Positions 1-49,272 of a DNA stretch of 49,272 bases are shown here, piece after piece. Within the stretch, counting starts at the first letter, position 1. Every line of letters starts with the position of its first letter. The translations under genes and the position numbers were made by a program. This stretch comes from Minisyncoccota bacterium (GTDB lineage Bacteria > Patescibacteriota > Minisyncoccia > Phycocordibacterales > XYD1-FULL-46-19). The notes under the pieces were generated by a model, which saw only the letters and a list, made by a program, of their open reading frames with translations, had not been told where the DNA came from and did not search any database. Location of the stretch: contig JAGORB010000002.1 in assembly GCA_018063065.1 (NCBI GenBank), positions 1 to 49,272 on the forward strand, read 5' to 3'.

Positions 1-465
1 GGTGTAACCGCGGAAGAAATTGAGAAGGAGTTGATAACGGCCGGCTTCGACAAGTCGGGTAAAGTGACTCTCTTTGATGGTCAGACGGGTGAGGCCTTCG
101 AGCAGCCGATTGCGATTGGTCACATGTATATCTTGAAGCTCGCTCACATGGTGGAGGACAAGATTCACATGCGCTCGATTGGACCGTACTCGCTTATTAC
201 ACAACAGCCATTGGGTGGTCGCTCACAAGGTGGCGGTCAGCGCTTTGGAGAAATGGAAGTCTGGGCCCTCGAGGGTTACGGCGCCGCTTATACTTTGCGC
301 GAGATGTTAACTGTTAAGTCCGACGATATTGTAGGTCGCTCCAGCACCTTCGACTCGATTGTGAAGGGGACGCCGATTCGTCCGCCTAATGTGCCGGCGG
401 CCTTCAATGTGATGCTTGCCGAGTTGCGCGGTCTCGCACTCGATGTTGACCTTAAGAAAATTTAA
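1..465 (+). CDS. rpoB: DNA-directed RNA polymerase subunit beta, C-terminal fragment (5' end outside window)
   Basis: Frame 1 is open from base 1 ([11 protein letters not shown] precedes the listed M at 31). It carries the conserved RpoB C-terminus [32 protein letters not shown]. rpoC follows 18 nt later. Confidence 0.95.
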
Positions 466-483
466 TTAATTTATAAATTATTT

Positions 484-3400
484 ATGGAAACAAAACGCAA
501 TCCCATCCCCGTAAATACCAAGGTCAATAATCCGACCGACTTCAATGCTGTGTCTTTGAAGTTGGCTTCACCCGAGCGGATCTTGGAGTGGTCTTATGGC
601 GAGGTTACCAAGCCCGAGACTATTAACTACCGTTCCGGCCGCGCGGAGCGCGGTGGCCTCTTCGATGAGCGCATCTTCGGTCCAGAGCGTGACTATGAGT
701 GTTACTGCGGTAAGTACAAGCGTATTCGTTACAAGGATATTATCTGCGACAAGTGTGGCGTGGAGGTTACCCGCTCCATTGTCCGTCGTGAGCGCATGGG
801 CCATATTGAGCTGGCCTCCCCGGTAGTGCACATTTGGTACTTACGCAATATTCCATCGCGTTTAGGTTTAGTCTTGAATCTCTCCATTCCTGATTTAGAG
901 AAGGTGGTTTACTTTGCCGGCTACATTATTACCTCGATTAACGAGAATGAGCGCGGCCGAGTGTTGAAGGAGATTGACGCCGAGTACAAGAGCAAGGTTA
1001 AGAGTATGAATGAAGAGGCGGATCGTGATCGCCTTAAAGAGGCCTTGCTCGAGGCCAAACGCCAAGTTGAATCTTTAACCCCATGGCAGGTGGTAGATGA
1101 GGTCTCTTATCACCGCTTATCTCTTAAGTATGGTTCCATTTTTGAAGCGTCCATTGGCGCCGAGGCCCTGTATCAAATCTGCAAGAGTATTGATATTGAT
1201 GACATGATCTCCCAGTTGAATACTAGTATTGAGAAGGCTTCAGCCGTAGATCGGGCGCGCATGCAACGTCGCTTAAACTTATTCCGCACCCTCAAGCGCT
1301 CCGGTGTTCGCCCCGAGTGGATCTTCATGAAGGTGATCCCGGTGATCCCGCCCGCTCTGCGCCCAATGGTGGCACTTGAAGGTGGTCGCCACGCTACTTC
1401 TGATGTCAACGACTTGTATCGTCGCGTCATCAACCGCAACAATCGCTTAAAGAAGCTCTTAGACTTAAATGCGCCTGACGTTATTTTGCGCAACGAGAAG
1501 CGTATTTTGCAAGAAGCGGTAGACGCCTTAATCGACAACTCCATTCGCAAGGGTGGCGGTAGTGAAGGCGTACTTAATCAGGCTCAACGTCGACCGCTTA
1601 AATCCTTGGCCGACTCCCTCCGCGGTAAGCAGGGTCGCTTCCGTCAGAACTTGCTGGGTAAGCGCGTGGACTACTCGGGCCGCTCGGTAATTGTGGTGGG
1701 TCCGGAGCTTAAGATCTCGCAATGTGGTCTGCCTAAGCACATGGCACTAGAGCTCTTCCGACCGTTTGTTATTTCTAAAATTTTAGAGCAAGAGTTGGCC
1801 TTCAACATCCGTGGTGCCGGTCGTCTTATCGATGAGGGTATTCCGGAAGTGTGGGCGATTTTAGAAGAGGTGATTAAAGATAAACGCGTACTCTTAAACC
1901 GTGCGCCAACTCTGCACCGCTTGGGTATTCAGGCCTTCCAGCCGGTGCTCATTGAAGGTAATGCCATTCAGATTCACCCGCTTGTTTGTACCGCCTTCAA
2001 CGCCGACTTCGACGGTGACCAAATGGCCGTGCACGTACCGTTATCTGAAAAGGCACAAGACGAGGCCCGCGATATTATTGCCGCCAACAAGAACTTGTTG
2101 AAGCCAGGCTCCGGTGACCCAGTAGTTAACATGAAGCTCGATATTGTTCTGGGTTGTTATTGGGTAACCAAGGCGATGGCCGGTGAGAAGGGTGAGGGTA
2201 AATATTTCTCCACTCCTAATCAAGCCATTATGGCCTACGACTTTGGCGAGGTGGGCTTACGCTCAAAAATTAAATTAATGGGTGGCAAGCCCGAGAAGTA
2301 TGGTGAGGTGGCTGGTCAAATCTTTGAGACTACTGTTGGCCGCATTCTCTTCAACAATAATTTACCAAGCGACTTCCTCTTTATTAATCACGAGATTAAG
2401 AGTAAGGAGATTAGTCGCTTGATTGAAGACTTAATTACTCGTTATGGACTCGACCGCATGCCAGAAATTTTGGACCGGATTAAAACCTTCGGCTTCAAGT
2501 TCTCTACGCGCTCTGGTATTACCTTCAGTTATAACGATGTCCTCGTACCCGTAGAGAAAGAAGAGATTGTTAAGAGGGCGAGAACCGATGTTCATCGGGT
2601 AGAGGGAGAGTATTTAGAAGGTCTACTTTCAACGACTGAGCGTTATCGCATGATTATTGAATTGTGGACTAAGGCTAAATTAGAAATTCAAAAAGTAATT
2701 CCTGATTCTTTGCCGAAGGACGGTCCCTTGGCCGACATTTTACACTCGGGAGCCCGCGGTTCTATTGGTCAGATTACGCAGATGGCCGGTATGAAGGGTA
2801 TTATTGTTAACCCGGCTGGTGAAGATATTGACTTCCCAATTGTGCCGTCTTACAAGGAGGGTCTATCGCCCTTGGAGTACTTCATTACCACTCACGGCTC
2901 GCGTAAAACGCTCGCCGATGTGGCGCTCAACACCGCCAAGGCTGGTTATATGACTCGTAAGTTGGTGGATGTGTCGCAAGACTTGGTAGTCCGCGAGAAT
3001 GATTGTGGTGACAATGAGGGTCGCCTCATTAGCATGTCCAACATTGTCGGCTTCGACACTGGTATTGGTCGCTCCATCAAGGGTCGCATTTTACTCAAGG
3101 ACTTAGTGGATGAAGCGGGTAAAGTGGTCTTCAAGAAGGGACACTTGCTCTCGCGCGAGGATGCTCGTCAGGTGGATGAGGCCGGCGTGAAGAGCGCACA
3201 TGTTCGCTCGCCCTTGGCTTGTAAGTCTTTAACTGGTGTTTGCCGCTCTTGTTATGGTGAGGATACCGGTCGCGGTACCTTGGTAGCAATGGGTGAGCCG
3301 GTGGGTGTGGTAGCGGCCCAAGCGATTGGTGAGCCGGGCACTCAGCTGACGATGCGTACCAAGCACTCGGGAGGTATCTCGACCGGTGGTATGGACATTG

Positions 3401-4161
3401 TGGGCGGTCTGCCACGGGTAGAAGAAATCTTCGAGCGTCGCAGTCCTAAGAATCAAGCCGTTATCTCGGAAGTGGATGGTGAGGTCTTGGAGGTCAAGAA
3501 TGATGGTAAAGAATATTTGATCAGAATTGCCGCCACTTTAGAAACCCAGAAAAAGAAGAAGGGTAAAGACGGCAGTGTGGTGGAGTACACCGCGCCGCTG
3601 TCGCGTACCGTCTTGGTGAAGATGGGTTCCACGGTGAAGAAGGGTGAGATTATTACCGACGGCTCGGCCGACCTTACCGACTTAACTAAGCTCGCCGGTC
3701 GCTTGCCCACCGAGGATTACATCATTAAAGAAATTAACGCTATTTACGAATTGCAGGGTGTCTCGATCTCGCGCAAGCATATTGAGCTGATTATCCGCCA
3801 GATGTTCTCGCGCTTGAAGATTAAGGATATTGGTGCCACCAACTTTACTTTAGGTGAAGTGGTAGAACGCGCCGACTTTGAACGAGAGAACTTGTCGGTC
3901 AGCGACAAGGGCGGTGAGAAGGCGGTGGGCGATGAGATCTTACTTGGTATCTCCGAGGTGGCTCTCTCGACCTCGTCCTTCCTCTCGGCCGCTTCCTTCC
4001 AGCACACCAACAAGGTGTTGATTGATATGTCCTTGAAGGGTGGCTTAGACAAGCTCCGCGGTTTGAAGGAGAATGTAATCATTGGTCGCTTGATCCCGGC
4101 TGGTACCGGCTTGGCGCCCGAGGAGGTGCCACCACCGGAAGAGACTTTGGCCCAGTTCTAA
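484..4161 (+). CDS. rpoC: DNA-directed RNA polymerase subunit beta'
   Basis: 1225-aa ORF with an N-terminal zinc-binding Cys cluster ([20 protein letters not shown]), the catalytic [14 protein letters not shown] motif and the trigger-loop region [16 protein letters not shown]. Confidence 0.98.
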
Positions 4162-4176
4162 ACAATCTTTAATCCA

Positions 4177-5877
4177 ATGTCTTCCACTGTCGAGAAAATC
4201 AAAGATCGTCTCGGAGTTGTGGAGGTAATCAGTAAGTATATTCAGTTAGAGCGAGCGGGACTTAACTTCCGAGCTCGTTGCCCCTTCCATAATGAGAAGA
4301 CGCCTTCCTTCTTCGTCTCGCCCGGGCGCAATTCCTGGCATTGTTTTGGCTGCGCCAAGGGTGGGGATATTATCTCGTTTGTGGAAGAGATTGAGGGTCT
4401 GGATTTTGTCGGTGCGCTTAAAGTCTTGGCGCCGTGGGCCGGGGTGGAATTGGAAGTCTGGAATAAAGAGGAGAGCGATGATAAGCAGCGCCTGTATCAA
4501 ATTATGGATAAGGCGGCCGGCTTCTTCCAAACTTATTTGAGTGAGAATGAGGCGGCCAAAAATTATTTGCTCTCGCGCGGCTTGAAGCCGGAGACGATTG
4601 ATAACTTTAGGCTCGGCTTTGCTCCCACTGGCTGGCGGCATGTGGCCGACAAGCTTAACTTGGCCGGCTTTAAAGATGAAGAATTAGTTGAAGTGGGCCT
4701 GGTGGTTAAACCCACGGAGGGGGCGGGGACTAAGGGTAATCGCTCTTACGAGCGCTTCCGCTCGCGCTTGATGTTCCCCCTCTTTGACTCGGCGGGGAGA
4801 GTGGTTGGCTTCTCGGGGCGAGTGTTTGAGGGTAAAGATGACGAGGCCAAGTATATTAACTCGCCCGAGACCAAGCTCTATGATAAGTCCCGCTTGCTGT
4901 ATGGTTATGATCGAGCCAAACTCGCCATCCGCTCGGCCAATCGGGCCATCTTGGTGGAAGGTCAAATTGACCTGGTGATGGCTCATCAAGCCGGTCTTAC
5001 CGAGACGGTGGCCGTCTCGGGTACGGCCTTAACTGTGAGTCACTTGCAGCAACTTAAGCGCCTCACTGACAACTTGGTGATGTCGTTTGACCCAGACTTG
5101 GCTGGGGTGAACGCCGCTCGGCGGGCGATTGATCTGGCGCTCGCACTGGGCTTTGAGATTAAGGCTGCTCTCTTGCCGGCCGGTCAGGATCCAGCGGAGG
5201 TGATTAAAGACTCGCCGGAGAAGTTTATTAAAGCGGTGGGCGAGAGTAAACATATTATCGACTTCTATTTAAGTGTGGTGGCTGGTGGGGAGCATGAGGC
5301 CAGAGAACTTAATCGCTTGGTGACGCGCGATGTGATCCCGTATGTGAAGCGCTTGCCCAACGCCTTGGATCAGGCCCACTTTGTGAAGAAGATTGCCAGC
5401 TTCCTTAATATGACGGAGGAGCCGGTGTGGGCGGAAGTGCGCAAGGTACCCGGCGCGGCGGTAGCCGCCGCGCCGGTAGCGCCCGCGCCTGCCACTGTCT
5501 CGCGCACCAGTCGCTTGGAGCGCTTGCTCTTCGGCCTATATTTATGGCAAGAGGGAGCGGAGACCCCGCGCTTCGATCAAGCGAGCTTGATCGAGAATCT
5601 GAAAACTTTTTTGGGTGAAGAATTTAAGGGGCGAGAAGAATTCTATCGTTCTCTGGGTCAAGAATTATTATTCGAGATTGAGTTATCTTATGAAGGCTCG
5701 GGCAAGCTTCATGAAGAAATAATTGATCTTTTGGCCAGCTTCCGCCGAGAGAAGTTGAAGCAAGACCTCACCGACATCCTCGTCTTAATTAGACAGGCCG
5801 AGGCAGCGGGGGATCAGGCCAAGCTCGACAGTTACCTTAAAAAATGCCAGGATATAACGCAGGCTTTAAACACCTAA
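4177..5877 (+). CDS. dnaG: DNA primase
   Basis: CHC2 zinc finger ([24 protein letters not shown]), RNA polymerase core ([18 protein letters not shown]) and TOPRIM ([18 protein letters not shown]). Confidence 0.95.
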
Positions 5878-5896
5878 TTTACATACAATAATTTTT

Positions 5897-7156
5897 ATGG
5901 CGAAAACTAAAAAGAAGAAGGCAAAGGTAGTTAAGAAGAAAAAAGCCCTTAAAAAGGCTAAGGTTAAAAAAGTGGTGAAGGTGAAAGCTAAAGCCAAGTC
6001 TAAAAAGCCCGCCCGACTGAACAGTCGTTCGGGCGGGGCGGTTAAAGCCAAAAAGCCGTTAAAGAAAGCCGGTAAGGGCGCTAAAAAAGATTCAAGTGAA
6101 GCGCGTGATAAGAAGGCCGAGGTCTTGGTGGCTAAGGGCAAGCAACGCGGCTTTATTACTTACACCGAGATTTTAAAAGAATTCCCTAATATTGAAACGG
6201 ACATCGTCTTCTTAGAAGGACTTTATAATAAATTAGAGGAAGTGGGTGTGGATGTGTTGGAGGAGGGTGGCTTGTTAGAGACCGAGGAGCAAGTAGTAGA
6301 GAAGTTAAAATCAACTCGTTCTGACGCCTCCCTCGACTCGGTACAAATGTATCTTAAAGAAATTGGCCGTCATAAACTCTTAAACGGCGCGGAAGAGAAG
6401 GAGCTCGCCAAGCGCATTCTCTTGGGTGATGATGAAGCCAAGAAGACTCTCGCCAATGCCAACCTCCGTTTGGTGGTCTCGATTGCCAAGAAGTATATGG
6501 GCCGCTCGAGCGACCTTACCTTACTCGACCTGATCCAAGAGGGTAACTTGGGCCTCTTTAAGGCGGTAGAGAAGTTCGACTGGCGGAAGGGCTTCAAATT
6601 CTCGACCTATGCCACCTGGTGGATCCGTCAGGCGGTGACTAGGGCCTTGGCTGACCAATCCCGCACTATCCGTATCCCCGTGCACATGGTGGAGACCATT
6701 GCCAAGTACAAGCAGGTTTATCGTCGTTTATCCCAAGACTTAGGCCGGGAACCTCTTCCCCAAGAGATTGCTACCGAGATGGGTGTGGATGTGGAGAAGA
6801 TTCACACCATTGAGAAGATTGATCAGAGCACTACCTCGCTCGATAAACCAACCGATGACGATGACGAGAAGTCCACTTTGGGCGAGTTTATTGCCGATGA
6901 TAAAATTGCGCCGCCAGATCAAGATGTGTCACGCCGGATCTTGCGCGATCAAATTGAAGAAATTTTGTCTGACCTCTCCGAGAAGGAGCGCGCGATCTTG
7001 GAGATGCGCCACGGCTTGAAGGATGGAGTCATGCGCACCTTGGAGGAGGTGGGCAAGGAATTTGGCGTAACGCGTGAGCGCATCCGCCAGATTGAGGCCA
7101 AGGCCCACGATAAGATCCGCCAGCACGACAAGGCCAAGCGCCTGATGGGGTACTAA
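5897..7156 (+). CDS. rpoD: Primary-type RNA polymerase sigma-70 factor with a Lys-rich N-terminal extension
   Basis: Region 2 ([35 protein letters not shown]), region 3 ([11 protein letters not shown]) and region 4 ([23 protein letters not shown]). The first ~80 aa are mostly K/A/V. Confidence 0.95.
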
Positions 7157-7178
7157 TTACCACTTATTATAAATGAGG

Positions 7179-7215
7179 AAAGGCCACCGACTGCAGAAGC
7201 AGAAGGTGGCCTTTT
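7179..7215 (+). terminator. Rho-independent terminator after rpoD
   Basis: Stem AAGGCCACC (7180-7188) pairs with GGTGGCCTT (7205-7213) and is followed by TTTT. It lies between convergent rpoD and the DsbA-like gene. Confidence 0.7.
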
Positions 7216-7249
7216 ACCGTTTCGAACATATTAACTTTTTGTTATTTTA

Positions 7250-7267
7250 GCGATGATGCATCATCGC
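7250..7267. repeat. Perfect 18-bp palindrome GCGATGATGCATCATCGC
   Basis: Read directly from the sequence; it is its own reverse complement. It sits in the convergent intergenic region and has no strong U-tract on either strand. Confidence 0.9.
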
Positions 7268-7318
7268 ATTTGTTCTAAACAGTTGAAACCTCAACTATTC
7301 CTCCAAGATTATAGAGGA

Positions 7319-8041
7319 CTATTTAACTTTTGCCAATTCTGCCTCTAGAAGCGCCTTCAACTGTGGATAAGGTAAGGCACCACCTAATGCCGTCTGGGTG
7401 CCGTCGGCGCTAATAATCACTGGGAAGGGGGTGCCGGTGGCGCCATTCTTGGTAGCGTCGTCGATGTCCGCTTGGACTACTGCGTCAAAGTCATTCTTGG
7501 CCAAGCAGGCTTCAAAAGCGGCGCGATTAAGGCCAACTTCAGCCGCGAGGGTAGGCAAGAGAGAGGCGTCTAAGCCATCGTTAGAAGGGGTAACAGCGAA
7601 GACTTTATCCAAGTACTGCCAGAAGCCGTCATTACCGCCCAACTTGGCAGCACACTCGGTGGCAATAGCCTCACCACGAGCCTTGGCGTGTAAGTTATCA
7701 AGCGGGAAGTGGCGATAGACCCAGGCAATTTGAGTAGAGGTGCCATAAGCGGCCATGACCTGATTCATACTGTTGTGGAATTGCTTGCAGAAGGGGCACT
7801 CCAAGTCAGAATATTCTACCACTATCACTGGAGCGTTGATGTTACCGCGGATGTGATCAGCGGCACTGACGGGGCGGATATTTACCTCCGTCTTCTCTTC
7901 ACCACCTAAATTAAGTAAAGGCTTACCGTCTCCGCCAAATAAGTCGCGCTTCTCGCCACCGCCGTAGACTACCGCGCCAATAATTAATAAAACTACTACC
8001 ACTAAAGCGACACCAATGCCTGCATAATTTTTATTTTCCAT
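7319..8041 (-). CDS. Membrane-anchored DsbA-family thiol:disulfide oxidoreductase
   Basis: N-terminal TM helix (GIGVALVVVVLLIIGAVVY) and a thioredoxin-fold CxxC active site in the DsbA-like context VVEYSDLECPFCKQFH. Confidence 0.8.
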   Translation of the reverse strand: MENKNYAGIGVALVVVVLLIIGAVVYGGGEKRDLFGGDGKPLLNLGGEEKTEVNIRPVSAADHIRGNINAPVIVVEYSDLECPFCKQFHNSMNQVMAAYGTSTQIAWVYRHFPLDNLHAKARGEAIATECAAKLGGNDGFWQYLDKVFAVTPSNDGLDASLLPTLAAEVGLNRAAFEACLAKNDFDAVVQADIDDATKNGATGTPFPVIISADGTQTALGGALPYPQLKALLEAELAKVK

Positions 8042-8053
8042 ATAGTTATAAGT

Positions 8054-8380
8054 TTACTTAATTTTGACCCCGGCCGCCACCAAGCGCTCGGGCATCAATA
8101 TGACCGGCCCGTCGGGGGAGTCGGCCGCTAGGAGCATCCCCTGGCTCTCTAGGCCCATTAGAGAGCGAGGCTCAAGGTTGGCAATAATCACCACCTGCCG
8201 GCCGATGAGGCTCTCGGGAGTGTAACTCTTGGCAATACCCGAGACAATCTGACGTTCTTCGTTCTCTAAAATAACCGTTAATTTAAGCAACTTCTCCGAC
8301 CCTTCTACTGGTTCGGCTGCCTTAATCTCCACGACCCGTAAATCTACCTTGCTCCAATAATCGTAATTTATAGTTTCCAT
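8054..8380 (-). CDS. tRNA-binding domain protein (CsaA/Trbp111/EMAP-like)
   Basis: 108 aa with a stand-alone OB-fold tRNA-binding pattern: DLRVVEIKAAEPVEGSEKLLKLTV..RQIVSGIAKSYTPESLIGRQVVIIANLEPRSLMGLESQGMLLAA. Confidence 0.8.
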   Translation of the reverse strand: METINYDYWSKVDLRVVEIKAAEPVEGSEKLLKLTVILENEERQIVSGIAKSYTPESLIGRQVVIIANLEPRSLMGLESQGMLLAADSPDGPVILMPERLVAAGVKIK

Positions 8381-8391
8381 CTGCCGATTAT

Positions 8392-8433
8392 AACAAAAAA
8401 ATAGCCCCCGCGAACCATCAGGTTCGCGGGGGG
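8392..8433 (-). terminator. Rho-independent terminator of the 8456-8719 gene
   Basis: 12-bp GC-rich stem CCCCCGCGAACC (8405-8416) / GGTTCGCGGGGG (8421-8432). On the minus strand it is followed by CTATTTTTTTGTT. Confidence 0.85.
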
Positions 8434-8455
8434 ATGCACGGGGATGTGGGGTGGG

Positions 8456-8719
8456 CTAGTTAATATTCAGCTCCTGCTCGCGTAAGAGCACTTTCGTAAT
8501 ATCGCCATTGTCATCGGCGATAACCTGGAAGCGGTCGCCAACCCGGGGTGGGATACCAGCTTTCTGAATAGCCAGTTCCAATCCCTTGGCTATCAGTCGG
8601 CCATTGATGGGGGCAGATGGCTTGAGGTGCTCTGGGTCTGGTTCTAAAAAATCCAGACCCACGGCGCCCGGGGTGTGTCGCTCGAGGTGGGTATCCACCA
8701 AAATACTTTTGCTTGTCAT
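8456..8719 (-). CDS. Hypothetical protein (87 aa), no recognisable domain
   Basis: AGGAGG SD (plus-strand CCTCCT at 8726-8731) lies 6 nt from the ATG. It has its own TATAAT promoter and its own terminator. Codon usage looks atypical by eye. Confidence 0.6.
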   Translation of the reverse strand: MTSKSILVDTHLERHTPGAVGLDFLEPDPEHLKPSAPINGRLIAKGLELAIQKAGIPPRVGDRFQVIADDNGDITKVLLREQELNIN

Positions 8720-8773
8720 AAAAGTCCTCCTACTATCATTATAGCATATATGGGGATAAAAAGCAAGCTAATC

Positions 8774-8802
8774 TTGGCAAGACCTTTATTTGTCGCTATA
8801 AT
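8774..8802 (+). promoter_or_regulatory. Near-consensus sigma-70 promoter driving the leader element and tRNA-Asn
   Basis: TTGGCA (8774-8779), a 17-nt spacer, then TATAAT (8797-8802). The predicted transcription start is around 8809. Confidence 0.65.
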
Positions 8803-8811
8803 CCTCAGTAT

Positions 8812-8884
8812 TCCGTGGTACCCGCCCGAACGTGCCGAAGCACTTTCGGTACGGGCGGGGCTCAGCACTGAGCGTGCCACGAGA
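8812..8884 (+). ncRNA. tRNA-sized structured leader or tRNA-like remnant upstream of tRNA-Asn (function unknown)
   Basis: 73 nt. TCCGTGG (8812-8818) can pair imperfectly with CCACGAGA (8877-8884). A long hairpin forms from CCCGCCCG (8821-8828) / CGGGCGGG (8852-8859) with inner CCGAA/TTCGG, and a short hairpin from GCTCA/TGAGC (8860-8873). The element shares ATTCCGTGGTA with the tRNA 5' end. Confidence 0.35.
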
Positions 8885-8893
8885 ATGTAACAT

Positions 8894-8968
8894 TCCGTGG
8901 TAGCTCAGCGGTAGAGCGGTCGCCTGTTAAGCGATTGGTCGTAGGTTCGATCCCTACCCACGGAGCCA
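8894..8968 (+). tRNA. tRNA-Asn (anticodon GTT), CCA encoded
   Basis: Manual cloverleaf: acceptor TCCGTGG/CCACGGA, D arm GCTC-AGCGGTA-GAGC, anticodon arm GTCGC-CTGTTAA-GCGAT, T arm GTAGG-TTCGATC-CCTAC, discriminator G plus CCA. Confidence 0.93.
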
Positions 8969-8970
8969 TC

Positions 8971-9002
8971 AAAAAACAGCCTAAATACAGGACTGTTTTT
9001 TG
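8971..9002 (+). terminator. Weak hairpin plus T-run after tRNA-Asn
   Basis: AACAGCC...GGACTGTT (with one bulge) followed by TTTTTTG. Confidence 0.5.
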
Positions 9003-9014
9003 TTACCCAAATAT

Positions 9015-9027
9015 GGTTCAGAACTCT
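9015..9027. repeat. Palindromic motif GGTTC-A-GAACTC (copy 1 of 3)
   Basis: It lies 12 nt upstream of the 9039 start. Related copies are at 9762-9772 and 9841-9853. Confidence 0.5.
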
Positions 9028-9038
9028 AATTTGATAGT

Positions 9039-9749
9039 ATGGTAATAATGAAAAAGTTTATTATTTATTCGCTGCTAGCGGTAATCCTTTTAGTAGTATG
9101 CGGATATGGCTTGCTTCTAATTAGCAAATCACGTACTTTTCAGTTTTTTGGCAGTATCGTAAGTCGGGTTGATACTGAAGAAAAAGTGATTGCATTCACA
9201 TTTGATGACGGACCAGAGACATACACGAATGAGATCCTGGATGTATTGCAGGAAAAGCAAATAAAAGCCACATTTTATGTGATTGGTGAAAGGTTGCAGG
9301 AAAACTTAGAAATTGGAAAGCGTATCGTAGACGAGGGGCACGAGCTTGGTAATCACTCATTCACTCATCAAAGGTTTTTGTTTAGGCCTCAATCTTTTAT
9401 TGATAGTGAAATACAAAAAACTAATGAGCTTATCCGAGAGGCGGGATATGAAGGAGTAATTACTTTTCGTCCTCCGTATGGAAAAAAACTTCTCGCGCTT
9501 CCGTGGTATCTAAATAAACATAACATTGAAACCATTATGGTTGATGTTGAACCCGATACCTATGGAACTACATCCGATTTCTTTGTTGAATATACAATTG
9601 CTAACACAAAAGCAGGTTCTATCATTTTGCTTCACCCATTCTGTGAGACCTGCAGTGAGCAAAGAAAAGCTGTTCCACTCATAATAGACGCACTGAAAGA
9701 GAAGGGTTATACATTTGTTACTGTTTCTGAGTTACTTTCTAAAAGATAA
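9039..9749 (+). CDS. Polysaccharide deacetylase (NodB homology domain), membrane anchored
   Basis: N-terminal TM helix and NodB motifs FTFDDGP and ELGNHSFTH, plus RPPYG. The gene is markedly AT-rich compared with its neighbours (by eye). The start could also be the ATG at 9048. Confidence 0.85.
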   Translation: MVIMKKFIIYSLLAVILLVVCGYGLLLISKSRTFQFFGSIVSRVDTEEKVIAFTFDDGPETYTNEILDVLQEKQIKATFYVIGERLQENLEIGKRIVDEGHELGNHSFTHQRFLFRPQSFIDSEIQKTNELIREAGYEGVITFRPPYGKKLLALPWYLNKHNIETIMVDVEPDTYGTTSDFFVEYTIANTKAGSIILLHPFCETCSEQRKAVPLIIDALKEKGYTFVTVSELLSKR

Positions 9750-9840
9750 GTTTAGAGAAATCAGTTCTGAAGTGTTGCCTCAGGAAATATCTCTAAAATC
9801 TTAGAAAACTCTATATCTCTTTTGATTGCAGTCCAGTTGA

Positions 9841-9853
9841 GAGTTCTGAACTC
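9841..9853. repeat. Palindromic motif GAGTTC-T-GAACTC (copy 3; a partial copy AGTTCTGAA is at 9763-9771)
   Basis: 12 nt (9840-9851) are the exact reverse complement of 9016-9027. It lies 55 nt upstream of the 9908 ORF. Confidence 0.5.
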
Positions 9854-9907
9854 GTCCACTATAGGGAGCCAATAGCATTTCAAGAGATTCTTTGGGATAA
9901 TATAGGA

Positions 9908-10093
9908 ATGAAGATGACACGTAATACATCTAGATTAGTAATAAAGATTATGCCGGTGGTGGTTACCGCCATCCTTGCCGTTATATGGTGGGTAAATGGC
10001 ATGGAGGACACTTGGCTGTATCTAAGTAATATCCTCGTTGTCCTTACAGTTTCTTGGTCTGCGTATCCTAAGAAGCTTGAAGACGAGGATTAA
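9908..10093 (+). CDS. Small two-TM membrane protein (61 aa), hypothetical
   Basis: The ORF has two hydrophobic segments. It lies in the AT-rich cassette and has no homology I can recognise. Confidence 0.35.
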   Translation: MKMTRNTSRLVIKIMPVVVTAILAVIWWVNGMEDTWLYLSNILVVLTVSWSAYPKKLEDED

Positions 10094-10189
10094 TTTAAAT
10101 AACTAGTGCCAGTAGAAAGTGGGGTTGACTAAATGTCGATTTTCTTTTAGTAATTAGGACGGACAAACAGCAAAAATAGGAGGATAGCC

Positions 10190-10816
10190 GTGATAAAGGC
10201 AATGATCTTTGACGTGGACGGGGTCGTGTTTAAGTCTGATCGAGGGATCATTGATTCTATTAATGAGACCTTGGCTTACTTTGGTGGCTACCCTATTGAT
10301 GACGAGTGGTTCCATTACAATCACTTTGGCTCGCACGACGACTTCGTATTATCGCGAGGTGTTGGTCGAGACCATTTTGAGAGTTTTGACCCAATGTTGG
10401 ACCGACTGTTTTGCCGGGTTGAATTGTATGAAGAGCGTCCGGGCATTAGAGAGGTCCTGCAGTTTGTAAGGCAGTCGGGTCGGCCATTACACCTCGCTAG
10501 TGCTTGCCGAGAAGAAGTGACTCGTCTTAAACTTCTTCACCATCAGGGGCTCATTGATTACATCGATGAGATCCACGGTGGCGAGCGTAAGCGAGACACC
10601 TTCCTCCATGTGGCCAAGGAGCTTAACATTACTCCGCTTCAAATTGGTTTTGTAACTGATATGGCGCGGGATATTGAAGAGGCTCATCATGCCGGCGTGG
10701 AGAAGGTAGTGGCCATTACCAGCGCCTTCTGCAGTCGAGAGCAATTGCTGCCATATGGTTGCCCCGTGGTAGGTGACCACTGTGAGACCCTGCAATGTCT
10801 TAAGGAATGGTTGTAA
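10190..10816 (+). CDS. HAD-superfamily hydrolase (phosphatase-like)
   Basis: GTG start with AGGAGG (10178-10183) 6 nt upstream. HAD motif I is FDVDGVV and the C-terminal motif is FVTDMARDIEEAHHAG. There is a possible promoter TTGACT (10125-10130)-17-TAGTAA. Confidence 0.8.
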   Translation: MIKAMIFDVDGVVFKSDRGIIDSINETLAYFGGYPIDDEWFHYNHFGSHDDFVLSRGVGRDHFESFDPMLDRLFCRVELYEERPGIREVLQFVRQSGRPLHLASACREEVTRLKLLHHQGLIDYIDEIHGGERKRDTFLHVAKELNITPLQIGFVTDMARDIEEAHHAGVEKVVAITSAFCSREQLLPYGCPVVGDHCETLQCLKEWL

Positions 10817-10855
10817 AGCCAAATGGTAAACCAAATAAAATTCGCCGCCACGGAG

Positions 10856-10883
10856 ACCGCCTCGGTCCTCGGGGCGGTTTTTC
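10856..10883 (+). terminator. Rho-independent terminator after the HAD gene
   Basis: Stem ACCGCCTC / GGGGCGGT followed by TTTTTC. Confidence 0.7.
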
Positions 10884-10936
10884 ATTCCAAACTCAAATTT
10901 GTAGACAGGGGATAATTTAATATATATGATTGGGGT

Positions 10937-11536
10937 ATGAAAACTTACACCCTATTTACTATGGCGCTACTCGCCATTTTGTTTATGACCCCTACTTTAG
11001 CACTAGCTAATCATAAGGCCGAGGTAGCTGGTAAAACTATTATTGATTCCTCTGACACCAACATCAAGGGCGTAGATGATGGTTGTGAGTCTATCCATTA
11101 TCACGGCGCCTTAAATGGGGTGGCTGATCCTGCGCCTAATGGTTGCGGGCATGGCCCCGTAACCGTTATCCCCCATGGTGATGGCGATGGCGAGACAATC
11201 CCCCCACCACTCCCTAAGGGCCCCAACTTCCCCGCTCGCGTATGGAAGTGGCTTGGCAGTTGGTTTACCACTGAGCAAAAGGAGACCATGGTCAACGTGG
11301 TAGATGTAGCGGCAGAGGCCAATGGTATTGCTCCTCCCGGTACTATGAGTGATACGGTAGATATTGTTAAAGACGCGGCCCCATCTATTAAAGCCAACGC
11401 TGATAATGCTGAAAAATATTTTGACACTTATGAAGATGCTCCCGACCGCGATCGCTATACCTTAGAAGGAGAAAATCCGGAAGAGAATGCCCCTTCCCCT
11501 AAACTTTACCGCTGGTTCTGGGGCTTGTTTGAGTAG
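10937..11536 (+). CDS. Secreted hypothetical protein with a Cys/His-rich N-terminal motif
   Basis: Signal peptide (MKTYTLFTMALLAILFMTPTLALA) followed by DDGCESIHYHG..NGCGHG..HGDGDGE. The C-terminal half is acidic. Confidence 0.65.
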   Translation: MKTYTLFTMALLAILFMTPTLALANHKAEVAGKTIIDSSDTNIKGVDDGCESIHYHGALNGVADPAPNGCGHGPVTVIPHGDGDGETIPPPLPKGPNFPARVWKWLGSWFTTEQKETMVNVVDVAAEANGIAPPGTMSDTVDIVKDAAPSIKANADNAEKYFDTYEDAPDRDRYTLEGENPEENAPSPKLYRWFWGLFE

Positions 11537-11632
11537 ATTAGACTAATCTTGACTAATTTTAATATGTGTGATAACATGTAAGTAGATAGGTATTTCCTAT
11601 TCACAACTATTCAACGAACTAGGAGAAAACAA

Positions 11633-11917
11633 GTGAATATCAATCAATTAGAAGTGAAAGATCCTGTTCCCGTCCCCGCATCACAACGTTTACTTGCGCT
11701 GTATCCGGACCTGACTTTCGATCGTGAGAAGGCCATGGAAGCGCTAATTGATCGCGGATTCGGTCGTCAGACCGAGGAATTATCCAAGTTTCCGGCTGAC
11801 GGGACCTTGGCCGATCTCCTCGCGACCTTCCGTCACGACTCCTCGAAGGAGGAGTTCCTGTGGGCCTACATCGAGGCGGTTACAGGTGAGAAGGGTGTTC
11901 ATCAGAAGGAGTACTAA
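11633..11917 (+). CDS. Hypothetical protein (94 aa)
   Basis: GTG start with AGGAG (11621-11625) 7 nt upstream. There is a possible TTGACT-17-TAACAT promoter upstream. I recognised no domain. Confidence 0.55.
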   Translation: MNINQLEVKDPVPVPASQRLLALYPDLTFDREKAMEALIDRGFGRQTEELSKFPADGTLADLLATFRHDSSKEEFLWAYIEAVTGEKGVHQKEY

Positions 11918-11976
11918 ATCTCCTTCTAAAAATTAAAAGCCGCATGGTTCGCCCAGCGGTTTTATTTTTATAACAA

Positions 11977-12750
11977 TTAAGCTTTCAATTTATCGCGGTA
12001 GATGATGGAGACGAGGGCGAAGCTAAGGATGAGGAGGAGGAACCACGATCCAAGCTTGCCGAGGGAGACGAGGTGCCAATATTCTACTTGGCTAGGGTAG
12101 AGCCAGATATTGCTGAAGGTGCCCACATTCTCGGCAATCCAGACGAAGATCGAGGTTAGAAGGACGGTTAGTAAGAATGGCATCCGGCGCACTTTATGGT
12201 AAACCTGGAAGTGGACTTGGGTGCGGAAGAAGATAATAAAGATGTAGAGGAATAAGAAGTAGCGGATATCGTAGAAGAAGTGATGAGTGAAGAAGTTGAG
12301 ATAAATTAAAATCGCCAAGATCCAGAGGTGATAATAAGCGGGGAAGCGGATATAAGTAAGCTTGAGGAAGGTGAAGGCCCTTGAGATATAACTCCCCACG
12401 GCCGAGTATAAGAAGCCACTAAAGAGGGGCACGGTAGCAATGGTAAAGATGGCGGTGCCGACGGTGGGGTAGACCCACGAGCCGATGTCGGGATTGGTTT
12501 TAAATAATTCCATAATGGTGGCGAGGATATGGAAGATAATAATAACCGCGAATTCCTTGGGCTTCTCGAATTTAAAAATGAGGGCGCAAATTTGATAAAG
12601 TAGGGCGCATAAGAAGATGAAGTCGTAGCGATCGATGAAGGGGATTGAGACAAACTTGGTGAGCAAGAAAGTGGCCAACAAGAAGGCGCCAAAGTAGCTG
12701 GCCCGCAAATTGGCGAGGAAGAAGTACCACAATTCCTTAACAATAGGCAT
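11977..12750 (-). CDS. Polytopic membrane protein, DUF817-like
   Basis: 257 aa with about 8 hydrophobic helices. The length and pattern resemble the DUF817 family, but this is from memory and not searched. Confidence 0.6.
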   Translation of the reverse strand: MPIVKELWYFFLANLRASYFGAFLLATFLLTKFVSIPFIDRYDFIFLCALLYQICALIFKFEKPKEFAVIIIFHILATIMELFKTNPDIGSWVYPTVGTAIFTIATVPLFSGFLYSAVGSYISRAFTFLKLTYIRFPAYYHLWILAILIYLNFFTHHFFYDIRYFLFLYIFIIFFRTQVHFQVYHKVRRMPFLLTVLLTSIFVWIAENVGTFSNIWLYPSQVEYWHLVSLGKLGSWFLLLILSFALVSIIYRDKLKA

Positions 12751-12773
12751 GAGCTTATTTTAACAAAAAAGGT

Positions 12774-12813
12774 AAGAAAAAATCCCGTTCGGACCGGAGG
12801 GTCCGAACGGGAT
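12774..12813 (-). terminator. Rho-independent terminator of the 12834-13784 gene
   Basis: Perfect 14-bp stem ATCCCGTTCGGACC (12782-12795) / GGTCCGAACGGGAT (12800-12813). On the minus strand it is followed by TTTTTTC. Confidence 0.9.
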
Positions 12814-12833
12814 CATAATGCTTGAGGAGTCAT

Positions 12834-13784
12834 CTACTTCTCAGGTGCTTCGGCCGGAAGGGCCGCCACCTGACTGGATACTTGCCGTTTAAGGATGGCC
12901 CAGAGTTGGGTGTTACCATCATTCAATGCGGCTTGACCGGCTTGATCGAGAGTGGAGGCCAAGTACTCGGCCTTACTACTCTCGAGACCCAGACCATGTT
13001 TGATCTGGGTTGCACTCTGTGTACTGAATGTACCTTTGCACAGAGGTGCGCCGATAATCCGGCCACTTTTGGCTTCTAGGATTTGAAGGCTGATCCCCAC
13101 CATCCCAGTTCGAGTGGTGATGACCGTCTTCTTGCCGGCGTTGGCTATACTCATCACCTGACCACCGATCGATAAACCCGGTACATCGAAGATATTCCCC
13201 ACGGTGTTAAATAGGACTCCCGCGGGACCAGTACTTCCGCCCTTTTTACTTTCGTCCAACTGGTTGGTCTCCGAGAATTCGGTGACCGTCCCTCGGATTA
13301 TGAATATGTCGGGGTACTTGTCCGGGTTGGCCATGTAAGTGGCGTAATCGATGACACTTACGTTACCCATGTTCATCAAAGACGTAACCACTTGCGCTGA
13401 TGCGCCGTAGCCCAACATTTGATTGGGCGCCTGCGAAGGGCTTAGGGACTGCGGATTATGCGTTACAGACGCATTAAACCACGGCGACGTCAACGTCGAT
13501 TGCTGTGGGGCGCCGGGTGTAACACCGCCGCCCGAGACAATGCCCTGTGCCGCCACGGTGAAGGCTGGCTCCACCGTAACATAGAAAGTGGGCATTGCCG
13601 GATCGTAGGGGATTACAAGTGGCTCGACAGTCTGAGACTGAGGAGCGACTTCGGCCGTTGCGGTTGCTGCCGCAGGATTGTCGAGCAACTTTTTCTCTTT
13701 ACCCGACTTGCTTCGCGGTCCCGCCTCTGCTGACAGGGAGATCGTGAGCAGTGACGCCAACAGAACTAAGGAAAAACGCTTCAT
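12834..13784 (-). CDS. Secreted CsgG/HfaB-like (curli-transport-component fold) protein, tentative
   Basis: Signal peptide without a lipobox Cys. The segment order resembles CsgG: VVTSLMNMGNVSVID, IIRGTVTEFSE..GGSTG, MVGISLQILEAKSGRII, then ..ALNDGNTQLW. A strong GGAGGAG SD precedes the start. The gene looks GC-richer than its surroundings (by eye). Confidence 0.45.
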   Translation of the reverse strand: MKRFSLVLLASLLTISLSAEAGPRSKSGKEKKLLDNPAAATATAEVAPQSQTVEPLVIPYDPAMPTFYVTVEPAFTVAAQGIVSGGGVTPGAPQQSTLTSPWFNASVTHNPQSLSPSQAPNQMLGYGASAQVVTSLMNMGNVSVIDYATYMANPDKYPDIFIIRGTVTEFSETNQLDESKKGGSTGPAGVLFNTVGNIFDVPGLSIGGQVMSIANAGKKTVITTRTGMVGISLQILEAKSGRIIGAPLCKGTFSTQSATQIKHGLGLESSKAEYLASTLDQAGQAALNDGNTQLWAILKRQVSSQVAALPAEAPEK

Positions 13785-13964
13785 GACTCCTCCTTTTCAA
13801 TATGGCTCGCAAGTTAACTTGGAGCCGGTTTAACGCCCTTATTGGCGTCACCTCATACTGCCCAGAATTATATTGTTGTTTACGCTTTTGTCAAGTTTGG
13901 AGGGGGAGGCTGGGGATAGTGAGAATTGTGTTATAATAAAAACTTAGCAATAATAAATATCAAT

Positions 13965-14093
13965 ATGGGTAAAAGAGCCACTAGTTTAAAGCCGTATGTG
14001 AAGTCTACGCGCTCGCGCAAGACCAAGAAGCGCTTGGCCATCAAGCAGACCATGCTCGCCGCCAAGAAGACCAAGAAAGGGAAGAGAAAATAG
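13965..14093 (+). CDS. Unlisted small ORF: 42-aa highly basic protein (MGKRATSLKPYVKSTRSRKTKKRLAIKQTMLAAKKTKKGKRK)
   Basis: Translated by hand because it is below the ORF-track cutoff. About 45% of residues are K/R. An extended -10 TGTTATAAT lies about 30 nt upstream. The stop is 8 nt before the next gene. Confidence 0.45.
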   Translation: MGKRATSLKPYVKSTRSRKTKKRLAIKQTMLAAKKTKKGKRK

Positions 14094-14101
14094 TCATAAA
14101 G

Positions 14102-14431
14102 ATGAAAACAAACATCATTTACCTGATAGTAATTTTAATTATTATTTTAGTTGGGATGGGTGTTTGGCTAAAGATAAACAATACTCCCACTCCGGACGTA
14201 AATACTCCGGGCCGTTATATGGATATTGAGAGTTATGTGAAGAATGATATCTCCACTCTCTCGCCAGTGAAGGAGCAATTAGGTGGCACCTTCTATGTAA
14301 CGGCCATTGAGACTAATAATGGCACCGGAGTGGTGTCTTATGAAGATGGTCACAATGCTTACACCGCCGACTTCACTTACACCATTGCTGATGACGGCAA
14401 GCCAACCATCACCAACTTTACGATTAGGTAA
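14102..14431 (+). CDS. Small N-terminally anchored exported protein, hypothetical
   Basis: One TM helix followed by a beta-rich ~80-aa domain (GGTFYVTAIETNNGTGVVSYEDGHNAYTADFTY). Confidence 0.65.
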   Translation: MKTNIIYLIVILIIILVGMGVWLKINNTPTPDVNTPGRYMDIESYVKNDISTLSPVKEQLGGTFYVTAIETNNGTGVVSYEDGHNAYTADFTYTIADDGKPTITNFTIR

Positions 14432-14434
14432 TAA

Positions 14435-15619
14435 TTAATCAAGCAGATCCCACATCTCGCGGTCTTCTGCGCCGTCAATCTTGAAGATGGCTACGCCTCG
14501 GAGCCCCAATTCTTGGGCGAGGTTAATTTTAGTTTTTATTGCTTCAGCGTCGCTCCAAGTGACTAAGTAGAAGGGCACTAGCTGGCCGGTGTTATTGGCG
14601 TAGGTCATGGCCTTCACGGCTGTTTCTAAATATTTGGGCGTGTTGCGCGGGATGTTGAGATCGGTAGGTAATTGAGGATTAGTGCCGGACGGCCGATAGG
14701 TGAAGAAGGGTTCATCGGCCTCACTCCGGCCAATATCGGTCTTGTACTTCTTGGCGGTATCATGGCCGTACTGAGGATTAAGCGCCCAGACCTTGGCGTA
14801 ACCGCCGTAGCGGCCGGGGTTGGCAATAATCTCAAATTCATAACCGTAAGTGGGGATACCCACCACCAACTTGCTCTTGGGGATAGTCTCGGCGGTCAAG
14901 GTCATTACCTTGCGCACCCAATCCACATCGGCGACCGGCGCGTAGGGCACACCGGAGTGCTGGGCGTTGAGCTTAATATCGGCGCGTTGTTGGTCGTAGG
15001 CCATAATCTTAACTCGGTCACACACTTGGCCGATGATATTGAAGTCATTTACATATTGAATATCGCGCGCCGTGGAGTAAAGCGACTCGGGCGGGGTGCG
15101 GGCCTCGATGGTGCAAGACAAATGCTTGCTACCCAAAGCCACTTTAAGCTCGACTAAAAATAAAGAGAAGGGGATCTTACTCTGGGCCATCTTGCCCTCG
15201 TAATCAATATCAATACCGTCGAATTTACCCTTCTTTACCACATCAACAATCGATTTAATGTGTTTCTTGCGGAGTTCTGAATCGCGCAAGACGCGATCAA
15301 TATTTAAGCTGTCGCTCCACATGACCGTTGGTACTACTCGTACCTTCTGGGCCCGGGCGTCTTTAATCAGGCGCGTCCACGGGCTCTTATTGATCTGCAT
15401 TAAGTCATTAAGTGTACCGTCTTGCTTAACGGCGTAGGCGAAGGGGTTAATCTCGTCTAATTCTCTAAGATGATTACGAGCATCGCGCGTACCCTCGCGC
15501 TCGCGCCAATAAGGGATCCAACCCGACACTTCTAAATCAGCGGTTTGGGCACCGGCCGGCGTGGGCAAGCCAAGGAAGGTTAAAAGGAGGAGGGAGGAGA
15601 GTAAGAGTTGTTTTGTCAT
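14435..15619 (-). CDS. Secreted glycoside hydrolase family 18 (chitinase/YaaH-like)
   Basis: Signal peptide and the GH18 catalytic DxxDxDxE motif (FDGIDIDYEG). The N-terminal SGWIPYW and the C-terminal GVAIFKIDG are typical of GH18 TIM barrels. Confidence 0.85.
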   Translation of the reverse strand: MTKQLLLSSLLLLTFLGLPTPAGAQTADLEVSGWIPYWREREGTRDARNHLRELDEINPFAYAVKQDGTLNDLMQINKSPWTRLIKDARAQKVRVVPTVMWSDSLNIDRVLRDSELRKKHIKSIVDVVKKGKFDGIDIDYEGKMAQSKIPFSLFLVELKVALGSKHLSCTIEARTPPESLYSTARDIQYVNDFNIIGQVCDRVKIMAYDQQRADIKLNAQHSGVPYAPVADVDWVRKVMTLTAETIPKSKLVVGIPTYGYEFEIIANPGRYGGYAKVWALNPQYGHDTAKKYKTDIGRSEADEPFFTYRPSGTNPQLPTDLNIPRNTPKYLETAVKAMTYANNTGQLVPFYLVTWSDAEAIKTKINLAQELGLRGVAIFKIDGAEDREMWDLLD

Positions 15620-15648
15620 TTCTTTATTATAGCGTTATAATCTGCAAG
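15620..15648. promoter_or_regulatory. Back-to-back divergent -10 boxes for the GH18 and M15B genes
   Basis: The minus-strand TATAAT (plus coordinates 15626-15631) is 6 nt from the GH18 ATG. The plus-strand TATAAT (15636-15641) is 7 nt from the ATG at 15649. Confidence 0.55.
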
Positions 15649-16521
15649 ATGAAAACGGGTGGTCAAAATTTACTTACCATTATTGTGATCCTTGCCATCT
15701 TACTGACGGGGACCAGTGCTCTTGGTTACTGGTTGTATACCGAGCAGGGGAAGCTGGAGGGCGAGGTGGCCATCTTAACGGCTGAAGTGGCCTTGAAGGA
15801 GGAAGAGATTTTGGCCTTGGAGACTAATAAGGCCGAGTTGGAAGAGAGGTTGGGGATTGAACAAAATCGTAATAATGAATTCGCCGAGCAGATTGATGAG
15901 ATTAGCGGCACGGTGGGAGTGCTGGATAAATTGCAAAAAACTGATAAAGAATTCTTGGCCAAATATTCTAAGGTTTATTTTTTGAATGAGAATTATGTGC
16001 CTAAAGATTTGGCCCTTATCGATAAAGACTTTTGGGCCAATAAGGAGAAGCCAATGCAAATTCATAGTCGGATTGAGTCGAAGATGGATGATTTATTAAA
16101 TGATGCCAAGGATGATGGGGTGGATTTTCTCATCGCTTCCGCTTATCGCTCCTTTGGTACTCAAGCCGAGCTTAAGGCTAATTACCGCTTTACTTACGGC
16201 ACTACCGCCAACAACTTCTCGGCCGAGCAGGGTTACTCCGAGCATCAGTTAGGGACCACCGTCGACTTTACTACGCCGGAGATTGGTCTAGGGTTATCGG
16301 GCTTTGATACCACGGAGGCCTTTAAATGGTTACAGACCAATGCTTATAAATATGGCTTTATCCTCTCTTACCCTCAGGGCAACACTTATTATCAATATGA
16401 GCCGTGGCACTGGCGTTATGTGGGTGTAGATCTGGCTACAGACTTACATCGAGACGAGAAGAATTTTTACAATTTGAGTCAAACGGAGATTAATGAGTAC
16501 TTGGTAAAATTCTTCGACTAA
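15649..16521 (+). CDS. D-alanyl-D-alanine carboxypeptidase, peptidase M15B (VanY-like), membrane anchored
   Basis: TM helix, coiled-coil linker and VanY motifs SAYRSFGTQ, SEHQLGTTVDF and EPWHWRYVG. I chose the ATG at 15649 rather than 15613, which would overlap the divergent gene. Confidence 0.85.
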   Translation: MKTGGQNLLTIIVILAILLTGTSALGYWLYTEQGKLEGEVAILTAEVALKEEEILALETNKAELEERLGIEQNRNNEFAEQIDEISGTVGVLDKLQKTDKEFLAKYSKVYFLNENYVPKDLALIDKDFWANKEKPMQIHSRIESKMDDLLNDAKDDGVDFLIASAYRSFGTQAELKANYRFTYGTTANNFSAEQGYSEHQLGTTVDFTTPEIGLGLSGFDTTEAFKWLQTNAYKYGFILSYPQGNTYYQYEPWHWRYVGVDLATDLHRDEKNFYNLSQTEINEYLVKFFD

Positions 16522-16537
16522 AAACGTCTTAGGATGG

Positions 16538-18193
16538 ATGAGTAAATGGTGGGCGCTTACGGTAATCGGGGTGATTTTTGTATTGCCGTCTTTAGCACAG
16601 GCGGCTAACTTAATTACTAATCCAACCTTTACCGATGGCGCTACTAGCACCCCGGCGAATTGGTTGAAGGGGCGCTGGGGCAATAACACCGCCACCTTCA
16701 CTTATCCGGTAACGGGGAGTGATGCCACCCCGGGGGCCCAAGTTACTTTAAGTAATTACGCGACTGGCGATGCCAAGTGGTACTTCCCCCTGCTTAACAC
16801 CGAGGCGGGGAAGCAATATCACTTTAGTAATAATTATCAGGCGAGCGTGACCAGTTATGTAACGATTGAGTATCACCGGGCCAATGGCACGCGCTTTTAT
16901 CGAGACATTGGCGTCTTACCGGCTAGTGGCAACTTCAATACTTTTAGCTCTGATTTTATCGTCCCGCCGGAGGCGATTAAATTTACCATCTTCCATTTAA
17001 TCAAGAGTAATGGCTCGTTCACAGTGGATGATTATAATTTGGAGGAGATAGCGCCGCCGCCGGATAACTTAATTATTAATCCGTCGCTCGAGCAATCGGC
17101 GAGTGGTGGTGTGCCGGACAATTGGGCCAAAGGCCGGTGGGGCAATAACACTGCCACCTTCTCTTATCCGGTGGCCGGTTACAGTGGCGCTAAAGCGGCC
17201 GAGGTGAGTATTAATAATTATGTCTCGGGTGATGCCAAGTGGTACTTCAACGATGTGCCGGTTACAGCCGGAGATACTTATGAGTTCTCTAACTTTTTTA
17301 AATCTTCTACCAAGACTTATGTGACAGTGCAATTTACGCACAGTAATGGTAGTACCTCGTACTTGGATTTGGGCGCGCCGGCAGTAGCCGGCGCTTGGAC
17401 CCAGTTTAAAATGCCCTTCACGGTGCCGCCGGGCGCGGTGTCTTTAACCATCTTCCATGTGCTTAAGAGTGTGGGCACACTCACAGTAGATGACTTTAAA
17501 TTACGACCAATCGCTAATGACCCGACCAAGTTTGATCAAGGTTATGTCTCGCTCAACTTTGACGATGGCTGGCTCTCGGTGTATCAGAATGCCATCCCGA
17601 TTTTAAATACTAAGGGCTTTAAAAGTGATCAATTTATCACCACCGATTATTTAACCGACAATTACCCCGGCTATGTTAAGCCCCATCAAGTTTTAGAGAT
17701 GCAGGCGCAAGGGCATATCATTGGCAATCATACCAAGTCACACCCCGATTTAACGGCCTTAACTTTAGCTCAAGCGCAAGCGGAGATTGAGGGCGCTAAA
17801 AATAATTTAGTAGCCTTGGGTGTGCCTAGTACCAATATGTCGTTGGCTTACCCTTTGGGGGCTTACAATAATCAGATTAAACAATTAGTGCAAAATGCCG
17901 GTCACATTGCCGGACGTTCTAGCGATGGGGGATATAATGACAAGTTAACCGATCATTACGCTCTCCGGCGTCAGCCGATGGTTAATACCACTACGCTGGC
18001 GCAAGTTAAAAGTTATATTGACACGGCGCGAGCCGATAAAACGTGGGTGATACTCCTCTTCCACGAGATTGATAACTCGGGTCATCAATACAGCATTACA
18101 CCGGCCCTCTTCCAGCAAATTGTTAATTACTTAGACCAAATCAACATCACCCCCATCACGGTCAAAGAAGGGATCGCTAAGATGAATCCGTAA
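16538..18193 (+). CDS. Secreted CBM(4_9-like) x2 plus NodB polysaccharide deacetylase
   Basis: Signal peptide and two ~150-aa repeats that start NLI(T/I)NP..W.KGRWGNNTATF. The C-terminal NodB domain carries VSLNFDDGW and GNHTKSHPDL. Confidence 0.85.
   Translation: MSKWWALTVIGVIFVLPSLAQAANLITNPTFTDGATSTPANWLKGRWGNNTATFTYPVTGSDATPGAQVTLSNYATGDAKWYFPLLNTEAGKQYHFSNNYQASVTSYVTIEYHRANGTRFYRDIGVLPASGNFNTFSSDFIVPPEAIKFTIFHLIKSNGSFTVDDYNLEEIAPPPDNLIINPSLEQSASGGVPDNWAKGRWGNNTATFSYPVAGYSGAKAAEVSINNYVSGDAKWYFNDVPVTAGDTYEFSNFFKSSTKTYVTVQFTHSNGSTSYLDLGAPAVAGAWTQFKMPFTVPPGAVSLTIFHVLKSVGTLTVDDFKLRPIANDPTKFDQGYVSLNFDDGWLSVYQNAIPILNTKGFKSDQFITTDYLTDNYPGYVKPHQVLEMQAQGHIIGNHTKSHPDLTALTLAQAQAEIEGAKNNLVALGVPSTNMSLAYPLGAYNNQIKQLVQNAGHIAGRSSDGGYNDKLTDHYALRRQPMVNTTTLAQVKSYIDTARADKTWVILLFHEIDNSGHQYSITPALFQQIVNYLDQINITPITVKEGIAKMNP
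16607..17512 (+). repeat. Tandem duplication of a ~150-codon carbohydrate-binding-like module inside the CDS
   Basis: Copy 1 spans 16607-17050 and copy 2 spans 17066-17512. Shared blocks include GRWGNNTATF.YPV.G, SGDAKWYF, FTVPPGA/FIVPPEA and TIFH..KS.G..TVDD. DNA-level similarity is also visible, for example tggggcaataaca.tgccaccttc. Confidence 0.85.
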
Positions 18194-18232
18194 TTTTTGT
18201 TTTACTTAAATTTTGTAGTAAAATCGGGAGGT

Positions 18233-18892
18233 ATGAAAATTTTGAGCATTATCTTGGCAGTGGTGATTGCGGGCGGATTATTGTGGTATGGCTTTAGCCA
18301 GCCGGGTGGGGAAGTGGTCATGAGCAATAACTATGGCACTTCTACCGAGACAGCCTTTACCACCTCTAATAATCAGAGTAATAATATTAATAATTCTAAT
18401 TCAGAGATAAAAAATATGAGTCATATCGTGACGATTAAGACTAACAAGGGCGAGATCAAATTTGAGACTTATGATGCCGACGCGCCTAACGCGGTGAAGA
18501 ATTTTACTGATCTGGCTAATAAGGGATTTTATAACGGCGTAATCTTCCACCGCGTTATTGATGGCTTTATGATCCAAGGTGGCGACCCCACCGGCACGGG
18601 CATGGGTGGCCCGGGTTACAAATTTGCCGATGAACTTAATCCGGCTACAGAGTCGTATAAAAATGGTTATAAGCAAGGCGTGGTGGCGATGGCTAACTCT
18701 GGACCCAATACCAATGGCTCACAATTCTTTATTATGGTGGCTGATTATCCGCTCCCTAACAATTACACGATCTTCGGCAAGGTAGTCTCGGGTCAAGAAG
18801 TGGCTAATGCTATTGCTAAGGTCTCCAAAGACGGCAATGACAAACCGCTCTCACCCGTCACGATGGAGAGTGTTACGGTAAGTGAAAAATAA
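18233..18892 (+). CDS. Membrane-anchored cyclophilin-type peptidyl-prolyl cis-trans isomerase
   Basis: TM helix, a N/S-rich linker and then the cyclophilin core (FHRVIDGFMIQGGDPTGTGMGGPGY, GVVAMANSGPNTNGSQFFI). I chose the start at MKILSII. Confidence 0.85.
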   Translation: MKILSIILAVVIAGGLLWYGFSQPGGEVVMSNNYGTSTETAFTTSNNQSNNINNSNSEIKNMSHIVTIKTNKGEIKFETYDADAPNAVKNFTDLANKGFYNGVIFHRVIDGFMIQGGDPTGTGMGGPGYKFADELNPATESYKNGYKQGVVAMANSGPNTNGSQFFIMVADYPLPNNYTIFGKVVSGQEVANAIAKVSKDGNDKPLSPVTMESVTVSEK

Positions 18893-18893
18893 T

Positions 18894-19370
18894 TTAAACT
18901 AAGTCGTCGTCTTCGGTGTCGAGAGCTTGGGGGATCAAGTCCATTTCATTTAAATCTTCCAATTTGTCATCGGCATTTTCTTCCTCCACCAAGGTCTGGC
19001 TCAAGCGATCCACAATCTCACTTTCTTCCAAGGTGTTGGCAAGCGCAATGGCCACCATATAACCGGCCATTTCATAATGCTCGGCATAACGGGCGGCGCC
19101 GGCCAGCATCACATCCAATATCAAGGGATCAATCTCTTGATTGGTTAACCACTCGCCGTCGCCAATAATCCCTCTAATACCATCAGAGGTGCCTTCATCA
19201 CTGCCAATTACCTCCTCCTCTTCATCGGGGTCATTGTTGGTTGAGAGAATTTTTAAACATTCTTGCAAGCGCACGGCGTGACCACGTGTCTCGTCGAGAT
19301 GAGTGCGGAAGGCCTCTTTTAAATCCATATTATTGGCGGCCTCGGCCATCTTGGGCAAGGCTTCAATCAA
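18894..19370 (-). CDS. DUF892 (YciE/YciF ferritin-like) domain protein, with its N-terminal helix and canonical start missing in this frame
   Basis: ALPKMAEAA..LKEAFRTHLDETRGHAVRLQECL and AAARYAEHYEMAGY match the DUF892 pattern. The only listed start is a TTG. The frame stays open upstream to a TAG at 19404-19406. Confidence 0.7.
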   Translation of the reverse strand: MIEALPKMAEAANNMDLKEAFRTHLDETRGHAVRLQECLKILSTNNDPDEEEEVIGSDEGTSDGIRGIIGDGEWLTNQEIDPLILDVMLAGAARYAEHYEMAGYMVAIALANTLEESEIVDRLSQTLVEEENADDKLEDLNEMDLIPQALDTEDDDLV

Positions 19371-19407
19371 TTGTTCCTCAATATCGGCAAGGACGGTTAA
19401 CTGCTAT

Positions 19408-19596
19408 CTAGTTGAGCTTGAACCAGTTTAAGGATTGAGTTATAGTCTCGGGCAATTTAAGCCACGGCTTAGACGACTCCACTTCTAACGAGGCGGAGTC
19501 GTCTTGTAAGATTCCGCGCAAGAGGTCACGCTTTTCAGACGCGTCCAATTTAATGCTTTGGGCGTTCAATTTAAATGATTGAATTTTATCGGTCAT
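19408..19596 (-). CDS. 62-aa ORF, possibly the detached N-terminal part of the DUF892 gene
   Basis: It starts 4 nt after the ECF sigma gene stop. Its C-terminus SLNWFKLN lines up with the missing first DUF892 helix. Confidence 0.45.
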   Translation of the reverse strand: MTDKIQSFKLNAQSIKLDASEKRDLLRGILQDDSASLEVESSKPWLKLPETITQSLNWFKLN

Positions 19597-19600
19597 TTAT

Positions 19601-20113
19601 TTAAGTTTTATCTCGGTTTAATAGTTGTTCTAATTTAGCTTTGGCTCGATGTAAGCGGACAGAGACTACATTCTCAGTCTCACCTAAGATAGAAGCAATC
19701 TCACTGGGGGATAGATCTTCAACATAACGCCAGATAATTAAATTTTGATCTTCTTCCTTGAGATGCTCCATCACTGTGAAAACCCAATTAACCTCAGCCG
19801 TCTGGCTGGTGTTGGCTCGCTTATCTTCAGGATCATAACCATTCTCCCTTAATGTATCTAAAGAATCGGTTTTAATCCGACGATACCAATCAATAACTAT
19901 GCGCGTCGCTACTCGGTATAAAAAGGGGCGATAGTTATCGATTTCGCCTTTCTGCAGGTAACTCCAAGTCTTAAGGAATATTTGCTGAACCAAGTCCTTG
20001 GCCGCTTCTCGGTCGCTAGTCTTGAAGAAGCAGTACCGGAACATGGTGTCAGCATAGGTGTTGTACACCGTCGTAAATTCCTCCTTTAACCTGTCGTTAT
20101 TGTGGGCATTCAT
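19601..20113 (-). CDS. ECF-type RNA polymerase sigma-70 family factor
   Basis: 170 aa with region 2 (DLVQQIFLKTWSYL..FLYRVATRIVIDWYRR) and region 4 (DLSPSEIASILGETENVVSVRLHRAKAKL). Confidence 0.85.
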   Translation of the reverse strand: MNAHNNDRLKEEFTTVYNTYADTMFRYCFFKTSDREAAKDLVQQIFLKTWSYLQKGEIDNYRPFLYRVATRIVIDWYRRIKTDSLDTLRENGYDPEDKRANTSQTAEVNWVFTVMEHLKEEDQNLIIWRYVEDLSPSEIASILGETENVVSVRLHRAKAKLEQLLNRDKT

Positions 20114-20317
20114 AGAGTTAGACGACCCTAAGGGCCATCTCTTACAGTAAGCTTAAGTTATTAAAATGCTCTGCCAGACCTTATTATAGCAATAATGATG
20201 GGTATGGGAAGAGGGTCAAATCAGGATGTGGATAGGCTGATTGGTGAGGGTAAAGGTTTAATCTATACTGTAAGTATAAGGTCGAATAAGTTAATTATTC
20301 TTCAAAACTATTTTTAC

Positions 20318-20530
20318 ATGAAAGCTCTTCACATGATTGCCTTTATCCTCGTGGTTGTTGGTGGTCTTAATTGGCTACTCGTGGCTCTGGGTTGGAATTT
20401 GGTTGAGATGATCTTCGGCATGGATTCCATGTTGACTCAGATCGTGTACATCTTGGTGGGCCTCTCCGCTGTTTACTTGGTGGTGACTCACAAGAAGACC
20501 TGCCGCGCCTGCTCGGGTGGGATGATGTAA
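20318..20530 (+). CDS. DUF378-family small membrane protein
   Basis: 70 aa with the pattern IAFILVVVGGLNWLLVAL..NLV...FG that is typical of DUF378. The upstream extension to 20195 has no support. Confidence 0.7.
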   Translation: MKALHMIAFILVVVGGLNWLLVALGWNLVEMIFGMDSMLTQIVYILVGLSAVYLVVTHKKTCRACSGGMM

Positions 20531-20545
20531 TCTCCCTCTTCGTAG

Positions 20546-20596
20546 CAAAATCCCGCCCTATGGAATAGTTCGCTATATTCCATAGGGCGGATTTTG
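20546..20596 (+). terminator. Long hairpin terminator
   Basis: A ~20-bp stem CAAAATCCCGCCCTATGGAATA / TATTCCATAGGGCGGATTTTG (with one bulge), followed a few nt later by TTTTTT. Confidence 0.75.
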
Positions 20597-20609
20597 CTAT
20601 ACTTTTTTA

Positions 20610-21221
20610 ATGTTAGATCTCACGCCCTCGGAAAGGAAGATATTGAAGTCTCTTAACACCCCGTCTAAGATTCAAGACTTCTTGAATCGTTTGCCCTTCA
20701 ACTTTGAGCAAGGCGGTGAGGGTTTAATGAGTCCACGGCGAGTCTTGAAGGCGGGTAGGGCCCACTGCTTTGAAGGCGCGCTCCTCGCCGCCGCCGCTTT
20801 ATGGCTACAAGGACACAAGCCACTCTTAATGGATTTTAAAACTCTCCCTATTGATGAAGAACATGTGGTGGCGCTCTTTAAACAAGACGGTTATTGGGGG
20901 GCAATTAGTAAGACCAATCACGCCATCCTCCGCTACCGCGATGCTATTTATAAGAATCCGCGCGAGCTGGCCTTGTCTTACTTTAATGAATACTTCGATT
21001 TTAAAACCGGACAGAAGACGCTCCGCTCTTACTCGGCCCCGTTTGATTTAAGTAAGTTAGGAGATAAATGGATAACCGCCGAGGAAGACTTATGGGCCTT
21101 AGATAAACTGCTGGATAAATCGCCCCACTTTAAAATAGTGACGCCTGCCCAAGCGAGGCGCTTACGGCCGGTAGAGAAGATTGAGCTTGAGGCTGGCAAA
21201 TTAACGCAGTGGAAGAAGTAG
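20610..21221 (+). CDS. Conserved hypothetical protein with a possible transglutaminase/cysteine-peptidase-like core
   Basis: Candidate catalytic Cys (RAHCFEGALLAAAAL) and His (DEEHVVALF). TATACT (20598-20603) lies 6 nt from the ATG. Confidence 0.6.
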   Translation: MLDLTPSERKILKSLNTPSKIQDFLNRLPFNFEQGGEGLMSPRRVLKAGRAHCFEGALLAAAALWLQGHKPLLMDFKTLPIDEEHVVALFKQDGYWGAISKTNHAILRYRDAIYKNPRELALSYFNEYFDFKTGQKTLRSYSAPFDLSKLGDKWITAEEDLWALDKLLDKSPHFKIVTPAQARRLRPVEKIELEAGKLTQWKK

Positions 21222-21314
21222 ATTTTTATTTGACTATCTTCTCATATTTTGGCAAGATACAATCTGGCGGATCTTTTTGTTTTTAATCAACCAAACAAAA
21301 GAGGGGAGTTAAGG

Positions 21315-22019
21315 ATGCTAAATGTTTTTAGTCCTGATGAGGCGAATCTTCTTCAAAGTAGTTTGCCGGGGGGTTATTTGTTCCTTTTGGGACCGAATGG
21401 TGTCGGCAAAGGAACTCAAGGTAAAGCCTTGGTGGGTAAGATACCGGGGGTAAACGTTCGTTATCTCTCGGTGGGAGAAGAATTCCGGGATCTGATTAAA
21501 CAGAACGGTGACGCGGCCCAAGAGATCAACGGTTATTTGGATCGTTGTGAATTGGTTCCATTGTCGATTCTGACCCGAGAGATCATCTGTCCTTTCTTGC
21601 GTTCTCTTGCATCTCGCGACCTAGCCGTCATCGATGGTTGTCCTCGAAGGGATGACCAAGTGGACGGTGTGATGTCCTTGTTGCCGGAGCAGTCGTTGAA
21701 GTTAGCTTTTGTTTTTAGGGCCAGCGACCCAACCTGCATCAGCCGATTGGTCCACGGAGCTCGCGGACGGAAAGATGACAAACTTCCTGACATCAAGAAG
21801 CGTCTAGCGGAATATCGACGCAACTTTCCGGCGGTGTCTCGCGAGTTGGCGAAAGCTAAGGTTCCCAAGTTGTATGTCGATTCCGACAATCTCTTGCCCG
21901 ATGAAGTGGGCCCAAGGTTTTTGGACGCACTCTTGTGGGGGTGTCGGGCAGTGACCGGAATGAAGACTTATCGCGAGCCGTTCTCGCATGATTTGCCTCT
22001 CTTCGCTCAAGTTGGTTGA
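21315..22019 (+). CDS. Adenylate/UMP-CMP kinase-family NMP kinase, divergent
   Basis: P-loop GPNGVGKGTQG, NMP-binding region LSVGEEFRDLI, IDGCPRR and a short LID (GRKDDKLPDIKKRLAEYR). GGGGAG SD lies 6 nt upstream of the ATG at 21315. There is a C-terminal ~35-aa extension. Confidence 0.7.
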   Translation: MLNVFSPDEANLLQSSLPGGYLFLLGPNGVGKGTQGKALVGKIPGVNVRYLSVGEEFRDLIKQNGDAAQEINGYLDRCELVPLSILTREIICPFLRSLASRDLAVIDGCPRRDDQVDGVMSLLPEQSLKLAFVFRASDPTCISRLVHGARGRKDDKLPDIKKRLAEYRRNFPAVSRELAKAKVPKLYVDSDNLLPDEVGPRFLDALLWGCRAVTGMKTYREPFSHDLPLFAQVG

Positions 22020-22031
22020 TTAGTATTTACA

Positions 22032-22066
22032 CCGCGTGTCCCAAGCTTGGGACCGCGGCTTTTTTG
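22032..22066 (+). terminator. Rho-independent terminator after the NMP-kinase gene
   Basis: CCGCGTGTCCCAAG / CTTGGGACCGCGG (one bulge) followed by CTTTTTTG. Confidence 0.8.
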
Positions 22067-22084
22067 TGTTATAAAGAAATTGAT

Positions 22085-23770
22085 ATGGTGTTAACTACTC
22101 ATGCCGTGGTGGGCGGAGCGATTGGGCGCGTGTTTGCGGGCAATCCCTTGCTTGCTTTTATCCTCGCCTTTGCCAGTCATTTTTTGTTAGATATGATCCC
22201 GCATTGGGACTACCCGCTAAGTTCCAAGGTTACCGATGTGCGCGAGAGTCACACCATGCACTTGCGCTCTGGCTGGCCTCTTATTATGGACATTGGTCGC
22301 GTTAGTCTCGACTTCCTCCTCGGCGCCTTTTTGGTCTACTTCATTTTCCCGCCCGAGACGGCGTGGTGGTTTAGCTCCATTGTCTGGGGCGTGTTGGGAG
22401 CGGTTTTACCAGATGGCCTGCAATTTATTTATGCCAAGTGGCGCCCCTCAATACTTCGGGGTTTACAACGCTTCCATCATTTTATTCATGCCAATCATGA
22501 TCTTAATGATAAGCCGCTCTTAGGTATTACTCTCCAACTTATTTTAATGTTAGTGGTGGTAATTGGAGTTAAGCTCTCCTTGCTTGGTTCTTGGCCGCCG
22601 ATCTTAAGCAGTTTAATCTCATCTTTTAAACTTACTGATGCGCTGGATATTTTAATCGTCGCCGGTATGATTTATCTGGCCCTCATTTTTATCCGCCGGA
22701 CCAAATCATTTTTTATCGTTAACAGCGTTATCTTCCTCTTCGCCATTTATTATTTGTCTCGTTACTTCGATCTAACACTCACGCGCCAAGCCTTCCAATC
22801 CATCCTGACCTTCTTCATTGTCATCTTCGTCATCGTCTTCCAGCGGGAGATTAGACGCTTCTTTGATTGGTTATCCTTCTCTAAGGGTTGGCAGGGCGCG
22901 CTTAATGTCCCTACTAATGACACGCTTACTTTGCTCGCCCGAGCGCTCGCCGAGATGGCCAGGAAGAGAATTGGCGCCATTATTGTGATCCCCGGTGAGG
23001 ATCCGGTCGATCGCTGGCTCGAGAACGGTTATGTCTTGGATGGTAAATTATCTTTGCCATTATTATTGTCTATTTTTGACCCCACTTCACCGGGCCATGA
23101 CGGCGCGGTGTTATTAATTGGGGACAGGGTGCGCCGCTTTGGCTTGCATTTACCGCTCGCCGATAATGTGGGGGCGAGCGGCAGCTTTGGCACGCGTCAC
23201 CGAGCAGCGGTGGGAATTACCGAGCGCACCGACGCCTTAGCGTTGGTGGTGTCGGAAGAGCGCGGTACCATCTCGGCGGTGGAGGGGGGAGTGCTTAAGA
23301 CTATTGATGATCCGGCGCAACTTTTAGAATATTTAAAGCGCTTCATCTCCGAGAACTTGCCCGACGATCACTCGCAAAATATTTGGCACTTCTTATTGCT
23401 TAAAAACTTTTGGATTAAACTCTCGGCCTTGGTGCTCGCGGCCATTTTCTGGTTAGTCCTCGTCTTCCAAATTGGCGTGGTTAATCAGCCCATTGCTGTG
23501 CCGCTTGAATTCCGCTTCTTGCCTGCCGGCCTTGAGATTGTGGATTTAAATACCAATACCGTCACGGTCACGGTCGCCGGTAACAATCGCGACTTACTTA
23601 ACTTCAAGCCCGAGCAAATTAAGGTGGCGGTAGACTTAAGCGCGGCCAAGGCCGGTTATCAAGAATTAATTTTAGATCAAGGGTCGGTGAGTGTGCCCGG
23701 CTTCCTCTCGGTAGTCAAGATTGAACCACGCTTCATCAACTTCCGGTTAGTGGAGGACGATAATAATTAA
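22085..23770 (+). CDS. cdaA: Fusion protein: N-terminal polytopic His/Asp-motif membrane module + CdaA-type diadenylate cyclase + YbbR (CdaR-like) domain
   Basis: CdaA TM region (ALDILIVAGMIYLALIFIRRTKS, FQREIRRFFDWL). DAC motifs (GAIIVIPG, GHDGAVLL, GTRHRAAVGITERTDALALVVSEERGTIS). After a further TM helix comes a YbbR-like beta domain (VPLEFRFLPAGLEIV..VTVTVAG..IKVAVDLS). The N-terminal ~175 aa carry SHFLLDMIPHWDYP. Confidence 0.8.
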   Translation: MVLTTHAVVGGAIGRVFAGNPLLAFILAFASHFLLDMIPHWDYPLSSKVTDVRESHTMHLRSGWPLIMDIGRVSLDFLLGAFLVYFIFPPETAWWFSSIVWGVLGAVLPDGLQFIYAKWRPSILRGLQRFHHFIHANHDLNDKPLLGITLQLILMLVVVIGVKLSLLGSWPPILSSLISSFKLTDALDILIVAGMIYLALIFIRRTKSFFIVNSVIFLFAIYYLSRYFDLTLTRQAFQSILTFFIVIFVIVFQREIRRFFDWLSFSKGWQGALNVPTNDTLTLLARALAEMARKRIGAIIVIPGEDPVDRWLENGYVLDGKLSLPLLLSIFDPTSPGHDGAVLLIGDRVRRFGLHLPLADNVGASGSFGTRHRAAVGITERTDALALVVSEERGTISAVEGGVLKTIDDPAQLLEYLKRFISENLPDDHSQNIWHFLLLKNFWIKLSALVLAAIFWLVLVFQIGVVNQPIAVPLEFRFLPAGLEIVDLNTNTVTVTVAGNNRDLLNFKPEQIKVAVDLSAAKAGYQELILDQGSVSVPGFLSVVKIEPRFINFRLVEDDNN

Positions 23771-23773
23771 ACT

Positions 23774-24547
23774 ATGTCTTATTGGGAAGTATTAATCTTG
23801 GCGATTATTGAGGGGATCACGGAGTTCTTGCCCGTTTCTTCCACTGGCCACCTCATTATCTTTAGCCGGCTGCTGGATATTGTCCCGTCCACCTTCAGTA
23901 CCAGCTTCAATATCACCATTCAATTAGGAGCGATTCTCGCCGTTGTGTCTTTATACGGCCTGCGCCTGAAGGAGAATAAAGATTTATTATTTAAAGTATT
24001 GGTGGCCTTCATCCCCACAGCCATTATTGGCTTAACTGCTTACTCCACTTTAAAGAATTATCTTTTACATAATTTAGCCCTTACCGTCTTGGCGCTGGGG
24101 GTGGGCGGAGTGTTAATTATTTTATTTGAGCGTTGGTATAAAAAACAATTAACCATTAGTGCCAACTTTAATGAGTTAACTTACACTCAAGCTTTGTGGT
24201 TGGGCCTCGCCCAAGCGCTCGCCATTGTGCCAGGTGTCTCGCGCTCGGGCGCGACGATTATTGCCGGACTTTATATGGGCTTGCCGCGCGTGGCGGTGGT
24301 GGAGTTCTCCTTCCTCTTGGCCATCCCGACCATGCTTGCCGCCACTTTATATGATTTATACAAATCAGCTGGGAGCTTTGTGGCTGACGACTGGTCCTTA
24401 CTCCTCTTCGGCTTCGTTGTTTCTTACCTCACCGCTTGGGTAACGGTGAAGTGGTTGATGAAGTTTATTAAGACTCACGACTTTACCGCCTTCGGCGTCT
24501 ATCGGGTACTCTTGGCGGTCTTGCTGTGGTGGCTCTTGCTGGGGTAG
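23774..24547 (+). CDS. uppP: Undecaprenyl-diphosphate phosphatase (BacA/UppP)
   Basis: Motifs EGITEFLPVSSTGHL and PGVSRSGATI; polytopic, 257 aa. Confidence 0.92.
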   Translation: MSYWEVLILAIIEGITEFLPVSSTGHLIIFSRLLDIVPSTFSTSFNITIQLGAILAVVSLYGLRLKENKDLLFKVLVAFIPTAIIGLTAYSTLKNYLLHNLALTVLALGVGGVLIILFERWYKKQLTISANFNELTYTQALWLGLAQALAIVPGVSRSGATIIAGLYMGLPRVAVVEFSFLLAIPTMLAATLYDLYKSAGSFVADDWSLLLFGFVVSYLTAWVTVKWLMKFIKTHDFTAFGVYRVLLAVLLWWLLLG

Positions 24548-24571
24548 CCTGGCTTGATATAATAGAGGTAT

Positions 24572-25336
24572 ATGGAAAACAAAATTTGGTTATATTGGGC
24601 TGGGATTATTATGATGGGCGCTTTTGCGATTTCTTCGTTATGGTATGTGTCAGCTTATAATGAGTCAATTCAACCGGGCAACTTCCGTTCCTTCGGGGTC
24701 TCGGGTGAGGGTAAGGCGGTGGTAGTGCCGGATGTGGCCCGCTTCACCTTTGGGGTAGTATCGGAAACGACCGGGCAGAATATTGCCGCCATTCAAACAC
24801 AGAACACCGAGAAGATGAATAATATTATCAAGGTCTTGAAGGCGGCCGGCATTGCCGAGGCTGATATTAAGACTGAGAATTATAATCTCTCGCCGCGCTA
24901 CAATTATTGTGCGCGCGAGATTGGTATTTGTCCGCCCTCACAAATTGTGGGCTACTCTATCGATCAAACAGTGGCCGTTAAGGTCCGTGACTTTAGCAAG
25001 ATTGGCGACATCTTGACCAAGGTGGTCTCGGCCGGTGCTACCAATATCTCGCAGGTGGAATTTACCGTCGATGATATGGAGGCAGTTAAGAATCAGGCCC
25101 GCAGTGAGGCTATTGCTCGGGCCCGCGAGCAGGCCAAGGCCATTGCTAAGGCCGGTGGCTTCCGCGTCGGTAAGCTCCTCTCTCTCGAGGAGGGAGGCAA
25201 CTTCCCTTATCCTATGTATAACAAGGCGATGGGTGGGGTAGCTATGGATATGGTGGAGCAAGCGGTGGCCCCCAGCATTGAGCCCGGTAGCACCGAGATT
25301 GTCGTTAATGTAGTCTTGCGTTACGAAATTAATTAA
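24572..25336 (+). CDS. SIMPL-domain (DUF541) exported protein
   Basis: N-terminal anchor, then the typical GEGKAVVVPDVARFTFGV..NYNLSPRY..IEPGSTEIVVNV pattern. Confidence 0.75.
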   Translation: MENKIWLYWAGIIMMGAFAISSLWYVSAYNESIQPGNFRSFGVSGEGKAVVVPDVARFTFGVVSETTGQNIAAIQTQNTEKMNNIIKVLKAAGIAEADIKTENYNLSPRYNYCAREIGICPPSQIVGYSIDQTVAVKVRDFSKIGDILTKVVSAGATNISQVEFTVDDMEAVKNQARSEAIARAREQAKAIAKAGGFRVGKLLSLEEGGNFPYPMYNKAMGGVAMDMVEQAVAPSIEPGSTEIVVNVVLRYEIN

Positions 25337-25356
25337 TAATCTTAAGCAAATTACTT

Positions 25357-25749
25357 ATGCAGAATATTAAAGGTAATACTGGTTTAGCCTTACTCCTTAT
25401 CCGCTTGGCGGTGGGAGGCGTCTTCCTCGCTCATGGTGTAGCCAAGTTGTTGAGCCTCGACATGACGATTAGCTTCTTCGGCTCCCTTGGTTTGCCGGCC
25501 TTCATGGCTTACTTAATCGCTGCCGTGGAGACCCTGGGTGGATTGGCGGTATTGTTGGGTGTGGGTGTGCAGACAGCCAGCTTATTGCTCGCCTTGGTGA
25601 TGGTGGGCGCCATTTATACCGTTAAAGGGAAGATGGGCTTCTTGGGTGGTTACGAATTTGATCTAACACTCCTCTTGGCTGCCTTGAGCTTAAGTATCTC
25701 TGGTCCGGGCCGCTATACTATCAAGCGTTTATTAAACAAAAATCAGTAG
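25357..25749 (+). CDS. DoxX-family membrane protein
   Basis: 130 aa with 4 TM helices and LLLIRLAVGGVFLAHGVAKL. Confidence 0.75.
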   Translation: MQNIKGNTGLALLLIRLAVGGVFLAHGVAKLLSLDMTISFFGSLGLPAFMAYLIAAVETLGGLAVLLGVGVQTASLLLALVMVGAIYTVKGKMGFLGGYEFDLTLLLAALSLSISGPGRYTIKRLLNKNQ

Positions 25750-25772
25750 TCAAACTTAGTTGCCGAAAGTGT

Positions 25773-25812
25773 AAAAACTGCTATAATCGCAAGATTGTAG
25801 CAGTTTTTATTT
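25773..25812 (+). terminator. AT-rich hairpin terminator
   Basis: AAAAACTGCTA (25773-25783) / TAGCAGTTTTT (25798-25808). Confidence 0.55.
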
Positions 25813-25835
25813 AACCTAATTTATTTACTGAATTT

Positions 25836-27254
25836 ATGTATCAGAAGAAAACCAAGATTGTTGCCACGATTGGACCGGCCACCTCGGACGAGAAGATTCT
25901 AACCGGACTGGTGAAGGCCGGTCTCGATGTGGTGCGCATTAACTTCTCGCACGGCGACTTTGTGGAGCATCAGCCCAAGGTGGATCGGGCCCGGAGCATT
26001 GCCAAGAAGTTGGGTAAGCCAGTGGCAATCTTGCAAGACTTGGGTGGGCCCAAGATCCGGATTGGAGAATTCTATCAAGAGCGAGTTACGCTTAAGGCGG
26101 GGACGACTTTTACTTTAACCACCAAGAAGGTGGTGGGTGACGAGACCAAGGCTTTTATTAATTATCCTAAATTACCTAAAGAAGTTAAGAAGGGTGGGAT
26201 TATTTTCTTAGACGATGGCAAGAAGAAGTTGGAGGTTTTGGAAACGACCGCCGACAGCGTGAAGTGTAAGATCTTGGTGGGCGGGGAGTGTAAGGGCCGA
26301 CGCGGTGTTAATGTGCCCGGCGCTTATCTCTCCATTAGCTCGCTGACCGAGAAGGACCGGGCCGACTTGGAATTTGGCTTTAAGAATGATGTGGATTTCG
26401 TGGCCTTATCCTTCGTTCGGCGGGCGGAAGATATTAAGGAGCTTAGACAAATTTTAGACAAGCGCAATAAAAGCATTAAGATTATTGCCAAGATTGAGAC
26501 CCAGGAAGCGGTAGACAACTTAGACGCGATTATTGCTGAGACCGACGGCGTAATGGTGGCGCGTGGTGATTTAGCCATTGAGGTGCCAGCCGAGGAGGTG
26601 CCAATTATTCAGAAGCTGATTATTCAGAAGTGTAATCTCTTGGGCAAGCCGGTCATTACTGCTACTCAAATGTTGGAGTCGATGATTAGCTCGCCAGTGC
26701 CCACGCGGGCGGAGGTAAATGATGTGGCTAATGCCATCTTCGACGGCACCAGCGCCGTAATGCTTAGTGAAGAAACAACTCTAGGTAAATATCCCCTGGA
26801 AGCGGTAAGTATGATGACGCGCATTGCTAAAAGAACGGAAGAAGAGATTGAGCATCATGAGATCCTCCAAGACTCCCATCTCTCCAGCAAGAGCGTGACT
26901 GATGCTATCTCCCTCTCGGCTCTTAATGTGGCTCATGAGATAGGAGCGGAGGCAATTGTGGCTCTCTCCAACTCCGGCATGACCGCGCGGATGGTCGCTC
27001 GTCATCGTCCTCACAAGCCCTTGATTGTATTAACCCCGGATCAGAAAGTGTATCAACAACTGGCACTCTCCTTTGGCTGCTTCCCGGTATGTTTAACCTC
27101 ACCCATTGACTCGGTGGTGAAGGCGGTAGAAAGTTCTAAAAAGACTTTGTTGGCTAAAAAATTGGTGAAGAAGGGTGATAAAATTGTCATCACCGCCGGG
27201 GCCCCCTTCGGTAGATCCTCTAGTACCAACTTGCTCTTGGTCCAGACAGTGTAG
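25836..27254 (+). CDS. pyk: Pyruvate kinase
   Basis: TKIVATIGPA, NFSHG, the MVARGDLAIEVP motif, and a C-terminal regulatory domain. Confidence 0.95.
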   Translation: MYQKKTKIVATIGPATSDEKILTGLVKAGLDVVRINFSHGDFVEHQPKVDRARSIAKKLGKPVAILQDLGGPKIRIGEFYQERVTLKAGTTFTLTTKKVVGDETKAFINYPKLPKEVKKGGIIFLDDGKKKLEVLETTADSVKCKILVGGECKGRRGVNVPGAYLSISSLTEKDRADLEFGFKNDVDFVALSFVRRAEDIKELRQILDKRNKSIKIIAKIETQEAVDNLDAIIAETDGVMVARGDLAIEVPAEEVPIIQKLIIQKCNLLGKPVITATQMLESMISSPVPTRAEVNDVANAIFDGTSAVMLSEETTLGKYPLEAVSMMTRIAKRTEEEIEHHEILQDSHLSSKSVTDAISLSALNVAHEIGAEAIVALSNSGMTARMVARHRPHKPLIVLTPDQKVYQQLALSFGCFPVCLTSPIDSVVKAVESSKKTLLAKKLVKKGDKIVITAGAPFGRSSSTNLLLVQTV

Positions 27255-27272
27255 AGGAGTATAATTAAAGAT

Positions 27273-27641
27273 ATGACTATCCCAACCGAAGTTAAGGCAA
27301 CGGGGTTGGAATTGACCCCGGCGATTAAGAGTTATGTAGAAGAGAAGCTCTTGCAGGTAGAGAAGTTGGTAGATATAAGCACGGGCGGGGTGCGCGCCGA
27401 GGTGGAAGTGGGTAAGACCACCGATCATCATCGCCACGGTGACATTTTTAAAGCCGAGTTTAACTTGCAGGTTAATGGGAGCCAATTTAGAAGTGAGGTA
27501 ACGGGCGCCGATTTGTATGCCGCTCTCGACGAGGCTAAGGACGAGTTGGTAAGACAAATTACCTCGCAGAAAGACAAAAACCAAACCCTCTTCCGTCGTG
27601 GCGCCCGCCGTCTCAAAAACATCCTCCGCTTCGGCCGCTAA
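27273..27641 (+). CDS. hpf: Ribosome hibernation promoting factor / RaiA family
   Basis: The 122-aa sigma-54-modulation/S30AE pattern (LELTPAIKSYVEEKL...ADLYAALDEAKDELVRQI). TATAAT (27260-27265) lies 7 nt from the ATG. Confidence 0.85.
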   Translation: MTIPTEVKATGLELTPAIKSYVEEKLLQVEKLVDISTGGVRAEVEVGKTTDHHRHGDIFKAEFNLQVNGSQFRSEVTGADLYAALDEAKDELVRQITSQKDKNQTLFRRGARRLKNILRFGR

Positions 27642-27657
27642 CTTGCCAAAATTACCC

Positions 27658-27690
27658 AAAAAGCTAGACTAATCGCAGTCTAGCTTTTTG
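27658..27690 (+). terminator. Rho-independent terminator after hpf
   Basis: 13-bp stem AAAAAGCTAGACT / AGTCTAGCTTTTT. Confidence 0.75.
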
Positions 27691-27716
27691 AGTTTAAAAC
27701 CAGGAAGGAGTTTCTT

Positions 27717-28079
27717 ATGGAGAGCGAACTGTCTTTTACCTTGCGGCCATATAAGCGATCGGCCGAGAAATTTATTGGAGGTGTATTACAGGCTGTATTC
27801 TTTATCCCATTCGTGATAATTAAATTCGTCCTGATACTCTTGTGTTTCATCTTTCATCCCATCCAGACTTATGAAGATTGGAAACTGATGATCTGGCACA
27901 AGTATTTGAAGCGTTGGCGTAATACCTGGCGCTTCATGCGGGGAAAGTACGAAGGTGAGTTTGATCCAATTTTTGATTTGGATGGATTAGCGATGGCCAT
28001 GATGTCTCCTCGTCAGTTGGCCCGTTATCAACATCAAATTGTAAGACGGCGGCACTATGTTCACGAAAAGACCCTCTGA
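27717..28079 (+). CDS. Hypothetical membrane protein (120 aa)
   Basis: AAGGAG SD (27705-27710) lies 6 nt from the ATG. It has one long hydrophobic segment and a basic C-terminal half, and its own terminator. I recognised no domain. Confidence 0.6.
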   Translation: MESELSFTLRPYKRSAEKFIGGVLQAVFFIPFVIIKFVLILLCFIFHPIQTYEDWKLMIWHKYLKRWRNTWRFMRGKYEGEFDPIFDLDGLAMAMMSPRQLARYQHQIVRRRHYVHEKTL

Positions 28080-28101
28080 TATTTACCCGCTTGTTCTTCA
28101 G

Positions 28102-28128
28102 CGCCCTCCGGTTGGGGGGCGTTTTTTT
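28102..28128 (+). terminator. Rho-independent terminator (its T-run overlaps the fmt stop codon)
   Basis: CGCCCTCC / GGGGGGCG stem with a GGTT loop, followed by T7. Confidence 0.8.
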
Positions 28129-28945
28129 ATTCTAAACTTTGGGTGAAGGTGGTGTAGTCCATCTCATTCTTGCCTTCGGGTACCACGCGTTCAATAACTA
28201 GCTCGCCATTTGTGAGGTTAGCTTTTTTAATAATTACTCGTTTACCATCTTGGAAGAAGTAAGCCCCTGGCCACGGGGTGTAAGCTATAATTTTACGCCA
28301 ATTAGTTTCTGGAGAATCGTCATCTTTTAATTCGCCATCTTGTTTCTCGATCTTTTTAGTGAAAGTAGCGGCGTTGTGATCTTGGGGCACTGACTTAAGC
28401 TCGCCCGAGAGCCAGAGAGGTAATTTAGTTAAAATTAACTTCGCGCCAATCTCGGCGGTCTGATCGCGGAGCTCCAAAAAGGTTTGATTGGTGAGGGGGA
28501 GTGATTCTTCCGCAATAATATTACCGTGATCCATCTCGGCGTCCACTTCCATTAAGGTGACGCCCGTCTCGGTATCATTACTTAAAATCGCACTTTGTAA
28601 CGGTGTGGCCCCGCGATACTTGGGCAAGAGAGAAGGGTGAATGTTCACAAAGCCCCGTGTGGGTTGAGATAAAACAGCCTCGGGGATAATCTTGCCGTAA
28701 GAGGCCACGATAGCTACCTCACAAGCGGGCAGAGTAAAGTCTTTTAATTTCTCTGGCTGTAGGCAAGTAATTTTATTTTCCTCGGCCCAGACTTTAACCG
28801 GTGGGGGAGTGAGGGTGAGATGACGGCCTTGTGGTTGATCGGGTACCGTTACCACCGCAATGGGCAAGAGATTAGACTTCTTTAATTCTTCCAAGATCTT
28901 AACCGCGAAGTCGTCTGTGCCAAAAAAAGAAAAATTACTTAACAT
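28127..28945 (-). CDS. fmt: Methionyl-tRNA formyltransferase (short form)
   Basis: Formyltransferase core (NIHPSLLPKYRGATPLQSAIL) with a compact C-terminal domain. It lies immediately downstream of def. Confidence 0.9.
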   Translation of the reverse strand: MLSNFSFFGTDDFAVKILEELKKSNLLPIAVVTVPDQPQGRHLTLTPPPVKVWAEENKITCLQPEKLKDFTLPACEVAIVASYGKIIPEAVLSQPTRGFVNIHPSLLPKYRGATPLQSAILSNDTETGVTLMEVDAEMDHGNIIAEESLPLTNQTFLELRDQTAEIGAKLILTKLPLWLSGELKSVPQDHNAATFTKKIEKQDGELKDDDSPETNWRKIIAYTPWPGAYFFQDGKRVIIKKANLTNGELVIERVVPEGKNEMDYTTFTQSLE

Positions 28946-28946
28946 T

Positions 28947-29462
28947 TTATTTAATATCCTCTGGCTTCATCTCAGTTAAGTCACTGGCCTTATCAATAAA
29001 TAAAATGCCGTCCAAGTGATCAATCTCGTGTTGGAAGATCTGGGCCCACAAGCCGGAGCCGTGGCGAGTAAACTTCTTACCCTGCTCGTCGTAAGCCTCC
29101 ACTGTGGCTTTGTCGGCCCGCTTCACTTTGCCGTAGAGCCAACGCACCGACAGGCAGCCCTCATCCATGGCCACCTTCTTCTTAGACGCACTTTTAATCA
29201 CTGGGTTAATGAAGATTAGATCGTCTTTTAACTTCTCGCCCTCCTCGGTAATTAATCGGCCCGAGACCACGAAGATGCGCATACTCACGCCAATTTGCGG
29301 CGCGGCAATAGCCACGCCGTCCTCTTCTTTAGCGAGGGCCGCGGACATCGCCTTCAAGACCTTCTTAATCTCGGGCGAGACAATTTTACCCACCGGCACC
29401 TCTTGGGCCTGTTGGCGTAAAACTGCCGCTTCCTGTTGCACAATCTTTACCATTCCGCGCAT
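28947..29462 (-). CDS. def: Peptide deformylase
   Basis: Motifs GVAIAAPQIG, EGCLS and HEIDHLDG. Confidence 0.95.
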   Translation of the reverse strand: MRGMVKIVQQEAAVLRQQAQEVPVGKIVSPEIKKVLKAMSAALAKEEDGVAIAAPQIGVSMRIFVVSGRLITEEGEKLKDDLIFINPVIKSASKKKVAMDEGCLSVRWLYGKVKRADKATVEAYDEQGKKFTRHGSGLWAQIFQHEIDHLDGILFIDKASDLTEMKPEDIK

Positions 29463-29471
29463 TATAACACG

Positions 29472-31403
29472 TTAAAACAGGGTCTCGGGATCGACTTCAA
29501 TTTGCCAATTGGGGGGTAGGGAGCGGAGCAAGGTGAGGATATCGGCGGGTAAATTTTTGGCCGTGACTAACTCTAAGATAATAGTGGCCTTGAAGTAGCG
29601 CGGTCGGCCAGCGGGCGTGAGGAGAGTGTTTACATTCCTCACCTTGTCGGTGAAGAGCGCCGCCGTCTCCGCCAAGTCTTTATCAATCCGCGGCCGCAGG
29701 CCCACGCTCATCACCTTCACTAGGGTAATAAACGGCGGCCAATTTAACTTTTGCCGTTCACTCAATTCATCACGATAAAAGTCGAGTAAGTTACCTTGGC
29801 AGACTTGGACATAAATTTGCTCTTCCGGCTTGCGCGTCTCGATAATAAATCTTTTTCTAGCTAAGGCTCTAGTTCTTAATAAGAGCGAGAAGACTTTCTC
29901 ACTGACTCTAAAGTCGGGCGTCGCCAGTACCGAGTCCATCGCCACAGCAGCGGTATTATCTACTGGCTCGTTTAAATAGTTCAAAGCTAATTCTGTCCCG
30001 AGTAGAATACCCCCCGGCTTTTTAAGGAATTGTTCCACCGTTTCCTTGACCACTTTGGCCGTCTTGGTGGTATCGCTGTCCACTCTATATATAGGTGTTT
30101 TGGGTAGATGTTTCTTCAGCGCCTTCTCAATCCGCTCAATGCCGTTGCCTAAGGTCTTCAGGCGCCACGAGCCGCAATTATTACAGACATCGAGTTTATT
30201 ATCGGCGAAGCCGCATTGATGACAGATAAGAGTATTCTCGCCGTTTCTTAATTTCTTCTCGTGTAAGACTAAGGGTCGGTCGCAATAAGCGCAAGACTTA
30301 ACCAGGCCACAATCATTGCAGACGGTGGTGGGCGAGAGTCCCCGCCGGCCTGCTAAAATAAAGTAACGCTCGCCATGATTGGTGGCCTCTTTAACCGTTT
30401 CTAAAAGTTGTTCCGACATCGCCGGCCACTCCTTCACTTCTTTATCATCCTTGCGTCCGCCAATCACAATAATCTCCTGTTTTAAATCCATGAAGGCGCG
30501 GTACTTAAGCGGGGAGATTGGTGACAACTCACCGCGCTCGGTTTTAAAAATGGTTTCCGCCCGCAAGGCCAAGTCGCCGAAGATTAGTTTGGCCTTCATC
30601 GCCCTGGCCAAGTAAGAGACCAAGACGCGCGCATCGGCAAAGGGGCGCCCGCGGTCTTTATAATTATTACTGGCCTCGCGCTCGACAATAATCGTTTTAA
30701 TATCGGTCCGCGGCAAGAAGAGGAAGAGGGGAGTAATTACCAACAAGAGCGGATGATCGGTGTTAAGCGCCTTCTCTACCCGACTTAGTAATTCTTTTTT
30801 ACTCAAGTCGGCGGTAAGGACTAGGGTGTAATCTTCAATCCCGCGGCTCAAGTCGGGTAAGATCTTATCAATCTCGCCGGCGGTGGGGAGTAAGCACAGA
30901 ACGGATTGTTCCTTGGCAAATGATTCTCTGATTAAACTTTTATAAAAGCCCACTCGCTCGGCATCAGCTTCTTGGAGGACGAAGTCTTCACGTTTAAATT
31001 TCTCTAAATTATTTTCCGGAGCTTGAGCGCTAACTTCAGGGAGGGGATTTTTCTTCGCTTTGGCCAACCATTCTTCTAGAATTATTTGCGGGGTGAAGCT
31101 TTTAATTATCTGACCAATATTACCGGCATAATAATCCGCCGCGAGTTGGGCCGCTTCTAAGAAGGCGGGCGTAAAGAAGGTCGGTTGCAACACCCGGGTT
31201 ACTTTTTTAATCGCAAAGTCCGAGCGCCGCAAGCTCGCTTTAAGATTAGTCGCCAAACGACTCTCAATTACCAAGGCTTCCACCGGTTTGTTGCGCAGAG
31301 GTACCTCCACCACCGCACCGGCTTGCACCTCCTCCTTGGTAAAATAAGTTAAATATTCTCCAAAAAAGCCTTTAGTAATGGGGATGACAGTCAGGACTCG
31401 CAT
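29472..31403 (-). CDS. priA: PriA-like primosomal protein N' with degenerate helicase motifs
   Basis: N-terminal 3'-DNA-binding-domain-like region (VVEVPLRNKPVEALVIE), the Cys-rich zinc region (CNDCG..CAYCD..CHQCG..CNNCG) and a conserved C-terminal domain. Walker A and the DExH box are not recognisable. Confidence 0.8.
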   Translation of the reverse strand: MRVLTVIPITKGFFGEYLTYFTKEEVQAGAVVEVPLRNKPVEALVIESRLATNLKASLRRSDFAIKKVTRVLQPTFFTPAFLEAAQLAADYYAGNIGQIIKSFTPQIILEEWLAKAKKNPLPEVSAQAPENNLEKFKREDFVLQEADAERVGFYKSLIRESFAKEQSVLCLLPTAGEIDKILPDLSRGIEDYTLVLTADLSKKELLSRVEKALNTDHPLLLVITPLFLFLPRTDIKTIIVEREASNNYKDRGRPFADARVLVSYLARAMKAKLIFGDLALRAETIFKTERGELSPISPLKYRAFMDLKQEIIVIGGRKDDKEVKEWPAMSEQLLETVKEATNHGERYFILAGRRGLSPTTVCNDCGLVKSCAYCDRPLVLHEKKLRNGENTLICHQCGFADNKLDVCNNCGSWRLKTLGNGIERIEKALKKHLPKTPIYRVDSDTTKTAKVVKETVEQFLKKPGGILLGTELALNYLNEPVDNTAAVAMDSVLATPDFRVSEKVFSLLLRTRALARKRFIIETRKPEEQIYVQVCQGNLLDFYRDELSERQKLNWPPFITLVKVMSVGLRPRIDKDLAETAALFTDKVRNVNTLLTPAGRPRYFKATIILELVTAKNLPADILTLLRSLPPNWQIEVDPETLF

Positions 31404-31479
31404 GTAAACCCAAGTATAATTAACTTTCAGCGGTTATCCACCTAGAAGGGTCAGTTAGTTTATTGTATACTAAACTTAT

Positions 31480-32589
31480 ATGGCTCGTTCTCGCGTAGTT
31501 GAACCGCGGTCTATTACTGACGCTTGGGATCAATCGCTCTTTCAGCAAGCAGTTAAGAAGGTAAAGACCAAGCAACAAGTGCTCACTCAAGCGGCAAGTG
31601 AGGTGGTAATGAAGGCGCAATCCTCGCCGCTTTTACCGGTAACCAATAATCTTAAATTGCTCGCGCCCTTGGCTGGCGTCTTTACCGCTCTTCTTCTCAC
31701 TACTGGTTGGCAGGTGGCGGCGAGTGGTTGGCAATTACCTTTAATCAATAAAGGTTACGAACAATTGGGGGCAGTGGGACAAATGAGTTTCTCTCAAATA
31801 CCGGTGGTTGCCACTTCTGTCCTCGGCGCGGTAAGTGCCACTGGTGATAATGTCTCTACTACTTTTAAATTTTCTTTAACTTCTCTTCAGAGCGGAGTTA
31901 AACAATTATTAGTTAATTTGCAGGCGGCCGGCAATTCTCTCTGGACAGTTATTAATAGAATCGTTGTCACTATTAGCGATTTCTTGGATCGCTCGATGGA
32001 TGAATTTTATGTCAATTTATTGTCGGGGATCGGTTTTATGTCTGATCGCATTGAGGTGGTAGTGGATGGGTGGCTTACCCCTATGTCTTTAGAAGCGCGA
32101 CAGAGTGTGCGAGAGGTGGCTTCCGTGGCGACGGTCATGAACGAGGGTTGGATAGTGGCCCGTGAGAATTTAGCTTGGGGTTTTGAGCAATTAATAAAGT
32201 GGGGGCAAGGAGTAGTTAATAATTGGAATTCTTTCTGGTCCGGTTTGATGTCTAAATTTAATCGCCCTAAAATGCCGGCTATCTTGCCGCTAGGCAGTGA
32301 TAATGAAACCCAAAAGGATATTAAAGAAATTAAACAAGATGTGAAGTCGGTCTTGCGTTTACTTAATAGACAACCTGTTTCTAGTAATGGTTCTTCCGGC
32401 TTGATTGTGGCCCCCAGCACCGGCTCCTTAAGTGGAGATGCCGCCCTTAAAGCTGATATTGCCTCACGCTTCTCTGATCCGGTGGAGGTGAAGGTGGATG
32501 GCAGTGGCAAGGCGGGCGTTATTACTCCTGTCTTTACTACTAGTGGTGAGGGCGATTATCTCTTCTTACTGACGCCGATTAAACAATAA
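31480..32589 (+). CDS. Hypothetical single-pass membrane protein (gene 1 of the exported-protein operon)
   Basis: One TM helix (LLAPLAGVFTALLLTTGW) and a Trp-rich helical ectodomain. An extended -10 TGTATACT (31464-31471) lies 8 nt from the ATG. Confidence 0.7.
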   Translation: MARSRVVEPRSITDAWDQSLFQQAVKKVKTKQQVLTQAASEVVMKAQSSPLLPVTNNLKLLAPLAGVFTALLLTTGWQVAASGWQLPLINKGYEQLGAVGQMSFSQIPVVATSVLGAVSATGDNVSTTFKFSLTSLQSGVKQLLVNLQAAGNSLWTVINRIVVTISDFLDRSMDEFYVNLLSGIGFMSDRIEVVVDGWLTPMSLEARQSVREVASVATVMNEGWIVARENLAWGFEQLIKWGQGVVNNWNSFWSGLMSKFNRPKMPAILPLGSDNETQKDIKEIKQDVKSVLRLLNRQPVSSNGSSGLIVAPSTGSLSGDAALKADIASRFSDPVEVKVDGSGKAGVITPVFTTSGEGDYLFLLTPIKQ

Positions 32590-32593
32590 TTTT

Positions 32594-33445
32594 ATGCGTC
32601 TTGTTCTCTCTCTTGTCTTGGCAATCTGGCTGGGGAGCCCGGCACTAGTTTTGGCCATGGACCCCAGCTTCACCATTGGGCCGGCTAAAAATGAATTTAC
32701 TCTCCTGCCGGGAGGCTCAGTGACTAAGAATATTGCGGTCACTAATAATTTAGGCCGATCGTCAGAATTTACAATTAAAGTCTCTGATTTTAAAGATACG
32801 CCCGTTCAATATGCTTTAAAAAATTATTTAACTCTCGGCACCACCAAGTTAATTATTCCTAATGGTGAGTCGGCAACGGTGCCGGTAACCGTGACCTTGC
32901 CCGCTAATCTACCACCCACCGGTTTGTACGCTGCCGTTAATATTATTGCGAGCCCCGCCGCCCAGGGCGGCGGGGCGCAAGTATCGACCGCTATCTCATC
33001 ATTATTTTTTGTCCGCGTCGCCGGCGAGGCTACGCCCGCCGGCGCGCTCACGGCCTTCGGACCGATTGGTGGCGCGATACAATTATTTAAAAATAGTTTC
33101 AACTTCCATTACTCCTTCCGCAATGACGGCAATATTTATCTCAATCCGTACGGCGCCATTACTATTGAGCGCCGCTTAGCGATTGGCAAGGAAGGTCAAT
33201 TGCCGGTCTTGCCCAACTTTGTGTTGCCGGGCGAGACGCGCTTGCGCGAAGTTAAATTCTTACCCACTTACTCGTGTGGTTGGTTCAAAGCTACCCTTCA
33301 ACTCAATCGCGGTTACGATGACATTATTGATACTAAAAATACTTCCTTCTTTACTTGCTCGCCGCTCGCCGTGGGAAGTATCTTGAGTCTTCTGTTTATC
33401 ATCCTTTTGGCCGGTTGGTGGTTAATGATAAAATTAAAGCGATGA
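32594..33445 (+). CDS. Exported beta-rich (Ig-like) protein with a C-terminal TM anchor, DUF916/DUF3324- or chaperone-like (tentative)
   Basis: Signal peptide, the strand pattern FTIGPAKNEFTLLPGGSVTKNIAVTNN..SEFTIKV, and a C-terminal TM helix plus KLKR. It starts 4 nt after gene 1. Confidence 0.7.
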   Translation: MRLVLSLVLAIWLGSPALVLAMDPSFTIGPAKNEFTLLPGGSVTKNIAVTNNLGRSSEFTIKVSDFKDTPVQYALKNYLTLGTTKLIIPNGESATVPVTVTLPANLPPTGLYAAVNIIASPAAQGGGAQVSTAISSLFFVRVAGEATPAGALTAFGPIGGAIQLFKNSFNFHYSFRNDGNIYLNPYGAITIERRLAIGKEGQLPVLPNFVLPGETRLREVKFLPTYSCGWFKATLQLNRGYDDIIDTKNTSFFTCSPLAVGSILSLLFIILLAGWWLMIKLKR

Positions 33446-34188
33446 TCAAGCGAGTTACCTGGCTGTTGTTAATCTGGCTCGCGCTCTCCGGGAGCGCGCT
33501 CGCCTATGTGGCCTCCAGCACCAATTATCAAATTGAGTTAGACAGCATCAACTTTGCCGGTGGTTTATCCACCTCTACCAATTACAGTTTAGAAGATACG
33601 GCCGGCGAGGTGGGGAGCGGCAGCTTATCTTCCGCCACTTACAATATTCACGCTGGTTATCAGCAGATGACCGGTACAGCCAGCACTCTTAGTATTACTT
33701 CACCCAGCAATGTCACGCTCACGCCAGCTATCCCCGAGACCGGCGGTGGCACCGCGACCGGCAGTACCAGTTGGACCGTTACTACCAGCAACTCAGCCGG
33801 TTATGAATTAGAGATTGCCGCCGCGGCCTCGCCAGCTCTCACCACCGGTAGCGACAGCTTCACCGATTATGTGCCGGCCGGAGCGAGCCCCGACTTCACC
33901 TTCACGGTCGCGAGCGCTTCATCCGTCTTTGCCTTCTCGCCCGAGGGCAGTCACATTGCCAGCCGTTATAAAGATAATGGTTCCACTTGTGCCACTGGTA
34001 GCGGTGATGTAGCGGATGCTTGCTGGGACGGCTTCTCTACCACCGATCGGGTAATTGCCACCTCGGGTAGTGCCACACCCAGCGGTACGGCCACCACTTT
34101 AAATTTGCGCGCCGCCGCTGGCGCCGCTAAAACTCAACCCGACGGTGCTTATTCGGCTACTCTCACGGTTACCGCTACTGCTTTATGA
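33442..34188 (+). CDS. Secreted Ser/Thr/Ala-rich putative fibre or pilin-like subunit
   Basis: ATGA overlap with the upstream stop and a signal peptide. S-x-N-Y-type repeats (SSTNYQIEL, STSTNYSLE, SSATYNIHA). The C-terminal strand is GAYSATLTVTATAL. Confidence 0.7.
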   Translation: MIKRVTWLLLIWLALSGSALAYVASSTNYQIELDSINFAGGLSTSTNYSLEDTAGEVGSGSLSSATYNIHAGYQQMTGTASTLSITSPSNVTLTPAIPETGGGTATGSTSWTVTTSNSAGYELEIAAAASPALTTGSDSFTDYVPAGASPDFTFTVASASSVFAFSPEGSHIASRYKDNGSTCATGSGDVADACWDGFSTTDRVIATSGSATPSGTATTLNLRAAAGAAKTQPDGAYSATLTVTATAL

Positions 34189-36380
34189 GTAAAAAATATT
34201 TAATAATTATTAGCTTATTGACTCTTGTCCCACTGGGCTTAATCGCGCAGACTTCCGACAGTGTGAATGTGGGCTTAGAAGTAGCTCCGGATAATGATCC
34301 CGGCGGGGGAGGAGGGGGTGAGACTTTAATCGGTGGTTGGGTGTATGAAGATGCTGATGCTAATGGTAGTAAAGGCTCGTCCGAGGGTTGGCTTGCTGGT
34401 TGGACTATTAATTTATATAAAGATGGAACCATTGTCCGTACTCTGCAGAGCTCCGATGAGAAGGGTTTGTTTTATTTTTTAGATTTAGATCCTGGGATTT
34501 ACCAAGTGTGTGAAGACTTAATTGACCCCGATGAATGGGTGCAGACGGATCCTAATGCCACTGGTGGCTCATCGTGGCGGGCCGGGGACAGAGTGTTGTG
34601 CCCCAATGGTACTTGGGGTTACGAGACAGAAATTGAAGATGGTGAGGAGGCATACAGCTTCACCTTCGGTAACTTTGGCGGTGCCATTGGTGGAGTGCCG
34701 AATGTGATTAACTTTACGGCTACGCCAGCGACCACGGTTATTAATTTAAATTGGCAGAATCCAAATTACTTACCTCTCCAGGCGGTGCGGATTGTGCGCT
34801 TAATCGGCGGTGTGCCGGCTGATCCCAATGACGGCGAGTTGGTATATGAGGGCACCGGTGAGTCGGCCGTGGATAGCAATGTGGTACCGGGAGTAACTTA
34901 CACTTATGCCGCCTTTGTGCGTAATACCAGTAATCAATATTCTTCCGGTGCCATCGCCTCGGCCATGATTAGTGTGGGTGATGATGAGGATCCGCCCGAG
35001 TGCGAGACCGAGCCTTGTGATGATTTGCCTCCGGGTGATGACAATGTCTTCGATAATTACCCAACGGCCATTGATAATAGCTTACCGTCACCAACTTTAA
35101 TTTTTATTCAACCTAGTCATGGAGCCCAATCTTTGTCGGCGAGTGGCTCGGTGGAGATTGATGGCGCGGAAGAGTTAACAGTCTTCCTACCCGTGGGCGC
35201 CGTGCCGGAGGGGCTTAAGACTATTGGTCTAACCTTATTTGCCCCCAATAGTAATCGCTCGTTCTCCTTTATTTTACGTCTCAATGACGAGCGTACTGGT
35301 TATACCGCTACCCTTGCGCCCTTAGGCGAGAGCGGTCGTTACAACTTTACGCTCCATATTATTAATTATAAGAATCAACAAATTCAGCGCGTTAATGGAA
35401 CACTCGTGGTCTCGGCCAGTATTGGTCAATTACCCATTCCGGAAGGCTTAGATAATGTAGCGGTAGGTTTGGGCGTGGCGGTAGGTTTAACTCAATTATT
35501 ATTAGTAGCCACTCAAGCCAAGTCATTGACGGACATTTACTTAATTATTCTGCGGGCACTCTCGGCCCTCTTTGGCTACACCGGACTCAAGCGTCGTTAT
35601 CAACCGTGGGGCACGGTGTATGACGCCATTACCAAGCGACCGATTGATCCGGCGGTGGTAACCCTAATGCAGGGAGACAAAGAGGTAAGTACCGCTATTA
35701 CCGATATTGATGGGCGGTACGGCTTCTTCCTCCCGCCGGGCAATTATCACTTGAAGGCGGGTAAAACCCACTACCTCTTCCCCTCCAAGATCTTGGCCGG
35801 ACAAGAGAGTGACCCACTGTATAATAATCTCTACTTCGGTCAGGCGATTACCACCGAGAAGGCGGGAGAGATTGTGGCCCGCAATATCCCGCTTGACCCA
35901 ATCGACTTCGACTGGAATGAATTTGTAAAAAATAAAGGCCAGTACTTTAAATTAGCCACGCGCCGCCGGCGAGTGCAGGCGATTATCTTTAACGGTCTGT
36001 ATTTATTGGGCTTCGTTATTGCTGTCTTCCACACTCTCACTTCACCCTCTACTACCGACTTCGTAATCTTGGCGGCCTACTTGGCGATTTATGCCGGGCA
36101 GAAGTTCTGGAAGTATCGTTATCCGGTCTTGTCTTTGAAGCGTCAGGGCGGCGAGCCACTTTCTTATTCCGTGATTAAAGTCTTCCTCGCCGGACTTAAT
36201 CAAGAAGTGAAGAGAGTGATTACCAATGAGCTAGGCCAATTCTACTTGCTCTTGCGCCCGGGGGAGTACTACTTCGTGATTGAAGAAAAACTACCCGACG
36301 CCTCGTATCGTGAGGTCCACCGTTCCTCCCCTCAAGTCCTCAAAACCGGTGTCCTCCAAAAAGATCTCATCATCCCATAA
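34185..36380 (+). CDS. Large multidomain surface/membrane protein (SdrD-B-like, Fn3-like, carboxypeptidase-regulatory-like domains, internal TM helices)
   Basis: ATGA overlap with the upstream gene and a signal peptide. SdrD-B-like segment GGWVYEDADANGSKGSSEGWLAGWTINLYKDG..GLFYFLDLDPGIYQV. Fn3-like segment (TVINLNWQNP..YTYAAFVRN). An acidic Cys-containing linker follows. The C-terminal half has hydrophobic helices alternating with WGTVYDAITKRPI..DIDGRYGFFLPPGNYHL-type domains. Confidence 0.75.
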   Translation: MSKKYLIIISLLTLVPLGLIAQTSDSVNVGLEVAPDNDPGGGGGGETLIGGWVYEDADANGSKGSSEGWLAGWTINLYKDGTIVRTLQSSDEKGLFYFLDLDPGIYQVCEDLIDPDEWVQTDPNATGGSSWRAGDRVLCPNGTWGYETEIEDGEEAYSFTFGNFGGAIGGVPNVINFTATPATTVINLNWQNPNYLPLQAVRIVRLIGGVPADPNDGELVYEGTGESAVDSNVVPGVTYTYAAFVRNTSNQYSSGAIASAMISVGDDEDPPECETEPCDDLPPGDDNVFDNYPTAIDNSLPSPTLIFIQPSHGAQSLSASGSVEIDGAEELTVFLPVGAVPEGLKTIGLTLFAPNSNRSFSFILRLNDERTGYTATLAPLGESGRYNFTLHIINYKNQQIQRVNGTLVVSASIGQLPIPEGLDNVAVGLGVAVGLTQLLLVATQAKSLTDIYLIILRALSALFGYTGLKRRYQPWGTVYDAITKRPIDPAVVTLMQGDKEVSTAITDIDGRYGFFLPPGNYHLKAGKTHYLFPSKILAGQESDPLYNNLYFGQAITTEKAGEIVARNIPLDPIDFDWNEFVKNKGQYFKLATRRRRVQAIIFNGLYLLGFVIAVFHTLTSPSTTDFVILAAYLAIYAGQKFWKYRYPVLSLKRQGGEPLSYSVIKVFLAGLNQEVKRVITNELGQFYLLLRPGEYYFVIEEKLPDASYREVHRSSPQVLKTGVLQKDLIIP

Positions 36381-36388
36381 ATCTTAAT

Positions 36389-36417
36389 TTGCCAGAGGGG
36401 TTGCTAATAGGCATAAT
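36389..36417 (+). promoter_or_regulatory. Putative sigma-70 promoter of mreB
   Basis: TTGCCA (36389-36394), a 17-nt spacer, then CATAAT (36412-36417). The ATG is at 36430. Confidence 0.5.
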
Positions 36418-36429
36418 GGGCTTGCTCAT

Positions 36430-37443
36430 ATGGCGTTTTTTAATAAGAAATTGGGGATTGATTTGGGAACAGCTAATACGCTGGTCTTTGTGCCGGGGCA
36501 GGGGATTGTGCTCAATGAGCCCTCGGTGGTGGCGGTGTCAGAAGTTGATAATCGGGTAGTAGCGGTAGGCACCGAGGCCAAGGAGATGGTGGGTAAAACG
36601 CCAGACAATATTGTGGCCTATCGGCCAATGAAGGACGGAGTTATTGCCGATTACCGCATCACTGAGGCCATGCTTCGTTATTATATTCAGAAGGCCTTGG
36701 GCAAGTGGAATTTAATCAAGCCCGATGTCATGATCTCGGTCCCGGCCGGCGTTACCTCCACCGAGCGCCGCGCGGTTATTGAGGCGGCAATGAAGGCGGG
36801 CGCTAAAAATGCCTATGTGGTTAAGGAGCCGATCCTCGCCGCTATCGGCGCCGGCATCCCCATTTATGAACCGAAGGGGCACATGGTGGTGGATATTGGT
36901 GGTGGCACCACTGATGTCGCGGTAATTTCTCTCGGCGGCATCGTGGCTTCCACCTCGGTTAAATATGCCGGCAATAAAATTGATCAAGCCATCGCCGATT
37001 ATATTAAAAAGACTTTCAATCTGGCGATTGGCGAGAAGATGGCCGAGGAGGTCAAGATTGCCATCGGTTCGGCCGTGCCAATTGAAGATGAGTTATCTTA
37101 TGTCATTAAGGGCCGCGACTTCTTAACCGGCCTCCCGCGCTCGGCCGAGGTCAAGACCAATGAGATTGTGCGAGCAATTGACAATGAGTTGCGCGAGATT
37201 GTGAAGGCGATTAAGGCCGTCTTCCAAGACACGCCTCCAGAGTTGGCGGCGGATATTATTGATCGTGGCATTACTATGACCGGTGGCTCGTCTCAACTTC
37301 GCAATTTGCCAGAACTCGTTTTCCGTCGCACCGGTGTTAAGGCGGTCTTGGCCGATGAGGCCTTGTATTGCGTGGTTAAGGGCACCGGTGTCGCCCTTGA
37401 TCACCTCGAGATTTATAAGAAGAGCATTATTACCAAGCAGTAA
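36430..37443 (+). CDS. mreB: Rod shape-determining actin homologue MreB (paralogue 1)
   Basis: GIDLGTANTLVF, the phosphate/adenosine motifs DIGGGTTDVAVISLGG, and GITMTGGSSQLRNL. Confidence 0.93.
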   Translation: MAFFNKKLGIDLGTANTLVFVPGQGIVLNEPSVVAVSEVDNRVVAVGTEAKEMVGKTPDNIVAYRPMKDGVIADYRITEAMLRYYIQKALGKWNLIKPDVMISVPAGVTSTERRAVIEAAMKAGAKNAYVVKEPILAAIGAGIPIYEPKGHMVVDIGGGTTDVAVISLGGIVASTSVKYAGNKIDQAIADYIKKTFNLAIGEKMAEEVKIAIGSAVPIEDELSYVIKGRDFLTGLPRSAEVKTNEIVRAIDNELREIVKAIKAVFQDTPPELAADIIDRGITMTGGSSQLRNLPELVFRRTGVKAVLADEALYCVVKGTGVALDHLEIYKKSIITKQ

Positions 37444-37444
37444 G

Positions 37445-38137
37445 ATGGAGCGGATTATTGAAGAGATCTTCACCTCTGATTACCTGCCTCGTCATCACGC
37501 CTTCCTCCTCACGGGTGAGCCTTTCTCTTTAGTGCCGGCTTTGCGCGAGCAATTGATGGCGCAGGCCAAGGTGCCACGCGGCGAGATTAATGAAGTGCTG
37601 AAGTCCAAGTTAACAGTTGATGATAGTCGTGAGCTTAAGAAGATGATTGGCTCGCCGGTTGCTCACAGTCACCGCTTTTTATTAATTGGCTTGGTGGAGC
37701 TGACAGAGGAGGCCGAGCAAGCCTTACTTAAATTATTGGAGGAGCCGCCTAAGGACTTGGTAATTATTTTAATCTGTCCACCACCGGCTAATTTGCGACC
37801 GACTATTTTATCGCGCCTGTGGCGCTTGGGGGGCGGGGGAGAGATGGACGCCAATTTTAAATTTTTAACTCTCACGCCCGCTGACCGCTTGGCTTTAATC
37901 AATAAAGAATTGGAGAAGATTGCCGAGGAAGAGGCGTCGGCTAAAGCTTATGTCTTAACCGTGCTCTCAATAGTTGAGCAAGAGCTGGCGGCTAGTTTGA
38001 AGGAGGGAGTAGCTGCCGAGAAGGTCAAGCAAGCGGGGGAGGTGTTAAGGAGTAGCCGTTCTTTACTCTACACCAGCACCCGCTTCTCGGCCAAATTGTT
38101 CTTAGAGCATTTAAGCTTAACTTTACCCCGGCTGTGA
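37445..38137 (+). CDS. holB: DNA polymerase III delta'-like clamp-loader subunit (short)
   Basis: HAFLLTGEP and the sensor region EEAEQALLKLLEEPPKDLVIILIC..LRPTILSRLWRL. I chose the ATG at 37445; the ORF-track extension overlaps mreB. Confidence 0.7.
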   Translation: MERIIEEIFTSDYLPRHHAFLLTGEPFSLVPALREQLMAQAKVPRGEINEVLKSKLTVDDSRELKKMIGSPVAHSHRFLLIGLVELTEEAEQALLKLLEEPPKDLVIILICPPPANLRPTILSRLWRLGGGGEMDANFKFLTLTPADRLALINKELEKIAEEEASAKAYVLTVLSIVEQELAASLKEGVAAEKVKQAGEVLRSSRSLLYTSTRFSAKLFLEHLSLTLPRL

Positions 38138-38159
38138 TATACTCTGAATAATTATTTTT

Positions 38160-38693
38160 ATGGCTTACGATTTCTCTATTTTTAAGAAGCGGGTCTTGGA
38201 GATTAACGACTGGTTGCTGCGAGAGTACTCGAGCATTCGCACCGGCCGGGCGACGCCGCTGATCTTGGATAATGTGGTGGTGGATTCTTATGGTTCCAAG
38301 GTCCCAGTCAAGCATGTGGCGGCGATTAATATTGAGGATCCGCGCACCCTCCGGATTACGCCGTGGGATAAATCTCAGACCAGGGCGTTAGAGACCGGCA
38401 TTATGAATGCCAACTTAGGCCTCTCGGTCATTGCCGATGGGGAGGGCTTGCGCCTCGTCTTCCCCGAGCTTACTGGCGAGCGGCGCGAGCAATTTGTGAA
38501 GTTGGTTAAAGAGAAGATGGAGGAGGCTCGCGTCTCTTTGCGCAAGGAGCGCGAGAAGGTCTTGAGCGATCTTAATTCTTTATCCGATGATGAGAAGTTT
38601 AAGGCCCGAGAAGAATTACAAAAGTTGGTAGATAAAGGCAATGCCGACTTCCTCACTATCGCCGAGAAGAAGGAGGTAGAATTACGCTCATAA
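38160..38693 (+). CDS. frr: Ribosome recycling factor
   Basis: 177 aa with SIRTGRATPLILDNVVVDSYGS and LTGERREQFVKLVKEKMEEARVSLR. Confidence 0.95.
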   Translation: MAYDFSIFKKRVLEINDWLLREYSSIRTGRATPLILDNVVVDSYGSKVPVKHVAAINIEDPRTLRITPWDKSQTRALETGIMNANLGLSVIADGEGLRLVFPELTGERREQFVKLVKEKMEEARVSLRKEREKVLSDLNSLSDDEKFKAREELQKLVDKGNADFLTIAEKKEVELRS

Positions 38694-38699
38694 CTTCTA

Positions 38700-39788
38700 A
38701 TGACTATTATTTTATTTTTATTAGTTTTAGGTTTACTAGTTCTAGTCCACGAGTTGGGCCACTTTTTACTGGCTAAGTGGGGCGGGGTGGCCGTGGATGA
38801 ATTTGGGATCGGCTTCCCGCCCAAGTTGTGGGCCAAGCGTTTGGGTGAGACGGTTTATTCTTTAAATATTTTGCCTTTGGGCGGCTTCGTTAAATTGCGC
38901 GGAGAGGATGGCACGGATATGCCGGATATGAAGAGCTTGGGCGCCAAGAGTCGCGGGGTGCAAGCCTTAATTATGGTGGCCGGCGTGGTGGCCAATTTAC
39001 TCTTGGCTTGGGTCTTACTCTCGACCGCTTTATTCTTGGGCTTGCCGGCTTCTACGGCCACGGTGCCGGAGGGAGCGATTATCCCCGACGCCTCGTTGAT
39101 TATTACCGGCGTGCGCCCCGAGTCGCCGGCCGAGAAGGCTGGACTTAAGGTGGGGGATGAAATTTTAACCATCAAGAAGGCTAATCTCTCGCCCGCCAAC
39201 TTGGAAGCGGAGACGGTGATTGAATTTTTAACCAAGAATGCTTCGCCGGTTACTCTTACTTATCTCTCGCCTAATAATGAGGAGGTGAAGACGGCTCTCA
39301 TCACGCCGGTCGTAGGCTTGGTGGAGGATGACATCCCGGCGATTGGTATTAGTTTAGACCGCATTGGCACACTTAAACTACCTTTCTTCTCGGCCATTAT
39401 TGAAGGTTTCAAATTTACTGGTCGGATTATTGAGGCCACAGTGCTGGGCTTGGGCCAAATTGTTAAAGAGGCGGTCTCGGGTGAGAAGAATATTCTTAAG
39501 GCCTTTATTGGCCCCGTGGGTCTGGTGGGCCTAGTGGGTGATGCCAGCGACTTTGGTCTCGCTTACTTACTATCTTTCATTGCTTTCATTTCTGTTAACT
39601 TGGCAATTTTTAATCTCTTGCCTTTACCGGCCCTCGATGGCGGCCGCCTACTTATTCTCGCGGTGGAAGCGATTATCCGCCGGCCCCTGCCTGTTACCTT
39701 CACCACTTGGCTCAACCTGCTCGGCTTCGCCTTCCTCCTCCTCTTAATGGTCGTCATCACCTACAGTGACTTAGTGCGTTTATTCTAG
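38700..39788 (+). CDS. rseP: Site-2 protease, M50 family (RseP/RasP-like) with a PDZ domain
   Basis: HELGH zinc motif in TM1, a PDZ segment (SPAEKAGLKVGDEILTI) and the C-terminal NLLPLPALDGG motif. Confidence 0.9.
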   Translation: MTIILFLLVLGLLVLVHELGHFLLAKWGGVAVDEFGIGFPPKLWAKRLGETVYSLNILPLGGFVKLRGEDGTDMPDMKSLGAKSRGVQALIMVAGVVANLLLAWVLLSTALFLGLPASTATVPEGAIIPDASLIITGVRPESPAEKAGLKVGDEILTIKKANLSPANLEAETVIEFLTKNASPVTLTYLSPNNEEVKTALITPVVGLVEDDIPAIGISLDRIGTLKLPFFSAIIEGFKFTGRIIEATVLGLGQIVKEAVSGEKNILKAFIGPVGLVGLVGDASDFGLAYLLSFIAFISVNLAIFNLLPLPALDGGRLLILAVEAIIRRPLPVTFTTWLNLLGFAFLLLLMVVITYSDLVRLF

Positions 39789-39828
39789 CTTTTGACCAAG
39801 GGAGACTTTTGCCGTAAACTGAAGCCAC

Positions 39829-41076
39829 ATGCGGCAATCGGCTCTATTTACTAAGACGCGGCGGGAGGATCCTAAGGATGAAGTGGCTAAGAATGCCCGC
39901 CTCTTAACGCGAGCCGGATTTATTCATAAAGAGTTGGCCGGCGTTTATTCTTACTTACCTTTGGGCTTACGAGTGGTAGAGAAGATCAATAACATCATTC
40001 GGGAAGAAATGAATGCCTTGGGCGCTCAAGAAGTGTCTCTCTCTAATCTCCAAGACCCCAGTATTTGGGACAAGACCGATCGTTGGAGCGACGAGTCGGT
40101 AGATGTCTGGTTTAAGACCAAACTTAAGAATGACACTGAGCTGGGTCTCAACTTTACCAATGAAGAGCCGATAACTCGTTTGGCTCAAGAGCATATTCAA
40201 TCTTATCGCGACTTGCCAGCCTCGCTGTATCAAATTGGCCGGAAGTTTAGGAATGAGACTAGGGCCAAGAGCGGTATCCTCCGCGGACGAGAATTCTTAA
40301 TGAAGGATCTTTATTCTTTCCACGCTACCGAAGAAGATTTAAATAATTTTTATGAGAAGGTGAAGCAAGCTTACCTAAATATTTTTAAGCGGGTTGGTTT
40401 GGGCGATCATACTTACATCACCTACGCCTCCGGCGGTGTGTTTAGTGAATTTAGCCATGAATTCCAGACCCTGTGTGAGGCTGGCGAGGATGTTATTTAT
40501 TATTCTGACGAGAAGAAGTTGGCTGTTAATAAGGAGGTTTATAATGATGAAGTTCTAAACACTGTTGGTCTAGAACGCTCTGACTTGGAGGAGGGCAAGG
40601 CGATTGAAGTGGGTAATATTTTTAAACTCGGCACCCGCTTCTCGGAGGCCCTCGATCTTAGTTACCTAGATGAATCGGGCAAGAAGGTGCCGGTGGTGAT
40701 GGCCTCTTACGGTATTGGTCCGGAGCGAGTGATGGGCACGGTGGTGGAGGTCTTGGCTAAAGATAATGCCTTGGTCTGGCCGGAGAGTATTGCGCCGTTT
40801 AAGCTCCACTTAATTGTTCTTAATCAAGAAGAAGCAGCGGTTAAAGCCGAAGCGGATAAAATTTATGACGAGTTGGTAAGTCGCGGCGTGGAAGTGCTTT
40901 ATGATGATCGCGAGCTCTCCACGGGTGAGAAGTTGGGTGATGCCGACTTGCTAGGCTTGCCTCGGCGGGTGATTGTGAGTAAGCGCAACTTAGAGGCAGG
41001 GCAAGTGGAGTGTAAAGAAACTTTAACCGGTAAGACTGACATGATGACTACGGCTGATTTATATGACTCCCTTTAA
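39829..41076 (+). CDS. proS: Prolyl-tRNA synthetase, bacterial type lacking the INS editing domain
   Basis: Class II motifs (FRNETRAKSGILRGREFLMKDLYSF; GNIFKLGTRFSEAL; ASYGIGPERV) and an anticodon-binding domain. It is only 415 aa. Confidence 0.9.
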   Translation: MRQSALFTKTRREDPKDEVAKNARLLTRAGFIHKELAGVYSYLPLGLRVVEKINNIIREEMNALGAQEVSLSNLQDPSIWDKTDRWSDESVDVWFKTKLKNDTELGLNFTNEEPITRLAQEHIQSYRDLPASLYQIGRKFRNETRAKSGILRGREFLMKDLYSFHATEEDLNNFYEKVKQAYLNIFKRVGLGDHTYITYASGGVFSEFSHEFQTLCEAGEDVIYYSDEKKLAVNKEVYNDEVLNTVGLERSDLEEGKAIEVGNIFKLGTRFSEALDLSYLDESGKKVPVVMASYGIGPERVMGTVVEVLAKDNALVWPESIAPFKLHLIVLNQEEAAVKAEADKIYDELVSRGVEVLYDDRELSTGEKLGDADLLGLPRRVIVSKRNLEAGQVECKETLTGKTDMMTTADLYDSL

Positions 41077-42151
41077 TTTTGATTTTAAAAAATTATTAAA
41101 CTGGCGAGAATGGCTATCTACTCTCGGCAGTGATATTGGTTTGGACCTCGGTACTTCCAGCACTCTTATTTATATTAAGGGGCAGGGGATTGTGTCGGTG
41201 GAGCCCTCGATTGTGGCCGTTAATCAGAAGACCGGTCGGGTGGTGGCCATTGGTACCGATGCTGCCAGTATGATTGGCCGGACGCCCGCCCATATTGAGG
41301 CGGTGCGGCCACTCTTGGCTGGCGTGATCTCCAACTTTGAAGTAACAGAAGAGATGCTGGCCTACTTTATGCGCAAGGCGATTAATGCCTCGGGTAAAAA
41401 GTATTTCCGTCCGCGGGTGGTGGTGGGCGTGCCGTCCTCGATTACCAATGTTGAGCGCCGGGCGGTGCGCGATGTGGTGCGTAATGCTGGCGCCAGAGAA
41501 GTGCATTTAATTGAAGAGCCAATGGCCGCCGCCTTGGGCATTCGCTTGCCGGTGTATGATCCGGTGGGCAGTATGGTTATTGATATTGGTGGTGGGACCA
41601 CTGACATTGCCGTTATTTCCTTGGGTGGGATTGTGAAGGCCAAGAATTTACATATTGCCGGCGAGAAGTTGAATCAAGACATTATTACTTATGTCCGCGA
41701 TGAGTTTAAAATTTTATTAGGCGAGAAGACAGCCGAGGAGGTGAAGATTGCCATTGGCTCGGTGTATAAGGTTGCTGGCGTGAGCGAGGCCACCATCCGC
41801 GGACGTGACTTGGTAACAGGTCTGCCACGCGAGGTGGTCATTACTGATGCCGATATTAGAGAGGCGGTCATGCCCTCAATCCAAACTTTAGTCGAGGCAG
41901 TGAAGGAGGTCTTAGAGACTACTCCACCGGAAGTGTTGTCGGATATTATGAATCGGGGAATTATCTTAGTCGGGGCTGGGTCCCAAATTCAAGGCTTGCC
42001 GCAACTACTGGAGCGAGAATTGGAATTACCGGTGCACTTGGTGGATGATCCGGTGACGGCGGTGGTGCGCGGGACGGGGGTAATTTTAGAGAATGTAAAT
42101 GAATATCGTGATATCTTAATTGATAATGAAGATGAACTTCCGCCCCGATAA
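41063..42151 (+). CDS. mreB: MreB paralogue 2 (with an N-terminal ~25-aa extension)
   Basis: GLDLGTSSTLIY, DIGGGTTDIAVISLGG and GIILVGAGSQIQGL. It overlaps the proS stop by 14 nt and heads mreC-mreD-mrdA. Confidence 0.92.
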   Translation: MTPFNFDFKKLLNWREWLSTLGSDIGLDLGTSSTLIYIKGQGIVSVEPSIVAVNQKTGRVVAIGTDAASMIGRTPAHIEAVRPLLAGVISNFEVTEEMLAYFMRKAINASGKKYFRPRVVVGVPSSITNVERRAVRDVVRNAGAREVHLIEEPMAAALGIRLPVYDPVGSMVIDIGGGTTDIAVISLGGIVKAKNLHIAGEKLNQDIITYVRDEFKILLGEKTAEEVKIAIGSVYKVAGVSEATIRGRDLVTGLPREVVITDADIREAVMPSIQTLVEAVKEVLETTPPEVLSDIMNRGIILVGAGSQIQGLPQLLERELELPVHLVDDPVTAVVRGTGVILENVNEYRDILIDNEDELPPR

Positions 42152-42950
42152 ATCACTTCAGTCACGACATTATGGTTGGCACATCTCGCGCCGCCGAGCG
42201 GCGGCGTTGGTGATTATTTTTGGCCTCGCTTTGTTTGGCCAATCCTTGTTGCGACGAGGCTTAGAGTCGCCGGTCGCAGTAGTTACTTATCCGGTGCTGG
42301 CCCTGCAAAAGATGTTTGATCACAATCGCTTGGTCTGGAGTGAATATTTATCTCGCCAACGCTCACTTACTATCGAGAACTTGCGTCTGAAAGAAGAGAA
42401 TGAGCAATTAAAGTTGGAATCGCTCTCGGCCAAACAAACCGCCGAGAATTATCGCTCGCTCCGCGCTTCGCTCGGACAATATGCCCCACGGCTGGATCAA
42501 GTCTTGGCTCAAGTGTTGGTCACACCGGAGCGGGCGCCCTTTGATACTGTGATCGTGGATTTAGGTAAGAATAATAGCACTCGGCCCATAGTCCGGGGTC
42601 ACATTGCCGAGAGCGGGGGAGTTGTTTTAGGTGAGGTGGTGGAAGTTTATCCCTACTCGGCCAAGGTCAGACTCTTCTCCTCGGCCGGGTTAGAATTGCC
42701 GGTAGTCGTGGGTCCCAGTAAAATTCCGGCCACTGCCATTGGGCGCGGTGGAGGTAATTTTATCGCTTCTATGCCTCGGGGTGTAACCGTGGCGCTGGGC
42801 GACTTGGTTACCGTGCCGGCCTTGGGCGAGCGAGTGCTTGCTACCGTGGGAGCGGTTGATAATGATCCGGAAGAGCCCCTGCAGAAGGTGTATCTCAAAA
42901 GTCCGGTTAATTTATTCACTTTAAATTGGCTGTGGATCAATGCTCGCTAA
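42126..42950 (+). CDS. mreC: Rod shape-determining protein MreC
   Basis: TM helix, coiled coil (ENLRLKEENEQLKLE) and a beta-barrel domain (VIVDLGKNNS..GEVVEVYPYSAKVRL). The start is ambiguous (TTG 42120, ATG 42126 or 42132). Confidence 0.8.
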   Translation: MKMNFRPDKSLQSRHYGWHISRRRAAALVIIFGLALFGQSLLRRGLESPVAVVTYPVLALQKMFDHNRLVWSEYLSRQRSLTIENLRLKEENEQLKLESLSAKQTAENYRSLRASLGQYAPRLDQVLAQVLVTPERAPFDTVIVDLGKNNSTRPIVRGHIAESGGVVLGEVVEVYPYSAKVRLFSSAGLELPVVVGPSKIPATAIGRGGGNFIASMPRGVTVALGDLVTVPALGERVLATVGAVDNDPEEPLQKVYLKSPVNLFTLNWLWINAR

Positions 42951-43197
42951 GCGTTTATTGTTGGGAGTTGTTCTCTTAATTTCTCTCTTTTTTGGGCCGT
43001 GGTGGCTCACAGTTATTATTGGCTTGTTTGGTCTAATTTATTTTAAGAATTATTATGAGGTGGCCGTCGTGGCTTTACTCTTTGATCTCATTTATGGCTC
43101 GGCTAGCGCCTCGCCGTGGTTGCCGCTACCATTCTTCCTAAGTTCTGTCGTGCTCTTGCTTATTGTCTCACCCCTCCGTTATCGCTTATGGTATTAA
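42940..43197 (+). CDS. mreD: Small 3-TM membrane protein in the MreD position
   Basis: The assignment rests on synteny between mreC and the PBP2 gene and on hydrophobicity alone. At 85 aa it is shorter than a typical MreD. Confidence 0.45.
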   Translation: MLAKRLLLGVVLLISLFFGPWWLTVIIGLFGLIYFKNYYEVAVVALLFDLIYGSASASPWLPLPFFLSSVVLLLIVSPLRYRLWY

Positions 43198-44873
43198 ACT
43201 TCTTCCGTCGCTCCCGCAATCTCTCTCGTCCACCCTTGGAGCCGGACGAGATCTTTATCGACTCGCACAATTTACCCAAATTTGATACCCAACAATTTGA
43301 GGGTCGCTTAGAGAAGCCGATTCGTAAGCAGAGCTTCATTTTAGCGGCGTTAGTCTTCCTTCTCATTGGGGTCATTTTTGGCGGGCGAGTTTTTGTTTTA
43401 CAAGTGTGGCGCGGCACCGCCTACGCCGAGCGCAGCGAGAACAATAATCTCCGGCATACACCCATCTTCCCCGAGCGGGGAATTATTTATGACCGCAATG
43501 GCGAGCAATTATCGTGGAATACACCCAACCGCACTTATCCCACTGAGCCGGGCTTTGGTCACATCTTGGGTTACATTGGTTATCCGAAGGAGGAAGAGAT
43601 AGAAGACGGTTACAATCCTAAAGAATTTATTGGTCGGGAGGGCTTGGAGCGCTTCTTTAACGCCGCCCTGGCCGGCACCAAGGGCGTGAAGATTGAGGAG
43701 GTGGATGTGGGTGGTAATATTAAATCCGATTATTTATTATCCGAGCCGGAGAGCGGGGAGAGTATTGTGAGTTCGGTGGATAAGCGTTTAACAGCCGAGT
43801 TGTATAAACGCATTGAGACGCTCTCGCGCGAGCGTGGCTTCAAGGCCGGCGCGGCGGTAATCATGGATATTCAGACGGGCGAGGTGATCGCTCTCACCAG
43901 TTATCCGGAATATAATCCCAACTACTTGGTAGCCACCGGCACCGATCACTCCTTGATCAATCAATACTTAACCGATAAGCGCTCGCCATTTTTAAACCGG
44001 GCTATTTCTGGCCTCTACACTCCGGGCTCGATTATTAAACCGTTTATTGCCCTGGCCGCTTTAGAGGAGGGGGTAATTAGTCCGACTAAAACTATTGTTA
44101 GTACCGGCCAGTTAGTGGTACCTAATCCTTATAATCCAGATAAACCCACTATTTTTAAAGACTGGAAGGCGCATGGGGCGGTAGATATGAGACGGGCCTT
44201 GGCCGTTTCTTCTGACGTTTATTTTTATCAAATTGGTGGCGGCTTTGGTAAAAGTCAGGCGGGGTTGGGGGTTAAGCGGATAGAGGAGTACATTCGTTAT
44301 TTTGGTTTTGGCGCGCCGACCGGTATTAAATTGGCTCATGAAGAAGTTGGTGTCATCCCAAGCCCGGAATGGAAGAAGGAAAACTTTGATGGCGAGGATT
44401 GGCTCTTAGGTAATACTTATCACACCTCGATTGGACAATATGGCTTTTTGGTTACGCCTATTCAGGTAGTGCGGGCGGTGGCTGGTTTAGCCTCTGGTAA
44501 ATTGGTGGAGCCAACACTCTTTAAAGCCGATGTAGAGACTAAACCGGCGGTGAAGAAACTTAATTTTAATGCCGGTAATTTACAAGTGGTGCATGAGGGT
44601 ATGAGGCGCGCCGTCCAAGAGGGGACGGCTGTGGGCTTAAATGTGGGGACAGTGGAGATCGCGGCTAAAACTGGTACGGCGGAGTTGGGTGTATCTAAAG
44701 AGGAGGTTAACTCGTGGGTGATGGGTTTTTGGCCCTATCAGCAGCCTAAGTATGCCTTTGCGATTGTGATGGAACGGGGGCATAAATCTAACTTAGTGGG
44801 AGCCGTTTCCGCCATGCGCGGTCTCCTCGACTGGCTGGCCATCTACAAACCCGAGTATCTGAAAACTTCATAA
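43188..44873 (+). CDS. mrdA: Penicillin-binding protein 2 (elongation transpeptidase)
   Basis: TM anchor, PBP dimerisation domain, and the transpeptidase motifs SIIKP (SxxK), SSD (SxN-like) and KTGTA. I chose the ATG at 43188. Confidence 0.9.
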   Translation: MVLNFFRRSRNLSRPPLEPDEIFIDSHNLPKFDTQQFEGRLEKPIRKQSFILAALVFLLIGVIFGGRVFVLQVWRGTAYAERSENNNLRHTPIFPERGIIYDRNGEQLSWNTPNRTYPTEPGFGHILGYIGYPKEEEIEDGYNPKEFIGREGLERFFNAALAGTKGVKIEEVDVGGNIKSDYLLSEPESGESIVSSVDKRLTAELYKRIETLSRERGFKAGAAVIMDIQTGEVIALTSYPEYNPNYLVATGTDHSLINQYLTDKRSPFLNRAISGLYTPGSIIKPFIALAALEEGVISPTKTIVSTGQLVVPNPYNPDKPTIFKDWKAHGAVDMRRALAVSSDVYFYQIGGGFGKSQAGLGVKRIEEYIRYFGFGAPTGIKLAHEEVGVIPSPEWKKENFDGEDWLLGNTYHTSIGQYGFLVTPIQVVRAVAGLASGKLVEPTLFKADVETKPAVKKLNFNAGNLQVVHEGMRRAVQEGTAVGLNVGTVEIAAKTGTAELGVSKEEVNSWVMGFWPYQQPKYAFAIVMERGHKSNLVGAVSAMRGLLDWLAIYKPEYLKTS

Positions 44874-45285
44874 AATAAAAAAAAGAAAACCCGCCGAAGC
44901 AGGTTCTCTGCTCTCGGCGGGTGGTTAATTTCGCTATTTCTAGCTTTACTTCTGTGCGTTGTGGTTCAGTCACAAAGGAGACTTTCAAGAGTGATCCGAC
45001 CACCTTTTGGAGGTTCTCGAATGCAGTCTTAATTTTTGCACGAGTTTCCAATCCATCGTGTTCTTTGTGACGGATTCTACGGGAGCATCTCCCGTGCTGT
45101 AGAAGATCTTTGAGCATCAAGTCTTCCTTGAGGTGCCAATGAAGAACTTTGGGAGCCTTTTCTAGTATCTCCTCGATAAGTTGATTCTCCCTTGTTTCCC
45201 TCGCTTGCTGGATTTCCTCGATTTTGAAATTCTCGTTCTCCCTCATGTCCCTAAACAACATGATCTTGCTATCAAGAATCGGCAT
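44788..45285 (-). CDS. Orphan hypothetical protein whose ORF has no stop codon before its own terminator
   Basis: GGGAGG SD (plus-strand 45294-45299) lies 8 nt from the ATG at 45285. The region is AT-richer by eye. The frame runs through the terminator hairpin and 86 nt into the convergent mrdA 3' end. Confidence 0.5.
   Translation of the reverse strand: MPILDSKIMLFRDMRENENFKIEEIQQARETRENQLIEEILEKAPKVLHWHLKEDLMLKDLLQHGRCSRRIRHKEHDGLETRAKIKTAFENLQKVVGSLLKVSFVTEPQRTEVKLEIAKLTTRREQRTCFGGFSFFYFMKFSDTRVCRWPASRGDRAWRKRLPLS
44874..44922 (-). terminator. Minus-strand-oriented rho-independent terminator
   Basis: Stem ACCCGCCGA-AGCAG / CTGCT-c-TCGGCGGGT (44889-44922). The long U-tract exists only on the minus strand (plus-strand AAAATAAAAAAAAGAAAA at 44872-44889). 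Confidence 0.8.
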
Positions 45286-45415
45286 CGCTTTTTCCTCCCT
45301 TTGGGTTCTAAAAACAAGTATTACATATTTAAATATAAAAGTCAATAGAGGGAAATGTAGGGCGGGGATAAGGGAGTTGGCGCTTAAATATGAGATAGGC
45401 TATAATAGCGGGACT

Positions 45416-45877
45416 ATGGGAAATGAAGAGTACTTGTCTAAGGAAAAATACGCGGAATTAGAAGCCGAATTGAAATTATTAAAAACCGTAACCCGTCGCG
45501 AGGTGGCCGAGAGCTTGGAGGCTGCCAAGGCTTTAGGCGATTTATCAGAGAATGCCGAGTATCACGAGGCGCGCGATAAGCAAGCCGAGATTGAGGATCG
45601 CATTATCACCATTGAAGGCATTTTAAAGCGCGCCGTTATCATTGAGGGCAAGCATGGCGCCACTATTAGTATTGGCTCGGCGGTAACGGTGCAGAAGCCG
45701 GACGGCAAGCAAGAGACTTACACCTTGGTTGGCTCGGAGGAGGCCAACACTTCTCTGGCCAAAATTTCCCACCTCTCACCCTTGGGCTCAGCCTTAATGA
45801 ATGGCGATAAGGGCAATAAGGTGACCGTCCTCACACCTCGCGGTGAGATGATCTATAAGATAATCGACTTTAAATAA
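45416..45877 (+). CDS. greA: Transcription elongation factor GreA
   Basis: 153 aa with LSKEKYAELEAELKLL..AKALGDLSENAEYHEARDKQ and a C-terminal FKBP-like domain. TATAAT (45401-45406) lies 9 nt from the ATG. Confidence 0.92.
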   Translation: MGNEEYLSKEKYAELEAELKLLKTVTRREVAESLEAAKALGDLSENAEYHEARDKQAEIEDRIITIEGILKRAVIIEGKHGATISIGSAVTVQKPDGKQETYTLVGSEEANTSLAKISHLSPLGSALMNGDKGNKVTVLTPRGEMIYKIIDFK

Positions 45878-45883
45878 TTATTT

Positions 45884-47353
45884 ATGGCCTCGCTCGATGA
45901 ACTGCGCGCAGAGCGATTAAAAAAGCTAACCCGTCTTAAAGAGGCGGGGATGGTGGCTTACCCTATTGAGACTGGACGGAGTCTGACGCTTAGTGAGGTG
46001 GTGGAGAGCTTCGATAATTTAGTCCAGGCCGGCAAACCTCTCACTTTAGCCGGGCGCGTAATGGCCTTGCGCGGACAAGGAGCGATTATCTTCTTCGACC
46101 TCGATGATGGCGGGGGTAAATTCCAAGCGTTGATTAAGAAGGAGGAGACCGACGAGGCGGCCAAGAAGTTATTTGAAGAGACGGTGGACTTGGGCGACAT
46201 TGTGGCTGTGACGGGCGAATTATTTTTAACCAAGCGAGCGGAGAAGACGATCTTGGTAAAGACTTGGCAGATGCTGACTAAGACCCTCCGGCCCTTGCCG
46301 GACCAATGGGATGGTCTTAAGGATACCGAGGAGCGCTTCCGTCGGCGTTACCTAGACAGTTTAATTAATAGTGATGTTAGGAAAAGATTTACTACTCGCA
46401 GTAATGTAATTAGCGAGATTAGGAACTTTTTAAACAAGCAAGACTTCTTGGAGGTAGAGACGCCAATGTTGCAGCCGCTGCCCGGCGGAGCGACAGCGAC
46501 GCCGTTTGTGACCCATCACGCCGCTTTAGATATTGATTTGTACTTGCGGGTGGCGCCGGAGTTGTACTTGAAGCAGATGGTAATTGGTGGCTTCAACAAG
46601 GTGTATGAGTTGGGGCGGAACTTTAGGAATGAGGGCATTGATACCACTCATAATCCGGAGTTTACCTCCATTGAAGTGTATGCCGCTTATTCTACTCCCA
46701 CCGAGCAACGCGAGTTGGTGGAAGATTTATTTAAGAAGGTGATCAAGAAGGTCTTCGGCTCCACTAAGCTGCCTCACGCCGGCGAGCTGATCGACTTTAG
46801 TAAGAAGTTTGGAGTGATTAAATACTTCGACCTCTTCCGGCGTTACGCCTTAATCCCTGAGCCCGAGACCATTAGCGAGGACGAGCTTAAAATTAAGGCC
46901 GAGCAATTGGGTATTCGTTTAGAGAGCGGCGATAGCCGAGAGAAATTGCTAGATCGGATTTATAAGAAGACTTGCCAGCCCAAGCTTATTCAACCCACCT
47001 TCATTACTGATTATCCGTTTGAGTCGGCACCGCTGGCCAAGCGGCAAGAGGATAATCCGAGTTTAATTGATCGCTTCCAGCTCGTGGTGGGTGGCTTGGA
47101 GGTAGTGAATGGCTTTGCCGAGCTTAATGACCCGATTGATCAGCGCGAGCGCTTTATGACCGAGGAGAAGAAGCGTGAGGGTGGCGACGCCGAGGCCCAA
47201 GTTAAGGATGAGGCGTACTTAGAAGCGCTAGAATACGGCCTACCACCAGCTTGCGGTTGGGCGATTGGCATCGACCGCTTGATCATGCTCCTCACCGACA
47301 CCCAGAACATCCGCGAGGTCATCTACTTCCCAACCCTCCGCCCCCGCGAATAA
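45884..47353 (+). CDS. lysS: Lysyl-tRNA synthetase, class II
   Basis: OB anticodon-binding domain and class II motifs (FLEVETPMLQ, YELGRNFRNEGID, GLPPACGWAIGIDRL). Confidence 0.95.
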   Translation: MASLDELRAERLKKLTRLKEAGMVAYPIETGRSLTLSEVVESFDNLVQAGKPLTLAGRVMALRGQGAIIFFDLDDGGGKFQALIKKEETDEAAKKLFEETVDLGDIVAVTGELFLTKRAEKTILVKTWQMLTKTLRPLPDQWDGLKDTEERFRRRYLDSLINSDVRKRFTTRSNVISEIRNFLNKQDFLEVETPMLQPLPGGATATPFVTHHAALDIDLYLRVAPELYLKQMVIGGFNKVYELGRNFRNEGIDTTHNPEFTSIEVYAAYSTPTEQRELVEDLFKKVIKKVFGSTKLPHAGELIDFSKKFGVIKYFDLFRRYALIPEPETISEDELKIKAEQLGIRLESGDSREKLLDRIYKKTCQPKLIQPTFITDYPFESAPLAKRQEDNPSLIDRFQLVVGGLEVVNGFAELNDPIDQRERFMTEEKKREGGDAEAQVKDEAYLEALEYGLPPACGWAIGIDRLIMLLTDTQNIREVIYFPTLRPRE

Positions 47354-47378
47354 TTAGAAAATTTAATAAATTTCAAGT

Positions 47379-47406
47379 CAACTCCTTGCCAAGGGGGTTG
47401 TTTTTG
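47379..47406 (+). terminator. Rho-independent terminator after lysS
   Basis: CAACTCCTT / AAGGGGGTTG stem followed by TTTTTG. Confidence 0.7.
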
Positions 47407-47454
47407 TCTTGGAATGAGGAAAAGGGGAGTTTATCCACCATTTGCCGGTGGGCG

Positions 47455-47500
47455 AGTGGGAGATAGTGGAGTAAAATGTAATGGTAGTGGTAAAAAGTGG
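47455..47500 (+). promoter_or_regulatory. Phased AGTGG direct repeats upstream of mraZ (candidate MraZ operator)
   Basis: AGTGG occurs at 47455, 47465, 47486 and 47496 (spacings of 10, 21 and 10 nt), ending 3 nt before the mraZ ATG. Confidence 0.55.
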
Positions 47501-47503
47501 TAT

Positions 47504-47938
47504 ATGTTAATTGGCGAATATCGGCACACTCTGGATGATAAGAAGCGGTTGGCAGTGCCAGCCTCTTTCCGTAAGGAGTTGGGCCGGAAGGTGGTGCTCA
47601 CGCGCGGTTTGGATTCTTGTCTCTTCCTTTACCCAGTAAAGGAATGGCAGAAGATCTCCGAGAAGTTGAGCAACCTCTCCATGGGTCAAGCCGAGAGTCG
47701 CAGTTTTAATCGGTTTATGTTTGCGGGCGCCAGTTCGGCCGAGATCGATGGTTTGGGCCGAGTGTTGATCCCGGATTTCTTGAAGAGTTTCGCCGGTTTA
47801 GGCGCCAAAGTGGTCTTGGCCGGCGTGAATGATCGGGTAGAGATCTGGGATGAAGGCAAGTGGTTAGAGCATACCGGCCGGGTAGAGAAGGAGGCCGATC
47901 GGCTGGCTCAGAAGTTGGGTGAGATTGGCGTCTTCTAA
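47504..47938 (+). CDS. mraZ: Transcriptional regulator MraZ
   Basis: Two SpoVT/AbrB-like halves with DDKKRLAVPASFR and DGLGRVLIPDFLK. I chose the ATG at 47504. Confidence 0.92.
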   Translation: MLIGEYRHTLDDKKRLAVPASFRKELGRKVVLTRGLDSCLFLYPVKEWQKISEKLSNLSMGQAESRSFNRFMFAGASSAEIDGLGRVLIPDFLKSFAGLGAKVVLAGVNDRVEIWDEGKWLEHTGRVEKEADRLAQKLGEIGVF

Positions 47939-48828
47939 TGGCCCACACCCCGGTTCTTTTACAAGCAGTGTTAGAAATCTTGTCACCACAAGCAGGTGAA
48001 GTTTTCTTAGATGGGACAGTAGGTTCTGGTGGGCATGCGTTAGAGCTGGCTCAAAAACTAGGATCCACTGGACACCTAATTTGCTTAGACCAAGATCAAA
48101 GCTCTTTGGTTAAAGCTAAAGAAACTTTAAAAGGAGTTAAGTGTAAAACCACTTTCCATCTCGCCAACTTCCGGCACCTCGATAAAGTCTTAGCCGAGTT
48201 GGGGCTCACGCAAGTAGATGGAATTTTATTGGATCTGGGTGTGCACTCGGATCAGATTGGTCCCTCCGGTCGCGGCTTCTCCTTCATGCATGATGAGCCC
48301 TTGCTGATGACCATGAAGGAGGGTCCCACCGAGTCAGATTTAACCGCTAAGGATGTGGTTAATAGTTGGGAGGAAGATAATTTGGTGGCGATTCTGCGCG
48401 GCTTCGGAGAAGAGACCTTCGCGCCCGCCATTGCCAAGGCGATAGTGGAGGCGAGGCACGAGAAGGACATCGAGACGACCGGTGAGTTGGTAGAGATTAT
48501 CCGCGGCGCCGTCCCGGCTTGGTACACTCACAAGCGCTTGCACTTCGCCACACGCACCTTCCAAGCTTTGCGCCTCGCGGTGAACGATGAGTTGGGTGCG
48601 CTTAAAGAGGGTCTCACCAAGGGTTGGGAGAGCTTGGCCCCGGGTGGAAGATTCGGCGTCATCTCCTTCCATAGTTTAGAGAGTCGCTTGGTTAAGAACT
48701 TTTTTAGAGATAAGAAGGGAGAGGGACACAACTTGCTTACCAAGCACGCCATCCAAGCCACGCGCGAAGAAGAGTTATCTAACCCCCGTTCTCGCAGTGC
48801 CGAGTTAAGAGTCATTAAGAAGATTTAA
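47938..48828 (+). CDS. rsmH: 16S rRNA (cytosine1402-N4)-methyltransferase
   Basis: HTPVLL, the SAM motif DGTVGSGGH, DLGVHSDQ, and FHSLESR. Confidence 0.95.
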   Translation: MAHTPVLLQAVLEILSPQAGEVFLDGTVGSGGHALELAQKLGSTGHLICLDQDQSSLVKAKETLKGVKCKTTFHLANFRHLDKVLAELGLTQVDGILLDLGVHSDQIGPSGRGFSFMHDEPLLMTMKEGPTESDLTAKDVVNSWEEDNLVAILRGFGEETFAPAIAKAIVEARHEKDIETTGELVEIIRGAVPAWYTHKRLHFATRTFQALRLAVNDELGALKEGLTKGWESLAPGGRFGVISFHSLESRLVKNFFRDKKGEGHNLLTKHAIQATREEELSNPRSRSAELRVIKKI

Positions 48829-48831
48829 GCC

Positions 48832-49170
48832 ATGAGATCATTTATAATTATCCAACAATTTTATTTTAAGCTGTCCGATCGGCGGCTTTTACCATGGCTA
48901 CTTGTTTTACTTTTGTTACTAGCTGGAGCGTACATTTATCTTTTACATAATTCGGTTTATAACTTGCAGGCCCGTGAGCAGGCCTTGGAGCAGATGGTAG
49001 AACTAGAGACCAAGATTGCGGTGCTGGAGAGCAGTTCGATGGCGATGCTAAGCGAGATCAATTTAGACTTGGCGGTGACCTTGGGCTTCGCCCCGCTACC
49101 ACAGGAGCCGCTCTTCGCCGAGCGGAGCGAGGCGGTGTCGCTGTCTCTGCTCACCAGTTATGACCGTTAA
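48832..49170 (+). CDS. ftsL: FtsL-like single-pass division protein
   Basis: The assignment rests on its position between rsmH and the PBP gene, one TM helix and a short coiled coil. Confidence 0.55.
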   Translation: MRSFIIIQQFYFKLSDRRLLPWLLVLLLLLAGAYIYLLHNSVYNLQAREQALEQMVELETKIAVLESSSMAMLSEINLDLAVTLGFAPLPQEPLFAERSEAVSLSLLTSYDR

Positions 49171-49272
49171 TCATCATCAGGGTCGCATCCGTTTAATCGC
49201 CATTGTCTTAGTTGCCATTACCCTCATCTTCTTTGGGAAGCTTTTTTATCTACAAATTGTGAGAGGCGAGAG
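49160..49272 (+). CDS. ftsI: Penicillin-binding protein (FtsI-like), N-terminal fragment running off the window
   Basis: ATG at 49160 overlaps the ftsL end. The translation MTVNHHQGRIRLIAIVLVAITLIFFGKLFYLQIVRGE is the typical PBP N-terminal anchor. It sits in dcw context. Confidence 0.7.
   Translation, partial: MTVNHHQGRIRLIAIVLVAITLIFFGKLFYLQIVRGE

Follow-up and report, generated by a model that had tools for sequence, protein, structure and literature searches.

What does an ultra-small bacterium build from four consecutive genes whose every product is exported or membrane-bound? This question is raised by the window, the whole stretch of 49,272 nucleotides from a Minisyncoccota bacterium that was analysed here. 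Four plus-strand genes, g1 to g4, span positions 31480-36380 of it, and a hydropathy scan and AlphaFold2 models agree with an earlier note on this DNA that all four products carry a signal peptide or a transmembrane (TM) anchor. Our answer, to which we assign a probability of about 60%, is that the operon encodes a chaperone-assisted, donor-strand-linked surface appendage of a single-membrane bacterium, assembled without an usher. The module is most likely related to the recently discovered Pam pili, the CPR-type pilus of Candidatus Mycosynbacter amalyticus described in a 2026 bioRxiv preprint (10.64898/2026.03.03.709456), and to the WxL complexes on the surface of Gram-positive bacteria.

The genes are tightly packed. 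A 4-nt gap (TAA-TTTT-ATG) separates g1 (31480-32589, 369 aa) from g2 (32594-33445, 283 aa), while exact ATGA stop/start overlaps join g2 to g3 (33442-34188, 248 aa, starting at the ATG at 33442) at 33442-33445, and g3 to g4 (34185-36380, 731 aa) at 34185-34188. All of this was verified as previously described, except that the module had been started at 31466, whereas g1 has its first ATG at 31480. The g3/g4 overlap recurs in a related locus (L006), but exact overlaps are not kept among relatives: across ten such loci the junctions vary between -4 and +55 nt. The packing had been taken to imply fixed stoichiometry, of which overlap alone is no proof. However, g2 and g3 are fused in frame in other lineages (three genome loci and 16 protein clusters), and these fusions do point to 1:1 co-production of g2 and g3.

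The gene order g1-g2-g3-g4 is kept in 10/10 complete loci examined. As the same order is found in every one of these, the arrangement is far beyond chance. The ten loci fall into three different neighbourhoods: in the window and in L011 the module immediately precedes mreB-holB-frr-rseP, and in L006 it is also near mreB; in the Saccharibacteria-type loci it lies beside obg-gatB...gapA; and in L016 it lies beside trmD. A promoter-like site separately precedes mreB. Clustered at 90%, the g3 family comprises at least 954 homologs, and at 50% it forms 2,223 clusters, none of them annotated; carriers of the module include the Paceibacteria-type lineages Paceibacterota, Minisyncoccia and Jacksonbacteria. 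The four-gene module is widespread in ultra-small (CPR) bacteria and was previously unannotated.

The second gene is the chaperone-like component. It encodes a signal peptide (residues 1-21), two domains (25-142 and 150-255) and a TM helix (257-282), and the AlphaFold2 model (mean pLDDT 89.6) folds the domains as Ig-type beta-sandwiches, in keeping with the Ig-like, C-terminally anchored protein described earlier. The top Foldseek matches are the WxLIP structures 9i1y and 9i25 (E 3.5e-11), followed by CfaA, FimC, DraB, CsuC and Caf1M (E 1e-8 to 1e-9), with TM-scores of 0.5-0.62 to chaperone-usher chaperones. The Pfam model WxLIP_PGBD is matched by 14/22 members of the g2 family, the window g2 scoring 15.1 bits, under the 27.3-bit threshold, and the family profile matches the EfmWxLIP1 sequence (E 2.7e-7). 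No DUF3324 match was seen in g2, the g2 family matched none of the NCBIfam Pam models, and at the sequence level neither the g2 nor the g3 family matched the Pfam models for PapD-family or fimbrial proteins. g2 is a true WxLIP homolog with a PapD-like fold. The earlier note's verdict that the locus fits neither WxL complexes nor chaperone-assisted pili was thus too negative.

The last strand of g2 domain 1 (TAISSLFFVRV, residues 132-142, 32987-33019) is a candidate donor strand to the subunit. Its mean conservation of 0.74 is the highest of any strand in the g2 family (consensus SRLGSLFFVRV), and it presumably matches the G1 donor strand position of PapD-like chaperones. g2 also contains the string LPPTG (residues 106-110, 32909-32923), which we rejected as a sorting signal because it is embedded in a beta-sandwich domain and homologs do not keep it, their consensus being PGGLYG. 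The earlier statement that no LPXTG signal occurs therefore holds for the signal but not for the string.

The third gene encodes a pilin-like subunit. It had been described as Ser/Thr/Ala-rich and secreted, and indeed 55% of its residues are Ser, Thr, Ala or Gly and its signal peptide (residues 1-21) ends in ALA before YVAS. This is followed by an N-terminal tract of 55 residues (22-76, 33505-33669) with three S-x-x-Y-x-[IL]-type units, a candidate donor region for which the monomer model gives a pLDDT under 50, and by a C-terminal Ig-like pilin domain (77-248, 33670-34185) with a pLDDT above 90 and an invariant Cys183-Cys194 pair. Columns that are at least 90% conserved make up 27% of the tract versus 13% of the folded domain. 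The C-terminus is fixed, all 266 of 266 g3-family proteins stopping 0-2 residues past the last strand. The family comes in small and long forms, the latter with N-terminal binding domains in front of the C-terminal module, so that the tract sits between the N-terminal and C-terminal domains; in some variants the heads are lectin or FnIII domains. Domain-only paralogs that lack the tract, as expected of caps, fill slot 1 in L015 and L016.

Donor-strand fibre subunits rank first among the Foldseek matches of g3 (TasA, CS20, CfaB/CfaE, the PapG pilin domain, FimG, CsuA/B and PapE), none of them individually significant (best E 0.024). Searches of Pfam and of PDB sequences with the g3 profile gave no match. 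In NCBIfam, the model 'CPR-type pilus protein PamT' is matched by 43/44 g3-family members (best E 5e-15), over the tract plus the initial strands of the domain; the match is internal in one protein, P0177, and so is not a signal-peptide artefact. All scores are far lower than the model's cutoff of 240 bits, with 30.7 bits for the window g3 and 36-53 bits for Saccharibacteria orthologs. Judged by these profile scores, g3 is a distant homolog of PamT and forms a sister family, since the match is detectable yet far below the cutoff. It is the single pilin-like gene in the window, where no PamA/B/E-type pilin was found.

The fourth gene is a candidate membrane anchor, terminator and stalk. Pfam and hydropathy agree with its earlier description as a 731-aa multidomain protein with adhesin-type domains and internal TM helices: a signal peptide (residues 1-22) precedes SdrD_B (49-126), SpaA-like and CarboxypepD_reg (476-530) domains and a C-terminal beta domain, while its homologs carry fn3, Big_5 and CarboxypepD_reg. 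An FnIII/Ig core (170-412) is conserved in every locus that extends far enough to include it. Residues 422-445 and 596-619 are predicted TM segments, and two further stretches, 450-467 and 623-643, are less strongly hydrophobic; the predicted topology past the first TM segment is uncertain. The mature protein begins with an amphipathic beta-strand, DSVNVGLEV (residues 25-33, 34257-34283), a candidate donor strand that is directly followed by a Gly-rich linker (34-48). Such a strand with a Gly/Pro/Thr-rich or Cys-containing linker is found at the N-terminus of 9/9 g4 homologs.

The first gene is putatively a conserved single-pass accessory protein. It has one TM segment (residues 58-76, 31651-31707), a cytoplasmic N-terminus and a Trp-rich outer region at about residues 200-270, as expected from the earlier account of a Trp-rich single-pass protein. 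Its Trp content is 2.7%, in our judgement roughly twice that of a typical protein. No significant match was found in Pfam or NCBIfam. A g1 homolog fills slot 1 in most related loci, and alignment reveals a C-terminal three-strand motif, FSDxVxV...GVITPxF...DYLFLLTP (residues 331-369, 32470-32586), in which the columns F, S, D, V, P, F and P are invariant across 7 loci; in distant loci the tblastn matches are confined to this region. An hhalign comparison showed no relationship of the motif to g3.

How might these parts work together? We propose that Sec exports or inserts all four proteins, and that g2, tethered by its TM helix, would first hold the Ig-like domain of the fibre subunit g3 at the outer face of the membrane, completing its fold with a strand of its own, probably residues 132-142. 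The tract of the next g3 would then take the place of the strand lent by g2, so that subunits would be joined head to tail. Assembly would stop when the N-terminal strand of g4 fills the last free g3, placing g4 at the presumed base of the fibre, where its FnIII/Ig domains may span the wall as a stalk and its TM helices may hold the fibre in the membrane. Whether g3 self-polymerises in this way or a single g3 sits on each g4 stalk is, in our estimate, an even call. Binding to host cells is a plausible role for the module.

The main rival is a WxL-type, non-polymeric complex, in which g2 permanently binds g3 and displays it as a 1:1 surface heterodimer, in the way that has been suggested for WxLIP and WxL in Firmicutes, or a single g3 caps each g4 stalk, with the tract serving as a ligand-binding or wall-binding element rather than as a donor strand. 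Several observations that favour it also weaken the polymer: WxLIPs outrank pilus chaperones among the fold and sequence matches of g2 and are known from 1:1 complexes only, the only solved partner structure being the WxLIP-WxL complex 9i25; the g2-g3 fusions and the ATGA coupling suggest equimolar production and fit a 1:1 complex at least equally well; and the Pam model assigns PamT, the closest named protein to g3, to a tip that does not polymerise and is described without a donor strand (10.64898/2026.03.03.709456). The small and long forms of g3 likewise resemble small and long WxL proteins. The presence of only one pilin-like gene further weakens the polymer, and the fibre reading in general is weakened by three results on g3: no individually significant fold match, no profile match in Pfam or the PDB, and a PamT score of 30.7 bits against a cutoff of 240. 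However, 0/44 g3-family members match the Pfam WxL domain and g3 lacks the dual Trp-x-Leu motif. A non-polymeric complex would also leave unexplained why the tract of g3, its best-conserved part, has no structure in the monomer model, why g4 keeps an N-terminal strand on a linker and why tract-less paralogs occur within the operon of some lineages. We consider this rival rather unlikely.

A chaperone-independent matrix fibre of the TasA/TapA kind, formed by extracellular donor-strand self-assembly with g2 and g4 as unrelated surface proteins, would fit the top-ranked fold match of g3, the TasA subunit 8aur (E 0.024), and TasA-family proteins have been reported in Patescibacteria (PMC9245690). 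Yet the TM-scores to TasA are low (0.23-0.24), 0/44 g3-family members match Pfam Peptidase_M73/TasA, and the strict co-location of g2 with g3, even as fusions, argues for a dedicated partner; we regard such a fibre as highly improbable. It is also very unlikely that there is no common machine, i.e. that four unrelated envelope proteins are co-transcribed, for example as wall-associated or cell-shape factors beside mreB. The mreB neighbourhood and the lack of a recognisable family for g1 would suit this idea, but gene order stays constant while the neighbourhood changes, several lineages have g2-g3 fusions, and a promoter-like site separately precedes mreB. The donor-strand appendage remains our preferred reading. 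It supports the surface-fibre or adhesin assembly module proposed in the earlier note, and none of the contrary outcomes named there was found: profile searches lead to surface and pilus families (WxLIP and PapD-like for g2, distantly PamT for g3, SdrD_B and FnIII-type for g4), the four genes keep their order across CPR classes, and the monomer models suggest a pilin-like subunit with a chaperone-like partner.

Among known systems, TasA/TapA of Bacillus and the archaeal bundling pili share donor-strand-linked fibres in organisms without an outer membrane, and TasA is the top-ranked, non-significant g3 fold match. In contrast to TasA/TapA, g3 has no Peptidase_M73 signature and a low TM-score, no SipW-type peptidase gene was found, and g3 is accompanied by a dedicated chaperone-like partner. 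The chaperone-usher systems (Pap, Fim, CFA/I, Csu, Caf1) resemble the module in the fold of g2 (E about 1e-8, TM-score 0.5-0.62), in the non-significant ranking of the g3 domain closest to Gram-negative pilins, and in a g3 C-terminus at the last strand combined with a conserved N-terminal extension. They differ in that the CPR carrier has no outer membrane and no usher, g2 is membrane-anchored rather than soluble, the donor candidate of g3 has about 55 residues in three repeats rather than a single strand of about 10-20 residues, and PapD-family or fimbrial Pfam matches are lacking at the sequence level.

In the WxL/Csc clusters of Firmicutes, WxLIP consists of DUF916, DUF3324 and a TM helix (PMC10599100; PDB 9i1y, 9i25) and, according to prediction, contributes a strand of its own that completes the WxL sandwich. 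Like WxLIP, g2 has a signal peptide, two Ig domains and a C-terminal TM helix, and in both systems the partner family has small forms and long forms with N-terminal binding domains. However, g3 has no detectable WxL domain or dual Trp-x-Leu motif, there is one partner gene instead of at least two WxL genes, the small LPXTG protein is absent, the window g2 falls below the WxLIP_PGBD threshold (15.1 versus 27.3 bits) with no DUF3324 match, and the carrier is a CPR bacterium, not a Firmicute.

These two comparators of the earlier note, WxL/Csc and chaperone-assisted pili, are relevant, but the closest system, the Pam pili (10.64898/2026.03.03.709456), was not named there. Several differences from Pam stand out. 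The two-domain major pilins PamA/B/E are absent, leaving a single pilin-like gene; g3 scores 30.7 bits against the 240 of the PamT equivalog, its Saccharibacteria orthologs being likewise low (36-53 bits); the g2 family has WxLIP as its closest match and fits no NCBIfam Pam model; g4, which contains transthyretin-like domains and several TM segments, far exceeds the described size of PamR; no counterpart of g1 has been described for Pam; ATP synthase and CorB genes are missing from the neighbourhood; and the module occurs in Paceibacteria-type lineages, beyond the classes where Pam pilins are most prevalent (10.64898/2026.03.03.709456). On the other hand, both systems belong to CPR hosts, all components have signal peptides and there is no usher. 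The C-terminal domain of the subunit is Ig-like, g3 is similar in sequence to PamT over the conserved tract, and headed g3-family variants share the layout of PamA/B, i.e. an N-terminal domain, a linker and a C-terminal domain (10.64898/2026.03.03.709456). The anchors, g4 and PamR, are both TM-tethered, with FnIII-type domains and an extra N-terminal strand. The chaperone has a PapD/FimC-like two-domain fold and a C-terminal TM helix, and TM-anchored chaperones are predicted for Pam pili too (10.64898/2026.03.03.709456). That CPR bacteria build donor-strand pili has been shown experimentally for Pam (10.64898/2026.03.03.709456).

The four plus-strand genes of the module, g1 (31480-32589, 369 aa), g2 (32594-33445, 283 aa), g3 (33442-34188, 248 aa) and g4 (34185-36380, 731 aa), are consecutive and packed as the earlier note described. 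The ORFs of the window leave a gap of 4 nt between g1 and g2, and the ATGA overlaps at the g2/g3 (33442-33445) and g3/g4 (34185-34188) junctions have exactly the coordinates it gave. It had started g1 at 31466; the gene is there, with its first ATG at 31480. All four products were also said to carry a signal peptide or a TM anchor, and a hydropathy scan and the structure models bear this out: g1 has a single TM segment, g2 a signal peptide and a C-terminal TM helix, g3 a signal peptide, and g4 a signal peptide and several TM segments. The claim that LPXTG sorting signals are missing holds in the sense that none is functional, although the string LPPTG does occur in g2 (residues 106-110, 32909-32923), inside its first Ig domain. 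It is not conserved in homologs and is not followed by a sorting-signal tail, therefore we regard it as a chance match. A promoter and terminator scan within the operon gave no informative site, and terminator-like sites were fewer than in shuffled sequences.

The AlphaFold2 model of g2 is confident (mean pLDDT 89.6, from a 22-sequence alignment) and consists of a signal helix, two beta-sandwich domains (residues 25-142 and 150-255) and a C-terminal TM helix (257-282). When the model was compared with the PDB using Foldseek, the WxL-interacting protein (WxLIP) of Enterococcus faecium ranked first (9i1y and 9i25, E 3.5e-11 to 1.7e-10), followed by RbmA and then by CfaA, FimC, DraB, YadV, CsuC, Caf1M and EcpB. 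The matches to chaperone-usher chaperones have E-values of about 1e-8 to 1e-9 and target-normalised TM-scores of up to 0.62. The relationship to WxLIP is also found at the sequence level in the g2 family, 14 of whose 22 members match the Pfam domain WxLIP_PGBD (DUF916; best E 3.6e-8), and a family profile matches the EfmWxLIP1 chain (9i25) with an E-value of 2.7e-7. The g2 of the window is itself sub-threshold for WxLIP_PGBD, and no sequence match to DUF3324 was seen; its single sequence finds no match among PDB sequences, where the family profile is needed. No PapD-family Pfam match was obtained for g2 or its family members, hence this likeness is one of fold only, and in NCBIfam the family matches no Pam chaperone model, with just weak matches to 'choice-of-anchor T'. 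The best conserved strand in the family is the last of domain 1, SRLGSLFFVRV. The donated G1 strand of PapD-like chaperones sits at the end of domain 1, and the two strands may be equivalent. There are at least 889 clusters in this family at 90% identity, all labelled 'hypothetical', and the few named members are Saccharimonadales.

For g3 we found at least 954 homologs at 90% clustering, the best 120 of which are all about 250 aa long and 51-70% identical; at 50% identity, and with E-values of up to 1e-3, the family has 2,223 clusters. None of the members examined has a Pfam domain or an informative name, the named ones being 'hypothetical'. In NCBIfam, g3 matches the model 'CPR-type pilus protein PamT' (NF058579; E 2e-7, 30.7 bits), as do 43 of 44 family members (best E 5e-15, best score 52.8 bits), all of them under the equivalog cutoff of 240 bits. 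The AlphaFold2 monomer divides g3 into a beta-sandwich (residues 78-248, pLDDT >90) and an N-terminal tract (24-76, pLDDT <50) that contains three S-x-x-Y-x-[IL]-type units. Across 204 sequences, 27% of the columns in the tract are at least 90% conserved, compared with 13% in the folded domain, and the alignment with PamT (profile positions ~9-131) falls on the tract. This similarity is not a signal-peptide artefact, since the match is internal in one homologous protein, P0177 (residues 133-246). The paralogs of g3 that lack a tract do not match the PamT model.

The fold list for the g3 domain is headed by TasA, CS20, CfaB/CfaE, the PapG pilin domain, FimG, CsuA/B and PapE, with a best E-value of 0.024, so that none is individually significant, a best probability of 0.95 and TM-scores of up to 0.50. 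Searches against PDB sequences with the single sequence and with a profile returned nothing meaningful. The pair Cys183-Cys194 is invariant in the family, and 266 of 266 family proteins stop 0-2 residues past the last strand; both features fit a pilin. A thioredoxin-like protein (Rcas_1661 family/DsbG-like) is encoded on the minus strand at 7319-8041 of the window and could bear on the formation of this cysteine pair.

The gene g4 encodes SdrD_B, SpaA-like and CarboxypepD_reg domains (Pfam), and an SdrD B domain is its sole match among PDB sequences. The conserved part in relatives spans residues 170-412. Its homologs have FnIII (fn3) and Big_5 domains and at least one TM helix, often with transthyretin-like domains after it. 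In all nine homologs compared the mature N-terminus is an amphipathic strand, e.g. DSVNVGLEV, QFNVSVTV, QTVIGLTV or GIQVILSV, and this is followed by a linker that is Gly/Pro/Thr-rich or contains Cys. No recognisable family was found for g1 in Pfam or NCBIfam; its relatives share the TM helix and a conserved C-terminal three-strand motif. A relationship between the g1 C-terminus and the g3 domain was rejected (hhalign probability 0.2%). An excisionase-type HTH at the N-terminus of g1 relatives is not supported; there was a single weak HTH_17 match (E 0.076), and it is absent from the g1 of the window.

Variants of the family were surveyed in 272 proteins with the g3 module, 41 of which have a long N-terminal extension. 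In 16 of the 41 (P0016, P0143, P0145 and 13 others) g2 is fused to g3, and the chain runs from the g2 TM helix through a short basic loop and the g3 signal peptide into the tract, therefore cleavage would still free g3 outside the cell. The fused gene runs on as one uninterrupted ORF in three named genomes of the CPR (Saccharibacteria, Minisyncoccia and Paceibacterota); such ORFs lie at 6146-7750, 6047-7720 and 6152-7615 of the related loci L002, L003 and L004. The other 25 extended proteins carry a different N-terminal domain directly before the tract; in a Pfam scan of ten, six had ConA-like lectin, DUF2341, Gly-rich or FnIII domains and four had no match. The layout of these 25 is shared both by the pilins PamA/B (N-terminal domain, linker, C-terminal domain) and by 'long WxL' proteins. 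At two loci, L015 (4352-5020) and L016 (4360-4998), the operon position of g1 is held by a g3 paralog of about 220 aa rather than a g1-type protein. These paralogs match the domain only (profile positions 80-247, E 1e-23 and 4e-35) and lack the tract, and therefore have the architecture of a strand-accepting, non-donating, cap-like subunit.

The earlier note also suggested testing whether the genes co-occur in the same order in relatives, and the order of slot 1 (the position of g1), g2, g3 and g4 is kept in all ten complete loci, with junctions of -4 to +55 nt; g2 adjoins g3 in three incomplete loci too. The flanks are of three types: priA-def upstream and mreB downstream (directly after g4 in the window and in L011, several genes on in L006), obg-gatB upstream with gapA downstream, and trmD upstream. 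Across loci the identities are 50-57% for g3, 57-61% for Def, 60% for Frr, 39-47% for PriA and 30-38% for g2; g3 is strongly conserved across classes, at a level similar to that of Def and Frr. In the window, fmt-like, def and priA genes lie upstream on the minus strand, and mreB, holB-like, frr and rseP genes downstream. A profile search of all window ORFs found no second g3-type gene, and the remaining ORFs are housekeeping and cell-wall genes with no other pilin-like gene among them.

Two MreB paralogs are encoded in the window (36430-37443, directly after g4, and 41063-42151; also 43116-44873), the second beside a PBP2-type transpeptidase, which places the pilus-like module at the edge of a cell-shape gene cluster. 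Peptidoglycan-related genes (9039-9749, 15613-16521, 16538-18193 and 23774-24547) encode two polysaccharide deacetylases, a VanY-type D-Ala-D-Ala carboxypeptidase and the undecaprenyl-diphosphatase UppP. A 584-aa protein with diadenylate cyclase (DAC) and YbbR domains is found at 22016-23770; c-di-AMP signalling has been tied to epithelial adhesion in Lactiplantibacillus plantarum, in a study that mentions WxL throughout (2026, PMC13522541). In L015 two genes directly follow the module, one for a small HTH_17-like protein (8268-8600) and one (8602-12750) for a protein that exceeds 3,200 aa and carries a Peptidase_S74 (tail-fibre chaperone-type) domain. This brings to mind the 'tail fibre-like protein' reported from the surroundings of Pam operons. 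Downstream of the module in L001, two identical 125-aa minus-strand ORFs (11559-11936 and 13713-14090), about 2.1 kb apart, point to a long direct repeat, which may be part of a large gene for a repetitive surface protein.

The surface-fibre or adhesin assembly module proposed in the earlier note is supported by the profile HMM searches (WxLIP_PGBD for the g2 family, PamT below its cutoff for g3, the three Pfam domains of g4), by the WxLIP/pilus-chaperone fold of the g2 monomer and by a g3 fold list topped by donor-strand subunits, none of them significant. Apart from the start of g1 and the LPPTG string, this comes with a caveat about polymerisation. In our reading the module would build a surface fibre or fibril by strand complementation, with the aid of a chaperone but with no usher. 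The subunit would be g3 and its chaperone g2, tethered to the membrane; g4 would serve as both anchor and stalk, and g1 as a putative accessory. The tract of g3 may drive polymerisation, or a lone g3 may be mounted on each g4 stalk or on g2 in a 1:1 complex. The conserved tract, the long variants and the cap-like paralogs argue for polymerisation; fusion of g2 with g3, the relationship to WxLIP and the tip role proposed for PamT argue for the 1:1 complex.

These results also allow a wider and more tentative reading, to which we give a probability of roughly 0.3. Among the donor-strand fibre systems of the CPR, the module might be the minimal one and the most widespread. It might also be an evolutionary bridge between three systems that have until now been dealt with apart: the WxL clusters of Firmicutes (g2/WxLIP), the Pam pili of the CPR (the g3/PamT tract) and the chaperone-usher pili of Gram-negatives (the fold). 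The conserved three-repeat tract of ~55 residues would be a new donor element, and assembly would need a membrane-tethered chaperone and a membrane-anchored terminator alone. In that case PamT-type proteins would have a donor tract as well, rather than being simple caps.

CPR bacteria (Patescibacteria) make up a large share of bacterial diversity. To our knowledge every cultivated member lives attached to other microbes, and, as far as we know, little has been learned of how they attach apart from type IV pili and, since a report of 2026, Pam pili. The module is widespread and unannotated, and is found in lineages outside the classes in which Pam pilins were found to be most prevalent. Should it build fibres, the module would be a strong candidate for the general organelle by which CPR bacteria attach, and a minimal model of donor-strand assembly that dispenses with an usher; the WxLIP fold, so far poorly understood, would gain a function. 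Annotation, 'visual proteomics' by cryo-EM and genetics in the tractable Saccharibacteria all gain concrete targets from it; the Cell 2023 paper on Saccharibacteria genetics does not mention such a module.

Several known systems can be compared with the module. Sortase-assembled pili have a C-terminal LPXTG and a sortase; here the sole LPXTG string is internal to g2, and there is no sortase among the ORFs scanned. The subunits of TasA/TapA/SipW fibres belong to Peptidase_M73 (TasA), which no member of a set of 44 g3 family proteins matches, and g3 was rejected as a TasA homolog. Classical chaperone-usher pili have a soluble periplasmic PapD-family chaperone, whereas g2 is membrane-anchored and alike in fold only; no domain of an outer-membrane usher was found in g1-g4 or the other window ORFs scanned. 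In WxL/Csc clusters the WxLIP protein consists of DUF916 (PGBD), DUF3324 (HBD) and a C-terminal TM helix. The g2 protein may be of this kind: its architecture and fold match, while by sequence PGBD is seen in family members of g2 and by the family profile. [quoted passage not shown]

Among known systems, the Pam pilus of Ca. Mycosynbacter amalyticus comes closest. Its pilins are linked by donor strands in cryo-EM, and its operon has genes for PapD-like chaperones with a TM anchor and for a terminator, PamR, which is likewise TM-anchored and has FnIII-type domains and an extra N-terminal strand proposed to end and anchor the pili (10.64898/2026.03.03.709456). That preprint does not mention WxL or DUF916, therefore the link between WxL and Pam has apparently not been drawn there. 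[quoted passage not shown] Because g3 is also far under the PamT cutoff and the chaperone is closest to WxLIP, we place the module outside Pam membership, as a variant. That said, it appears to share the logic of the Pam pilus: the truncated Ig-like C-terminal domain by which pilins accept a donor strand may have a counterpart in the confidently modelled domain of g3, a PapD/FimC-like chaperone with a C-terminal TM helix is found in g2, and PamR may have a counterpart in g4, with its N-terminal strand and linker, its TM segments and the fn3 and Big_5 domains of its homologs.
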